Shown here one piece after another: positions 1 through 64,000 of a stretch of 64,000 bases of DNA (position 1 is the stretch's first letter; every line of letters begins with the position of its first letter). The position numbers and the translations under genes are program-made. The stretch is from Trichoplax sp. H2. Lineage: Eukaryota. Where the stretch lies: NCBI GenBank assembly GCA_003344405.1, contig NOWV01000125.1, positions 1 through 64,000 on the forward strand. The letters run 5' to 3'. The notes beneath the pieces are model-generated. The model ran no database searches and had not been told where the DNA came from. It worked only from the letters and a program-made list of their open reading frames with translations.

Positions 1-106
1 TTGGGACTATATTAACACATCTAAATTACTTTGTACTTTCGACTTTCAATACTCGTAATGTGGTCTTCATAGTTGCAGCGATTCTGAGCTTATAATAATT
101 ACTTAG

Positions 107-2128
107 ACTATTGCAAGCCTAATGTGTACATCGAACGCCAATGGTTTCCAATGTTTCTGTCAGAAAGGATTCTATGGAAATCGGTGTCAATTTCGTTAGT
201 TTATGATCTAGTTTACGTGACTGATTGGTTTAGCTTCTTTTCGCCATTGCTAAAGTAGTAACTTAATTTATTTCAACTATTTTCAGATTACTGCGAACCA
301 AATCCCTGTAGAAATGGTGGCGGATGTGCCTACCTTAACAACGGTTATCGGTGCCTTTGTCGTGCAGGATATTATGGAAAGAATTGCGAAAATGGTAAGT
401 AAAAGATATTTCTTTCCAGATAAATATTTATAAACATTACTCTAAAGCTTTCTCATGTTTTCAAGATAATTGGAAAGAATTCTATCTGTTGCAATAAGTG
501 TCTTTGTTAATTGCTCACATCTAAATATAATTACTTCCACCAGCACCTTGTTTGCCTAACCCTTGTAAACATGGAATATGTCGAGTGAATAAAGATTACA
601 AGAGTTTTGTCTGTGTTTGTAACTTTGGTTACTACGGAAAAACTTGCCAAAATAGTAAGTTTTTTAAGATTCCTCTAGACAGATCTACACCAGTGCCATA
701 TCACCCTAATTTCATGACGGCTGCGATGGAAATTTTGATGTAATTTGGAATTGGCTAGATAGCGAGTAGGCTGACTATATATCAGCTAGTCATTAGGCAA
801 AGTGAATATTCAAATAATTTTTACTTATCTTTTGCGTATAAACTAGGACTAACTTTCTCTTTAGAGCAAATTGTTACTATAATTTATGCAATTTATTGCG
901 AAATAGTTTAGCTTGAAGACTAAGTAATCTTTAGTAATTTTCCAGAGCCGTTTAAAAGTGCTCCATTCTTCACTGATCGTTATTAAGCATACTCTACGCA
1001 TTGAATAGATACATGTTTTAATACCGTAGTTACTCAATGCTCTGCTAATTTTATGCATCGTGATTGGAATCATTCAACCACAGGTTTTTGTAATCCTAAT
1101 CCATGCAAAAATGGTGGCAGATGTATTGCCAGCAGGACTAGCTATATTTGTCAGTGTAAGGCTGGATTATATGGTCGTATTTGCGATAAAGGTATAATAA
1201 ATCAAAATTTTAAATTCACACTGAAGGTGAAATCTTTTGAATTAATGTTAGATTCAACAGTGAAAGATTAAATAATTTTGTAGTGATTTCAGCTAATTAC
1301 AGCAGTTTTTGTGTAGGTAATACAATGATAGCATGTACTGTAGAACTAGGGCTAAGAACCCGTACACTACAAATTTCAATCCTATGAACTCATAAATCTG
1401 ATTTATCATCGTCTTATACTAAGATTATTGTAAGCCTAATCCTTGCCGTCATGGAAAATGTATTGCTTTCGGTAACAAATTTCGATGCCAATGTAATCGC
1501 GGATTCTATGGACTTAAATGTGAAGAATTAATAAGTGGTAAGTTACCAGATCAATTTCATCTTATAGTTTATTAAAGTATTGATACTTTGCTGATATTTT
1601 TATGATCTAACAGAAGTAAGAAATTGCTAAACCAGTAGTATGCGAGGCTTAGTAGATTTAGCTAGTATTAATGTTTGTTAATGCAAAATGTTCTACCAGT
1701 ATCGCGCAGTGGATTATAAGATACCTGATAAGTCACTCATTTAATCTATCCTCATCACCTTATAAAAATGCAATACATGAGTAACAGGTTACTATTATAG
1801 TTACCCTCTACCGAAGTTATTGATGAATAATAATCCGCTTAGGCCTTGTCTAGGTGCCCGCTTTACTATACTAAATTATGTGATAGAATATTACTTGAAT
1901 TATACCAAAAGCAACATAAGTATATAAATTATTTTACTCATCTGTCAGAGGTATAAAATTGAGCTATTTATATTGGAAGTTTATAAAGCTGCTGTAAAAA
2001 GCTGATACATAATAATTTCTCTATTAAGATAGAGCAAAATATTCATCATCATGCCTTATATCATTTCTATACATATAACAATTTTAGACATACCATGCAT
2101 CAAGAAACCAATCAAGATTTGCCCGTAG
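107..2128 (+). CDS. 3' part of an EGF-repeat protein gene (5' end outside the window)
   Basis: Phase-1 single-EGF exons with AG/GT ends: 107-194 (frameshifted), 287-394 ([36 protein letters not shown]), 544-654, 1084-1191, 1424-1537. Probable short terminal exon 2088-2128 ([13 protein letters not shown]). Alternatively 1537 could splice in phase to 6300 and join the next gene. Confidence 0.75.
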
Positions 2129-4654
2129 CAATTTCATTTTTGATCCAACTCTTGAAGGAAACCCGAAATTTAAGTGTAGTTGATCTAGGATATAATCATT
2201 ATCAAATCTTTTGCAATATTCACATCTCGATAAATTACATCATAAAACAATTTTGAGTAATAGAAATAAGATGAAATCTTGTAATAATTTGTGAAGTATT
2301 AATTAATCCTTTAGAATATCATTATAATTGTATACATAATTTTTTTAAGCCTAATATGAAAAGGATGCTAATAAATTTCAATAGAACAATCGCCATAAAT
2401 GCCCTGTTTCTTTCCTTAAATATTGTAACCAATATCGATTTTAGTTTATTAGCTATGTAATTAAACGTTTAATAGATTTTCTTTAACTTAAATGTTCTAC
2501 CAAATTCGTAAATATGGAGATTAAAGCTATATTCTTACGTGCCGCCAATCCATTCTAGTGCACTTATATAAAACTAGCATTAACACAATACAACAGAGTA
2601 GTAATATTCCAATAGGTATTGAATTAATAGTCCATATACGGTATTTTACCAAAATAAGGCAAAACAATAATAGAATGCTGGATAATACGAAATACACAAA
2701 ATGATAGAGCAGTTATAACAAGTTTATTCTATAAGAATGCAGCGAAGTTGTAGGATAAGTTATTATTATCAACATGTTATATAAAAGTAAAATTAGATAT
2801 AACTTAAAAATATTACCAAATCTTGAGTTGTTGATAGTAGCTATATAAGAGTAATGTTTATGGTAATTTAAATATTTTAATTTCAGCTTCGTAGAGTGGA
2901 ACACTAATCTTGGTATTTCGTTCTCATACTCAGTTATGTAAGGATTTAGTGATCTTACTAGCAATCTTTATGTTGTAAATAAGTTAGGCGAAGTGTTTAT
3001 GGAAATATATTTTTGTGTTATTGTTCAGAGTTTGTGATATGATATGTTCATATTCGTATGTACACCTTTGAACACTCAATAAAAGATCATGAAATATAAA
3101 GAATTTGCTCACTCTTATATCGATGTATTTTTGTATAGTCTAGAAATTTACTACTTAGAAAAATTATCATAGGATCAGTGCATGTACGACAGCTTTTAAG
3201 GACATCCAACACCTTGCATTCATAGTCACACTTCCTACATTAACCTCTCATGTCGTAAATTAGCAAAAAACATAGGACTAACAATGAACATTACTAGCAG
3301 AGCTCTTAAAAGTTATTGAATTTACGTCGTCTGTTATACAGTGTTACTGAATGAGTACTATGCAAATATTGAAAGAGCATTCTTGCTATGCGTTTGGTAA
3401 CCGAAAAATACCATAACTTTATTTATTTGATCATTGGTCGTTAAAACTGATCAGCAATCGTTACCGTATCCAAAGCAATCAATAAAATCCCCTGAGATTA
3501 TAACGTATACTCTCAAGTATGCAATCATTCAATTTTACTCTAAGCCATAGTATAAGTGATAAATCCAAGCTATTTTTGCCGATAGTACAATTTATCAAGA
3601 CTCAAATCGCTTCTTCACGATACTATATCGCTAATATAGACCGCATGTAATACAAAGTCATGATATTTCATCATTCACTTATTAGATTTTTAGACGTACG
3701 GTTTTTCTACATAGGCTAATGAACGCCGCCTAGCTATATTATGGTACAGTAGTTTACAGTATACCCTAGACTATTCAATAATAATGGTTTGATGTCTTCA
3801 ATATTAGCATCACAAGAACAGTCATAAGTAAATAAACACGTGAAAAATGCTATTGGCTTAGTCAATAAATATATTTAAATAAAATGCTAATTAGTTTAAT
3901 GTCCTACCTCTTTACTGACAGAAATACTGTGTTACAGTTCGTTGTAATGATAATGATTCTGATTGCTATACTTTTTACATCATTAAGCTAAATATACTTT
4001 TTCCCTACACAGTAAGTTATTGCAAATTTCTTATTTACCTTATTAGTAAGAATCTGAGCCTGCATTCTAAAATATTTACAACATCGACAAGCAAGAGATA
4101 AAAGGAGGATATTTACCGATAAGAATTTTGTGACAGAATATGAATTGTCCTTAATGGTATAGTAATCCTACTTGTAGAGGACTACAAAGTGCGTTAGTTA
4201 TTAAAAAGTACTCTTTCAACAGCCCAACTAATATATATACAATAAGATCTCAACTGCAATATTTACCGAACATTTTTAAGTTTCGTTTAGTACTATGGGA
4301 TAGAACATAGAGTTCAAAAGTGATATTTTACTTGGAATTTAATTGCATAAATTTAATTGCACATGATTCTATCATGATTATCTAAATAGCAATTACATAA
4401 TCCGGTAATTAATAGTGTATAATGAAATTCCTTATATACCCTTAAAGATTTCAATATCATCTAAGCAACTCATCAGTCATACAAATGAAAACAAGCAATT
4501 CAAATTAACAAAATGTTTAAGAACTTATTTGTTGCCAGAATATTTTGGGTATGTTGGAAACTAATAACCTAATAATTACAAAGTTAACTGAACCATGAAA
4601 CAATGTTCGTAATTATAATTTTACTTTTATTACGTTTATTGTGATAAAATCCGA

Positions 4655-5200
4655 TTATGAAAATTCCAAAGTTGTAGAAAATTAGAACTTTATTAGATCT
4701 AATACAAAGACTAGCTACACACAGCTCTACTCTAGACGAATACAACTACTGAAAGACTTCTAGAAAGAACAATCAGATAATCTAATGTCTCCAACTTTCG
4801 TACTCTCCGTAGCCTTCCCATCTACAATGAGCATAGCAGTATTCTAACATATTTTACACGTATTCAGATTATTATTAGTCACAATATTTTATAGCGAGCC
4901 ATCTTTAATTCAACATGAAAATGAATACAGTAATTTTGTAGACATTATTCCTACTACTCAAAGTACAATGAACTAAACATATCCTAATATATGATTTACA
5001 ATTCTATTTCTACCTCTAACCTTATTAGTAGCTCATCATCTTACTGTATATAGTCATCTGTATTTTAGTATAGAGTCTATCCTTACAGTCTATAATTATG
5101 GGCTACTAAATATATATCATAAGATAAATATAGAAAAGACACTACCGTACATCATACTAAACATGGCTAATAGTCTACAATTACAATACTAAGTTACTTT
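4655..5200. repeat. Dispersed ~550-bp repeat, copy 1 (similar to 22110-22680)
   Basis: Shared colinear blocks, e.g. ATTAGAACTTT..AGATCT..ATACAAAGA, CATATCCTAATATATGA.TTACA, GATAAATATAGAAA, AATACTAAGTTAC. Confidence 0.75.
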
Positions 5201-5271
5201 ACTTTTTATAAAACTCTATCAGTATGTAAGATTTATTTATGAATTTATAACGTTTTACTTCTTCTGGCTAG

Positions 5272-8200
5272 GTTGCAGTCTTGGTTATACCATTATTTGC
5301 ATCCGGTAAGTAATGTGTACTCTACAGTGCTTTTATGAAATATCGCAATTAGTCTTATTTTAAAAGCTATCGAGATATATCAAGCTACCCTACATTAGAA
5401 TAAGCAAAGAATAATAATTTTCTTTAAAGAAGATCATGTCTTTGAATATGAATTTCGCTCATTCTTTTAGCTTTGGAATTATTTATATGATATCGTAACA
5501 TCCTCATGAGCTGCTGACTATAGCACGAGTACCAGTACATAATTTTATTATTTAAATAATATCTACGTTTAGTCATGCAAATAATGACTATGTTGATTGG
5601 ATAGAAGTAAGTCATCTACCTAAATCAGATTGAACACTATCAAGACGTAGTCGATATGTAGTCTGACACAGTACATCAATTAATAATGATATCAATCGAT
5701 GATAAAAACATTTTAAAGTTGAGATTTATTCCACGTACGTAATTTAAAGACATTGACTACCATCATAAATGACAATGATCATGACTAGATAAAAGTCGTA
5801 AATTGTCTACCTAAATTAGATTGAATGCTCCAAAGATGTAGTAGATATGTAGTCTGACATAGTACATCAATCAGAAAAGAAATCGATCGTAAAACTTTTT
5901 ATAAAAGTTGCTTTATTTCATATGCGCCCTAAAGCATATTTACAGCCATTAGAATAGTTCCCATTTAAATACTATGATTTTAAATTCAATAGTTATGATT
6001 TAACTAAAATCAAATATACGAGTAGATGTACTAAAATTGCTTTCCATAACGTAGTTTCCCTTTGATATCATACACAAGGCAAATTATATCTTTGAAAATA
6101 TTTCATCAATTTCAGTTATTCGAGGAAAGATCATTTCTTATGAATAAATCGCTTATTGATCGTCAATTTGACTTCGTATTGTATATGGAAGTTTTATCTC
6201 ATTTTGGCTATTAATACAGAAACAGGAATAACAAATTAAGTGAATATCCAATTTAAATTTATCTTTATAACATCGATTGACTTTATCTTTCTAAAATAGA
6301 TCCCTGTCAAGATTATCATCCATTAAATGATACTGGTAGATCCATTAGCTCAGAAGTAGATACAATTTTCAAATGCGACAAATCCTTAATACATCAATGG
6401 TATCGATTTACTGATGGAAATAAGAGTGAACTGATTCTAAATAAATGTGCTAAAGCATATGGAAAATGTGGTACTATATCTCCAGGTTGGATGCAAGGCA
6501 CCCATCCAGCAGGTAATTAAAATACAGATAATTCGTAGATCAATTCAATTTCGATCTGGCCAACTTGAATCGTCAAGCGTGAAATATTTGATTGAACATG
6601 ATTACGAATTATTGAAATAATCCAGCAAGATTTGTCATAGTATGAGATTTCTAAATTCTGCACAACATCTACTTTTTATTACATTATTAATGCTATGATA
6701 GTATTGGAGAATTGAACTAAGTCATTGCTTACTACATCTATAGTGGCCGACGATATCGTTAACAGGACAGTCTGCTTCTATAGAGATGAGAACTGTTGTG
6801 CATCAAAGTCTCAAATTCAAGTTAAAAACTGCGGTTCCTTCATGGTATATCGATTGCCGCCATTGCCAAATATTCCTGTTTGCAGGCGTTATTGTACAAC
6901 TGCCATGGGTAAAGCAATTGCTATTATCTTTTAATATTAACATAATTACGCACGTAATCTTCTTAATTAAGAAGTTTGATTACAATTATACAAATAAATG
7001 TTAAAGTCACGATAAAAGATAAAATAACATTGTGAAAATAAAGAACTAAATTGGTTTTAATTTATTACTTTCGAATTCCTTTATCTTAGTAATTGTTAGA
7101 TAGCTCGATTTTTTTAGTGGATAGAAAAAACTTAAAGTATTGGCCTACACTGACTTGAATATTAAGATCAATAAACTTTAAATTATATTACTCTCCAATA
7201 TCTAGTACTGTAAAGCCAAGTTTTTAGTTTAAAGTGACAGTGCTAGTTAATTTCCCTATAGAATTCATTTTAATTTACAATTTTCCAACTAGTTATCATC
7301 GAGAAGTGATAAAAGGAATTTCCGTGAATTAACCTTAAATCCTCTATACAATTGGCTCAATATAAAATATTAGTAATTCGTAATCTAGTTCAATCTATAA
7401 TTAATATTTCTAGCAAGTTATCATATTTAAAATCGAATTTTATTTTAAAACAACGAAGCCAGTTAATTTATTCGTAGAATTGAATTCAATTACCAATCTT
7501 TCCAACTAGTTATCATTGCGAAGTGATATGGATAGTTTCCAAGAATTAACCTCAAATTGTTTTTACAATAACTCAACATTAAAATAGAAGTTCTACTACT
7601 AATTTACAATCCAGTTCAACTTATAATCTTTCTAGTAAGTTACCATATTACAAATTGAGTTAAATCCAGTCATTAGTTTAAATTAACAACGCCAATTAAT
7701 TTTCTCATAGAATTTGGTTCGGTTTGCAATCTTATGACTAGTTATCATCAAGATGCGATAAGGATCATTTCCATGAATTAACTCTAATACTCTATACAAA
7801 TTACTCAGTATATCGTAAAAATAATACTACCACTACTAATTTATTATCTAGTTTAACCTATTATCTTTCTAGTAAGTTATCATATCTCAAATTAATGCCA
7901 TTAATTTTAACAAATATTTATGTTATTTAATGTAAATTGACGCCACTACTGTATTTTAAATTTTATTATTGGTAGGACTTTATTCTTATTTTATAGGTAA
8001 AGTGCTTATAATTTTATCTTAACGATTTTATAGATCCATGTGATTATTACGATACACTAAGTGACATTAGTAGATCAGATACGACCCTGTCAACCAATAG
8101 CCTCCAACAAAACTACCTATGTGATGATCATCTTAATAATACATGGTATCGATTTAAATATGGAGAAGTTGATCATATCATAAAAACGGAATGTATTGAA

Positions 8201-11200
8201 GCGAATTCAAAATGCGGAACCTATTCACCAGGATGGATGTTAGAAGAGCATCCTACAGGTATTTAAATCTCAACATACCCTTGTATTTGTAAAATTTTTA
8301 GTTCACTGCAGTTTAAAGATAAGCTTTAATGGAAAAGTCTCTTGGACGATTGGGTACACTAGTTCACAAAATACTTATACCAGTGATAAAGACTGGCATC
8401 ATAAGAAATCTAGTTTAATTAATATAAGAGAATTTATTTCGAGCTAACCAAAGAGTCGCATTAAGATTATAGAAATTTAGAAATAAATAGTTGATAACCT
8501 TGATAGTATTCATAAAATAAAATAGAACATGGTTCGACAAAGTAGAATATATTAGATCCATCAAGCTTGTCTAAAAATTTATACTAGTATATATGTATGA
8601 TGAATAGATCAACTAAATTAAGATCTAATAAAACGTATAACATTCTTTTCTTATTACAGTGGACGATAAGATTGTCAGTAGAAAAGTTTGTTTTTATTTC
8701 CTTGGTGATTGCTGCTATAAAAAGTCATCAATTCAAGTTAAAAATTGTAGTAACTTTATGATCTACCGACTGTCATCGACAACGCGACATCAAATGTGTA
8801 GTCGTTATTGCTCCACTCAAGTTGGTCTGTAATATTAATTTATTTTTTAAAATACCTATCAAAAGTATAATAATTAGATTTGCTGATTTGAGATGCTACT
8901 TAAAGAATGGCAAACTAAACTATTTCATTAAAATATAGATCAATGTAATCCCAATCCATGTCTTCATGATGGCAATTGTACGAGGGCAGGTAAAAGTTTT
9001 TCCTGCGCGTGCCATGAAAATTATAACGGAAGAAGTTGTGAAAATGGTATGTAAGCATGTATCATATAACTCAATCACCAAAGCATCACTCATAATAATA
9101 AATTGATGATCAGTTTTATTCATAACAGTAATTAAACTTAAAAATACTCAATGTAAGTGGTAACTTTTTCACTGCTAAAGTTTCAGGTATTGCAAAACAA
9201 ATAACATTTATGCTAAACTAGTAGTAGGATCGTAACCTATTGTGTTAACGTCCAATATACGACATTTAGTTAAACTATAGCCTTTATCCTTGTAAACTAC
9301 GATAGTATGATCATATACTAAAATCCGTCAAGGATAGAAATGTGCCACTGAGCAATGATATTTTAAGAGCCGGCAATTCTACTTGTAATTACAGTAATGG
9401 TTTTATTAATCAAAGTAAGCATTAATTAGGTTATTTTTGTTGCGTTGTTTAAAATTTTATTATATCATAACTTAGATATGAAAGATTATTAAGCATAAGA
9501 ATAAGTATTGATACTGAGAACAATGAGTAATAAGTACAGTAATATATATTTATACCATTTTTGGAAACTCCTAAAGATACTGTACTCATTCTAAGATATT
9601 AGCTAAATAGTTATTTTTTCAATGAAAGTAAATATTGTTTCGGCTAGTTTTTATTATTATGATTAAATTTTAATATCATATTACAACCAAGACATCAACG
9701 ATTATTAAACATAAGAACAAGTACTGATATTGAGTACCATAAGAATGAATATACAGTACAGTAATGTATATTTATACCTTTTTTGGAAATTCCTAAAAGT
9801 ACCATACGGTACTGATTCTAAAATATCAGATACGCATAAAATTCGAATATGAAACAAGTTAATTTTGAAAACATTAGGTACTTATATCCCTTCTTTAATT
9901 TTACAGTAAAGAACTAACTGTAATTTAAACCTGTTGTAAACTCAAGATAACTTGTTATCAAATTTTTCAGCAGAAAAGCATCAGTAATCATACTACAGCC
10001 ATTACTTTTAACTTACATAGACAATATGAAGCCTTTAATAACTAAGAGCTCCATTTACAGATCTAAATTCTTGCCGAAGTAATCCTTGTATTCATGGAAG
10101 ATGTCAAAATATAAATTATTCTTATCTATGCCAATGCCATGCTGGCTACACGGGGACAGATTGTGAATTAGGTATATTTATATCGCGTATGATAATTAAC
10201 ATACAAATGTAGCGATTCGTGTTTGCCTAAGTAAAAAAATTCTTTCATTTAGACATTGATGAGTGTACTGAGAATATAAAAAAATGCAAAGAATTATGCA
10301 TTAACTCATATGGCAACTATTCTTGCGGTTGTCATCATGGCAGGGAATTATCAAATGACAAAATTTCTTGTTACGGTATTATTTGCTTACTATATAAGCC
10401 TTTCTCATAAGTTAAAAATATCCTTATTTAATGTTTTCAATATCAAAGCTCAAAGTTAAAACTATTTGGCATTTCTTTATTTTTTCCGCCAATTGCAGAT
10501 CCATGCAAAAATGCAATTATGATTAATGATTCTAGTCGATCAGTTTACACATTGAGCAATAATTTCCTCAAATGCGATAAAGAAGGCTGGAAGACGGCTT
10601 GGTATCGATTTAATGGCGGAGTCAATAGCCAGATGATGGCGACAGGATACGTCAAAATTACTTCATGTGAGACGATATTCCCTGGATGGTTAAAGGGCAA
10701 TCATCCTACAGGTAACGCTGCTAAAATATCATCTACTTAAAAGCAGCATTATCTAAGCTACTAATATATCAAATTAAGATTTTTTTGCTTTTAAAATTAA
10801 CTAACTATCAACATAGTCATCAAGAATTCCACTACTGGATATTTTATCTTTAAGCTATGCTTGAATAATAGTAAACATCTAAAACTGAAAGGCAGCATTA
10901 AAACTCATATCTCATTCATAAGTAATCTATGAAACGACATATATTTGACACGACTTTATTTCAGCTATAAAATCAATTTCTAATTTATTTCCAGTCAAGC
11001 AAGGCATCATCAATGGTACCGTATGCTTTACATCTGGTACTCTTCGCTGCCAAAAAAAGCAATACATTAAGATCAAAAATTGTCATTCCTACTTTGTTTA
11101 TTATCTTCCACCTGTATCTGAATGTTATCAACGCTATTGCACAGATAGATATGGTAAAGTTTGCATTGATTCACTAATAAATTAAGAGGTTTCACAGTAG

Positions 11201-14200
11201 TCATTTTAATGGATTAGTAGCATATATTAGTAATGCGCTACAACTTTATATTCAATCTGGTATAAAATAAATTTGAGTAACTTACAAGCAGCTATAATTT
11301 TGGTACCTTAGCACTATTTGTTACTAAAATCATCCAGCAACATGAGGATATACCAGGATGCTAGTGATATGCATACGTACGCAAACACAGCAGTTTTACA
11401 ATACATACTTAGTATAGGATGAAATTAAAATCTTAGTTTGCTATGCATAGCAGTATATTTAGCGAGCATTTGCTCGATGTAAGATTGAATTTGGTGTATT
11501 TATCGTAGATACAGTTAGCTTTGATTTTACGACGGTGGTTTATACTTTTTCTTACAGATTTTTGTAGCTCTAACCCTTGTTTGAATGGTACATGCACTGA
11601 TAGTCCTTCAGGATTTCGATGCCAATGTAATCATGGGTATACTGGATTATACTGTCATCAAGGTAGGCTTGGTAAAAATAAATTGTAGAGAACCGTCATC
11701 TTGACATAAAAGACGGTCATATTCCTGATTCAAAAGCTCTGATTTCATTACGAGTCGTACGGTCGCTATATTTGTATATATAGATTGACCTGATTTTCAC
11801 TTATATATGGTATAATGCCTTTACGTAGCTATTGATATAGGGTGCTAAATTAATTAACATTCTAGAGTTGAGGGAATTTTTACCTTTATGGTTAATCCTA
11901 GTAATTTTCGTTATTACTCTAGTGATTTAGAATAGTCTGTGTATCTTCTGGACGTGGTATAAAATGCTAATAAACCCATCTAAAGTATATTTTAAATCTA
12001 GTTACCTTGATTTTCTTTTGTATCGTACCAGTGAATTTACATAACTATTGACATGGAGATGCTAAATTAATTAGCTCTCTAGAGTATAGGCTATTTTTTA
12101 CCTCTACGCTTAATCCAAGTATCGTTCGTTATTATTCTAGGAATTTAAAATAGCTTGTGTATCTTCTATATATGATATAAAATGCTAATAAACCTACCTA
12201 AGACGCATTTAAACCAAGTTATATTCCAACCAATGCATTTAGCTCTGAAAGAATGCGATCGTAAACCATGCGAAAACGGTATTTGCGTACAACATCAAAA
12301 CAGTTATAAATGCCGATGTAATCCAGGTTTCAAAGGAATAAACTGCGAAAAAGGTTGAAAGAATTTAAAAAAATTCGTTTATAACATATAGATATTAAAT
12401 AACTCTTACCTAGAGTATACGCGTGCGATAACATTGACCTAATGCGACACTTCAAATTAATGCAACTTCTGAGCTATAATAAATTCTTTAGTAAGCTACT
12501 AATTATATACTATATTATTATTTCCCGTAGATACTGATGAATGTAAGAATAATAACGGTGGCTGTTCTAATGACTGTCATAATACATTCGGCAGTTATAC
12601 ATGCAAATGTCCTTCAGATCTAGTCTTAGCACAGAATGGCCACAATTGCTACGGTAAGTATCTAAGGAGTCAAGTGTTATTAAAACACATAACTGCTTCA
12701 TTAGATGATAGCAATTATTTCCGATAGGTTAGCCAATATAAATGGTCTAAGCCAAATCTAGTTGATTTTGATAAGACAATATTATATTTAGGATGCTACT
12801 AATGATGTTACGTAAGAACTTGGTTAATATGTTATACCCATTCCACCGCTAGATCCATGCAACAACTACTTACAGTCCTTTGATCGATCACGGCATCTTT
12901 CTGATCGAATAAAGTTCCCTCTCCTCTGCGATAATCACTTCAGCAAAAACACTTGGTATCGCTTTAATATTAATTCGACATCAATGGTCCTTCCAACAGA
13001 ATGTACTCCTATGCGACGTTGCCAAACTACATTGTCCGGTTGGATGAACGGATCACATCCTTCAAGTAATGTATCACTTTTCCATGAGCTTATAGAATTT
13101 ACTTCAATGGTATTAAAGTTGAGCAAACAACTTAAAATGTTTTTTGACGATGTACTTTTGAAAGAGAATTGAAAGTGTTATTGCTTAGTAATATGTACTG
13201 CTAGCTTCTATCACAGCAATAAATATTCTTTCTTTATGTAATCATGATCGTTATCTAGAACAAGAAGGAATTGTTAGCAGAAAGGCTTGTTTTAGCTATG
13301 CAAATGACTGCTGTTATAAATCCAACAATATTAGGGTCAAAAATTGTTCTAATTACATAGTGTACAACCTTCCCGAGGTGAATTGTAATCCACCTAGTAG
13401 ATACTGCGTCGTAGAAAACAGTAAGTTCCTAATTGAATACCAGAACGGTGATGAGCAAATTCTGATTCTAACATATTGATATATTTATATCGATTAATAT
13501 AGACCTTAATTTGACAATATTTTGAATTTTTTTAGACATATGCAAGGCTGACACATGTTTGAATAATGGTAAATGTTTTACAGTTAATGCTACACATTTT
13601 CATTGCCTGTGTCAAGCTGGCTATACAGGAAAGCAATGTGAGCTTGGTATGTAAAATTTATAACGATCATTTTCCATCTTTAAATTTTTCACGATATATC
13701 ATTGTGCAGTACCAATTAATTTTCTGAAAGATTAATTATAAACTCAAGTGATTTACGCTTGCAATATTATCTTCTTTGTTCTCAATATGAGCATTTCCTT
13801 TTCGCCTAACAGTTATTAATGCCTGCCAATCTAATCCATGCTACGAGGGAACTTGCATTAGTTACATCAATAAGTACGTTTGTAAATGCATGCCAGGGAC
13901 AACGGGAGTAAATTGTAATCAAGGTAGTGCAATTTTCTAAATAAGCAATTAGTAATTGATTTCGGTGTTAAGTGCCGCTTTGCATAACATCAACTAGATC
14001 TTGATGAATGCTCAATTAACAACGGTGGCTGCAGCGATATCTGCGTTAACTTGTATGGAAGTTACGATTGCGAGTGTCCGAAATATAAAATCCTCGCTGA
14101 TGACAGACGTACCTGTAGAGGTATAATTATAAAATTCTATTGCTTTATAGTAATCAAAGGAATTCACAATTTCAAGTACTTAAATATTTTATTGTTACAA

Positions 14201-17183
14201 TGAACGAATCTCAAGTATCGATAATCATTTACACGATTAGATCCTTGCGAAATTCGAGCCATAAAATTAAATAATACCGCATCACAGTCTTTAAGCTATA
14301 ATCAGGCTATAAAACTCCATCAAGAATGTCAATCGCATAATTCATGGATTAGTTATTATCATTGGTACAGTGCTGATCAAACAAAACCCTGCACAAGCAT
14401 AGCTAGAAGACTAGGTGTTAAGCAAACAGGTAAAATATTTTCCAAGTGTGAAACAATCACCTTTGGATTTCTCAATCAACCGTATATACAATCTGATTAC
14501 GCGATTAATTTTCAAGCGCTTTCTGTAAGCTTCGTGTTAGGCAATAATGAAGTGTTTCTATAACCGCAAATAGAAGTTTGAAATAATGTTCTTACCGATC
14601 ATATTTTAAAATCGGAAGTGTATTCTTATTATACATGTACTATTTATTTCACTGGCTAATGGAATGCGGACAATCGTAATTTTTGGCCTAATTCTATATA
14701 GTGGTTGTTTTTCCCCAAGTAAAAATAGTTAATATCTAATTAATTGCGAGCTGACGCCTATACAAGTAATCGTTCTGCTTTTAGCAAAAGTTTACTAACG
14801 CAAATCAGCATAGGAACTGTAAAATCTTAATATTGATCTTACCCTAAATTAAGAACAGCATAATAGTAGCACTATTTCAGTTCACTAACTAGATATAATC
14901 ATCTTTCTTAGACAATCAGAGTAATGAACAAATTGAGAGTTTTACGGTATGTATTAAAGCAAACTCTCATTCTTGTGCCCGCAAAGCGATAATTCATGCC
15001 AAAAAGTGTGCAGGTTACACAGTGTACAGAGCCAAGCCAGTGACTGCTTGCTATTTGAATGCTTGCAGCAAAATCCAAGGTAGTTACTAATACTTTATGA
15101 TAACATACAGTAATGCTCCGCCTCATGATTTTTCCTAACTTACAATATTAAATGTTCTGCCGATTGTCAATGTAGACGACTGCTTATCAAATCCATGCCA
15201 TCATGGAGTATGCATCATGAAAGAGACCAGCTTTCAATGCCACTGCGAAGATGGCTATTTTGGACGCTATTGCCAATTAAGTAACCTAAATTACAATATT
15301 TTGAAATGATTGCTGTTTTTATTATTATTACAATTATTTAATCCATCAGTCTTTCATATAATTGTCAAATATAATCGCTAGTGTAGTAATCGATACAAAT
15401 TTTAGCCTCTTGTTTTTCGAATATATCCTTGGGATAGGTGTCTGTCAATCAAATCCTTGCTACAGTGGCCTTTGTCAGCCTACAGCAAATGGATATCGAT
15501 GCCAGTGTTTTAAAGGATTTTATGGAAAGCAATGCGAATTCGGTTAGCTATAGTAGTATAGAGCAAAAGATCAGCATAGAACTGTACCAGGCTGCATAAT
15601 AATGCAGCTCCCTTGAAATTATTCTGTTCGAATATTAAATCTATAATAAAATCGAATAATGGTTACGTAGAGAAAAAGATCAAGTGTTCTAGCAAATACT
15701 ATTATAGTAGAGTTTCATTTTTAAGCAACATAAATATCGATACATGAGTACGATTTATATATGTATTGAACAGACGTATGCAACTCTAATCCTTGCGTAA
15801 ATGGCCATTGCTTATTAAGTCATGGTGGATACCAGTGCATTTGTAATAAAGGATATAACGGTACAAATTGTGAATTAAGTAAGTCTACTTGTTTTTCAAT
15901 ATAATTTACAACAATGACTAACACCCAATTAGACTTCTTGTCCAATTTTAATCTGCTATTTGTTCTTAATAGAAAAAAATTAAACATTGTGACATGACAA
16001 TATATATGAACGTGACCGTATGCGAAATCGGTCATTTTGCAAACTGCCCATATTTTTCTATCATTTGCAGGTATATGTAACAGCCACAGGAATCCTTGCC
16101 TTCATGGAAGCTGCGTTATTAAGAGTGATGGCGGCTATCGATGCAACTGCTTTTCTCAATATACTGGAGCTCATTGTGAAATTGGTAGGTGGCTTTATGT
16201 TTCAATTTATGTAAAGATGTTAACTACGCAACTGGAAATGAACAACCGGTAGTAGTTTGTAATCATTTTTTCACTTTCTAAATAATCCTTTAACCACTAA
16301 TACTTGATGAAAGATGATATGGTATAAACTTCTTCTGATTTAAGGAAAATGTTCATCAATTATACTAAATTTGATCAGTTCTATTACTGAGATCGCTTAC
16401 CTAGCGCATAAGTAGCATCATTCTTTGCTAATCAATCACTACCTTTCTATTTTAGAACAATGTTCAATGAGCTTTAAATCTTGCTTAGATATAGCTAGAA
16501 ATAAGACCGTAACGCCACGTAATGGATTATACCGTGTTTATTATACCAGAGCATGCTTAGTCAACGCTTATTTGCCGAGGATTTGGTGGATTTATTGCGA
16601 TTTTACGTCTGAGCCCGGTTATGCATGGACATTAATTGAATCATTTTCACGCTATCAACGATATAACCCAAACATTAATCTTGCATTTCGATATAGCAGT
16701 GGTGTTAATAATGGAGCAAGGCGAGGTAGCAATTGGTCCTATTTTCGCCTAAGCTTAGCTCAAATGCATTACAGCTATGAGCAAGATCGCCTATTAACTT
16801 CACCAATGTGGCGCGCAACTTGCAATTATAACCCTGAAAACCCACACCGATATTATTCAAATCACCCTTTCGATTATATGCGTGGTTACTTTGATCAATT
16901 TAATATCTTAAGCTATACTGGCCAAGGCAAATGTCGTCTTGTTGATTACATTAATATTCATGGCCATCAATGTAGTAACTGTTTACGAGCATTTTGGGCA
17001 GACAGCGGAACTCACCTCCACACTAAATATTCTACAAAATTATGTTGTATTGGCAGGCAATGCTACAGCAGTACAACTGGAAATGAAGATAATTTTGGCT
17101 ATTATCAATACTATAATCCCATATTTTCATGTAGCAGTAGCCCACAAAGTACTACCAATTGGTGGATTGGTGGTAAAATTTAA
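5272..17183 (+). CDS. Secreted modular protein: 5x uromodulin/GP2/OIT3-type D8C domains, 13 EGF/cbEGF repeats, C-terminal fibrinogen-C-like domain
   Basis: Putative signal-peptide exon 5272-5305 ([11 protein letters not shown]). D8C exon pairs 6300-6512/6744-6908, 8034-8258/8660-8824, 10499-10711/10995-11153, 12853-13065/13259-13420 (DPC..WYRF..C...GW...HP / VCF...C......I.VKNC....Y.L......RYC) and a divergent pair 14241-14429/14912-15079. EGF exons start at 8939, 10061, 10253, 11558, 12243, 12531, 13536, 13813, 13998, 15176, 15438, 15774, 16071. Terminal exon 16456-17183 ([26 protein letters not shown]). Internal exons are phase 1 and multiples of 3. Start codon not identified. Confidence 0.85.
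5611..5895. repeat. Intronic direct repeat, 2 copies, period ~190 bp
   Basis: TCTACCTAAAT.AGATTGAA...GTAGT.GATATGTAGTCTGACA.AGTACATCAAT at ~5615 and ~5806. Confidence 0.85.
7228..7892. repeat. Intronic tandem repeat, 3 diverged copies of ~215-235 bp
   Basis: ACTAGTTATCAT..GAAGTGAT..GAATTAAC..TTTCTAG.AAGTTA.CATAT recurs at ~7288, ~7504 and ~7737. Confidence 0.85.
9484..9830. repeat. Intronic direct repeat, 2 copies, period ~216 bp
   Basis: GATTATTAA.CATAAGAA.AAGTA.TGATA.TGAG..TATATTTATACC.TTTTTGGAAA.TCCTAAA at ~9484 and ~9700. Confidence 0.8.
11829..12221. repeat. Intronic direct repeat, 2 copies, period ~215 bp
   Basis: CTATTGA.AT.G.G.TGCTAAATTAATTA..TCTAGAGT..TTCGTTATTA.TCTAG..TATAAAATGCTAATAAACC at ~11829 and ~12044. 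Confidence 0.85.
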
Positions 17184-17720
17184 TGGATCAAATAAGTGAT
17201 TAATTTTATTGAACATTCTTCCACTCTATTAAATTGAAGCTATCAGTATTGCAGTTTATACTGATGATCGTATATTCTGCGGTTCGAGGTAGCTTTAAGA
17301 TTTCAAGAAGTTATCAGCTAAAACATTATCGAAATTTGAAACTTTTTTTTAAATGTGACTTTATTTTCCTTACCTTGTCATTCGTGGTATTAAATTTAAA
17401 TTCGAATTGCGATGATCTAAATATTATTCTACATTGTGAAACTCTTTGCGTCTAAAAGCTGTTTAGCTAATTATTTGTTAACTGGCAATTAATGCTAGCA
17501 CCAAATAATGATAACTAATTTCTTTACGTTTCTGTTAACAGTTCTTAACTATAAACATAACTGTGATTTTTAATGATGTACTAGTGAAATTAATTTCCAA
17601 TAAAAAATAGACTTTGTTCGTATTTGTTATATTTTAAGAGTATATTGTTATCGCATCCTTAATCTAGGTTTCTATAAACTTAGTGTTACTAGGGTCTTAA
17701 AATTACGTTTAGATCAGTTC

Positions 17721-18210
17721 TAAAACTATCATCTTTTAATTTCTTGACACTAAATGGCAGGAAATAAATAATCTATTTCTACTTTTTGTAACTGATTTAT
17801 TATTTTTAACTTATGTATTACGTAACTGCCAGATCACTAATACAAATTTAGCTTGCATGTCCAGCAACTGATGGTAATAATCGCTTCCAAAAATTATCAT
17901 CTTTTAATTTTTTGACATTAAATGGTAATAAATATATAATCTATTTATAATTTCTACGATCGGTCTGTTATTTTCACTTATATATTGCTTAACTACTAGA
18001 TCAATGATGCAAACTCAACTTGCATGCTCAACGAGTGATGGTATTCATTGTATCCTAAAATTATCATCATTCTATTTTTGACACTAAATGGTAGAATGCA
18101 TATAATCTATTTATACTTCCTGCTATCGATTCATTATTTTTACTAATTTATTGGCTACAAGATCAATGACATAAACTCGATTTTGTATGCCCAAAAACTG
18201 ATAGTAACAG
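17721..18210. repeat. Intergenic tandem repeat, 3 copies of ~167 bp
   Basis: AAAA.TATCATC.TT..ATTT.TTGACA.TAAATGG..ATAATCTATTT..AGATCA.T.A..CAAA..CTGATGGTA recurs at 17721, 17889 and 18056. Confidence 0.85.
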
Positions 18211-20896
18211 TAAAATCGCAAGTGATTAGTTATAATTGATTAAATAATACAGAATACTCTGATCTATTATTACTTTTGAGAGGAGTATAGCAGACTATTA
18301 TTGCTTCAGATATGCGCTAACAAATATTAGAACAGTACCGGTATATGATTTATATGAGTTTTAACTCAGAAGGAGCTGAGGTGTAAAGCATCTCAGTGTG
18401 ACGGAACCAAGTTGCTTTATTAAACTTAATTTAATTCTCTAATATGTATTAGTGAACTGATTTGATTGCTGTGATTTCGAATCCAGGTTCGAAACGGAGG
18501 AAGGAGTAGTGTTACGGCTGGTGTTTTACCGTAAATAATATTTTGTCTATTAAGCTTTTAGAAAACTGGTTAAAGGTAGAACTAAAGGATTAGCATAGAA
18601 AGTATGTGTTAAAATTAAGACGGAGAATTTAATACTTAAACTTGTTTCCTGTTAGACCTTAGTGTTAAGACCAAATAAATGGATGGTATCAGTTAGCGTA
18701 ATATTTTAATTAACATTCTCTACAGCTTATGCTATATATTAAATGAATTGCTCTAGAAAATAATATCTGACTTATTAATTTATTAATTAACTTTTCCTTA
18801 CACATAAATCTGTAAATAGCGTACAAAAGTATATGAGCTCGTTCTACGTCCTGAGTTAGAGCAGCCGTTCCTTTATGATTTATTACTACTGCTAGACATT
18901 ACTATAGTAAAGTACATTTACTTCAAGTTAACCGAGCAGTGGTATTACTGTGTAGAAGTAGTTGGTCTTTATTCAGTAAATCTACGAAGTTAGTTGGAGA
19001 TAGTTAAACTACTGCCGTATTTTCTGAAGAAAATTTACACGTAGGAATTCAATAATTTAAATGAGCTGATTTCTACCTTAACATTCATTTTCTCTTTTAT
19101 TGCTACAAAAGTTAAGTGAGTCACGACAAAATTTTTACACCTTTTCATTTCATGTTAATTAGTCTTACTTGCTATTTGCCTAAAGTTACGACAGGACCGT
19201 AAATTACTTATTTCTGAATCCATATCGTTATGGTATAATTCAGACCTAATGCTTATATAGTAAAAAGTTTCTCAAATAACTTTGTAGGTGTTCGTTTGAA
19301 GACGGTATGAATAAGATTACTTCTACAGGACTACGATCAAAATATACGAAAGTTGTCATCAGATATCCAAGCCTAAGTACCGTCGCTAATAATTAGGCTG
19401 TTGCAATAAAGATTCCTTTCCATCTCCCGCTGGCGATTTGATTAAATAAATAAATTAACACGCGTTTATTCAGAATTTAATTTTAATCTTTTTATAAGGT
19501 TAATGATAAATCTTCATCACTACGACTACAAAGTCAATTTTGCAACATCTTCCATAGTATGCCTTTGATTTAACACCTGCTACTCGTCTATGTATGCTAT
19601 TCTTTTTATGTCGCTACTTTAAATATTATATGGCTACCATATTCTAAGCTGCCAAAGAGTAAAGTTTATGGACTAACAATTATATTAAAGTCGATTTCTG
19701 CATATCATCTGCTTTAATGAATTTAACTCTAAATAGAAAGCAGCATCTACGGATACTGACTGTATTGCTGTTGCGATTGAGGCTGTATCCTATGTGTTAG
19801 GGTTATACTGCTGCAATGGGTTGTACATATCTTATTCTAAAAATGGATTGTTAAAAATTATAATGTTAGCATGCACATATTTCAAACGTATGCTCACTGA
19901 AGAAGACAAACAGAGAGCTCATTTTGAAAGATCATGAGTCGCGTTATGAACTTATTTTGTAAATGGATAGCATATAAGTTTGCAGTATACCAGTAAATAA
20001 CTGAAAAGTGAATTGAGCTAACTCGGTCATTAATCTGATCCAATCATTCTCTTAATTCCACTGCATTCACAAATATCTTATAATAATATTAGAATCGAGT
20101 AAAAAACGACAAAAATGAAAAGTTCAAGGGTGACTTAGCTCTGAACGTATGAAATCTAGCTATAAGAAATTTCAGTTATAAAATTCTGACGCAAATCTGT
20201 TGATCACAGTAAATAAACATGTTGATTTATGTCAACAAGAAATCGATCAATGTCCAACTTTGATCGGGCTCCGCCACAAAGATTCCATTATTGCAACTTC
20301 TACTCGCTATTAGATTATGCTATATAATCTTACCTAAATTATTATCGTATAAAATCACTCATCCAGCTTTCTGATATAGGTAAAACCAATACTATACCAG
20401 TAATTTCTAAATTTTTAGCTTTCAAAATTAACAAATAAGGCTAAATATCTCTAAAAAAATTTCGGTCAAGTAACCTGAGCTATTTGTATACCGGTGTTCA
20501 AAAATTTTTAATCACGGTACGGCTCTTATACGTGTTATTTATTCATTCTTGCAATTGTTTCAGCATAGAAGCATGTTGCAGATTCAACAAAGATACTTTA
20601 TCTCAATTTATTTTTTATCCCAATAATAATAATATATCAAAAATGTCAATAAAAGGCCAATATTGGTCATATCAGTGAGATATTTAACAACGTCATAAGC
20701 TACTAATTTGAAATGCAGATTCATTAAGCAAACCAGCTAGCTCATAGTCCACAACCCCAGCTAATCGAACTGATTAAAAAATTTTGCTTGATCGCAGCAA
20801 TATACCAATAGCGCTCTTCATCAGTTCAAGCTTGGTCATTTGAATTAAAGATCTTAGCAATTGATGTAATTCCAGAAAATGACATCGTTAAGGCTA

Positions 20897-23800
20897 ATGC
20901 AAGCTTTTACGCTTGTTTATATATTCACGGTAACGATCGAAGCGTTAAAACTCTTTTTATTGTCGTATAAAGACCTAATAAATACATGATGAATTAAAAT
21001 TTGGCTTGCGATTGCTATTTAAAATGTACTAATCCACTTTGTAAATTTGTGCGTAGATCCTTCATGTACTTGTCCTCGGCCAAGGTAAGATGCCTTATTA
21101 GCTTTGACCTTTATAGCTAGATATGATCCTGAAATTTGATACTATTTCCGTTATTATTTCCATCACATTAATAGTACACTTACCCTCATCGAAGGATTCC
21201 AATTAATCAAATAACTTAGTCTTCTACAACACGTACTATAGGAAAAAATGATGATGATTATACTCTTAATCAGAATTTATTGTTTTAATTCATTCTTATA
21301 ATATAACCTAACACTAATGTAACGAATCAATTTCTACTTAATTATTAGTATTTCTTACCATTCAATCTGCAATGTAGCTACTTATCGTTAACTACCTTAA
21401 AAAATATCCGACAGAAGGTTCTATCATCAGGTTAAAAGTTTTAATTGCTCTTAACTTGGGAGAACTAATAAATAGAGTTTCAAAGTCATTTTATCGCTGG
21501 CATCTGGATCATTTTCCTTATAGTTTACTTAATTCCTCGCTGGAATGAACTAAAATAGTTCGATTTCCGTTACTTTACTGAGATTTCTGCGATCTCATTG
21601 AATCAAAAAATGGCACACCTACATGCAATGATTATATGGTAGTTCACACGATGGTAGTTTGCCATTATTAGAAATGTGATTCAGCTTTTCAATTGTTAGT
21701 CCAATTTTTAACCATAGTGTCAACTACTTGTTATAAGATTATATGTTAAAATCATTTATGAACACTCATATTTGAACAAAATAACTCGTTTCAGATTTGA
21801 ATCACATTTAATCTACAATATTAATCCTTTCTAGACGAGATAATTTAATGATAAATTCTTTTTCTTTATAACTTCAATCATATCTTTAGTGTGGTATCGC
21901 AAATTCATGCGCCTGAGCTAAGATTAATTTTCCATTCAGCGTATCTCCTTTATAGTTTTGCAATTTTTAGTACTTTCTATGATCACTTTACGCTATTTAA
22001 GCAATTTCTATCGAGAACACTATCGGCTTGAAAATCATAATTACGCACTTATTACATCCTTTGAAATTAATTTCATGCTTTAAAAGCATTTGACACTATG
22101 ATATAGCCGGACAAGAAATTTCAAAATTTGTGAAAAGAATTAGAACTTTGTAAGATCTCTATACAAAGATGATCTACACATTGCTCTGCTTTAGCCGAAT
22201 ACAAATACAAATATTAGAAAAATTTCTAGACAGAGCTACTAGAATAACCTAAAATTGTCTATCGACGTACTTTTCGTAGCATATGCAGCTACAATCAGTA
22301 TAGCAATATTCTACCTAATTTTACAATTATACAGCGGATCATCTGTAATCCAAAATGTTAATTACTACTGTACACTAGAGTGCAGTAGTTACGTAGAAGT
22401 TATTCTTCCTACCACACTACAGTACGATGATTTAATCATATCCTAATATATGAATTACATACTTGCACCTATTTTAAGCTTTGGCTTCAATAGTATGACC
22501 TAATACGGTACTGTATATGGTATATGGTCATCTGCACTCGAATAAGAATCCACAGTTACGTTCTATGGCTATGGGGTACTAAATAAGAGTATACCTTAGG
22601 ATAAATATAGAAATCTAAGCTGCCGTGCACCATTCTAATCATGACTAGTTAATAATTTTTAATCTAATACTAAGTTACAGATACTAAGACTCGTCCATCA
22701 TTACTTAAGAGCTGAGTGCTCATTTCTGTACTAACAATTATAAGTAGTCATATCGAACTTAAGTATCACCTTAATTTAAATTAATTTATTAGCTCATTTA
22801 CATTAAATTTTCGAAGTTCAGTTTGTCCTAATCGTTATGTGACCATGATGCTCCTGACTCTGAATTAGTTAGCTGCTACAATAACCTGATAAAGGAATTG
22901 ATTTATTTCGGTGAGATTTGATAAAAAGATTTCTTTAAAATCAATATCATACATAATTCGTAAGGATTCTTCCTTATAAAAATAGATCTTGTCAAAATAA
23001 ATGAAATAGCTACGTATAAATAAGCAACAATCCAACTGATAGATCTATCTATGAGATATAAAGAAACTTAAAAGAAGATAAATTTTGAGATGCAAATACA
23101 ACATTAAAAATTAATGTTGGTATTTCTACCAACAAATTATCAGTATTGCATATCTGAACGAAAAAATCAAAAGTCTAAGTATAACGAGTTAAATTAGAAG
23201 CAGCTTTACTTTATGGGGAAGAGAAGTGGTGAAAGCTGACAATCTTATCATACAGTCTTGTAGACATTATTAGAAGGATGTATTCATGGTCCTTATTAAC
23301 ACTTTATATAGAAAAACAATACAGTAGTGCCATTGCTCAATATCTACATTAAATATATGTTAAGAGATTTATTTCGGTCTAAATCAAGTTCAAATCGGAA
23401 ATATTTGTCCAATCTATCTGTCACCTATTTCCATTTGTCATTAAAATAATTCAATCTATAAAGTTTCTTCATCTTTAGAAGAAATCTACACACAGTTTTG
23501 TTGAGATTCTATAAATTTTAACCGAAGGACGCAGCCACATCGATTAGGAATAGGCCTTGTACATTGTTCGATTCGAATTACTCTATTCCATAAGTAGAAT
23601 TGCTTTTATATTAATTTCAGTATTTCTAAATCCTATACCATAACTAATAAAGTAGTATAACAATTTTTTTTTCGGAATTTATTTTCTCTTATTATTGCTC
23701 CACTCCAGTATCATCTACTTAAATTTGAATACTTAAGGGGTATACAACTTTTTCTTTGAAAAGCCAAACTTAAAATAAAATCAGTACTTTTGTAGTTACA

Positions 23801-26800
23801 GTGATATCGCATTATTTGGATAGCATATGGTCTCTAAAATAAATACCGCTACTGATGATAAAGTGATAAATCTATCTTGGTAGGTAATCCATGCGACTCT
23901 AATCCATGTGTTCATGGAGCGTGCCAACAATCCGGTAATAGCTTTCAATGTTCCTGCAATAAGAATTACACCGGTTTGCTATGCGAAATAGGTAAAAATG
24001 AGTTAAAAAATGTTGATTCTGTGGCAAATTTGTAATAACACTAGTTTTTAGATCGGAAATGATGTCAATTTCTATCTTACAGACGTTCAGTTTACGTTTA
24101 ATAATAAATATTCAACTTGTTTACTCATTCTATATCTTCTTTCCTACGAAAATATCCTAATTGGCGAAATCTTGCGATTGCACATCCATTTATATAGACC
24201 CCTGCCAACAATATACAGAGTTAAATGAACCCGATCGCTCTATCCACACAGAAAGAAATGTCATCGTTAAATGCGATCTATTAGTCGTTAGAAACGAATG
24301 GTATCGCTTTACTGGAGGAGAAAATAGTGCAATGTTGGCTAGCAATTACGTCGAACATGGCAGATGTGCTTCGCTTTCCTCGGGTTGGCTACAAGATATG
24401 CATCCAACAGGTATAACTTGCAACGTTGAAGATCTAGTCTGCACCAATTATAATTTTTGGTGGAATGGCCTAAATATGAGTAAAATAGACGGTCGTGCAA
24501 TTAATGCACCTTGACGGATAAATTATAATTCATTGATTATTAATATCACTAAAAATCACTTGAATTTACACCGCCAACATAAAATTTTATAAAAACTTAT
24601 GATAGAAAAATATCGTATTATTAGAATCCGTTACTACTATTAAAGTAAAAGATATACAGTACTGATTTATATAGCTTGCTGAAATGGAATAACGAGGGTT
24701 TTATTCATTGCTATATAATCAAAAAGTAATTTCTGATATTTCAGTTCATGATACTCATGAAATCTAATCAAACTACCGGTATCAGTTTACCACGTTTACA
24801 GTATTGCCCTAAGCTTATCGTTTCCAAGCATTTCCATGTCATTTAATTGAAAGCCATAATCCTGTCACGTTATGACTATAGCCAACGCCTTCTGTACCGA
24901 AAATTAAATATTTAATCTTGATAAAAGATTTAAGATATTTTCATTTTTACCGAATAAAGCTTTGGTATTTCATTTATGATTATTTTATGTCGCATGCAAT
25001 GGCACAATTCAGCACCAGCTCATTACTCACTATTTGAATTCATTAGGTCCGCAAGGAATCATTGCGCGAAAAGTCTGTTACTCCTTCATTAATGAAAAAT
25101 GTAAATGGTCCAGCAATATTCAAATTAGAAATTGCGGCACATTCTTCACTTATAAACTGCCTGCACCTCCTTTATGTTCTTTAAGATATTGTACAGAACG
25201 ATTTTGTAAGTTCCCAGAATCATGATCATTGATATATGATTTACATTTTAAATTAAACGCTGAACGATTAATTATATATATAACTATTAATCTGTTGCTA
25301 TTTTCTTCGTTTAACAGCTTTTTGCCAACCTAATCCATGTCTTTATGGCACTTGCAACTCAGGAAAGGATAGCTACAATTGTATCTGTAATAATAATTAT
25401 CATGGCAAGAACTGTGATCAAAGTAAGCTCTTACCAAGTGTTATTACAAATCATTATGTACATATAAATACTGCACAATCAAATCAAATAACGGTAAATT
25501 GTAAGATTAATATTTAAGATTCCACTATATCAAAAATTAAATACCCAACATAAAATAAAAACGATATTTGTATACTGATATACCCGAAGATTATCTTAGA
25601 ATACCATTAAGGTTTAAAATCTTATAGTTTCTAAACTGATAAAATTGAAATAACACTTTAAATCCAAGATAGGTAATATACTGGAGCATTTCGGTTAAAG
25701 TTTAACATTTATAAATAGAAATCGATTCATTTGAAGCAATATTTACCATATTATCTCTAATAATGACGCTTTCTTATTATAGAAGATTAAAATCTTACAG
25801 TGATTGACTACGCTTGAAAATTGTGTTTATAAAATATTGATATTTACCGTACATATTTGGCAGTACTATACTTATGTATAGTAGTACTGGATATCTACGT
25901 CTTCGCATTTGAATTCATCGAATATAAAGTAATACTGCTCTCGCATAAATGAAAAGTACCGATTGATTTAAAAATACAGTAGTCGCAGAGTATTATAAAT
26001 TAATGTTTATAAGGCTGTTTGTATGCACGAGTATATGATCTTAGCATTCACGTTTTAACTGCATTGAAGCTATTAAATAACTATTAATTGTACATCTGCT
26101 GCGCTACAATTTTTACGTGATATAAACTAATTCCTTAGTACTTACGTAAAGTAGTTTATCCAAATGTATCCTATTCACTTAACTGCTTAGTCGCCCCCTT
26201 TTTAGCTAATCTATAGTTAATAGTAATTTAGCAATATTTTATTTATTAACTATTTCTCTCTGGTGTATTCAGAATTTGCAATTCCTTATTCTAAAACGTT
26301 TACTGCGTTACCTTCAGTATTCTCAACCTCTACAACACAAATTTTTTCGCTATCTAGTTTCTTGTCATTTAGTTATCAGGAAATACTGTGATTTATGCAT
26401 AATATCATATATTTATAAACGCTTATAACTACACTTTTACGAATGATATTGTAGGTTACTGCCAGCCCAATCCTTGTGAAAATCAAGGTCAATGTAAATC
26501 AAACGAAAGCGGTTATAATTGCACATGCCCTACAACATACTACGGAAAAACTTGCAGCCAACGTAAGATGTATTACAATTAAACCTGTTAAGTCGAATTG
26601 TATATATCCCCTACCTTCTGTTATACAACTTAGTAATTAGCTACAATAGACTCTGTATATTTATTGACCGCACATAATATGTAAATTTATGCTTTCAGAG
26701 TATTGCCAACCTAGTCCATGCGTTCAAGGCACTTGCAATGCTTTTAAGGACGGCTATAATTGTTCATGTACTGGAGATTATCAAGGAAAACATTGCGATA

Positions 26801-29800
26801 TAAGTAAATGTTTCATTGACCCCCACCACATTATATAATTGTTGGAAATTGATAAGAAATATATTTATCTACTAGTTATTTATGTCATAACAAAACCAGT
26901 GAATGGGCAATAATATATTTCAAGTGCTGTTGTGGTTATAAGTATTTAATGTACTGGTACTCTGTTGAATATTGCCGTTATGCGATAGATCGCATGATTG
27001 TAGCTGATCACGGCTAAAATAAAACTATCCGACATTTTCAGCAACTAAATATAAGAACTTATTTATCATTTGGATTACTGATGCACTTACAACTCTCTTA
27101 TCGGCTAGATTATTGCTCTCCTAATCCATGCAATCAAGGTAACTGCTCATCAATTGTAGGCGGATTCAAATGTACTTGTATTCCTGGATATACTGGACAA
27201 AAATGCGATGCTGGTAAAGTTGATTTTAAATATATACATTACTCTCTCTACTCGTTTTCGATTCTGAATATCTCAAACATAGAATTACATACACCGTCTT
27301 TAATGTCTGCAAATCTACTTTTAGTAACCCCTAGAGCTATAATTAGCCCATCAAGCAACACAACTATTGCAGCTGGTGTTAATATCACCTATAGCTGTGC
27401 AGCTGCAACTATTCCTGCAACTGCAATTGTATGGAGTAGAGTTGGTCAAAGTTCTTTACCATCTAATGCTGTCGTTAGCACAGTTGGTGTTAATAGCGTT
27501 CTAACTCTAATTAATGCCAGTAGTGTCGACAATGGTCGATATCAATGTGAAATCTTTATAAAAGACGGGAATGCTTCCTCCTCTATTCATATTTTCGTTG
27601 TTGGTATGCTATCAAATTCTATCAATTAATTTGATTAATTCTCTTTCCCTACTATGTGCTAACTTAATCAGAGTTTGATTAAAATACTAAGATTGATACA
27701 GTAGTAAACGATCGATCGATTATATTAAATCGTATGATACAATTAAACATCATCTATTTTCATAAATTAACTCATATTTTAGACCCCCCTGTACCGAGAG
27801 TATTGCCATCGGCTTTAACTCTTTTACGCGGAGGTACCTCAAGATTTACGTGCGATCCAGGAACTTCAGTTTATTCTAGTGTAAGCTGGTCAAGCACTAC
27901 TGGTTCTTTTCCAGCTAATCGTCATACCATCAATGGAACACAATTAACAATTAGCAAACTTGAAAATATCGATAGAAGTATAACTTGCTCCGTTAGCAAT
28001 CTTGCTGCTACTGCCAGCGGTGTATCTTATCTAACCGTACAAGGTTAATTTGCATAGAATGGTCAAGCTGTAGGACTAATTTGATTCCTTTATCGGATAG
28101 GAAAATTTTAATTTATTAAAGATTAAATATATTGGGATTAATGCTTTGTAACTTCTTGAAATGGACTTTTGTATTTAGAACTACCTAGAGCAAAGCTGAA
28201 TCCCAATTCATCCTTGGTTATATACAAAGTGGATGAAAATGTTGGTGTTCATCTTTGTCTAGCGGATGGAGATCCGGTAGTAGTTAGTCCTCGATGGACT
28301 CGCTCTGATGGTGTTCCTCTTACTTTTGCTGATACCTTAGCTAATCGTTTAACTCTCCGTCGAATTACTGCAGCTAAGCAGGCTACGTATATCTGCACAG
28401 GAACTTCTAGCATTGGTTCATCAACAACAACGTTAGACGTTCAAGTAGCATGTAAGTACAGTCCTTCGCCAGCCTTTGTGTGTATTTTCAATTCATTGAC
28501 CATGCCTCTTATTCTAATTTTGATCGTTGCTAGCCCAAGCATATGTCAGGCGTTTTGCTAATTCACCGGGATCTACTGTCTCTTACCAAGCTTTCTCTAC
28601 AAAAAATTCAGTTAATGAAACGTCATCCAGCACTCATTATTTAAATATCCGTCTGAAACTCGATTCACTCAATGATAGCTTAATCTTTTTCCAAGGCAAT
28701 GGCTTCGAAGATCATACACCTGACACGATAAATTTCTTAGCCTTAGCCCTTACTGACCAACATCTCGGTTTTATGTATTCTAGTGGACCAGATGTCGCTA
28801 ATAATCCAGGTATCATTGGTTGGATCATAATTCCAGATACTATGAAAACAAATACATGGTATTCAATCGCAGCTACCTATGAGTATGGCAATGCAACAAT
28901 ACAGATTAATGATGGACCAGTCTATCGCAATTACAGCCGAGAGAGTGGTCGATCAACTGTAATTACCCTAACTGACTGGTTGTATATTGGAAGTTTAAAT
29001 AATATGAATTCAAATCCTATTCCTAACATCACTGTTGGCTTCTCCGGTTGTATATCTTATCTTTCTGTTGACAATCATACCTATGATTTATCCAATAATA
29101 AACTTGAAGAGAGTAACACATTGGCTTGTGGCGATCCTTGCCAATTGAATAAATGTCAAAATCAAGCAACGTGCAAAAGCCATCCTACAGATAATAAATA
29201 TTACTATTGCGATTGTCAATCGGGATATTACGATTACCTATGCAGCAGTAGCTTTGCTTCGTTAGCTGATCCTTGCTACAGTGCGCCATGCAGAAATGGC
29301 GGTACTTGTGTAAGTACGGGTGGTAGTAACTATATCTGCCAATGTGCTTTACCTTATTCAGGAATAACAAACTGTGATTCAAGTAAGTATATGATGGCAA
29401 TTACTAACTGGTATAATTCACTAATAAAAATTATCCTCTAAATTCAATTCTGTTGCAATTGTGATCCATTTTTACAGCTATATCTCTCCAAGCTGACGAT
29501 GCTGCTAATTTTGATCGATATGGATATCTTCGCTACAGCATCAATTCAGTTAATAAGTAAGCAAAACAACAAGTGTAATAGATAAAATTCGTCAAGCTCA
29601 GCAGAGGATTAGATTAAAATTACAGCTTAAGCTTTTTATAAACATCCATTTATTTAATATCGCAGTTAACCAATATTTGCTGTTATATAGCATTTACATT
29701 ACTTTAAATTTTATAATCCTAATTGAATTCTTATTTTTTATGTAGTCAACAAGATATACAATTCCAATTTAAAACAACAGAAGCAAATACTTTGCTTTAC

Positions 29801-32422
29801 TGGCAAGGCGATGTAAGTTTTGTCCTGATAATATCATCGAAATTTATTTAATATACAAATCAATCTGGAATATTTCATGAAACAGTATTATTCGCTAATT
29901 TATAATAAAGTATTAAGACAAATAGATCACTTTATAGAAGTATAAATTCTTATAATACAGTACAGGTATTTGAGATTGTTCTAAGTTATCTGTATCTAAA
30001 AATAACAGTGTAGATCGCATGAAAATTGTATATACGCATAAATGAAATATGAAACACAATACATACGAAAAGTTTTACGAACGAGAAAGAGCATTTAAAA
30101 TTTACTGTATCCTAAGAGTAGACATACGCGAAACATCGTGAATTGAATTAAATAAATAATAGTATATAGAACAGGTGTCAAATTTAATTTTTGATCTACT
30201 ATTACCAATCGCTAAGTTTAGGTTCCATCTATATTTTGAAATTCAACTCGTTTTAACCTCGTGTAGTGTAGAATAAGATCTCAAATTTAATTTTACTCTA
30301 CCATTAACAATCGATATGATTATGCTGTAATTTTAATACCGTATGTAGAAACAAAAATTAATAACATGAAATTTCAATAAAATATCAGATTGAACTCTAT
30401 TCTACAGTTTCATATCGACACTATGTTCTCATTCGTAATGAAAACAAGCTTCACGAAAGCGCAAGAACCATTTACTCTTGTCCATACTAATTATTAACCA
30501 CTAAATTTGTTTAAGCCTAACATAAAAATTAGTTTAAAAATTACTAAAAAATATTTCATTGTTTGCAGCTGGATATTATAAGCGAATAAAAAGCATGTTT
30601 GTTTTATTTTGAAAATTTATTCTCTACAAGAATAGAAGCTATGAAAATACATGTTTCAGTTAATTGAGACTAATTTCACATTTGAAACTGTACTCGATTA
30701 TAGATTAATTTTAATGCCAACCAATACATGTATATAAGGTTAAGCAGCGGTGTCGTGCAGTTAAGGTGAGCAGTCGTTAAGGGCTTTATGCTCTCCATAT
30801 ATATGTATATATATATATATATTTAATCAATCGAACACTACATCGATTAACTTTGCTTCGTAAATTTATTGGCAGATTCAACTTAGGTAGTGGCGAGGCA
30901 GTCCTAAATACAGCAGCTACTGTTAATGACAACCAAAAGCACACTGTTCATGTTATGAGGTTTATACACTTATTTATATGATTATCTACTTGATGTTACT
31001 ACCAGGAATGAAACCTAGCAATTATTGGTTAAAAGATATTTTTGAAGGGTCTTGTCAATACGGGTATAAACAGAGTTAAATTAACGAATTATAAATTATA
31101 GGAGCGGTAGACAAGGCTATCTAGCAGTTGATGGAGTGATTGCAACTGGCCTTGATGAAGCACCTGGTCAAAATGAATCTTTGGCAGATTTCTCAAATGT
31201 TTATTTTGGTATGTACATCTATTTTATGTCGATTCAGCTAGGTTCCACTACATATATCCTTTGCCAGAATAGGAGCTTGTCTCTGTATTAAGCTGTTATA
31301 AATGTTTAAATGTAACTAGATTGCAAAGTATATCTATTTTTAGAATATCTCCTGTTGATCCTAGTGTATGTAAAGCATTGCTTCAATTATATATTATAGA
31401 ACAGTGAAATAAACGGGCACATCAGATTAGTTGATCTAACCCATAAGTTACCAGGCAAATTGCGTTTACCTTGATAATAACTTCTGTATACATATGGCTC
31501 ATATATCCGTATATATTAGCCTATAGATCAGCCTAAATCTGCTCGAATTATGCTGCCTACTTCTCAAACAATTTAATGTTAATTTAGTATATTGATAGCC
31601 GGCCATAAAATTATACTACGGGATCAGAGCAATTATATAACGATAGATAAAGTTTCAAAGCACAAAATATTCATCATAGACCATTTAATAGTCATCCATT
31701 GTTAAAATGATTCTTTATAAAGATATACACAATATAGTATGATCTTCTCTATCGTTAGTAATGGCAAATAGTAGATAGTAATAGCCATCCTGTAATCATT
31801 TTTAGCTAGATACTAGTGTACCTAGGCGTATATAAATACACCCGTTGGAGACGTCTAGTTCACTCATCATTTGTAATACTCGTCGTAACTAATTTTTAAT
31901 TTATGTACTCGCACAATTCACAGTACAGTTTAAGTAGATATAGGTATCAAACATGCATTTCAATTCCAGTTAAAATCCTTGTATTTTATAATACTATGCA
32001 CTGTAGTGTGAGCACATACGCAAAATTTTTTATATAGTAAGATTACATACAAGTCTTATAGCTACTTCCTAAAATTGAATAAACCTACTTATTTTTAGTT
32101 TTAGAGCTGATTAACAGTACCTAAAAATCCGTAAAATCATTGCCTATAAGAAATTCATATTGACTGACAAGTTTATCCCAATTTTAGGAGCTAAAATGGA
32201 TTTTGTTTCTGTACATAACTTTAAATAAGAGTGATAATGCATTTGACCTATTGAATTCATTCGATTTCTGTAGGTGGTGCAGAGAATATTGCCTTTAAAA
32301 CTGGAAATCGATTCTCTGTTGGAATGATTGGATGTATTGGTAATATCAAAATTTTCAATACTCCATTATCAATTTCCGATAGCGTAACAGCCGTTGGGGT
32401 TACCAAGTGTAATGGATTTTAA
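20897..32422 (+). CDS. Secreted ECM-type protein: SP-EGF-D8C-EGFx4-Igx3-LamG-EGFx2-LamG (perlecan-like C-terminus)
   Basis: Exons 20897-20929 + 21057-21084 give signal peptide MQAFTLVYIFTILHVLVLG. EGF 23884-23991; D8C 24198-24410/25047-25205; EGFs 25318-25422, 26455-26562, 26699-26803, 27109-27213; Ig 27325-27603, 27783-28043, 28179-28451; LamG+2 EGF 28534-29382; second LamG over 29478-29556, 29746-29812, 30704-30765, 30876-30959 (RFNLGSG..VND..H.V), 31102-31208, 32274-32422 (GMIGCI, TAA). Exon phases are consistent throughout. Confidence 0.9.
22110..22680. repeat. Dispersed ~550-bp repeat, copy 2 (similar to 4655-5200)
   Basis: Same colinear blocks as copy 1; lies in intron 2 of the 20897-32422 gene. 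Confidence 0.75.
30160..30325. repeat. Short intronic direct repeat, 2 copies, period ~104 bp
   Basis: TAGAA..TCAAATTTAATTTT..TCTAC.ATTA.CAATCG at ~30166 and ~30269. Confidence 0.7.
30797..30822. repeat. (AT)n microsatellite
   Basis: ATATATATGTATATATATATATATAT in an intron. Confidence 0.9.
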
Positions 32423-34638
32423 TTTAATAATTCGAAGTAAGCATTCATACTTTGGAATAAATAATAATGCAGCAATTTAATATTATTTTTTCTGACGCAT
32501 TAAATAAAGTTTTATCTTTGATACTTTTATAATTAATGATACAAATGAAAGATTGTAATGGCTCCGAAATACTTTGTAAGACTATGTGTTCTAACGAAAA
32601 TACAAATGTACTGTATTAGTTTAGTCTTGATATCATTAATAGGACACAACTTGCTGATTGTGATTATAAAACTTTCCGTGATTAAAATGCAATATCATAC
32701 GAAAAAATTTGAACTGCTTCAAGAATAAATTTATTTTTGATTATAATTACTGCAAATATGAATTATAAACAAAACCTAGATAGTATAATTTAGTTTTGAT
32801 CATCTTTCTATCGCATATGATGGCCAATGAGAGTCAAGAACTGAAGCTGTTTAATAGCATTGTACGATAAATTTGCTCTTCCCCTACCTCTTGATGTAAT
32901 CGAATGGAAACTGGAATGAAAAGTAGTATCAGTACGAGAAAATACTCAGATGTCCAAGTATTCTTCCAGATAACACAGCTACGCTATTTCTTAATTAATT
33001 ATCAGCAAGATTACGATTTCTTGCAGTAGAATCTCAAAAATTTGAATCTTTAACAAACATTTAGCTTACTCATTTCTAGAATATAATTAATTAGCCTTTT
33101 TAAGATGCGATAGAATAATCCCGCGACTACATCATTTTCAGAATTAAATCTATTTCATGCAATATTGCTAATTTAAAAAGTGTGAATGATCGGCTCTAGC
33201 AGTAATATATAATTCAATCGAAATGATAATTTATTTATAAATTATGGAAATACACAATAAATATTCGATATAATTAGCAACAAGTTAGACAAATCCTGTT
33301 TCTGCCAAGTTAAATCGGCATTTATTACCATATTTTGAGGGCAATACTGCCCTTTCAAATATCACATTGAGCTATCTTGATTTTAATTTCTGTAATAAAG
33401 TATTTTGCATTTATCTAATAGTATTTAGCCATTAATAACAAGCTCCATGTTATGATTTTGATCTTAGATTATATTAGCATAAGAATACTATTATATAGTG
33501 CATAGTACAAAATAAAGAAATTTCTAAATTTAATCCTAAATTGAGATAATTATCTGTGATCCTTCACAATAACAGTTGGAGTATCTATGATTCCCTTATC
33601 CAGAAACTAAGCTAGCATACAAGAGAATTATAACATTACGATCTCATAAGTGGAATGCTTTATTCAAAATTAATCCTACATTGCAATACAAATACTGCAG
33701 TATCTTCTAAGATAGAAGAATAAAAGATATTTCTCCAATTTATTAAACTAAGCTGATTCTAAACTTTTCAAGAGCATCCATTAGCAGCTCGATGCATTAG
33801 CTTCAATTTAATTCATCATTTTTTGAATTTAAATTCAAACCTGGAGTAACTAGAGTACCAAAATTTGTGTTAAACTAAAAATAGGATTTTATTAACCATG
33901 ATTAAATTAAGCGCCGTTAAATAAGACCCTATTCTATTGACGGCGAGGGCAAATTTCGCTATCCAAATATACATAATCTTAAATATTAGCCGAGTAGAGC
34001 ATACTATTGAGATAAACACTTATTGTAGTTTCGGAAGATTGAGAGTTCGTCATAACAGCAAGTAATTACACCAGATTAATAGAAGAAAATAGTAATATTT
34101 ATAGTATGTGTTTGAAGAAACCGAATTTTGGCTACAATAATTAATAAACGACATGAAATACTGGAGTAGCTTAAGTAAAGTAGAAGACGTAAAGTGCACA
34201 AACTACAGCTCAGTTAAATACAACTAGCTAATGAAATTGATGCTTAAGAATTGTTATATTGTGGAAAGCACAACACGGGAGAATTAATTGTAAACGTGAA
34301 AGAATTTATTAGAAGAACTTACTTTTACGATAAGGTATTTCTACAATACAATCAAGCTAGAGCATAAATAGAATTCCGCGAATAAATTTAATAAAGATAA
34401 ATCACGAATACTTGGAATTACGCTACAATTTAGTGTAAGTTAGTTTTATTATTAATAGAATGTACCTGGTATACCATATGTGTTTACTATTAACTACTAC
34501 CTCATAATGAATAATATATACTTTTCATTACTAAAAAACAATTTGTTATTCAAATATATATATAATATAAAATAGAAATAAAATATACAGCATCCTAGCA
34601 ATGTTAAAGCTTATTGCGATTTAACAATTCGCAATTTA

Positions 34639-37600
34639 TCAGGCTTCAGAATTGATGCAATTAAGATGTTTCGCCAATGCTCGTTTTAGTTTATCTAAGT
34701 AATAAATATCTACTGATCTTGTTTTCGCTTTATATTCATGTAATGTTTCCATAATTTTAAATTCATCATCCTCTGTTAGTAAATCACCTTCATTATTTCG
34801 CTTGTACGGAAATATATATCTTTTATCTTTGATTAATTCGTTATACTCGTGTATAACTTGTAATGCGGAGAATTCTTCAGCAAAAATATCCTTCTGAACC
34901 AAGACTTCATTCATTGTATTAAAATACTTTCGACATATAATATGAGCATCGAGACTCTTCATCAAGAAGTGATATTGTTTTTCTTGTTTATCGCCGTACC
35001 ATATAGCAATACAATTTTGTTTCTTCGTTACATCGTATGCTAATCTTTCGTAATAACTATCTGATGTTATAACATCTCCAATATAATATAATTCTAATAT
35101 AGATCGCGCCATTTTTCCATGTGCTGTAGGAAATTGATTAAATAACTCCGTTGCATCTGTACCCAATACGAATTTTAACATTTCGTCGCCTCCTGGATGA
35201 AGATCAATATATTCACCGATATCGTATACACGACGGTCTATAACAATCCAACAACCGTTACGTCCTCCATTATGAGTAACAATATCGTATATCGATATAT
35301 TCATTTTACAATCGTTTGTTATAGGCTTATATACTTCGATTTTAATTCGATCAGTTGTTAACATTCTAATTAATTCTTTAATACCTATAGCCGATTTGAA
35401 TATTCTAATCATATCTCTATACAAAGTTGTAGGACCGCATATATAGATCAATGCATCTTCTTTACATAATTCGATTAATTTATTTTGACCTTCGCTCGAT
35501 GAAAAGTAACTCGTAACTCGACCGTTGTAAATATACGAATATTGCGATCCTTTCCACTTTTGTATATTATCAGCTGATAGACATAGCTTCGTATAATTTA
35601 CTGTGTCTGGAGCATCTTCTATAGTTCTACAACCAAAGTATAACAACATACGACGATTTTCATTCATCTTCTTATTACGATCGATAAACGATTGATATGG
35701 AGCTATACCCGAACCTATACCAATCATCACAATTGGTTTAGAACTATCTTGCGGAAGTCGGAAAGAAGAATTAATAGGGAATACATCAATTACTTGATGT
35801 TGATCGAATAGATTATCGATAGGCGCAAGTATCGGCGATACTTTACCGTTATCGATACGTTCGACAAGTAATTTAATATTATCGTTATCGAACGAGGCGA
35901 TGTTATACGTACGTGGCAGTTGCGGAGGAACTATAGATGGAGAGCCATGAGGTTTATTATTTGTAAAATCGGCGTATTTAATAAATATTTCTTTAGATAC
36001 TTTTCCGTTAGATATTCCAAAATGATTATGTACGAATTTTATCCACTCTTTTTCAGTAGTATCTTTAGTATGAATATCTAATACAAAATATTGGGGCGCA
36101 CTGTCATAATTTGTAATAGTATTCGGTATAAGTACACCAAGTTTATCACCCTCTTGATACGAAAATTTCTTATCGTAAATAGAAATGGTTACATATTGTA
36201 GAGTATTGCGCTGATTGAGATTAGCAGGAGTAGAATGAATCGTTGCACTAAATAATCGGTTAGTAAATTGGCGATCATCGATTGATTCGTTAAATTCTGT
36301 ATTAAGTTGTATATGAGCGCTCTTCGATTCTGTCTCTTGGTTAGTTACAGTAACAGTTCTATCTAGCTGAGTTACAAGAGATAAAACTCCTAATGCCTTG
36401 TTACGATGTATATCCAACATTCTATGATAAGAACGTTCAAATAAATCAAAAGTCTTATTTAATTGTGAATCGTTCAATGCTTTTATAAACTGTTTAGGAC
36501 TTCCAGTTTTCTCAAATCCTAATTTAAACGCTGTTAAAAATTGCCTATAAGATTTAGGTATTAGCCTATATCCATTACTGAACATTTTTCCAATGAGAGA
36601 CTTACGTATTCGATCAATAATTATATCGAAAACAGCGAAAATGGGATCAAATAACCCGCTAGTAGAATTTCCAATTAAGCTATTTTCTTCCGCTATAGCG
36701 AATAATTCTTCATCTTTAGCAGTGTACCAATCCAGGTTCGCTTCAGTTAAAAGATGAGATGTTTTCTCCTTTGATGGATCTAAAAGACAATTTGGAGCTA
36801 TAGGTCCAGTTTGACCTATATGTCTCCAGTGTGAAGGAATAATACTTATTTCAGCATAAGAATTAAATTTTGGCTCCGATAGTGTTTCGGATCCTCGGTT
36901 AGCTATTTCTATTAATTTGTTAAGATGGATTATAATTTCATCTTTATCGCCATTGTACATTGCAGATTGAAGATCTAATGCTGCATCGACGATATCATAG
37001 CATGCGTATCTAAGAGATGCAAGTGAGTATCCATGAAATGAAATTTCTGTACATGAACCTAAATCTTCGACATTAAAGAATGGAAATCTCATTTTTAAAT
37101 TATTAAATGAGAATCCTTCTTCGGGCCTTTTTAAATCAATATTATCTATATTTTGAGTATCATTTGTATTTGAAGGAATTCGATCTAATATTCTACAACA
37201 ATGTACCCAAGATTTTTGTAGATTATCCGGTAATTTAGGAATATCAAATCCATTAACCTTTCCATAGTAATTCCAATAAATTAAGGCTATATTAACAGCG
37301 GCTGAATGTAGAATAGTAATTATACTCTTAGGTAAACTTTCGATTTCGTCACCAATATTAGGTAACTGGCGTACCTTTTCTCGGAAACGCGGTGAATAAC
37401 TATTGGGAAGGTTTTTTGCAAATAGAAACAACGCTCTACATTTATCAGGTAATTGATCAGGATGTGGATCAGTAATTAATTTAGGCGGATAAAATCCATG
37501 ATAATATACATGACCTTCTGGTCTTGTTTCGGGATTTTGATCCCACATTTCTAGTAATTCTCTAGCAGGACTTGTTCTTGGGCTATGTTGATCATCGTTG

Positions 37601-37956
37601 CTAGATAAAATAGATTGTAATCGATGTCTATTGATAAGTAACCGAGAATTAATTGAATGTTGTAATTCTTGAGTATAAGCTTGTGCTTGAGTTTGATTTT
37701 TTGCTGTGTAGAATTGTGATTTACCTACTCTTATTAATACTTGTTGAGTTGATAATGCCTTGATTTGTTGACCGCATAATTTAGTGATAGCAGAGTGTAA
37801 TTGATTTCTATTCGAGTTTTGTGTAATGAGATAAATTTTGACTTTATTTCGATGTGAATCAAGGCTTTGTTGTACTGCTTTACTTCCAATAGCCTGAGCA
37901 ATGGTTCCTAATGTCTGTTCCATGATGGAAATTTCTTCCGCTTTGGCAGTCTCCAA
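34639..37956 (-). CDS. Fusion protein: IDO-like heme dioxygenase domain + FNR-family FAD/NAD(P)H oxidoreductase + cytochrome b5-like heme domain
   Basis: 1105-codon uninterrupted ORF. IDO-like motifs: HGFYPP, PKLPDNLQKSWVHCCRILDRIP, TSGLFDPIFAVFD, YRLIPKSYRQFL, DIHRNKALG. Reductase motifs: PRTYNIAS, GKVS, FRLPQDSSKPIVMIGIGSGIAPYQSF, LYFGCR, IYICGP, IEVY. b5 motifs: CWIVIDRRVYDIGEYIDLHPGG..GTDAT..AHG. Track start is TTG; first ATG is at 37923; the frame is open up to a possible acceptor at 38015. Confidence 0.85.
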   Translation of the reverse strand: METAKAEEISIMEQTLGTIAQAIGSKAVQQSLDSHRNKVKIYLITQNSNRNQLHSAITKLCGQQIKALSTQQVLIRVGKSQFYTAKNQTQAQAYTQELQHSINSRLLINRHRLQSILSSNDDQHSPRTSPARELLEMWDQNPETRPEGHVYYHGFYPPKLITDPHPDQLPDKCRALFLFAKNLPNSYSPRFREKVRQLPNIGDEIESLPKSIITILHSAAVNIALIYWNYYGKVNGFDIPKLPDNLQKSWVHCCRILDRIPSNTNDTQNIDNIDLKRPEEGFSFNNLKMRFPFFNVEDLGSCTEISFHGYSLASLRYACYDIVDAALDLQSAMYNGDKDEIIIHLNKLIEIANRGSETLSEPKFNSYAEISIIPSHWRHIGQTGPIAPNCLLDPSKEKTSHLLTEANLDWYTAKDEELFAIAEENSLIGNSTSGLFDPIFAVFDIIIDRIRKSLIGKMFSNGYRLIPKSYRQFLTAFKLGFEKTGSPKQFIKALNDSQLNKTFDLFERSYHRMLDIHRNKALGVLSLVTQLDRTVTVTNQETESKSAHIQLNTEFNESIDDRQFTNRLFSATIHSTPANLNQRNTLQYVTISIYDKKFSYQEGDKLGVLIPNTITNYDSAPQYFVLDIHTKDTTEKEWIKFVHNHFGISNGKVSKEIFIKYADFTNNKPHGSPSIVPPQLPRTYNIASFDNDNIKLLVERIDNGKVSPILAPIDNLFDQHQVIDVFPINSSFRLPQDSSKPIVMIGIGSGIAPYQSFIDRNKKMNENRRMLLYFGCRTIEDAPDTVNYTKLCLSADNIQKWKGSQYSYIYNGRVTSYFSSSEGQNKLIELCKEDALIYICGPTTLYRDMIRIFKSAIGIKELIRMLTTDRIKIEVYKPITNDCKMNISIYDIVTHNGGRNGCWIVIDRRVYDIGEYIDLHPGGDEMLKFVLGTDATELFNQFPTAHGKMARSILELYYIGDVITSDSYYERLAYDVTKKQNCIAIWYGDKQEKQYHFLMKSLDAHIICRKYFNTMNEVLVQKDIFAEEFSALQVIHEYNELIKDKRYIFPYKRNNEGDLLTEDDEFKIMETLHEYKAKTRSVDIYYLDKLKRALAKHLNCINSEA

Positions 37957-38721
37957 TGATGTTGATGAATACTTTGAATTAGTAGTTAAAAAGGTTTCAA
38001 GATTGATTTCTCTATCTACAGAATACTTTACGGTTTACAGTAAGTTTTGAAAATATCAATGATTCATTATTCCAGTACGGTATATTTCAAAACTTTTGAA
38101 TATATATATAATAATATTAGTTGACTATCTATCAAATGTGCTTCAAGTTACTTTATTCAAATTAGACTATAGTATGTTCATTAAGCATGTTTATTTTGAA
38201 AGATTTAAATGTGTCAAGAGTTGTGAAATTTTCTTAGTATAGTGTAGCAAACCCTTGATGTCTGCTAGTAGTAAACGTATACAATCGCCATACGAAACAA
38301 AATTGTATGGTACAGCGGGAGTCGTACTTGCAAAAGCGAATAATCTACAACTCTTTCATCTACCACTGACTAATAGTTTGTATTCGAAATTTCAAAGAAA
38401 TCAAGTTACTCAATACTGCAATAAAAACATCAACAGCCAATTGCTCAACGTTGTACTGATCTGTCTGCGTGTTATTGGAGCTCAATTTAAAGTTGATGGG
38501 ATGAAACGGGGTACCCGGGGAACTAATTTGCCAAGAGTTGCAATTAGACCTGAGAAATACGGTGGCTCACAATGTGCATCCTGGCCTAGGATGGGACGGA
38601 CGATCGTTTGACCGCCTGAAAAGTGGCGCAGGTGCAGTTACGAGCATCGCAGCAGAGTCACATGACAGCTGTGTCATGGTTATTCGTTCAGTAAGTAAAA
38701 ATGGCCGACCCTCCCGACACT

Positions 38722-38932
38722 GGTTTAGAACTTCAAGTCTGATTAGGCAGCTACTGTACCAGTGCCGGACTGATCATTGGTTTACTATATCTATTCCTGA
38801 AAAATTCTTCCTAGTAGAAGCTTGAATGCTGTGCGAGTACTTGTGTAGTGCATCTCTTCTTCTACGAAGAGGTTTTCAGGAACAGTAAACGACTGATCAG
38901 TCCGCCACCAATCCGAGCTGAAGTTCTAAACC
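38722..38932. repeat. Imperfect long inverted repeat / fold-back element (MITE-like)
   Basis: GGTTTAGAACTTCA..GGACTGATCA..GTTTACT..TTCCTGAAAA (38722-38803) is the reverse complement of TTTTCAGGAA..AGTAAAC..TGATCAGTCC..TGAAGTTCTAAACC (38873-38932); the interior also self-pairs. Confidence 0.85.
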
Positions 38933-39084
38933 CAAAGCATGGAACTGCATGGTAGTGAAAGCAGTACAGTGTACGGTTTGAAATGGACACACCAGTTAAA
39001 ATGACCAGAGAAATAGTCAGCCTCCATATTTTCGGCTAAAGAAAATCGTGGATGGTCCTTCTGTCATTCTTTCTGTAGCACACA

Positions 39085-39296
39085 CACGTGACAGGACTGT
39101 ACAGTGTACAGTGTACACTCAGTACAGTACAGGAATGCGAGTGTACTGTACAGTACAGTACTATCCGGTACCATTTTTACAGTACTGTACACTGTACAGT
39201 ACAAGGGACTACTGTGAAAGAGTACAGTACTATACAGTTTACACTGTACTGTACTGAACACTACTGGAACTACTATACTGTACACTGTACAGTATA
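39085..39296. repeat. Low-complexity TACAGT/ACTGTA palindromic motif array upstream of RPL10A
   Basis: Dense run of GTACAG, CTGTAC, TGTACA and CAGTAC words about 150-350 bp upstream of the TOP tract. Confidence 0.8.
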
Positions 39297-39436
39297 GCTA
39301 TCGCTACATTTACTGACCTATCCCTAGTTAATACAGTATAATAAAAGGTCCAATCCACGCGTGCGTATTTCACTCCCTTCGATACTGAGTCATTGACTTT
39401 CGGCAAGGTACTTGACTTGCTGTACCACGACTGTCG

Positions 39437-39454
39437 TTCCCTTCTTTCTTCTCC
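39437..39454 (+). promoter_or_regulatory. 5'-TOP-like polypyrimidine tract / TCT-type initiator of RPL10A
   Basis: TTCCCTTCTTTCTTCTCC shortly upstream of the ATG; typical of ribosomal protein genes. Confidence 0.65.
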
Positions 39455-39479
39455 GTCGTTTTGGTGACCGTGTGGCAAC

Positions 39480-41316
39480 ATGAGGTAAGAAATCTTTCCT
39501 TCATCTCCTTCATCCTAATGAAATTAAATAGTTTAAGCCTAATTTTGAAGCAATTATTGGTTCATCTTGGCTTAAAATCCATTTTTTCTGTCATCAGATC
39601 GATTTAAGTTGATTTTGGATGTGATTGTAGTTGGCATTGCTGCATTCCATTATGGGTGTTAGACTGCTAGCTCATATATTACTATACTGTACAGTAGATC
39701 ATGGGTTTCTTGATCCAATAGCTGGGTAGATGGATCAATTTTTTCACTTACTCTTGCAAGTTACAACATGTTGTTATCCATAAGATAGACATCAACTGCA
39801 GAATAAACTTATCTATGTGTCCTATTTTTCTTGACTAATGTTCTATTGGCCTTGATGTTTCCTGTAGTAAAATTTCGCGCGATACGTTGTACGACTGTGT
39901 TCGTGATGTCCTTCAGCGCTCACAAGATAAGAAAAGAAATTTCTTGGAAACGGTGGAATTACAAGTTGCCTTGAAGAACTACGATCCGCAAAAGGACAAG
40001 CGTTTTAGCGGTACTGTCAAGTATGTATCGTAAATTACTTAACAGTTGTTGATCGCCTCGATCTTGCACAAAATAACGGTACAAGTCGATCATCGTGACC
40101 AATCAAATTGGTCATACGTTACTTGACTATCATCCTATCGATCAGTTTTTGTTTTTTATCCATGCGTTCCATGTTGTATATTCGAGTATAGCCTATGGAA
40201 TCCTTCTGGTCCAATATCGATTAGTTTATGAACACAAGAGCAGTTTGATGAGGACAGTGCTTAAACTAGAAACTAAAATAATAGTCTTGATATATACATG
40301 TAGAGTAGCAGCATGTGATGTCACATGCAATTTAATACTCGTCAATCTTTATCCTAAGTGAATGTACTCGAATGGAAGACATTTCCACGTTGTCATTGTA
40401 ATTTAAGTTGAAGCCATGAAATCCTAGTAGTTTGTCCAGTTTTCTGCGACCAATCTATATAGATAAACTACAGGCTACGATAATCCGTTGTCGAACAGAA
40501 TCGATGATTGTATTGAACACAATAAACGCAATACATTTGATACTTCCTATCAATCATGATGGTTGGCATTACTCGTCTGTCTTTGCAAATCTTAGTCTCA
40601 ATCTTGAAGGAGTTAGGAATTGACGCCATCATGGTTTACGATCCATGTGTGCTATAATTGTGCAAGGCATAATTAGATTCTTAATTTCGTCAGAGAAACA
40701 TGTATTACTGTACAGTACTTTTATTCTTTCTAAAGGCAGTATTCTTACGTAAATGTGGCAAAGCTCATTTTTCAATTTTAAGAATCATCGATCTGATGCA
40801 ATGTTACCTTTAATCTTCTTTAGATTGAGACATACGCCTCGGCCAAATCAAAAAGTATGTGTCTTTGGCGATGCTCACCATTGTGATGAAGCTAAGTCAA
40901 ATAATGTACCATCGATGGATGTCGACGCTTTGAAAAAATTGAATAAGAACAGAAAATTGATTAAAAAATTGGCTAAAAAATACGATGCATTTATTGCTTC
41001 TGAGAGTTTAATCAAACAAATACCTCGTATCATGGGACCTCAATTAAACAAGATTGGTAAATTTCCTACCATGTTGACTCACAACGATAACATGAATGCC
41101 AAGATTGAAGATGTCAAATGTACCATCAAGTTCCAAATGAAGAAAGTGTTATGTCTTGGTGTTGCCATTGGTAATGTTAGTATGTCGGAAGATGAATTGG
41201 CTGCCAATATCCATTTAGCCGTTAACTTTTTGGTATCATTATTGAAGAAAAATTGGCAAAACGTTCGCGCATTGTATATTAAAAGTTCGATGGGTAAATC
41301 CTATCGCTTATATTAG
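39480..41316 (+). CDS. RPL10A: 60S ribosomal protein L10a (uL1)
   Basis: Exons 39480-39484 (ATGAG|gtaag), 39868-40020 ([36 protein letters not shown]) and 40824-41316 (..[52 protein letters not shown]). Confidence 0.98.
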
Positions 41317-42335
41317 ATGGGTAGCTAATCCTTTTGCACTGTGTACTGCAGTATGCAATGCGTATCTCTCTACCTTGATTGAAACATCGTCATTGTTGGA
41401 AATATATATGTACAGGCAGTGAGACTAAGCACTAAAATAAAAGAATTTTATGGTAATCTAGGGTGCATTTTCCTGTGATTGTTAGATCCTGTAGTAGAGT
41501 TTCTCTAGCGTGGGATTTACTCGTCTACGTATAGGGTAGCATACAACTTGTTACGTATTAGTATTCTAGTGTAAAGCTGCTACCGTTAAAATTGATTGCT
41601 AAGTTGATTAAAGCGCTGGTGTACCATGCAGCAATTAGGTCAAGACGCTTCAAATTTTCATCATTTAAACATTGACTGCATGTTGATGATATAGCAAATC
41701 GGCGATAGGTGTCAAGCTTAGCTATCAATACTAATATATCATATACTGTCACTTTCATAGCTATTCGAATAGAATTAAGAAAGTTGCTTACAGTATAAAA
41801 GTTTTCCAACAGTAATACTGTTGTGCATAATCAGTTACTATCTTGATCCGTTTATAGTTGAAAAAGTGAATCTTAATTCATTTGATGTGGCGTTAAAGGT
41901 GCATACCGCCCTTTCTGTTTGTAGTATAAATGACGGTGCAGGCCGCATGATAGTTTACTAGCAAACAATTTCATCAAATATCATGATAACTTACGATCAG
42001 GACAAATTACGTATGATTAAATACTATAAATTTTAACGATTAAGTTTATTATGATCGATTCTTGCTGCTGAGTATTTCTACAGTAAATATATGGTGCGAA
42101 CAAGTTGTTATATTGACGTAACAGTCGAGAGTTGGAGCAAATGCAATAGGAATTCTTCGTGCATTGGTAATATCTCTGTTAATACGAATGTGTAGGTGCA
42201 AAAATAGCAATTGTTGGTTACTAGCATTAGTAAAAAGTAAGGATAGATAAGGTATAAATACTCACGGCTCTGATGAGCTGTGAACCCGTGATTTAATATC
42301 GGTTGAAATTTGCTTGATATTGAATACTTCGCAAA

Positions 42336-44590
42336 ATGTTTTCCATTCTAAGTATTAGTAGATTCGTAGCGCTACTATCTTGCACCAATTTACTATATGG
42401 CCTAATTCCTTTAGTCATCTTGCAGCAAGCTATAGGCGATGATTCTTGCTATGATAAAGAAACCTTAGGACGAAATTACAATGGCAACGTCAATTTTACC
42501 AAGACTGGAGCTAGATGTCAATCTTGGAGTCAAGTTTCCTACTACAACTTCGATCACAACTATTGTCGAAATCCTGATCTCAAGGATGGAGGACCTTGGT
42601 GTTATTATAGCAATGCTATCAGCAGGTATAATAACAGTTGGGATTATTGCCCAATTCCTCCTTGTAAATGGAAAGGTTAGCGCTATTCCTCCACAAGGTT
42701 TTATTTCTTTACCGAAGTAGAACGCTGTGTTTATGTGGTATATAATGATTTGTTATAGGTTGCTAACGCAGTAAAATATGTAATGTCTTTTATAGATATT
42801 GATCGATGCAGTAATAGTAACGGCGGTTGCAGTCATATTTGTCTAACCACACAAAGTTCCTACTACTGCAGCTGCCCAAAGGGGTTAAGATTGGCTAGCG
42901 ATGATAAGCAATGTGAAGACATCAATGAATGCGATTATGATGATGTTTGTGAATTTCTATGCCTAAATACTTATGGATCTTATAAGTGCAGCTGTCCCAA
43001 AGGATACTCGATAAATGCTAACCAATGCCTTGATATAGATGAATGCAAATCTGATCGTAATATTTGCAGTCACAATTGTCATAATATACATGGATCATTT
43101 CTGTGTTATTGTCCTAGCAACTTAACACTCGGTAGCGACAAAAGAACTTGCATTAATCAGACTCAGATAGGTAAAATAAAATTGCTTATAATTTGATAGT
43201 TTTTATGAGCAGCTATTATCCTTGTTTTATGATTATTTATAATAGCATTTTAAAGCCTTATTTACCTATATTTTTAACAAATGAATTTCTCTTTTGATTA
43301 AATCAATACGTATTGCCTTATTTTTAAATTTAATAACTTCTAGTCAATTTTAAACCCAAGCTAAGAATTGAATGCAACCATGACTATATCAAGGTAGTAA
43401 TTCCACGGTCATCATTGCCCGATATCGATAGACGAGACATCCAGCTTATAGATCCTTCATGCTCTCCAACCCTCAACGGGACTCATTTCCTAATCACGAT
43501 TCAGCCTTTACACAGCTGTGGCACAATAATTAAACATTATTCCAATTCTATCATTTACAAGAATCGACTTCGAAATCGACCTGATCACCCATCTGGTCTC
43601 ATCACTCGGAAAAAAATATTACGGTTAGCTTTCCTATGCTCCTATTCTAATCAAGGTTGGATAGGAATTGCTTATAATCCTGATAATAAGCCTCTAATAT
43701 CCCATAATTGGCATAAAGGATATGGCAATTTTTCCTATTTTGCTAAAATTTATCCAACAGCAAGATATTTTAATGCGTTCCCGCCTAGTGCGTATCCACT
43801 GCCATTGAAATTAAATCAACGAGCATATCTCGAATTTGGTGTACACGCTGGTGATGCGAATTTGCGAGTAGCTGTCGAGAATTGCTTAGCTACACCTGAT
43901 ACGAATATAAGCGATCCTATTCACTACTGGATTATCAGAAACGGGTAAAATTTTCACTATACTCGTAAAGACTAAATACATTTGTAGTACCCTGTATTCA
44001 AGCGTACAATCTTAAATATAGTCTCACTGGATCTATTTAGGTGTAATGAAGATAAGACTATTAAGAAGCATTATTCAAAAATCTCTAAAACTGTTCGGTT
44101 TAGCATCAAGGCATTTTCATTCTTATTTAATCAACCTTTCATATTCATACATTGCCAACTTATGGTTTGTCCTCTGCATGATAACCTAAGTCGTTGTGCT
44201 CAAGGTTGTCAAAGAACAGTAACTTCCGGAAACCGCATTAGACGGGAACTTGGTCAAGATGAGAAAGTTTTCTCTAGTATCGTCTCAGTTGGTCCATTGT
44301 TTAAACTTGGTAATTAATACTTACCTATGATATATGAGATAGTATTAGAATCAATGACCAGATAAAAACGATTGACGAATAATTTTGTTCATTCCGTAAT
44401 AGATCACATTAAATATGAAAATTCTAACGGCTCTGAAAATAAGAACAACGTAGATATCCTGACAGTTTGGACAGTAGTACTATTCCTGATTTTACTGTTT
44501 GTAATTATGTATAATATTTTTCTTTTCATTCGACAAAATATCAATAAAAGAATTCTAGATACAGGTTATGCGCTAATCAGAAATAGATAA
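42336..44590 (+). CDS. Kringle-EGFx3-ZP domain membrane protein (uromodulin/OIT3-like)
   Basis: Exons 42336-42675 (hydrophobic N-terminus; kringle NYCRNPD..GPWCY..WDYC), 42796-43170 (3 cbEGF-like), 43344-43944 and 44041-44309 (ZP: ENCLATP, RFSIKAFSF, IHCQLMVC..SRCAQGC; furin-type RIRR; VSVGPL), 44403-44590 (TM helix and short tail). Confidence 0.9.
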
Positions 44591-45354
44591 AGCTGGGTAA
44601 CAAGTTGCGAGATAAATGTTTAACTGTAGTTGTATCTGGATTTACTTCCTAGTTACGATCATCTACGTCTTGTTTGTGGACGACTATCAAAGATTTATTA
44701 AAATGAGCTTTATTTGTTAATTTCTAATTACAATTCAATCGATAACGTAGTCTATGGACTCAGTTGATATAATATATCTAGATAAATATGATAAAATAGA
44801 TAATAATAGAGCAATAATCGATTACAATGTATTTTAATACCTCTTGATATACTCTGTAATAATAAATGTAAGTGATATTTTTCATTGAAGTGCGACCATT
44901 GTATTTAGGATATCTCGAATGCACAACATTTACCATTATATAATAACTTTACCTTTTAATAACATACAACATTATTAGAAAGATATAGCAATAAAAGTCT
45001 GAAACTAAATTTTTAGATTGCATGATAATACATTCAAGATTTTTATACTTACAGCACAACACTTTGTATAAAATTCACATACAACGTGTCCCGCATTCTC
45101 TACTAAAATTTTCATACACTGGAAGAAATATTCACAATTTGTAAAATTTGAATAACTAAATATCACGGTATTGCTTTAACGAGCTACCACCATTTTTAAA
45201 ATAACTATACAATTATGATACAGTAAATGTTATACCCAGTTAACTAGTTATTAAAATTTCGACAATACAAATCAGATCCACTAAATTTTTTACACCATCT
45301 AGACAATTCTGGAGTAACTTTAATCCAAAGGCGTTACTTCTTTACAATGCCAAT

Positions 45355-48300
45355 TTAGAAGCTGCGCGTAACGAATAGTGATATTAATGCAACATGCAAT
45401 AAAGCAAAATAAATAACAACCCAGATTCTATTCGTTGGTAAGTGCCGCAATTGCCGTCGGATATTACTAAAGCGATTAAAGCAAAATTCGCAAAGTCAAT
45501 TACAATTTTCTAGCATATTTAAAGGCTTAAAAAAATCATGATGTGCATAATATTAATGCAATAGTTACCGTTTCAATCGTGGCCAAGAGTTATATTTCAT
45601 TTGTTTCGTAACTTTTTGCACTGACATTAAAAGCAAGAATTGCTTAGGACTAAAAATCTTAATTGCATGATCATAATCTACAAAAGAAAACCAAAACAAA
45701 AGCATACATAGGCTTGCTTCAGGTGAGTCAATGATTTCCATTTCATTGTCATCTTCTTCATCCATGTTAATAAATACCTATAAAATTTCATAAAATTTCT
45801 GGTTTATTACCTCGTAGAATCGAATTATCAAATTTTGATATTGAGCGGTATAAATCAACGCGGAAACATCGCAATTAAAACTTTGTTCCGAGAGCGCTCA
45901 CCTCTCGATTCTCAAATGAAGGCGTAACATAAACAGCCAGCTCATCCTTAGTTTTCTGAAGTGATTCTTCAGCATTTATCCTTCTATCTTGTTCCATCTG
46001 TAAACGTTCCTAAAATAATTTGATAGATTAAAGAATATAGCACATACACCTTAATTAATTTTTTGGAATGGAGCTTATTACTTGTAGTTCATCCATCTTC
46101 CGTAGCAGATCATTCTGCATTTCTGTATACTGAAGCCTATGCAAGTATAGTGCAATTCAAAGGGAATCAGCGACCGAATCACAACAAGTTAAGCAAGGCA
46201 TATGCCATGGTACGATAGAATGTTCTACCTTTCATTTACTAATGACGCATCTGGTAATAGTTTAACTTGACCATCAATTATATCTGTTAGAGAAAAAGTA
46301 TAGAAATTTTAATAGACTATCGCATTAGGACATTTCTTGTTACTAAGTCACCTTACATGTGAAGAGGCTAGTCAAGTAACACTTAAAGAACGAACCTTTA
46401 GCAACAGAGTTTCTTGGCTCTCCACTGTCTAACGGGCTCAAGGATCCTTCCTAACGTTTACAGAAATTTCAAATAACAATCAGTTTGTAGGAAGCTAAAG
46501 TATAACAGTATATTAATATAGGAAAAACAAATGTTATTTTAACTTACAACACTTTTTGAAGTTATAATAGCTTCATTAATCATAATAGAGTTATCAGGCT
46601 CGCTGCTTCCATTCAAGTTACCAAAAAGAGCATATTTAATTCATTAATAACAAAATTATGTTGAAAGTTTAATGAAGAACTCTACCTTAACTTCTGTTGA
46701 CTTTTAGCACTTTCATAATTCTTTAATAACGATAGAGCCTAGATAAAGATTTAAATCGAACTAGAATTAAAGATCTATATCTACAGCACCTAAAAATGGC
46801 AAATACTTACCTCAATCTCAGCTACTAATCCTTCAATTCTTTCATTTTGATAATCAACAATTCCTTGCATACGATCGCATTCGTCAATTTTCTGCTTGCA
46901 AATCTCTTCAGCGTCAACTAGCTGCTTCTTGAGGTCTTCGTTTGATTGATTCAATGAAGCCAAATTACTACGATGTTGATCTTTACCAATTTCTTGGTTA
47001 CTCTCAATATGAGCCATAACCGTATTAACCTGCTGCTGTAAGTGGTCTCGTTCTTCTAATACAAGTTGATAATCATTCTGCAATACATCATATCGATCTA
47101 TATGTGAAACATTATTAGAGTTTTCCTGCTCTAGTAAGAACTTTAGAGATGAAATTTCCCTACGTAGTCCGGACTCAACAGCAGCTTTCTGATGTAGCTG
47201 TGTTATCATTTCTTCCCTTTCCATAACATTCTGACGGAGATTTTCGTTAAGCTCTTGAAACTGATTATGCAAATTATCTACTTCCTTTTGTAATAACTTG
47301 TTTTCTGACAAGTAATCATTAATTTTAACCATATATTCATCTCTTTCTAAAAGAATTCTTGATTTTTCATCAATATGAAAGGCATTTTCTTGTTGAACAG
47401 TTTCAAAAGAATTCTCTAATAGCGAATACTTAGATTGTTCGTCTTGTAATTGACTTAATAATCTGGAATTCTCTTCCAAAATTCGTTCACAGCTGGCATT
47501 TAGTACCTCTAGATCGCACCTTTGCTGTACTAGCTCATCCGTGAGTGTTTTATTTTCTTTGTAATACTTATCATTGGAAACTCCTATTTTGCTAATCTCA
47601 GAATTCTTACCGTCAACCTCCGATTTTAATGTCTCCGATAAGTCTCGATAATTACTTATTTGATCCTCTAGATTATTAATTTTATTATCTTTTATAGAAA
47701 GCTCGTCGACTACACTATCATATCTGGCACTTAAGCTTCGATAGTTATTTTCTAACTTCTTCATTTTATCCTGGCATTCATTATAGCGATTATCAAGTTC
47801 CGTATATTGCAACTTAAAACGTTTTTCGGATTCATCAACATCCTTTTTTAGATTTTGGTACGAATTCTTCGAGTCAGACATCTCCTTTTGGTATTTATCT
47901 CTATCTTTACGAATAGAATTCAATTCTTGTAGCAATTCGTTATTGGATTCAACAAGAACCTGAAGTTTAGGTAACAAACTTTTCTCATTTGCTGTAATTT
48001 CAGCTTTTGCTTCACTGATATGATCGTAACATTCATCATCCTTCTTTGTCAATTGGTTACTATCCGAAGTTGTCTGAATTAATTCCCGTTCTAACATACA
48101 ATCTTGCATAGCTGGATTGTGAATATCATTGGTGTACTCTGATTTCGACTTTCGTGACTCATACCAGCTTTCTAGAACAGCTCTTGCTTCAGTAAGTGAT
48201 GCGTCCGTCTCTTTAGTGGAAGAAAGTTGAGCGGCTAATCCTTCATTTCGGGACCGAAGGTGTTGAATTTCTTTTTTACATTCTTTTAAATCAGTTGATA

Positions 48301-51300
48301 ATGCAATAAATTTTTGCTTAGCAGTATTCAGTCTTGAGGATAGTCGTTTATTCTCGTTACCTAAGTGATTATTTTCCTCTTGTATTTCATTTAACTGACA
48401 CAATTTAGCCCGCTTATCTTCAATCTCTATTGCTAATGATTCTTGATCCTTCAGTCCTTTTTCAACTTGTTGCTCATAAGAAATTAATTTGTCGGAGTAA
48501 CTAGATGACTGATCTTGCAGTCTTTGCAAGTCGGTACGACATTCTTCCAACTCTAATAGAGTGTTATTGTGATTTTTACGCAGCGCTGCCATCTCGCTAT
48601 CATACTTAGACCGTATTTCATCATAATCTTTTCCCAACATATGATACGTCATTGACAAATTTTGAATGTCGTCTACTTTAGCACTTAGTTCCAATTTCAA
48701 CTCTTCAATAACCAGATCTCTTCCATTAACTACTTCATTCAATTTAATGATTTCTTCTTTATAATTTTCAACTTCATTACGATATTCCTCTAAATTGCTA
48801 TCGTGTTTGGCTTTAAGTAATTGTATTTCGGACACAACGCTGTCATAATCTGTGTGTACAGCCTGTAATTCAGCATCCTTTAATTGCATTAATTTGGTCA
48901 TATTGGCTTGTTCTTCTTTTATCTCACATATTATATCTTTTAAATTGGTATTCTCAGCATTTCTCTCTACTAAATCATTAGCAATCGCATCTCGTTCTGT
49001 AGACGTTTTTTCTAATAAACTGTCTTTTTCTTTCATCATGCTATCAAATTGACCCTTTTCTATTTGGAACATTTCTATTTGTTTATCCTGAGTTTCGGTT
49101 AGATGAGCACGGCCATTTTCTAATTCATCTATCTTCATTTGTAAATTGCTATTCTTATTTTTAAATTCTTCAGCTTTAGCTTTATGTAGCTGCAATTCCT
49201 CCTTGAGCGAACTAAACATTTGCTTAGCTTTACGAAGTTTAATCGCTAACTGCTCCTTTTCGTTGGTTATTCCTTCTATTTTAGCTTCATATTCTTTACA
49301 CTGAAGTAGTTTTTCTTGTAAGGCATCAATTTCTCTAGCTATTAACTCTTTTTGTTGATGCTGTACCTCTAATTCACTTTGCAAATTGTGAACATTGTCC
49401 TGTTGTTCATTACGCTCTCTAACAGTATCGTTTACTTGTTTCTGTAATCCAGATACCTCATCCATTGAAGCTGACAACTGTGCTTCTAATTCTGTTACCT
49501 TATTTTGGAAACTTGATGACATATCATTAAACGAACATTCGAAATCAGCTTTTGAAAGTTCTAATCGAGATATAACGCTATCATAGTCTTTACGCAGAAC
49601 TTCAAGTTCTGAAACTTTTGCATTTATTTCGTGGACCGTACTATTTTGTTTCTCTTCCAATTTATGTATCATATTTGTCAAACTTTTATTCTCAAGCTCC
49701 TTTTCTTCCAAACTTTTCGCCACACTGCTTCGCTCCACTAGAGAGCTTTCTAATAATTCATCTTTTTCTTTTATTACACTCTCAATTTGACCCTTTTCGT
49801 TTTCAAATTCTTCCAGTTGCTTTGCTTGAGTATCAATAACTTGAGTATATTTACTTTCCAAGACGTCTACTCTAGATTGTAGATCAATGTTTTCCTTCCT
49901 ATATCCTTCAGTTTCAGATTTTTGATGTATTAACTCTTTCTTAAGATTACTGAGGACTTGCTTAGCCTTATTTAATTTATTGACTAACTGCTCATTTTCT
50001 TTGGTTAAATTATCAAACTTTTCTGTGTGATCTTTATATTCTAGCAATTTCTCCTGAAATAAATCGTTTTCTTTGGCCAGCAATTCCTTTTCATTACGTT
50101 CTATTTCGATTCCTCTTTCTAAATTTAATATTTGCTCATGCAAGCATTTGCGACTTGCAACAACATCATCTGCCTCCTGTCGTAATTTAGATATTTCGGA
50201 TACTGAATCGTGTAACTGATTTTGCAATTCTGCTACCTGAATTTGCAAACTGGACGACATATTTTCCAATGAAGTTTCATGAGCACTTTTTGATAACTCA
50301 AACTGAGATAAAACATTTTTGTAATCGACACGTAGAGCTTCCAGTTCCGAATCTTTCACTTTTATTTGATTTGTCGTAGTCTTTTGCTCTTCTTCCAATC
50401 CTTGCAGCGTAGTTGTCAAACGAGCACTTTCTGTACATTTCTCAGCTAGATCGTTAGTAATTCTATCACGTTCTAATATAGATTTTTCCAACAAGTCGTC
50501 CTTTTCCTTTAAAAGACAATCTAAACAGGCCTTTTCATTTTGAAACTCATCTGCTTGCTTATTTTGAGTATCAATAAGACGTGCGCAATCTGATTCCAAG
50601 AAATCTATCCTAGATTGTAGACTAGTATTCTTGTCTTTAAATTCTTCCAACTCAGATTTCTTATGTTGCAACTCCTTCTTTAGGGAATTAAGCATTTGTT
50701 TGGCTTTACTTAATTTAATAACTAGTTGTTCATTTTCACTAGTCGTATGAGCTAATTTTGCTTCATAGTCTTTATACTCTAGTAATTTAATTTGAAAAGT
50801 ATCATTTTCCTTTGCTAACAATTCCTTTTCTTGACATTCAGCTTCTATCTCTTTGTGTAGAATACAATTTCGATCTTGTAGCTCGTCACGCTCTCTTACA
50901 GTATCATCTAGTTTCTGACATAATGTAGATATTTCATCCACTGATTCCGATAGTTGGTTTTCTACTTTAGCTAGTTTATGTTGAAGGTCAGCAGATAAAT
51001 TCTTTATCGAAGAATCATAATCAGCTTGTGACAATTCCAATGACTGCAAAGCGTGACGATAGTTTGATTGTACAGTGTCAAATTCAGAATCCTTATGCTC
51101 TAATCTCACTCTCATATCTTCTAATTCTTCTTCCATCTTTCTTAGCGAATGCTCTAGATTACCATTCGCTATACGATTCTCTTCCAAAGTAGTATTAATA
51201 TTGTCTCTTTCAGTCATAGATTTTTCGAGCAAATTATCTTTTTCTCTAATGATGCCATTAAGGTGTTCTTTTTCATTTTCAAACTCTAGCATCCGATTAC

Positions 51301-54300
51301 GTTTATCATCACTAATGCTAGCACATTCATCTTCTAGGCATTCAATCTTATGATTAAACTTTATATTTTCATCTTTGTATTCTTCGATTTCAGATTTCTG
51401 ATGTTGTAGCTCTTTTTTAAGAGAGTTTATCAATTGTTTAGCTTTGTTAAATTTACTTAATACTACTTCCTTCTCATTAGTTACTTCATTCAGTTTTATT
51501 TCGTACTCTTCTTGTTTCACTAATTTTTCTTGTAGAGAGTTTGTTTTTTCCACCAACAACTTATTGTTGTCAAGTTGTGCTTTTAGCTTGTCCTCGAAAT
51601 TACAAATATCTTCTTGTAATGCATCATGTCGCACACGAGTCTGTAGAAATTGTTCTTTAGTGTCAAGTAATTCATCTATAGTGGTGAAGAGCAGAACTTC
51701 CAACCGCATTACTCCAGACTCAAGTTTACCAGCTTGGTAAGTGTCCGCATGTGAATGTGTCTTTTCCTCTGTTATCTTTGAATCACTAGCATTTGCAGCT
51801 GGCAATACGTCCTCAGCAGCATCTAAATCTGCCGCAGTCTTTGCAACGGATAGAAATTGGTTGCCTTCCGTTACTGATTCATTGTCACTGGATTTGGACA
51901 CAAAGTTTGCTATCTTAACCTTGTGATTATCGAGTTTAGAAAATATTACATCGATTTTTTCCTCAGCTATTGTAATAACTTTTTGAAATATCTCCAGTTG
52001 CTGCGTTTGTTCTGATAAATGTCCTTCCAAAACAGCGATCTTTTCATCTTTTAATATGATATCATCCTTGTATTCAGTTAGTTTTTTATTTATAACTTTC
52101 AACTCATTATCAAGTACTTTTTTCTCTTCTATTATCTCACTCGTTTCAATGATTTGTTCTTTTATCTTATTGCTATCATTTTCAGCTGCTTCCAGTTGGT
52201 GGTTTAAGTAAATAATCTTGTCATCTTTTTCCTTCAACAAGTTAACATTTTCATTCAATAGTCTTTCTTTTTCTTCAAGTGCATCTTGAGCTCTCAGTAA
52301 TTCTAAATTTCCAGCTTCATTCTCCTTTGCTAAAATATTACGTTCATTTCTTAACTTAGATTTTAAGTCTTCAACTTCCGAAGTTTTCTCCTTCAATTCT
52401 ACTTTCAAGCATGTGATAATATCATCAGCTTGTGAAATCGTTTTTATCTTTTCATCAGCTTCATGTCCTAATGTAATAACTTCATACGTCTTCGCGCTTA
52501 ATTCTTTCTCTATATCCTTCAGTCGTTCCTTTAGACTTTCAATATGCTCTGTCGAATGGCGATCCCGCTCGTCTAATTCCTTGTTTACTTTACTTATTTT
52601 TACAAGTTCAGAAGATATCTTTTCAAAATCATCCCTGACACTTGGTAACTCGATATTAGCTTTCTGGTCTAGCTCAGCGAGTAAATCATTCTTTGAGCGT
52701 AATTCGACTGTTAGTAATTCTTGTTCCTTGATACTATTGAAAATGGAATTATTCCTTTCAGCTAATACTGACTCAAATTCAGCCCTTTTATCAATCAATT
52801 CTTGCTTCATGGAGGTGATCAATTCTTTCGCAGATTGAAGTTCTTCCAAAGCCTTTAATTCAGCTGTATTACTATTTTCTAACGCTTTTTTGATTTCAGA
52901 ATGTTTCTGTCGTAAAGAACTTAATTCAGATTTAGTATCACTTAGTTGCTGCTGCGTTGTGACTAATAATGATTCTTTAATGGACAAAGTATCTGTTACT
53001 TCATATTGGTAACTTGAATAACGTAATTTAACGCTTTCAAGTTCTTTTAATTGAAGGGTGAGATCATCTTCTAATGCGAAAATTCTTTCATTACGCTTTT
53101 CTAGCTGTTGTTGTAACGATGCCACTTCCTCTTCCATATCATTCAGTTGTTCAAAAAGTGATTGCATTCTTTCTGTTGACACTTTCTTTTCCATCATGTA
53201 GTTGTCTTTCAAAGAAAACAACTTATCATCAGCTTTCCTAAGGTTGATTTCTTTTTCGTCAACTGCAACACTCAGTTCATGGATAGAAATCTCATTTTTA
53301 GTTATTTCTGATTTTAACATTTCAATAGACTCTTCTTGAACTTTTACTTGGGTAGTTAAGCGTTCAATTTCAGTGTTTAAATTATTTCTTTCCGTTATAA
53401 GAACTTCAAGTTCAGATAGCTTGCCAGAATTATCTGAAGTTAGTAGAGCAATTTGGTCTGATAACGATGAAATTTTATACTCTCTTTCCTTACATGTCTC
53501 AGCCATTCTCAACAACTCATTCTCTAACTTAGTTATTACTCCTTGTTTTTCATTTACTTCCACTGTTAGTACATTTAATTTCTGCAAGTTTTGCTCAAAT
53601 TTTTCTTTTAAAGCACATAAACTTTGATTGGATGTATCTAATTCCAATCTTAACTCTACTAATACTCCCGAGTTGCTATCATTGTCATGCTTTAAAGAGT
53701 CTATCTCACAATTAAGTTCTTGCTTTGATAATACCAACTTATTGATTTCATCCTCGCAAACATTAATACGTTGTTTCCGCGCATTCAATTCGGTTAGTCT
53801 TTCCTCGGCTAGAGTTTTTAAATCGCGAACCAGTTTTGAATTTTCATCATTTAAGTTGTCGGCGGATGCTAGACTACTGTGCAAAGTTGAGATGATGCTA
53901 TCTTTCTCAGACACAATTAAAATTTTATCATTCAATTCATTTTCTAGAAGGTTGAATTTTTCTTTCATGGATGATAAATCAGATCTTACTACTGACTCTT
54001 GCTGATTAATTCTCTCATGTTCTCGTAGTAACTGATCAATACGCGACTTCTGTTCAACCTCTACTTCTCCTAATTTCTCTATTTTCCGTTCTAAAATAAT
54101 TTTCTCTTGATAATTGCTATCTATGACATCATTTAATCTTTTTACTTCAGTACATTGCTTTTCGATATCATTTTTATATTCCTTTGATTTTTCTTCCAAT
54201 TCACAGATATATTCATTTTTGTCTAAAAGCTCTCTTGATAATTCGGATAGTTCATGCTTATAGTTATCAGCTTCTGTCTTAAATTTGTTTTGTTTTAGAT

Positions 54301-57300
54301 TTATATCTTTCCTTACGTTTGTCAATAAAGTATTAACATTTTCGTAATTAAGTCGGAGACTCTCAGCATCTTGTTCAACATCGAAAATCTTCTGTCGCAA
54401 CTGAGATATTGTCGTGTCTTTCAGATTCATCTCTTCCTTAAATTTATTCCTTTCCGCAACAATTTCATCTTTCGTCTTGATAATTGATTCTATCTTGCTG
54501 CTACTATCTTCACTAAGAGAATCAATCTGTACTTGAAATGCCTTAATTTCTAAATTTTTGTCTTCGATCTCTTGACTTAATTCGTTTATTTCAGCAGTTT
54601 TCTGTTTTAAGGAGCCCTGCAATCGTTGAATTATGCTGTCTTTATCCACACTTGCAGCTTCAAGCGCTTCTAATTTAATTGTAATTTCCTTTAGTTGAAC
54701 TTGTAATTCTTCACCTTTTTCAACAGATGATTTTAGTTCATGCTTTAACTGTTTCACCGAGTCTTCCTTTGTTTTCATTACATCAGCAAGTATGTCGTTT
54801 TTTTCGCTCAAATTTTTTTCCAATGAAGCAATTATAAGACTTTTTTCGTCCAACGATTTATCCATTTTAGTTTGCAATTCATTGAGTTGGCACTTTAATA
54901 AGCCAGATTCGGCGAAAGATTCTTCAATAGAACACTGCAATTTCTCGCAATCGCCTTCCTTTACTTGAAGGGCTTCTGTTATCTGAACCACTAAGCTATC
55001 TTTCGATTCTAATAATTGATGTAAATTCGAAATTTCACTTTCTTTTTCCTCATTCTGATCGCATAAATCTAATACAGCCTGTTCTTTTTCAGCAATTTTC
55101 TGCTGGTAATCTTGAATAGCTAACTCACTTTCAGCAAGGGCAGTATTTCCACTTTGTAACTGATCATTAATTGAATTGACTGTTAGAGTTAATTCTTCGA
55201 TTACGTTATCCTTTTGTATTAATTTCTCTTCGCACTCTTGCAATCTTTGCTCAAGTTGATAACGACGATCTTTGGAGCTCTCTATATCTAACCGTGACGA
55301 TGCTAACTGACTGTCGAGATTATTCTTTGCTTCGTAAAGAGAATTTATTTCCTCCTTTAACTTATCTCTTTCGTTTGATAAAGCCCTCAAACTTTCCTCT
55401 AAATTACGATTTTTTTCCTCCAACATACTAATCTTATCTGTTAAGAGATGATTACAAGATTCTGCACCGGCTATACTTTGCTTATAGCTGGAGATAGCGC
55501 TAGATAATTCCTTAATTGTTGCAAGTCCTTGATTTCGTTCGTCAATAAGTGATCTTACTTTTATATTCCAATCATCCAGCTTTCGAGAGTCTAGATCTTT
55601 TTCATATTCTAATTCGGAAACTTTTTCCTTTAATTTAGACATCTCTTCTTGATAACCCAATAATCTCTCATCAAGAAGTGTTAAACTACTTTTAGCCTTC
55701 TGAAATTGACTTTCTAAAGATGTCTTATTTGATTCAATATTTTGTAGTTTACTATCTCGTTCAATCAGTAGCATTTTTGTTTCTTCATAATTATTCTTAA
55801 TATTATCCATCTCCGCCGCAATCGCTATATTTTTCTTTTTATATGCTTCGTTTTCAGCTGATAATTTATCTAGCGCTTCGTCAGTTGACACTATCTTAGC
55901 TTTTGCGTCTTGTAGACTATTTTGTGAAGTTTCTATATTCCCCTTTAAATCATCGCGTTCAGCACAAAGTTCATTGTACTTTTGTTGCAGGATCATTTTA
56001 TCGTCATAATTTTTTGAAAGATCGCCCTGAATATTATCTAATCGAGAACGATTATCTCGATACTCTGTATCAAGTGAGTGATAAGAGCGCTCAAGATTTT
56101 CATATTTATTTTCTAATAATGATAAATTAGAATTTACTCTCCTGCGTTCTTCTTGTTCTTGCAATAAAATGTCTTGGTGTTGCTGGAGTTGTTGCTTAAG
56201 ATTTTGATTACCTTCAACTAAGGCGTTATTTTCCCTAACAAAATACTCGTATTCATCTTTAAGTCGTTCATTTTCATCAATGGCATTATCCCTCTGCTCT
56301 TGCATCAACATTAAGGAATTATTCCACTCGTTTATATCGGATGCAGTTATTTGTTCATTTGGATTTGTAGAGAATTCATTTTGCAAACTTTCAATTTCCT
56401 CTCTTAATTGAGTAACTTGTGATCTAAGAAACAAATTTTCTTCTAGAGCAGCACTTCTTTCTTCAGTAACTTCATCCAGTTGACCAGTAATTTCAACAAT
56501 TTTACTGCTAAATTCACGAATTATGGCATCTGCTGTAGCATCAAAATAAAGTGAATCTTCACGTGATTTTGTTTTTAAATTCATATCATCATCTTCTTCT
56601 TTCGTACTATCACCACGATCTTTAGATATTAAAGTATCATGAAGTTTAGATAATTCTGTAACTAATCGCTTTCGTTCATCTTCGCTATTTACTAAATTAT
56701 CAGTAATTTCGTGATTGGCCAATTCTAAATCAGCTATTTTCTGTTTCAATCCTTCAAATTCCGAATTAATGTCGTTTTCATCGTTCGCTGATTTTGCTAA
56801 ACTACTAGTAACCTTTTCATTTTCAGACTGTAAATCTTTAATTTTATTTTGTAGCTCTTCGTTCTATAAATATTGAGAATGTATTAGCTAAAATTTTTCC
56901 AACGTCATTTTATGGTATTAATATTATAACTTACTTTTGATTTCGCTTGTGCTCGGAGCTTGATAAACTTCGCATTACCCCTTTTAACTTCTAATTCTAA
57001 TTCTGCAATTTTTTCTTTAAACGTTAATATGTCAGCATTATCTTTCGTACCGTCGTTAATATTTTCAGGCTGATCTATAATAAATATATGATCCATAGAT
57101 TTATTAGCTTGAAAGGTATGCTTCCAGCTTGATACTACTATACGGAAAGTATTTTCTATACCATTATTTTTTGAATTGGAGGTCGAATTATCCGCTTCCA
57201 TCTTACTCATCTTCATATCATTTAGTTCTTTCTGTAGCATTTCAATGATTTTATCTTTAGCATTAAGCATTTCAGACAATTCAACAGTTCGATCTTCAAG

Positions 57301-60300
57301 TTGCTTGGCTAGTCTTAGTTGATCCTCAATCATTTCGGACTTTCCTATCTCTTGTCTGAAAAGCTGTAACGCTTCGTCTTTAGCTTTAATTAAATTCTCC
57401 TTTTCCTCCAATTCTTCATTAAATCGTCGTTGTTTTTCATGCAAAGTCGCTTCTAAGTCTGCTAATTCATTTCGAAAAGTATCTTCGCTGGCTTGCATCT
57501 AAATTTAGCAAAATTGAATTTAAATTTTTTATTCAGTTTTATAAGTGTTACATAACTCGCGATATACAACACTAGTTGGCAGCAACCTAGAGCGTTAAAT
57601 GCTAGAGTGCGGTAGAGAACTTAGGCTATAATTAGCATTTGTTTCAATTAATGATTGATATACCTTACTAAGTACCATATTGTATGCTTCAGTTTTATCT
57701 TCTACTTCTTTTTTAAGGAGCCCAATAACGTCTAAAAGTTCCTTCGTTGAACTGTCTTTCTTTATACTTTCTTCTCGTAAATTTTCTATTAGTTCAAAAT
57801 TTGCTGTGATTGCCTATTATGGGCGATAAATAAAGTAAAAATAATCGCCTCAAAGTTGTTGCAACTAAGTTTCAATATGAAATATCATAGCAAAAGCAAT
57901 ACAGTATAAAATTGCTAAATCACCTCTTCTTTTTCGGAAAGTAGCTGCTCAGCAGCAGATAACTGCTCTCCTACATCAGCGACACGCATTGTGCGATCAG
58001 ATAATAGCGTTGCCACCTCTTCAAGCCTAAGATCCTTTTCATGGATTGATTGCTCCAGCCCAGATACCCTTGATTCTAGAGTCCGATATTCTGTTTCTGC
58101 GCAACGAACGGACATCGGCATTTGGTACTTAGTAATTCAACTAATTTATGTTAAACGAGTATATGTCTATGGACATAAGCCGGGAGTAAAATAATACATT
58201 TAAGGATATTTAGAAAAAGTACCTTTCGATAATAGCTGATCCCTTAATTCAAGAATGGTATTTTCGTTGTTAACTTTAGTATCGGTATCAATTTTTACTC
58301 CCTGTCCTTGAGATTGCATCTCATTTTGCTTCTTTCTTTTCTCTAACATTTTTTGTTTCAAATTTGCAAACATTTTACCTTGGCCGCTAGTATTGCTATC
58401 ATTCTGCATTGTCTTATCAGATTCTTTACCATTTGGATCAGTATTTGCGCTCTAAAATAAATAGTTAAAAATCTTACATCATTAACGTGAGATATTTGTT
58501 ACTGAAAGCAATGACATATTCATAGCATATAACTGTAATTGATAATAAATAATTAATGGTAAAACAGCAGTAATAATTATGAACTGACATCATCATTCGG
58601 TAGCTTTTCCTTAAGCTTTGTTAGCTCGTTATTTAATCGAGTAATTTTCGCCTTTGCTTGCAGTGTTACAGTCTTAAGTTTTTCTTCACGGCTCTGGAGT
58701 ACAAAAAAGTAATGCCATTACCATTTTAAACTACTAAGAATTCTTAATATCCGTAAATTTTTATCCATCCTATTTTAGCTTTGACTACATATAGGTAACT
58801 ACCTCAAGAGTTTTATCTCGCTCTCGTATTATGTTTTTTAACTGCTCAATTTCTTGCTTGTAATATTCTTCATTCGGCTCCGAGATAGCTAATGCTACAT
58901 CCTGGAAATTCTGTGACGGTAGCTAAGAAAAGATATTGTATAAGTAATAAATGCATTACATTAACATTATCGGCAAAAAATTTTAATACCAATCGATCAA
59001 ATTGAATACTTCTACACAGTATTTTTCATATTGAAATAATCATAGTAAATAATTACTGTTGTATTCCTGATGAGAGATTTCTAAGGGACGTTTAGCCATT
59101 AAAGTTAGATATCAGGATATATTATATTGCATACAGAAATTTTAAGTTATGTTTTGACGACCGTTGAATTGGATAAAATTTGTCGGTAGAATTCTAACAT
59201 ACTGTATATATAGCAATATATCCTGGTTAATTGAGCTCGTTAGAGTCTAATTTTTACTGCGTTTGAATGGTAAATTTAGCTAAAGGTAACTATTGAGACG
59301 AAAACTATAACAATGTATACTGTTGATTTAACGTGCCTCACAGATAAAGCATTCATTGAGGGAGCCGCCGTAAATAAGCGCACACATATTGCGCCGTGTT
59401 ACTAACACCAACAAAGTATAATCTGTATTTCTTGACGAACACTAAGGTGTTGTATACATAATTCTATAAAATTATCGAAATTCTAAACACCATTGATTGT
59501 TTATATTCGTAATCATGATAGCGGCGATATTACGATATGGTCCAATTTGATAAAATCAATTAAGTTTGAGATCTTAAAAGCATAGATTTGAGATAACTAG
59601 ACAAAGAGAGGCTGAATTTAAAAAATAAGCGACGTAAATAGCTTAGCGTCATCATTTATTCGACTGAATTTTTGAGCATTTCTACGATAAATACATCTCT
59701 TTGCTCGATTATTACGGTCCATTTATGGATACGGTACCACATTATCTAATTGAATCTATTGAGCTTATAATATTTTAAAAGAGCGTCTGATTTATCATGT
59801 TTCAAATAAATTCTGTAGTTATATAAGGATAATCAGTCTGTAATATACGGCCGGTACATAGTTTCAAAAATAAAGTGATGATTATTATGCATTAAGCATT
59901 TTTTATGTACGCGTATGTGTGCGATTGTCCGGTATTCATCTAAGTTCTGTATTGTAGTATACGAACTAGTGTACACTATATTACTAAAACTATATTGCTA
60001 AAACTTGAGTCATGTAGATATTACTCGTAGGTGTTTAATTATCAGATATCTAATTCAGATTAAGTGTATGATGATTGAGATTTTGTATAGGAGTTTTATA
60101 TTCTAGCATGAGTCAATGCACAGTATCCAATTTTACTAACAATCCATAAAATTACGTCGAATTTTTAAGTAATAATTTATCATAACGTATATCTAGTATA
60201 GAAGACTGTCCTTAAAAAGTGTTCAACTATCCGATTTCATAAGCTCGAAGATATAATAGAAAATAATATTATGTACCTTAAATATTTATGCATAGGTACT

Positions 60301-61093
60301 GGATCAGAATGGAAGTCATAACTAATTAGCTTACACCAAGCAAAGGCCTTGGGATTGCTTTACTACAAGTGCATGACTATCCGATCTCATCTGGGTTGTG
60401 TATGATACTACGTCAAAGTTGTATCTTGTAATATTATACTGCCTAGTACAAGAAATTCAGTTTTTCACCCATCAAGCACAGAATAAGGGACTGACGTAAT
60501 TACATATGATTCAATCAACATGAGTAATATCTATTTATTAATAGTACAATATCAATGACAATAACTTCTCGTTCATTCATTGCTTAGTTTGATTTTTGAT
60601 TTTATTCCAAGCAAATACACGATCAAGCAAGATGATGGACTACAAAACGAGTAGAGAGACTAATCTTTTGAATTACAGTATCGTATTATCTAGACTACAT
60701 AATATCATCAATCATGAGACTTTGAAGTATTCGCAAACTATGACATCAAGCATCATCGTATGACTTGTTTAAGTCATTGCAATAAGTACAACTTACTGGA
60801 TCTATTCCAACCTGTTTTAGTATTTATCCTTCATTGCTTTCACTAAGACTATAGTACTGATCGTCAGTTTAAACTCATGTTGTAGTTAAGTAGTCATCTG
60901 AATAAGAAGACTATTCCAGCTATCCAACTAGTTATCTTATCCTATACAGTATCTATCCGTCTACCTTTTGCGGCGTACTGGCCATATGAGCACCAGACTC
61001 GATATCCGCTAGAGACGAATTATCAGGAGGACGAGTATAATCTTCCACAATCCCACGAGCATTTTTAGCAGCTTCACTAATTCGATTCCACAT
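45355..61093 (-). CDS. GOLGB1: Giant coiled-coil tail-anchored golgin, giantin/golgin B1-like
   Basis: First coding exon 61093-60965 (MWNRISEAAKNARGIVED..), then 58922-58803 (EQLKNIIRERDKTL), 58693-58589 (KLKTVTLQAKAKITRLN, resembling the giantin N-terminal motif), 58451-58223, 58096-57924, 57813-57676, two exons within 57498-56935, giant exon 56863-46811, several small exons 46740-45569, and last exon 45466-45355 encoding RIWVVIYFALLHVALISLF, the Y-x-x-x-(L/I)-H TMD of giantin/golgin-84/CASP. Gene symbol is inferred from motifs. Confidence 0.75.
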
Positions 61094-61510
61094 CTTGTAC
61101 TACGCTTAGCTAATCTATATCATGGAGAATTATGGTAAAGAAAGAAGAATCGCAGACTTAATTCATAGTACGATTGATTACGTTGATTCACAGTCATTAA
61201 TAATTACTATTCATAATAATATCCAGTTATGGTAAGTACGCTTACCTACGATTGAACACGCGTACCAACACGTCAAGAACTTGAGCGACTTTTTAGGCCT
61301 ATCCACCCATATGATTTAGTCAAGCGTTGTAGTAAAATAGAATTCAATCAACACTCACTCGTGGTGCTATCAATTCTAATCAAACTAGGCGTGGAGACGA
61401 CTAAATTTCAAGAATATTTTAAAGACGTTATAAGCTTGTTAATGAATAAATGACGAGAATATTTTCATCCAGTTAGGACAGAGTCCCTTGACCTGCGGCC
61501 ATTTACTACG

Positions 61511-62410
61511 TGGCCACTGGTGTTGTTCAAGCAGTACTTTACGCTACTATCCACTGTCCACTGCCCACTGTACACTGTACGTACAGAGACCACACAGTGT
61601 ACAGTACTTTACACTCGTCATTTATGCAGTACTTTGCATCCTACACTGTACAGTGAAGTTCTGGCAAGAGAGAAAGAGAGAAGGACATCTACGATACGGT
61701 AGGGTCTTGGACTGTCTACTGTGCAGACGGACAGACTGGCTACTAGAAAGACACCGACAACCAGCGGCAAGGCCATTGGAAATTTCCAATCGGACTCCAA
61801 ATAAAAAGAGATCGATGGGGCTGTGCCTCAGAACATACCTACGCCTCAAGTCTAAAAGTAGTGTGTAATGGAGTCTCTTCTAGTTGGCTGCTAAGTAGCC
61901 ACCGGTGTTGTTCAAGCAGTACTTTACACTACTATCCACTGTCCACTGCCCACTGTACACTGTACAGAGACCACACAGTGTACAGTACTTTACACTCGTC
62001 ATTTATGCAGTACTTTGCATCCTACACTGTACTGTACAGTGAAGTTCTGGCAAGAGAGAAAGAGAGACGGACATCTACGATACGGTAGGGTCTTGGACTG
62101 TCTACTGTGCAGACAGACAGACTGGCTACTAGAAAGACACCGACAACCAGCGGCAAGGCCATTGGAAATTTCCAATCGGACTCCAAATAAAAAGAGATCG
62201 ATGGCGCTGTGCCTCAGAACATACCTACGCCTCAAGTCTAAAAGTAGTGTGTGTAATGGAGTCTCTTCTACAGTAGTTGGCTGTTAAGTGGCCACCGGTG
62301 TTGTTCAAGCAGTACTTTACACTACTATCCACTGTCCACTGCCCACTGTACACTGTACAGAGACCACACAGTGTACAGTACTTTACACTCGTCATTTATG
62401 CAGTACTTTA
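61511..62410. repeat. Near-identical tandem repeat, ~2.3 copies of 385-393 bp, in the golgin/LARP6 divergent intergenic region
   Basis: GCCAC.GGTGTTGTTCAAGCAGTACTTTAC starts at 61513, 61898 and 62291; copies differ by a few SNPs and small indels. Confidence 0.95.
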
Positions 62411-62804
62411 AGTGGGACATAGAAATGGACATGTTTGCTAATGACTGTAGTCTATCCATGACTACGCACAAATTAATGTGACATCGTTGACAGAATGTAG
62501 AAATTGATCATTGGTGTCACTGCATCTGTTCTAGCCAATACTGTATCCATACTCTACCATAGTTGCACGTCGAGTAAGCGTAGCACCCGGTCGGTATGAT
62601 GTCTTTTCCAAGTTTGATTAGTTGATTTAATTAAATGGTTTACATGGCTGTTTACTCATTCCTTGAAATTCTATTTATGTTCTTGCCGTTGTAGGCTTGT
62701 TGATAGCTTCTCGTTGGCCGTTGAGCAAGTTAGTGTAGGCAACGTCAAAAGTAGACTCAAAATCAACCTCCCCCCCCCCAAAAAAAAACAATCATTAAAG
62801 CACA

Positions 62805-64000
62805 ATGAGCGTGGATAATTTTGGTAACGACTCGGTTGATGAGTTAATCAGCGATATGGAACTACTATCGGCTGAAATGGATAAATCGATTCAATCCGAT
62901 GATAAAAGTGGTGCAGACAGTGGAGGAGAAGGGAGTGAATTGACCAATACAAATAGCGGTAGACAAATGCAACTAACACCTGAATTGCGTGATCGAATTA
63001 TCGAACGTATCGAATTCTATTTTAGTAACGAATATTTGATGGGAAATTCTTTTTTAACCAAGCACATTAAAAAAAATCGTGAAGGTTATGTTAGTATAAC
63101 CTTGATCACCTCATTTAAAAAAGTCAAATGTCTCACGCGTGATTGGAATATTGTTGCCGAGGCGTTAAAATATTCCCAAAAGTTAGAAGTAAATCAAGAA
63201 GGGAAAAAAGTCAAGCGTAAAGATCCATTACCCGAATACTTAAAAATTGCTGCCGAAAATAAAGGCATTAAAACAGTGGTAGCCTACAATTTACCACCCA
63301 AATATAGTAATATTAGCGGAGTAAGCAATTTATTCTCAACTTATGGTGAGATTTTGTTGGCAAGAATTATTCGACCCAATGATAACATCCCCGACGATTT
63401 AAAACCTGCTAAAGCTTATCATTCACAATTAGGGCAAGAAACTTGCGCCTTTGTTGAATTTGATAAGCCTGAACACGCATTGCGATGTATCGAAGGCCTA
63501 ACTCAAGCGGATAGGCAAGATTTGGATGGAATTGGTGTTACTTTATTAAACTTAAAAATAAAACAATCAACTCTTGATAAAATTAAGGAAATGGAAGCTA
63601 AAGCCAAAAGTGATTCAGCCTCACAAGATGAGAAAGAGAAAAAATCCAAACGAAAAAAGAAGAAAAATAAACGACTGGATGAATTGCTCAATGTTCGTGA
63701 TGACGTTAGCACATGCAGTTCTGACGATGCTGAAGGTGCACCAAGACGAAGAAGTGCTCCAATTCCTATAGGTAAGAACCTCCATTTGAAGGTTATTTCC
63801 AAATTGCCCTACGTTGTTCGACAGTATTTCTCCATTGTTCCCGCATATTGCGCCGTACATGCATCTAAAGTAATAAATGTTACGCTTTCAAAAGAGTTCA
63901 ACAAAGTTTCTTTACTAGCAGACGATCTGAACGATAAAATTCTTTTCCTTGAACTTGATCCTTATTCCGATTTCAATAAGATAATCAACGTCAAATTTCT
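62805..64000 (+). CDS. LARP6: La-related protein 6 (Acheron)-like, 3' end outside the window
   Basis: ORF from ATG 62805 is open to the window edge (hence absent from the ORF track). La motif IEFYFSNEYL..FLTKHIKKNREGYVSITLITSFKKVKCLT..LEVNQEGKKVKR; RRM KTVVAYNLP..FSTYGEI..RIIRP..CAFVEFD; basic KKSKRKKKKNKR. Probable donor at 63772. Confidence 0.88.
   Translation, partial: MSVDNFGNDSVDELISDMELLSAEMDKSIQSDDKSGADSGGEGSELTNTNSGRQMQLTPELRDRIIERIEFYFSNEYLMGNSFLTKHIKKNREGYVSITLITSFKKVKCLTRDWNIVAEALKYSQKLEVNQEGKKVKRKDPLPEYLKIAAENKGIKTVVAYNLPPKYSNISGVSNLFSTYGEILLARIIRPNDNIPDDLKPAKAYHSQLGQETCAFVEFDKPEHALRCIEGLTQADRQDLDGIGVTLLNLKIKQSTLDKIKEMEAKAKSDSASQDEKEKKSKRKKKKNKRLDELLNVRDDVSTCSSDDAEGAPRRRSAPIPIGKNLHLKVISKLPYVVRQYFSIVPAYCAVHASKVINVTLSKEFNKVSLLADDLNDKILFLELDPYSDFNKIINVKF

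Follow-up and report, generated by a model that had tools for sequence, protein, structure and literature searches.

Does an intron-free gene for a multi-module redox protein, lying on the minus strand among animal genes in a Trichoplax sp. H2 contig (NOWV01000125.1), represent a horizontal acquisition? The original prediction, made from the 64,000-nt stretch that we analysed (the window), was that this fusion gene came from bacteria, from fungi or protists, or from a large DNA virus, and was then domesticated. We evaluated the transcript and its genomic setting, the domains of the encoded protein, and its relatives.

Transcription and genomic setting of the frame

The stretch 34639..38034 (-) is a single open frame of 1131 codons from stop to stop, bounded upstream by an in-frame TAA (38035-38037). 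Its first ATG (37923-37921) and its TGA stop (34639-34641) define a 1094-aa product that is already on record. RNA contigs from two runs tile 34354-38599 in pieces with no splice joint inside the frame, consistent with the predicted lack of internal introns. The RNA depth across the frame was 5-15, and the signal is not DNA carry-over because both RNA runs had a depth of 0 over the intergenic stretch 32840-33707. Transcription is weak and yields an unspliced mRNA, the expression evidence consisting of assembled low-depth contigs only. A gained 5’ intron had also been suggested from a CTGTAG acceptor upstream of the frame. The motif is present in the transcribed upstream stretch (38021-38016, near the in-frame TAA), but the RNA contigs 37754-38548 (X16) and 37710-38599 (X19) run through it unspliced and collinear with the DNA, and this intron was not recovered. 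Downstream of the frame, AATAAA words occur at 34450-34445 and 34310-34305.

The same RNA contig mapping revealed seven GT..AG joints in two neighboring genes: six in the gene at 28534-32746, which has internal exons of 60-108 nt, and one in the L10a gene (40020>40824). The flanking genes are clearly of animal type, as had been claimed, with EGF/D8C/laminin-G/Ig exons, ribosomal L1/L10a, kringle-EGF-ZP and La. The claim of an intron-dense neighborhood does not hold uniformly, as the window also contains a 3357-codon uninterrupted frame at 46790-56863, in addition to exons of 305 and 400+ codons. The absence of introns alone is weak evidence of transfer because this 10-kb intron-free frame is only 9 kb away. 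A processed retrocopy, generated by mRNA copying of an intron-bearing host parent, would likewise be intron-free, and repeated DNA is located just upstream of the gene (depth ~130 at 38048-38481 and ~1000 at 38916-39349, compared to ~40 elsewhere). However, we recovered no paralogue or parent in a word-based search with the whole protein, in which the protein itself was the sole match; at the 3’ end we noticed neither a poly(A) tract nor a target-site duplication, and no flanking direct repeats were found. A retrocopy would also leave a bacterial-only family unexplained, and we regard this origin as very improbable.

The bacterial type of the relatives raises the possibility of a microbial contig misjoined to animal DNA. 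Against this, a 7333-bp DNA contig from an independent run (X12) spans 31815-39146, including both junctions, at a depth of 38.9 compared to ~40 in the flanks. In a second DNA run the depth over 34562-38105 was 40.9, and 18 of 24 listed runs, the holders representing eight studies and two organism labels, contain at least half of the sampled words. Because one DNA contig crosses the two junctions with the depth of the host, the fusion gene is not contamination; the junctions stood up on DNA contigs, and the gene is physically integrated in the host genome at single-copy depth. Its G+C (0.33) and codon usage are also host-like, leaving a contaminant or assembly chimera with almost no probability.

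The reductase/b5 half of the gene had been described as rich in TCG/CGA words, and its CpG observed/expected ratio is indeed 1.92, compared to 1.02 in the N-terminal half and 0.94 in the window; NCG codons account for 22/81 in this half versus 31/339 in host exons (Fisher p = 5e-5). A foreign signature in codon usage did not emerge: the RSCU correlation of the gene was 0.81 with host exons and 0.65 with its relative from a Coxiellaceae metagenome-assembled genome (MAG), and GC3 was 0.22. The composition and codon usage of the gene are thus not foreign, and the NCG/CpG excess in the C-terminal half is the sole oddity.

Domains of the fusion protein

The protein consists of an N-terminal extension (~135 aa), an IDO-like haem domain, a CysJ/CPR-type reductase, a cytochrome b5 domain and a helical tail, in that order (Table 1). 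An hmmscan of the whole protein (E <= 0.1) identified Cyt-b5 and NAD_binding_1 only, with no direct match to Pfam IDO (PF01231) or FAD_binding_1. The remaining homology was detected through the family of similar fusions described below. An HMM of 26 family members, with the window protein left out, scored it at 237.9 bits in collinear pieces (residues 174-378 and 445-690), and BLASTP HSPs against P0126, the Coxiellaceae MAG relative, covered residues 155-692 and 758-1120. A profile of the fusion family, with the window protein included, matched CysJ (7e-54), CPR and human IDO1 (1.4e-33, IDO1 residues 34-359) in the PDB. The protein retains 71 of 120 highly conserved family positions. Its N-terminal extension is missing from 12/12 other rows of alignment A1 (13 rows), and the family HMM match starts after it.

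Table 1. Coordinates and supporting evidence for features of the fusion gene and its product.
Feature	Position	Strand	Evidence
Transcribed upstream stretch / 5’ UTR, at least ~675 nt	37924..38599	-	Collinear RNA contigs; contigs cannot fix the true 5’ end
Fusion-protein CDS	34639..37923	-	1094 aa from first ATG, TGA stop, without intron; frame and RNA contigs
N-terminal extension rich in Q/S/N, residues 38-170	37525..37923	-	Lineage-specific, without detectable relative
Divergent IDO-like haem domain (predicted), residues 171-600	36235..37524	-	Intermediates, family HMM, predicted fold
Lineage-specific insert in IDO-like domain, residues 400-458 (~59 aa)	36661..36837	-	Gap in other A1 rows over most of the insert
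His543 codon	36406..36408	-	Invariant column in A1, A2 and A3; presumed proximal haem ligand
CysJ/CPR-type FAD/NAD(P)H reductase, residues 601-900	35335..36234	-	Motifs RTYNIAS, GSGIAP, YICG
Cytochrome b5 domain, residues 913-992	35059..35298	-	Pfam Cyt-b5; HPGG 946-949, His972
C-terminal helical tail, residues 993-1131	34642..35058	-	KSLDAH and FPYKR..G motifs common to P0004 and P0126
Transcribed downstream stretch / 3’ UTR, at least 285 nt	34354..34638	-	RNA contig 34354-35235; poly(A) site not seen

The N-terminal part of the protein matched 4 of 1,835,955,588 representatives at E <= 0.001 (3e-8 to 4e-4), and all four carry PF01231 (E 1e-23 to 3e-34); two of them (1067 and 1086 aa) combine IDO with FAD_binding_1, NAD_binding_1 and Cyt-b5. 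Through these intermediates and the family profile, the domain appears to belong to the IDO superfamily. An IDO fold is also predicted: the structure model of residues 150-600 had a pLDDT of 72.6 and a pTM of 0.75, and Foldseek against the PDB returned human IDO1 in 38/38 listed matches (best E 1.3e-7, TMt 0.72). The lineage-specific insert scored a pLDDT below 50 (model residues 251-309). His543 is invariant in A1, A2 (28 rows) and A3, and is presumably the equivalent of human IDO1 His346. The protein kept 39 of 75 strongly conserved IDO-domain positions, the other 36 being altered. As many family-conserved positions are changed, tryptophan is perhaps not the substrate.

The reductase module matched NCBIfam cysJ, as well as BM3 and CPR structures in the PDB (4dqk, 8dme); its NAD_binding_1 match lies at residues 770-874 (E 2.8e-7). 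The connecting subdomain is shortened, with about 55 alignment columns of other members missing between residues 690 and 700 (A1), and the protein appears not to have a complete FAD_binding_1 domain with this subdomain. The RxYS flavin motif reads RTYN, placing Asn711 where at least 95% of members have Ser. Together with the retention of just 39 of the 75 IDO positions, this substitution may indicate altered or weak enzyme activity. The b5 domain is well defined by Pfam (PF00173; E 1e-17, 64.3 bits versus a cut-off of 23.7) and by a PDB cytochrome b5 match (E 1.4e-11). His972 is conserved in A3; with HPGG and this second His, the domain has both axial His of the cytochrome b5 family.

Relatives and probable origin

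The combination of IDO, FAD/NAD reductase and b5 defines a large family: of 7996 candidates, 284 proteins reached E <= 0.001. Each of the 120 members listed carries IDO and Cyt-b5, and the 15 that bear an organism name are all bacteria, representing at least four phyla. This family agrees with the similar multidomain proteins in microbes that the original prediction mentioned. The nearest relatives are P0004 and P0126, with 24-26% identity over the full length. A phmmer search with the window protein (127 proteins) gave 159 bits for P0126, 146 for P0004 and 97 for the next best. P0126 is encoded on a 41-kb Coxiellaceae MAG contig, where the adjoining genes are bacterial.

An animal or holozoan orthologue, which would have spoken against transfer, did not appear in either search: we found no eukaryotic relative when 1.84 billion representatives were searched with the N-terminal part, nor by the whole-protein word search, with other species of the host phylum outside the search. 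Within these searches, the fusion appears to be missing from related eukaryotes and to occur in the presumed donor group. We consider it probable, on balance, that the frame encodes a very divergent bacterial-type single-chain redox enzyme derived from an ancient transfer of a ready-made fusion from a bacterium to an animal, followed by domestication. The whole fusion would have entered an ancestor of the host lineage in one piece, long ago. Signs of domestication are its position between animal genes at single-copy depth, its host codons and its low-level unspliced mRNA. The ~135-aa extension and the ~59-aa insert would have been gained since, and part of the FAD connecting subdomain lost. 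A recent transfer is unlikely because of the host-like codon usage, the 24-26% identity to the nearest relative and a very long branch. The central claim of the original prediction, a foreign gene now resident in its host, is favored by the bacterial-type family, the lack of an animal orthologue and the bridged junctions.

The trees were analyzed for the whole protein and for its parts. The split {window protein, P0004, P0126} had an SH-aLRT support of 90 under a mixture model, and 100 without P0003, in an unrooted tree with no eukaryotic IDO outgroup. The terminal branch of the window protein measures 6.05 changes per column, with long-branch warnings, and its placement could be distorted. 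In the IDO-part tree the protein grouped with P0003, P0004 and P0126 (four rows, support 99) and in the reductase-part tree with P0004 and P0126 (three rows, support 97); in the b5 and tail tree, P0004 and P0126 were nearest to it by path only, with a long-branch warning. P0003 itself consists of IDO, b5 and a C-terminal hydrophobic tail. The domain-wise trees fit transfer of the fusion as a unit. We infer both the transfer and its direction; given the very long branch and the lack of a root, neither donor nor direction is proven.

Several of these observations also bear on vertical descent, in which an old eukaryotic or holozoan gene was lost nearly everywhere and the bacterial copies arose independently or came from eukaryotes. 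The very long branch and the host-like codons fit great age, the unrooted tree does not nest the protein in a named bacterial clade, and P0003 and P0004 could be eukaryotic. The fusion is also patchy in Gammaproteobacteria, to which the Coxiellaceae MAG belongs. Of 401 genomes sampled in this class, only 2 carry a full-length fusion, so the Coxiellaceae bacterium could itself be a recipient. If P0003 and P0004 are eukaryotic, the direction could be reversed; Legionellales-type bacteria are known to take up host genes. Vertical descent nevertheless requires very many independent losses, finds no eukaryotic relative in the searches above, and is at odds with the uniformly bacterial named members and with an intron-free gene beside RNA-confirmed spliced neighbors. 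We consider it unlikely.

A protist, fungus or giant virus carrying a bacterial-type fusion could also have been the donor, as the original prediction allowed and as a eukaryotic P0003 and P0004 would suggest. On the other hand, the nearest named relative (P0126) is bacterial, and the closest Atlas clusters, 88% bacterial for the N-terminal part and 86% for P0003, point the same way as a lead only. The proposed viral source did not gain support, as one scan of viral contigs yielded no relative (0/113 pattern matches confirmed). A non-bacterial donor seems a distinctly improbable source.

If the transfer from a bacterium is correct, the locus shows cleanly how all three modules of a redox machine have passed together from bacteria into the nuclear genome of an animal, in a gene that has persisted for so long that nothing in its composition still betrays its origin. 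The fusion gene is not among the 12 transfer candidates in a list given for one placozoan genome (PMC3641634).

Putative electron path and comparison with known enzymes

The fusion protein is likely a self-sufficient NAD(P)H-driven haem oxygenase, to judge from its domains. NAD(P)H would reduce FAD, and FAD the b5 haem; b5 would then reduce the IDO-like haem from ferric to ferrous, allowing O2 to bind. The ferrous haem could oxygenate an indole or another aromatic substrate, as a ‘self-sufficient’ haem (di)oxygenase whose substrate may have changed. Cofactor binding, electron path and activity are all presumed here from homology. Cytochrome b5 has been proposed as a physiological reductant of IDO, in a debate over the reductant (PMC4191572). 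The covalent union of IDO, cytochrome b5 and an NAD(P)H flavoreductase makes the question of electron supply testable in one polypeptide.

More speculatively, and with low confidence, the protein could be the first self-sufficient IDO-fold oxygenase of an animal, derived from a bacterial fusion that an early-branching animal lineage captured whole and that was then neofunctionalised so as to make or destroy a lineage-specific indole or aromatic metabolite in signalling or defence. We raise neofunctionalisation because of the altered IDO positions, the new N-terminal extension and the insert. If true, the fusion family would provide ‘Rosetta-stone’ evidence that b5 with a flavin reductase is the cognate source of electrons for haem enzymes of the IDO type.

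The closest known systems are the bacterial fusions, for example P0005/P0007 (Chitinophaga), P0095 (Oligoflexus) and P0126, which are annotated merely as, for instance, ‘cytochrome b5 domain-containing protein’ or ‘sulfite reductase flavoprotein-like’. They have the same order of IDO, FAD_binding_1, NAD_binding_1 and Cyt-b5, are collinear with the window protein over ~960 residues, and share with it the conserved His, SG..P.F..D..R, GSGIAP, CG, HPGG and the helical tail; the KSL(D/E)AH and FPY..(R/K) motifs link it specifically to P0004 and P0126. In contrast to them, the window protein is encoded in an animal nuclear genome, adds the extension and the insert, has a shortened FAD connecting subdomain, and is without direct Pfam detection of FAD_binding_1 and IDO; the identity is only 20-26%. 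Our literature search found no paper describing this large bacterial family.

Animal IDO1/IDO2 (PF01231) share the predicted fold and the invariant His with the window protein, but stand alone, at ~400 aa, and depend on separate partners for their electrons, whereas the window protein is a fusion whose IDO-like domain falls below Pfam detection. P450 BM3 and NOS are self-sufficient haem enzymes with fused CPR/CysJ-type reductases. Their FAD/NADPH module is of the same family as that of the window protein, which would likewise deliver electrons from NAD(P)H to haem within one chain. It differs from them by having no FMN/flavodoxin domain, b5 replacing this one-electron shuttle, and by a catalytic haem domain with a predicted IDO fold rather than that of P450 or NOS. 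NCB5OR (cytochrome b5 reductase 4) also combines b5 with an FNR-type reductase in one chain, albeit in another domain order, with a b5R-type rather than a CysJ-type reductase and no IDO-like domain; the b5 domain of CYB5R4 in the PDB was matched at E 2e-7.

Chromosomal setting and transcription of the fusion gene

The region 33600-39200 was present in 20 of the 24 sequencing runs listed, which span 8 studies and two organism labels. We compared contigs from two RNA-type and two DNA-type runs over 28500-41500. The DNA run X12 yielded a single 7333-bp contig (31815-39146) that crosses both ends of the fusion frame at a depth of 38.9, compared to 34-44 in the adjacent contigs, and the DNA run X8 gave a 3544-bp contig (34562-38105) at a depth of 40.9. 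The two junctions, singled out for checking in the original prediction, are thus bridged by one DNA contig; since its depth is like that of the flanks, the fusion gene lies in the host chromosome at single-copy depth, and contamination is excluded on the same grounds. The flanking frames encode animal-type domains (EGF, D8C, laminin G, Ig, ribosomal L1/L10a, kringle-EGF-ZP and La), in agreement with the earlier statement that clear animal genes flank the gene. The 1094-aa product read from the first ATG is already on record. No Rfam match was obtained at gathering thresholds over 32700-40900.

Contigs of the RNA runs X16 (34354-35235, 35330-36917, 37040-37587 and 37754-38548) and X19 (34921-35565, 36510-37612 and 37710-38599), with depths of 5-15, contained no joint within the fusion frame. 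RNA depth was 0 in both runs over the intergenic stretch 32840-33707, so the signal over the frame reflects transcription and not DNA carry-over. The RNA contigs carry GT..AG joints in both neighbouring genes, confirming the claim of an uninterrupted gene among split neighbours. The further description of the setting as intron-dense held in part: the neighbours are spliced, but elsewhere in the window one frame runs uninterrupted for 3357 codons and some exons reach 305 and 400+ codons, and long exons are not peculiar to the fusion gene within the window. The proposal of a gained 5' intron was not supported; the CTGTAG motif exists, but the two RNA contigs that reach it read through to 38548 and 38599, and no 5' intron was seen in either.

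A joint that skips 97 nt of the frame (37284>37382) recurs in contigs from three runs, two of DNA and one of RNA; its shorter side of 23 letters is below the 31-letter bridging rule. We ruled it out as a splice because its ends are GG..CT and it also occurs in DNA runs. No repeat accounting for it was seen; a rare deletion allele is one possible source of the skip, an artefact of the assembly graph another. The runs show four differences within the frame, two synonymous and two not, which is too few for a selection test.

Coordinates of the fusion gene and of other features in the window
Feature	Position (strand)	Detail
Recurring exon sets	500-29440 (+)	EGF / FXa-inhibition / D8C (uromodulin-like) sets near 6.7, 12.5-14.2 and 25 kb, followed by Ig, laminin-G and EGF exons
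Neighbour gene	28534-32746	six GT..AG joints; internal exons 60-108 nt; poly(A) end at 32746 (RNA contigs)
Fusion gene	34639-38034 (-)	one open frame, 1131 codons stop to stop; first ATG 37923; stop 34639-34641; in-frame TAA 38035-38037
CTGTAG motif	38021-38016 (-)	
Moderately repeated element	38048-38481	DNA depth ~127-143, roughly 3x single copy
Small frames	38243-38825 (+)	122 and 106 codons; no Pfam match
High-copy repeat	38916-39349	DNA depth ~1000-1160 vs ~40 in flanks; short inverted repeats at 39096-39293
L10a gene	joint at 40020>40824 (+)	GT..AG joint (RNA contigs); first exon ends at 40020
Giant single exon	46790-56863 (-)	3357-codon uninterrupted frame, ~10 kb; strong AT and GC skew
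Further coiled-coil frames	56905-58451	

Domain anatomy and the bacterial fusion family

With the whole window protein, Pfam recognized only Cyt-b5 (residues 920-988 of the stop-to-stop frame, E 1e-17) and NAD_binding_1 (770-874), and NCBIfam and PDB matches grouped the reductase module with the FAD/NADPH modules of CysJ, CPR and P450-BM3. A phmmer search with residues 38-660 against 1,835,955,588 representatives returned just four proteins at E <= 0.001 (E 3e-8 to 4e-4). Each of the four has a Pfam IDO domain (E 1e-23 to 3e-34), and two (1067 and 1086 aa) consist of exactly IDO + FAD_binding_1 + NAD_binding_1 + Cyt-b5. The window protein was collinear in a 13-row alignment from residue ~170 to the C-terminus; His543, an SG..P.F..D..R motif (459-475) and HPGG (946-949) are among the positions invariant in the family alignment. 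An HMM of 26 family members made without the window protein scored it at 237.9 bits in collinear pieces (174-378, 445-690 and 700-1004), and the family profile matched CysJ (7e-54), CPR (2e-46) and residues 34-359 of human IDO1 (1.4e-33) in the PDB. An AlphaFold model of residues 150-600 (pLDDT 72.6, pTM 0.75), of low confidence in a lineage-specific insert (400-458) and in the linker, recovered human IDO1 chains in all 38 Foldseek matches listed (best E 1.3e-7, TMt 0.72).

Of 7996 candidates searched with P0005, a typical family member from Chitinophaga, 284 proteins matched at E <= 0.001. All of the 120 listed contain IDO and Cyt-b5 and nearly all contain reductase domains, some with an added FHA or gamma-glutamylcyclotransferase-like N-terminus. 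An organism is named for 15 of these listed matches, in every case a bacterium, including Chitinophaga, Desertivirga, Xanthovirga, Aquimarina, Chloroflexota, Polyangiaceae, Kofleriaceae, Oligoflexus and Cellvibrionaceae; the earlier remark on similar multidomain proteins in microbes was therefore sound.

The window protein differs from this family by an extra N-terminal extension of ~135 aa, an extra 59-aa insert, the loss of ~55 alignment columns from the FAD connecting subdomain, with no Pfam FAD_binding_1 match, and Asn711 in place of the Ser of the family RxYS motif. Of 120 positions with >= 95% conservation across 40 other members it keeps 71, with one gap: 39/75 in the IDO domain, 20/27 in the reductase and 12/17 in b5 plus tail. 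The IDO domain has diverged strongly and the reductase and b5 are better kept, a pattern that suggests either a change of substrate or relaxation of the catalytic role.

The order of the modules suggests that electrons would pass from NAD(P)H to FAD, on to the b5 haem and then to the IDO-type haem, a path that would hold the catalytic haem in the ferrous state so that it can bind O2. Such a path fits the proposal of cytochrome b5 as the physiological reductant of IDO, as put forward in PMC4191572, which refers to Vottero 2006 and Maghzal 2008. A full-text literature search found no description of an IDO-b5-reductase fusion and no paper on the fusion gene.

Placement and origin of the fusion

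Within the family, P0004 comes closest to the window protein, and its only close relative is P0126 (51% identity). The P0126 gene comes from an uncultured Coxiellaceae MAG, where it sits on a 41-kb contig among tightly packed bacterial neighbours (histidine kinase, POTRA protein, Gp49, GST and aldehyde dehydrogenase). Within 2471-11081 of that contig, the homologue (7911-11081) adjoins genes for a GST and a metallo-beta-lactamase-fold protein, and a flavin reductase is encoded ~5 kb upstream; in 19 kb, none of the genes seen belongs to the kynurenine pathway. Against 127 other proteins, phmmer scored the window protein at 159 bits with P0126 and 146 with P0004; the next best was 97, and P0003, an IDO-b5 protein with a hydrophobic tail, reached 64. 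BLASTP gave two collinear HSPs with each of P0004 and P0126 (for P0126, 155-692 and 758-1120, 24% identity), and the motifs KSL(D/E)AH, FPY..(R/K)..G and MI..GSGIAP..SF...ENR are common to these three proteins and absent in other members.

The main tree (LG+C20 PMSF, quick search) contained 42 rows picked from 129 proteins to span the listing, with no eukaryotic IDO among them. In this unrooted tree the window protein adjoins P0004 and P0126 (SH-aLRT 90) on an end branch of 6.05 changes per column, and its amino-acid make-up deviates from the rest of the alignment. These three and P0003 were set apart from the other 38 rows with a support of 99, and the three-row split reached 100 without P0003 (LG+G4 quick). 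The IDO tree recovered the four-row set (99) and the reductase tree the three-row set (97); P0004 and P0126 were also the nearest rows in the b5 plus tail tree, which carries a long-branch warning. The agreement of the separate trees argues that the fusion was acquired as a single unit and not assembled in the animal.

Bacterial-to-animal transfer is the reading with the fewest events, and we favor it because the searches detected no homologue in eukaryotes, the broad family is bacterial wherever an organism name is given, the nearest named relative is bacterial, and the gene is intronless beside spliced neighbours. We hold it with only moderate confidence since P0003 and P0004 may be eukaryotic and since the Coxiellaceae lineage, too, may have received the gene by transfer. 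In 401 sampled genomes of the class to which the MAG belongs 25 gave a match at E <= 1e-10; in two (the MAG and genome G228) it extended over most of the length, and the others had stand-alone IDO-like or reductase pieces. No conclusion drawn here depends on G297, one of the 25, which is flagged as unpublished. Of 231 pattern matches in a metagenome scan with the family alignment, 5 were confirmed, each to the reductase piece only (708-879 or 750-785) and none closer; a viral-contig scan confirmed none of 113, and a second scan of genome contigs gave nothing beyond the known Coxiellaceae contig. In a word-based search of 5.8 billion clusters the sole match was the protein's own record (1 of 6394 candidates), and Atlas matches scoring 0.81 and 0.93 are leads only. 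Twelve bacterial-transfer candidates were reported in one placozoan assembly (PMC3641634); the fusion gene is absent from the 12 named in the text of that paper, whose supplementary tables might list more.

The fusion CDS has a G+C of 0.327, compared to 0.325 for the window, and a GC3 of 0.217. Its RSCU correlated with that of pooled host exons at r = 0.81 and with that of the Coxiellaceae homologue at 0.65; the comparison of host exons with the giant coiled-coil frame gave 0.75. The fit to host exons was as good as that between host exons and the giant frame, and better than that with the Coxiellaceae homologue, and codon usage showed no foreign trace. Host-like codon usage, an identity of 24-26% to the nearest relatives and the segments added and lost indicate that the event is old. 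The TCG/CGA richness noted by eye in the reductase/b5 half was real and restricted to that half: CpG observed/expected was 1.92 in the reductase/b5/tail half (34642-36054, -) vs 1.02 in the N-terminal half. NCG codons made up 22/81 in the reductase/b5 half vs 31/339 in host exons (p = 5e-5) and 64/490 in the coiled-coil frame (p = 0.002), and 14/139 in the N-terminal half, no different from the host.

Repeats and neighbouring loci

A repeat search around the fusion gene found neither flanking direct repeats nor transposon ends; short inverted repeats occur in the upstream repeat block only. This high-copy block, made of GTACAGTAC-like words, lies on the way from the 5' end of the fusion gene to the L10a gene, and in every run it is marked by dozens of joints and loose ends. 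The roughly threefold DNA depth over part of the transcribed 5' leader of the fusion gene points to a moderately repeated element there.

The sole Pfam match of the giant single exon is a weak CENP-F-like coiled-coil (E 2.3e-5). The recurring exon sets on the plus strand resemble either a tandem array or the parts of a single, very large extracellular-matrix gene. The fusion and L10a genes are arranged head to head, with their transcribed parts ~1.3 kb apart (38599-40020), and RNA depth over the L10a first exon is very high.

What the first reader, a model, noticed from the sequence alone, without database searches (positions are those of the whole stretch)
34639..37956. Candidate self-sufficient heme dioxygenase: IDO-like domain fused to its own FAD/NAD(P)H reductase and cytochrome b5
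Seen: one ORF carries, in order, IDO-family-like motifs (HGFYPP at ~37500; LP..L...W......L.R.P; SG...P.....D at ~36660; YR.IP..YRQFL; a candidate proximal heme His in DIHRNK at 36406-36408), an FNR-type module (R-x-Y-x-I-A-S, G-x-G-S-G-I-A-P, LYFGCR, YICGP, ending EVY like plant FNR), and a b5 heme domain (HPGG at ~35190 plus a second His). I see no FMN/flavodoxin domain. Established: IDO needs its heme kept ferrous, and cytochrome b5 with its reductase is a recognised reducing partner. Inference: this protein hard-wires an NAD(P)H->FAD->b5->heme chain for tryptophan/indole oxidation or related (PrnB-like, NO-handling) chemistry. I know no characterised animal enzyme with this architecture.
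Basis: partly seen in the sequence, partly recalled or inferred. Interest (0 to 1): 0.92.

Follow-up and report, generated by a model that had tools for sequence, protein, structure and literature searches.

The report
IDO-like heme enzyme with built-in reductase
An animal genome carries a single intronless gene that joins a very divergent indoleamine-dioxygenase-like heme domain to its own flavin reductase and cytochrome b5, an uncharacterised design that would let the enzyme keep its heme reduced without outside partners.

Summary
Window 34639-37956 (-) is one 1105-codon frame, and the cited motifs sit at the cited coordinates. Pfam sees only NAD_binding_1 and Cyt-b5, with no IDO match at E<=1. 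An exhaustive phmmer search of residues 12-580 found 2 relatives among 1.84 billion proteins. Both carry a clear Pfam IDO domain, and one has IDO + FAD_binding_1 + NAD_binding_1 + Cyt-b5.

- The whole protein is colinear with this fusion family (hhalign E 7e-45).
- Its N-terminal domain alone scores 105 bits against an HMM of 13 relatives, against 2.1 bits for the best of 300 shuffles.
- The MSA-based model matches human IDO1/IDO2 (Z 30, rmsd 2.9 A, 331 residues).
- H517 is invariant in 14 of 14 sequences and maps to IDO1 His346.

The family occurs in Chloroflexota, Coxiellaceae and Polyangiaceae MAGs and in Klebsormidium, always as a hypothetical protein. Seven literature searches found no description of it.

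The gene is integrated among animal genes and appears transcribed. The tryptophan-binding residues of IDO1 are not conserved, so the substrate and the reaction type remain open.

The parts
34639..37956 (-). Whole open frame, 1105 codons plus stop. The likely start is the ATG at 37923 (codon 12).
   Evidence: database copy of 1094 aa; stop frequency in the other frames
33733..38550 (-). Span of single colinear contigs in two transcriptome-like runs. This is a probable intronless mRNA of about 4.6-4.8 kb with long UTRs.
   Evidence: contig 33733-38550 in X1 (depth 40.2) and 33901-38472 in X3 (depth 17.5). Neighbouring units have very different depth, and cover is nil or next to nil between them. 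The strand is not shown by contigs.
37582..37923 (-). N-terminal extension (aa 12-125), rich in Q/N/S. It is absent from all relatives and its function is unknown.
   Evidence: no aligned residues in relatives; no Pfam family at significance
36259..37581 (-). Divergent IDO-like heme domain (aa 126-566).
36667..36819 (-). Insertion specific to this protein (about aa 380-430). It lies before the SG loop and is modelled with low confidence.
   Evidence: gap in all relatives; pLDDT below 50 for model residues 238-308
36625..36660 (-). Conserved loop and helix S433-G434...P438.F440...D444. It aligns with IDO1 Ser263-Ala264...Phe270...Asp274.
   Evidence: residue roles from PMC6072487 passages
36406..36408 (-). 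Codon of His517, the candidate proximal heme ligand.
   Evidence: Invariant in 14 of 14 sequences. It maps to IDO1 residue 346 by gapless extension of the alignment and by the ends of the structural alignment.
35317..36249 (-). FAD/NAD(P)H reductase module of the diflavin-reductase type (aa about 570-880). It lacks an FMN domain and lacks the helical connecting subdomain that relatives have.
35413..35727 (-). NAD_binding_1 match (aa 744-848), which includes GIGSGIAP, LYFGCR and YICGP.
35071..35277 (-). Cytochrome b5 heme domain (aa 894-962), with His920 (HPGG) and His946.
34642..35061 (-). C-terminal helical tail (aa 966-1105). It is partly shared with the bacterial relatives (FPYKR motif) and has no known family.
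   Evidence: (hhalign runs to aa 1058)

Best explanation
The frame encodes a real, transcribed protein. It is a very divergent member of an uncharacterised family of four-part proteins. The parts, in order, are:
1. an IDO-type heme domain;
2. the FAD/NAD(P)H half of a diflavin-type reductase, with no FMN domain;
3. a cytochrome b5 domain;
4. a helical tail.

Most likely mechanism (inferred, not shown): NAD(P)H gives a hydride to FAD. FAD then passes single electrons to the b5 heme, and b5 passes them to the IDO-type heme bound through His517. That heme is thereby made or kept ferrous, binds O2 and oxidises an aromatic, probably indole-like, substrate. The protein would be a self-reducing heme oxygenase.

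Shown here: the domain identities and their order, the conservation of the cofactor-binding residues, integration in an animal chromosome, and transcript-like contigs.

Inferred: cofactor binding, the direction of electron flow, the substrate, and whether the reaction is a dioxygenation.
For: Domains:
- Pfam gives Cyt-b5 at E 1e-17 and NAD_binding_1 at E 2.6e-7.
- PDB sequence hits are to b5 and to CPR/BM3/sulfite-reductase FAD domains.

IDO-like domain:
- Exhaustive phmmer found 2 hits with E<=0.001 among 1,835,955,588 proteins, at 5e-8 and 7.5e-8.
- Both hits have Pfam IDO (E 7e-31 and 1.5e-23). One has the full IDO+FAD+NAD+b5 order.
- hhalign of the window protein against 6 relatives, with itself excluded, gives probability 100, E 7.2e-45 and 850 aligned columns over aa 129-1058.
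- An HMM of the N-terminal domains of 13 relatives scores the window domain at 105.4 bits. The best of 300 shuffles scores 2.1 bits.
- The family profile hits human IDO1 at 1.9e-36 and IDO2 at 1e-32.
- The AF2 model made with the 14-row alignment has pTM 0.68.
- Foldseek's listed rows (ranks 1-50) are all IDO1, with probability 1.00.
- VIA-align gives Z 30.0, rmsd 2.9 A and 331 aligned residues. All 50 listed entries are IDO1 or IDO2.

Cofactor residues:
- His517 is invariant in 14 of 14 sequences.
- Ser433-Gly434, Phe440 and Asp444 align with IDO1 Ser263-Ala264, Phe270 and Asp274.
- The IDO1 numbering was checked against residues named in PMC6072487.
- GIGSGIAP, YICGP, the terminal aromatic Tyr876 and both b5 histidines are present.

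Recurrence of the fusion:
- 4 of 4 hits have it.
- 13 loci in prokaryote genomes encode a relative, 10 of them with an unbroken frame of 828-1314 aa.
- 4 metagenome loci also encode one.

Biochemical background: cytochrome b5 is the proposed physiological reductant of IDO (PMC4191572 passages).

A real gene of the host:
- The neighbours are animal genes (Ig, EGF, laminin G, ZP, L1p/L10e-family ribosomal protein, La).
- Codon use is host-like (RSCU r 0.78 with the neighbouring 3319-aa frame; GC 0.327).
- The stretch is held in 19 of 21 listed runs from 8 studies.
- Single colinear contigs cover the gene with their own depth.
Against: - Pfam's IDO model gives no match for this protein at E<=1.
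- The segment that carries IDO1 Tyr126/Cys129/Val130, and the family's conserved D-L-x-x-x-N-W, is replaced and shortened in the window protein.
- IDO1's substrate residues Phe226, Phe227 and Arg231 align with Glu/Asp, Thr/His/Tyr and an invariant Pro across the family.
- The FAD motif reads R-T-Y-N-I-A-S, with Asn where 12 of 12 relatives that have a reductase carry Ser.
- Pfam FAD_binding_1 does not match this protein, and the helical connecting subdomain is deleted.
- The branch leading to this protein is extremely long, 6.5 changes per column.
- Of 8 differences from a related organism's contigs, 5 change the residue. One of these is Asp337, which was invariant in the 7-row alignment. This is too few to judge constraint.
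- The structural match is not independent of the sequence evidence, because the model was built from an alignment of IDO-family relatives. The single-sequence model failed (pLDDT 36).
- Dioxygenation needs no electrons per turnover (PMC12921851 passage), so a full fused reductase is more than a Trp dioxygenase would strictly need.
Confidence: 0.7

Rival explanations
1. The architecture and electron chain are the same, but the IDO-type heme runs a reaction that consumes electrons at every turnover. Candidates are monooxygenation of an indole or aromatic compound, or NO dioxygenation as in flavohaemoglobin. This is not tryptophan dioxygenation. The fused reductase would then be a stoichiometric partner, as in P450 BM3, and not only a rescue system.
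For: - Dioxygenation to N-formylkynurenine needs no electrons for turnover, whereas IDO's monooxygenase route needs re-reduction of the iron (PMC12921851 passage).
- A 1:1 fusion with a complete NAD(P)H-to-heme chain recurs in every full-length family member seen.
- The Trp-binding residues Phe226, Phe227 and Arg231 are not conserved.
- No kynurenine-pathway gene was seen beside the bacterial members. In 5 of 8 loci examined, all Chloroflexota, the upstream genes are an HpcH/HpaI aldolase and a CBS-pair protein, with RidA in 2 of them.
- The IDO/TDO superfamily includes non-dioxygenase members such as MarE and PrnB (abstracts of PMC11904535 and PMC11791213).
Against: - No direct evidence for any substrate.
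- IDO autoxidises and needs re-reduction even as a dioxygenase, and b5 is its proposed reductant (PMC4191572). A fusion could therefore serve a dioxygenase as well.
- The gene-neighbourhood evidence comes from bacteria, not from this animal. Only 34 of the 71 listed flanking frames were scanned.
Confidence: 0.3
2. The animal copy is a fast-evolving derivative that has lost the ancestral catalysis. It is now a non-catalytic or re-purposed redox or heme-binding protein, or a gene on its way to decay.
For: - Extremely long branch.
- Loss of the conserved N-W pocket segment.
- Ser to Asn in the FAD motif, and a deleted connecting subdomain.
- A 50-residue insertion near the active-site loop.
- 5 of 8 differences from a related organism are non-synonymous.
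- No Pfam IDO or FAD_binding_1 match.
Against: - 1105 codons stay open in a sequence where 9.2% of out-of-frame codons are stops.
- His517, Asp444, Ser433-Gly434, GIGSGIAP, the terminal aromatic and both b5 histidines are all retained.
- Transcript-like contigs occur in several studies, with no frame-breaking difference in the covered parts.
Confidence: 0.15
3. The frame is bacterial contamination or an assembly artefact and not a gene of the animal.
For: - The gene is intronless.
- Its nearest relatives by the quick tree are P0004 and a Coxiellaceae MAG.
- Most family members found are bacterial.
Against: - It lies inside a 9.66-Mb contig, between animal genes.
- Base composition and codon use match its neighbours.
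- Contigs from independent studies carry it with its flanks.
- It shares only 24-27% identity with any bacterial relative.
Confidence: 0.02

Closest known systems
Human IDO1/IDO2 with cytochrome b5 and its reductase as separate proteins
   Same: - Same two-domain helical heme fold (Z 30).
- The proximal His, the Asp274 equivalent and the Ser-Gly/Ala loop are kept.
- b5 is the proposed reductant of IDO (PMC4191572).
   Different: - All partners are on one polypeptide.
- Identity to IDO1 is 14-18%.
- There is no Pfam IDO match.
- The Trp-binding Phe226/Phe227/Arg231 are not conserved.
- The reductase is of the diflavin-reductase FAD type, not the CYB5R type.
Uncharacterised IDO + FAD_binding_1 + NAD_binding_1 + Cyt-b5 proteins (Klebsormidium nitens GAQ86515.1; Chloroflexota MAG MBI1258594.1; Coxiellaceae, Polyangiaceae and other MAG loci L001-L013)
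   Same: Colinear over aa 129-1058, with the same domain order and the same invariant residues.
   Different: - 18-27% identity.
- The window protein has an extra N-terminal 125 aa and a 50-aa insertion.
- It lacks the connecting subdomain and the N-W pocket motif.
- It is encoded in an animal.
- The Klebsormidium protein carries EF-hands inside its reductase.
- None has a described function; the sources name them 'hypothetical protein' or 'Cytochrome-b5 reductase'.
Self-sufficient P450s such as P450 BM3 (heme domain fused to a diflavin reductase)
   Same: A heme oxygenase fused to a homologous FAD/NADPH module. The BM3 reductase is among the PDB sequence hits.
   Different: The heme domain has the IDO fold with a His ligand, not the P450 fold with a Cys ligand (this comparison is recalled knowledge). 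The intermediate carrier is b5 heme in place of FMN (no flavodoxin family).
Flavohaemoglobin, Ncb5or/CYB5R4 and assimilatory nitrate reductase (other fusions of FNR-like reductases with hemes)
   Same: The logic is the same: an NAD(P)H-FAD module is wired to a heme on one chain. The NCBIfam flavohaemoprotein model gives a weak match at E 3e-7 to aa 681-855. The CYB5R family is reviewed in PMC9706631 (listing only).
   Different: The terminal domain is IDO-like and not a globin, CS domain or molybdenum domain. The comparison of architectures rests on recalled knowledge.
PrnB and MarE (non-canonical members of the heme-dependent aromatic oxygenase superfamily)
   Same: Divergent IDO/TDO-superfamily enzymes with chemistry other than Trp dioxygenation (abstracts). 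The language-model neighbours of the window domain were IDO and PrnB clusters, at the weak scores of 0.81-0.83.
   Different: No fused redox partners are reported in those abstracts. PrnB did not appear among the listed structural matches, which does not exclude a relationship.

Membership tests
IDO family (Pfam PF01231) | Match to the Pfam IDO model above its gathering score | tested here: not met
   There is no IDO match for the window protein at E<=1. Six relatives match at E 7e-31 to 8e-34.
IDO family (Pfam PF01231) | Sequence homology to proteins with bona fide IDO domains | tested here: met
   phmmer gives 5e-8 and 7.5e-8 against the whole 1.84-billion library. hhalign gives E 7.2e-45. 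The domain-only HMM gives 105.4 bits, against 2.1 for the best of 300 shuffles.
IDO family (Pfam PF01231) | Two-domain all-helical IDO fold | tested here: met
   The AF2 model made with a 14-row alignment has pLDDT 65 and pTM 0.68. Foldseek gives probability 1.00 and target TM 0.66-0.75 to IDO1. VIA-align gives Z 30.0, rmsd 2.9 A and 331 residues. The model depends on the alignment of IDO relatives, so this is not independent evidence.
IDO family (Pfam PF01231) | Proximal heme-ligating histidine (IDO1 His346) | tested here: met
   His517 is invariant in 14 of 14 sequences. Gapless extension of the alignment puts it at IDO1 position 346. The structural alignment ends (model 406 = IDO1 360) agree. 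The role of His346 comes from PMC6072487. Heme binding itself was not tested.
IDO family (Pfam PF01231) | Heme-pocket loop Ser263-Ala264 and Asp274 | tested here: met
   Ser433-Gly434 and Asp444 align with these residues. Residue roles come from PMC6072487.
IDO family (Pfam PF01231) | Tryptophan-binding residues Phe226, Phe227 and Arg231 | tested here: not met
   They align with Glu369/Ile370 and the invariant Pro374 in the window protein, and with Glu/Asp, Thr/His/Tyr and Pro in relatives. The alignment in this segment is less certain.
IDO family (Pfam PF01231) | Pocket A residues Tyr126, Cys129 and Val130, with the following N-W | tested here: not met
   Relatives keep D-L-x-x-x-N-W. The window protein has N-I-D-N-I-D-L-K-R-P with a deletion of about 9 residues.
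IDO family (Pfam PF01231) | O2-dependent oxidation of tryptophan to N-formylkynurenine | not testable with these tools
   This needs purified protein.
Diflavin-reductase-type FAD/NAD(P)H module (PF00667 + PF00175) | NAD_binding_1 match and the G-x-G-x-G-x-A-P, C-G and terminal aromatic motifs | tested here: met
   Pfam gives E 2.6e-7 above its cut-off. GIGSGIAP is at 746-753, YICGP at 838-842 and Tyr876 lies in E-V-Y.
Diflavin-reductase-type FAD/NAD(P)H module (PF00667 + PF00175) | FAD_binding_1 match and the R-x-Y-S-x-x-S motif | tested here: inconclusive
   There is no PF00667 match for the window protein. Relatives match. The NCBIfam cysJ model gives a partial match at E 8e-16. The motif reads R-T-Y-N-I-A-S, with Asn in place of the Ser that 12 of 12 relatives carry. 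The connecting subdomain is deleted.
Diflavin-reductase-type FAD/NAD(P)H module (PF00667 + PF00175) | FMN (flavodoxin-like) domain | tested here: not met
   No flavodoxin family appears at E<=1, nor in any relative scanned. The protein is therefore not a diflavin reductase.
Cytochrome b5 (PF00173) | Pfam match and two axial histidines | tested here: met
   Pfam gives E 1e-17 for aa 894-962. PDB b5 hits reach 1.4e-11. His920 lies in HPGG and His946 in T-A-H-G.
IDO-reductase-b5 fusion family (uncharacterised) | Colinear IDO, FAD/NAD(P)H, b5 and helical tail on one chain | tested here: met
   hhalign aligns 850 columns, aa 129-1058 against 4-1007 of the family.

The most novel reading that the evidence does not exclude
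An animal holds a gene of bacterial descent, possibly taken from an intracellular Coxiellaceae-like bacterium. The gene encodes a third kind of self-sufficient heme oxygenase, after P450 BM3 and flavohaemoglobin: an IDO-fold heme fed by its own NAD(P)H-FAD-b5 chain. On this reading it carries out an electron-consuming reaction, such as monooxygenation of an indole-type signal or NO dioxygenation, and not tryptophan dioxygenation. The fusion would also be natural 'Rosetta stone' evidence that b5 is the physiological reductant of IDO-type enzymes.
Probability: 0.2. Interest if true: 0.85.

Novelty: new variant of a known kind. Interest (0 to 1): 0.72.

Why it matters
What reduces IDO in cells has long been debated, and cytochrome b5 is the current candidate (PMC4191572). 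A recurrent natural fusion of an IDO-type domain with b5 and an NAD(P)H-FAD reductase is genomic evidence for that partnership. It was seen here in bacteria of several phyla, in a streptophyte alga and in an animal.

The fusion also offers a single-chain system in which the electron path can be measured directly. It would be a new template for reductant-free heme oxygenase catalysis, comparable to what P450 BM3 did for P450s.

For the animal, it is an unannotated heme enzyme. The precomputed Pfam families on its public copy list only the reductase and b5. Its substrate could be an indole or aromatic signal. Its intronless structure, with mostly bacterial relatives, makes it a candidate for gene transfer between kingdoms.

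Tried and rejected
- **Single-sequence AlphaFold of aa 12-580:** unusable (pLDDT 36.3). The usable model needed the family alignment.
- **Word-indexed homologue searches:** searches with the window domain and with the 3-row alignment A1 returned only the window's own database copy. These searches are limited by word sharing and candidate caps, so this says nothing about absence.
- **Language-model atlas:** it gave IDO and PrnB clusters at only 0.81-0.83, below the level that counts as more than a lead.
- **Viral contigs:** no relative was found with the window protein or with alignment A5 (112 pattern matches, none confirmed). A giant-virus source is therefore not supported, but it is not excluded.
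- **The search for related loci with the 6-row alignment:** it failed for lack of a conserved stretch. A 3-row alignment worked.
- **Tree:** only the quick tree finished. It joins the window protein with P0004 and the Coxiellaceae locus (SH-aLRT 97). The window branch is 6.5 changes per column and long branches meet, so I name no donor.
- **Bacterial gene context:** it gave no kynurenine-pathway neighbour and no clear substrate clue.
- **Synonymous versus non-synonymous differences:** 3 versus 5, too few for a test of selection.
- **Parts without cover in the RNA-labelled runs X11 and X12:** these carry no weight.
- **Contamination:** considered and rejected (see rivals).
- **Complex prediction of b5 with the IDO domain:** not run, because the recurrent fusion already implies coupling and a negative result would be uninformative.
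- **Supplementary files:** closed and not consulted. Those of the IDO papers could hold alignments that bear on the residue mapping.

Full report
**Observation**

The window's minus strand carries one uninterrupted frame of 1105 codons at 34639-37956. Its first in-frame ATG is codon 12 (37923). A public database copy of 1094 aa starts there and lies on a contig of 9.66 Mb. In the two other sense frames 204 of 2208 codons are stops, so an open frame of this length is not chance.

Pfam finds Cyt-b5 (aa 894-962, E 1e-17) and NAD_binding_1 (aa 744-848, E 2.6e-7). At E<=1 it finds no IDO family and no flavodoxin family. NCBIfam gives partial matches to sulfite reductase flavoprotein and other FNR-type reductases. 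PDB sequence hits are to cytochromes b5 and to the FAD/NADPH domains of P450 BM3, methionine synthase reductase and cytochrome P450 reductase.

**Is the N-terminal half IDO-like?**

Standard tools are silent on this, so the claim needed a test.

An exhaustive phmmer search of aa 12-580 against 1,835,955,588 representative proteins gave 2 hits with E<=0.001. These were P0003 (753 aa, 5.1e-8) and P0004 (1067 aa, 7.5e-8). Both have a clear Pfam IDO domain (E 7e-31 and 1.5e-23). P0003 is IDO + Cyt-b5. P0004 is IDO + FAD_binding_1 + NAD_binding_1 + Cyt-b5. A search seeded with P0004 found three more proteins with the same set of families.

The window protein, compared by hhalign with six relatives and with itself left out, aligns over 850 columns (aa 129-1058) with probability 100 and E 7.2e-45.

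To test the N-terminal domain on its own, I built an HMM from the N-terminal domains of 13 relatives, again without the window protein. The window domain scores 105.4 bits (E 1.2e-34 for one sequence), in two stretches at aa 129-377 and 431-562. The best of 300 shuffles of the same sequence scores 2.1 bits. The family profile hits human IDO1 at 1.9e-36 and IDO2 at 1e-32 in the PDB.

**Structure**

A single-sequence AlphaFold model failed (pLDDT 36). With the 14-row alignment the model reached mean pLDDT 65.4 and pTM 0.68. Low confidence is confined mainly to model residues 238-308 (aa 363-433, which hold an insertion found only in this protein) and to the C-terminal end.

Foldseek gives 157 matches at E<=0.001, and its listed rows (ranks 1-50) are all human IDO1 (probability 1.00, E from 2.9e-9, target TM 0.66-0.75). 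VIA-align gives Z 30.0, rmsd 2.9 A over 331 residues, and all 50 listed entries are IDO1 or IDO2. Because the alignment consists of IDO relatives, this confirms the sequence result and does not add an independent line of evidence.

**Active-site residues**

The alignment shows the IDO1 chain with an offset of +3. I checked this offset against the residues that PMC6072487 names (Tyr126, Cys129, Val130, Phe163, Phe164, Ser167, Phe226, Phe227, Arg231, Ala264, Asp274; passages).

Conserved positions on this map:
- Ser433-Gly434 aligns with Ser263-Ala264.
- Phe440 aligns with Phe270.
- Asp444 aligns with Asp274, which is implicated in heme binding.

His517 is invariant in 14 of 14 sequences. The HMMER alignment stops ten residues before it. 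Gapless extension puts His517 at IDO1 position 346, the proximal ligand. The ends of the structural alignment agree (model 406 = IDO1 360, hence model 392 = 346).

Positions that are not conserved:
- Phe226, Phe227 and Arg231 align with Glu/Asp, Thr/His/Tyr and an invariant Pro.
- In the window protein the segment carrying Tyr126/Cys129/Val130, together with the family's D-L-x-x-x-N-W, is replaced and shortened.

Heme binding is therefore plausible, but tryptophan as the substrate is not implied.

**Reductase and b5**

The relatives match Pfam FAD_binding_1, and the family profile hits sulfite reductase flavoprotein and P450 reductase at about 1e-37. The module is thus the FAD/NADPH half of the diflavin-reductase type, without the FMN domain. 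It is not the classical b5 reductase.

The window protein keeps GIGSGIAP, LYFGCR, YICGP and a terminal aromatic residue (Tyr876 in E-V-Y). It has lost the helical connecting subdomain. Its FAD motif reads R-T-Y-N-I-A-S, where 12 of 12 relatives have Ser in place of the Asn. Both b5 histidines are present. A helical tail after b5 is partly shared with the relatives. The N-terminal 125 residues are not shared.

**Distribution**

A scan of one genome per prokaryote species matched 67 stretches, and 13 of these encode a relative. They are a Coxiellaceae MAG, mostly Chloroflexota MAGs (Anaerolineae, Aggregatilineales), a Polyangiaceae MAG, Candidatus Hadersleviella and an unclassified bacterium. 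Ten of the 13 have an unbroken frame of 828-1314 aa, and three are split.

Metagenome contigs gave 4 more loci from 388 pattern matches. Viral contigs gave none. A eukaryotic member is Klebsormidium nitens GAQ86515.1, which has EF-hands inserted in its reductase. The sources name these proteins 'hypothetical protein' or 'Cytochrome-b5 reductase'.

In 5 of 8 bacterial loci examined, all Chloroflexota, the gene follows an HpcH/HpaI-type aldolase and a CBS-pair protein on the same strand, with RidA between them in 2 loci. No kynurenine-pathway gene was seen. I scanned 34 of the 71 flanking frames listed.

A quick tree joins the window protein with P0004 and the Coxiellaceae locus (SH-aLRT 97). 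The window branch is 6.5 changes per column, however, and the careful search did not finish. I name no donor.

**Is it a gene of the animal, and is it expressed?**

The other long frames of the window encode Ig, EGF, laminin G, zona pellucida, L1p/L10e-family ribosomal protein and La domains. Base composition and codon use match these neighbours (GC 0.327; RSCU r 0.78 with the neighbouring 3319-aa frame).

The stretch is held by 19 of 21 listed runs from 8 studies. Three runs are on record as RNA, and the rest are guessed to be RNA.

In two runs from different studies, a single contig colinear with the genome covers the gene: 33733-38550 in X1 (depth 40.2) and 33901-38472 in X3 (depth 17.5). 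The flanking units have depths of 272 and 151 on one side and 919 and 190 on the other, with no or next to no cover between them. This is the pattern of a transcriptome assembly of an intronless mRNA of about 4.6-4.8 kb.

The RNA-labelled runs hold fragments at 95-99% identity. Contigs cannot show strand or true ends. The related organism's contigs differ at 8 places in the frame, 3 synonymous and 5 not, with no frame break in the covered parts.

**Mechanism**

The best reading is a self-reducing heme oxygenase with the electron path NAD(P)H to FAD to b5 heme to the IDO-type heme. The ferrous IDO-type heme then binds O2 and oxidises an aromatic substrate.

The domain identities and their order are shown here. 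Everything about cofactors, electron flow and chemistry is inferred.

Background from the literature:
- b5 is the proposed physiological reductant of IDO (PMC4191572 passages).
- Formation of N-formylkynurenine needs no electrons per turnover, whereas IDO's monooxygenase route does (PMC12921851 abstract and passage).

This second point makes an electron-consuming reaction (monooxygenation or NO dioxygenation) a serious rival for a family that always carries a complete reductase.

**Novelty**

Seven full-text searches found no paper describing an IDO domain fused to b5 or to a reductase. That library lacks most subscription journals, and supplements were closed.

The parts are all known kinds. 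Their combination is an undescribed variant, and so are the use of b5 in place of FMN behind a diflavin-type FAD domain and the presence in an animal. The precomputed Pfam families on the public copy of this protein list only the reductase and b5, so its IDO-like nature is not visible to routine annotation.

Noticed in passing
window 37284-37382: Contigs of all four laid runs contain a joint that skips 97 bases inside the frame. The ends are GG..CT on the + strand, which is not a canonical intron on either strand. The skip is not a multiple of three, and only 23 letters lie on the shorter side. No repeat that would explain it was found.
   Followed up: partly
window 46790-56749 (-): A second very long intronless frame of 3319 aa. 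Its only match is a weak one to the CENP-F leucine-zipper family (E 3e-5, below cut-off). It lies in a stretch with strong strand asymmetry, with GC skew about -0.2 and AT skew about -0.25 from 48 to 58 kb.
   Followed up: no
window 39100-39300: Many contigs of all four runs end or join here with unrelated letters, and the sequence holds GTACTGTAC-like short repeats. This is probably a dispersed or tandem repeat just upstream of the highly covered L1p/L10e-family ribosomal protein gene, where depth reaches 18,900 at 39779-40000.
   Followed up: no
P0007 (Klebsormidium nitens GAQ86515.1), aa 655-720: The algal family member has an EF-hand pair inserted inside its reductase module. This suggests calcium control of electron flow, as in EF-hand NADPH oxidases; that comparison is recalled.
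   Followed up: no
L002, L003, L008, L009, L010 (Chloroflexota loci), immediately upstream of the fusion gene: A conserved same-strand gene set precedes the fusion gene: an HpcH/HpaI-type aldolase, sometimes a RidA-family protein, and a protein of about 275 aa with a C-terminal CBS pair and an unassigned N-terminal half.
   Followed up: partly
P0003 (753 aa, Logan contig of 13 kb): A shorter form has the IDO-like domain plus b5 but no reductase, and ends in a hydrophobic tail. It is one of the two nearest relatives of the window protein by phmmer and also sits on a very long branch.
   Followed up: no
L010, L012, L013: In three of the 13 prokaryote loci the match to the fusion protein is split over frames. 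In L010, for example, an IDO-only frame of 316 aa is followed by a separate 825-aa frame. These may be sequencing errors, pseudogenes or genuinely split forms.
   Followed up: no
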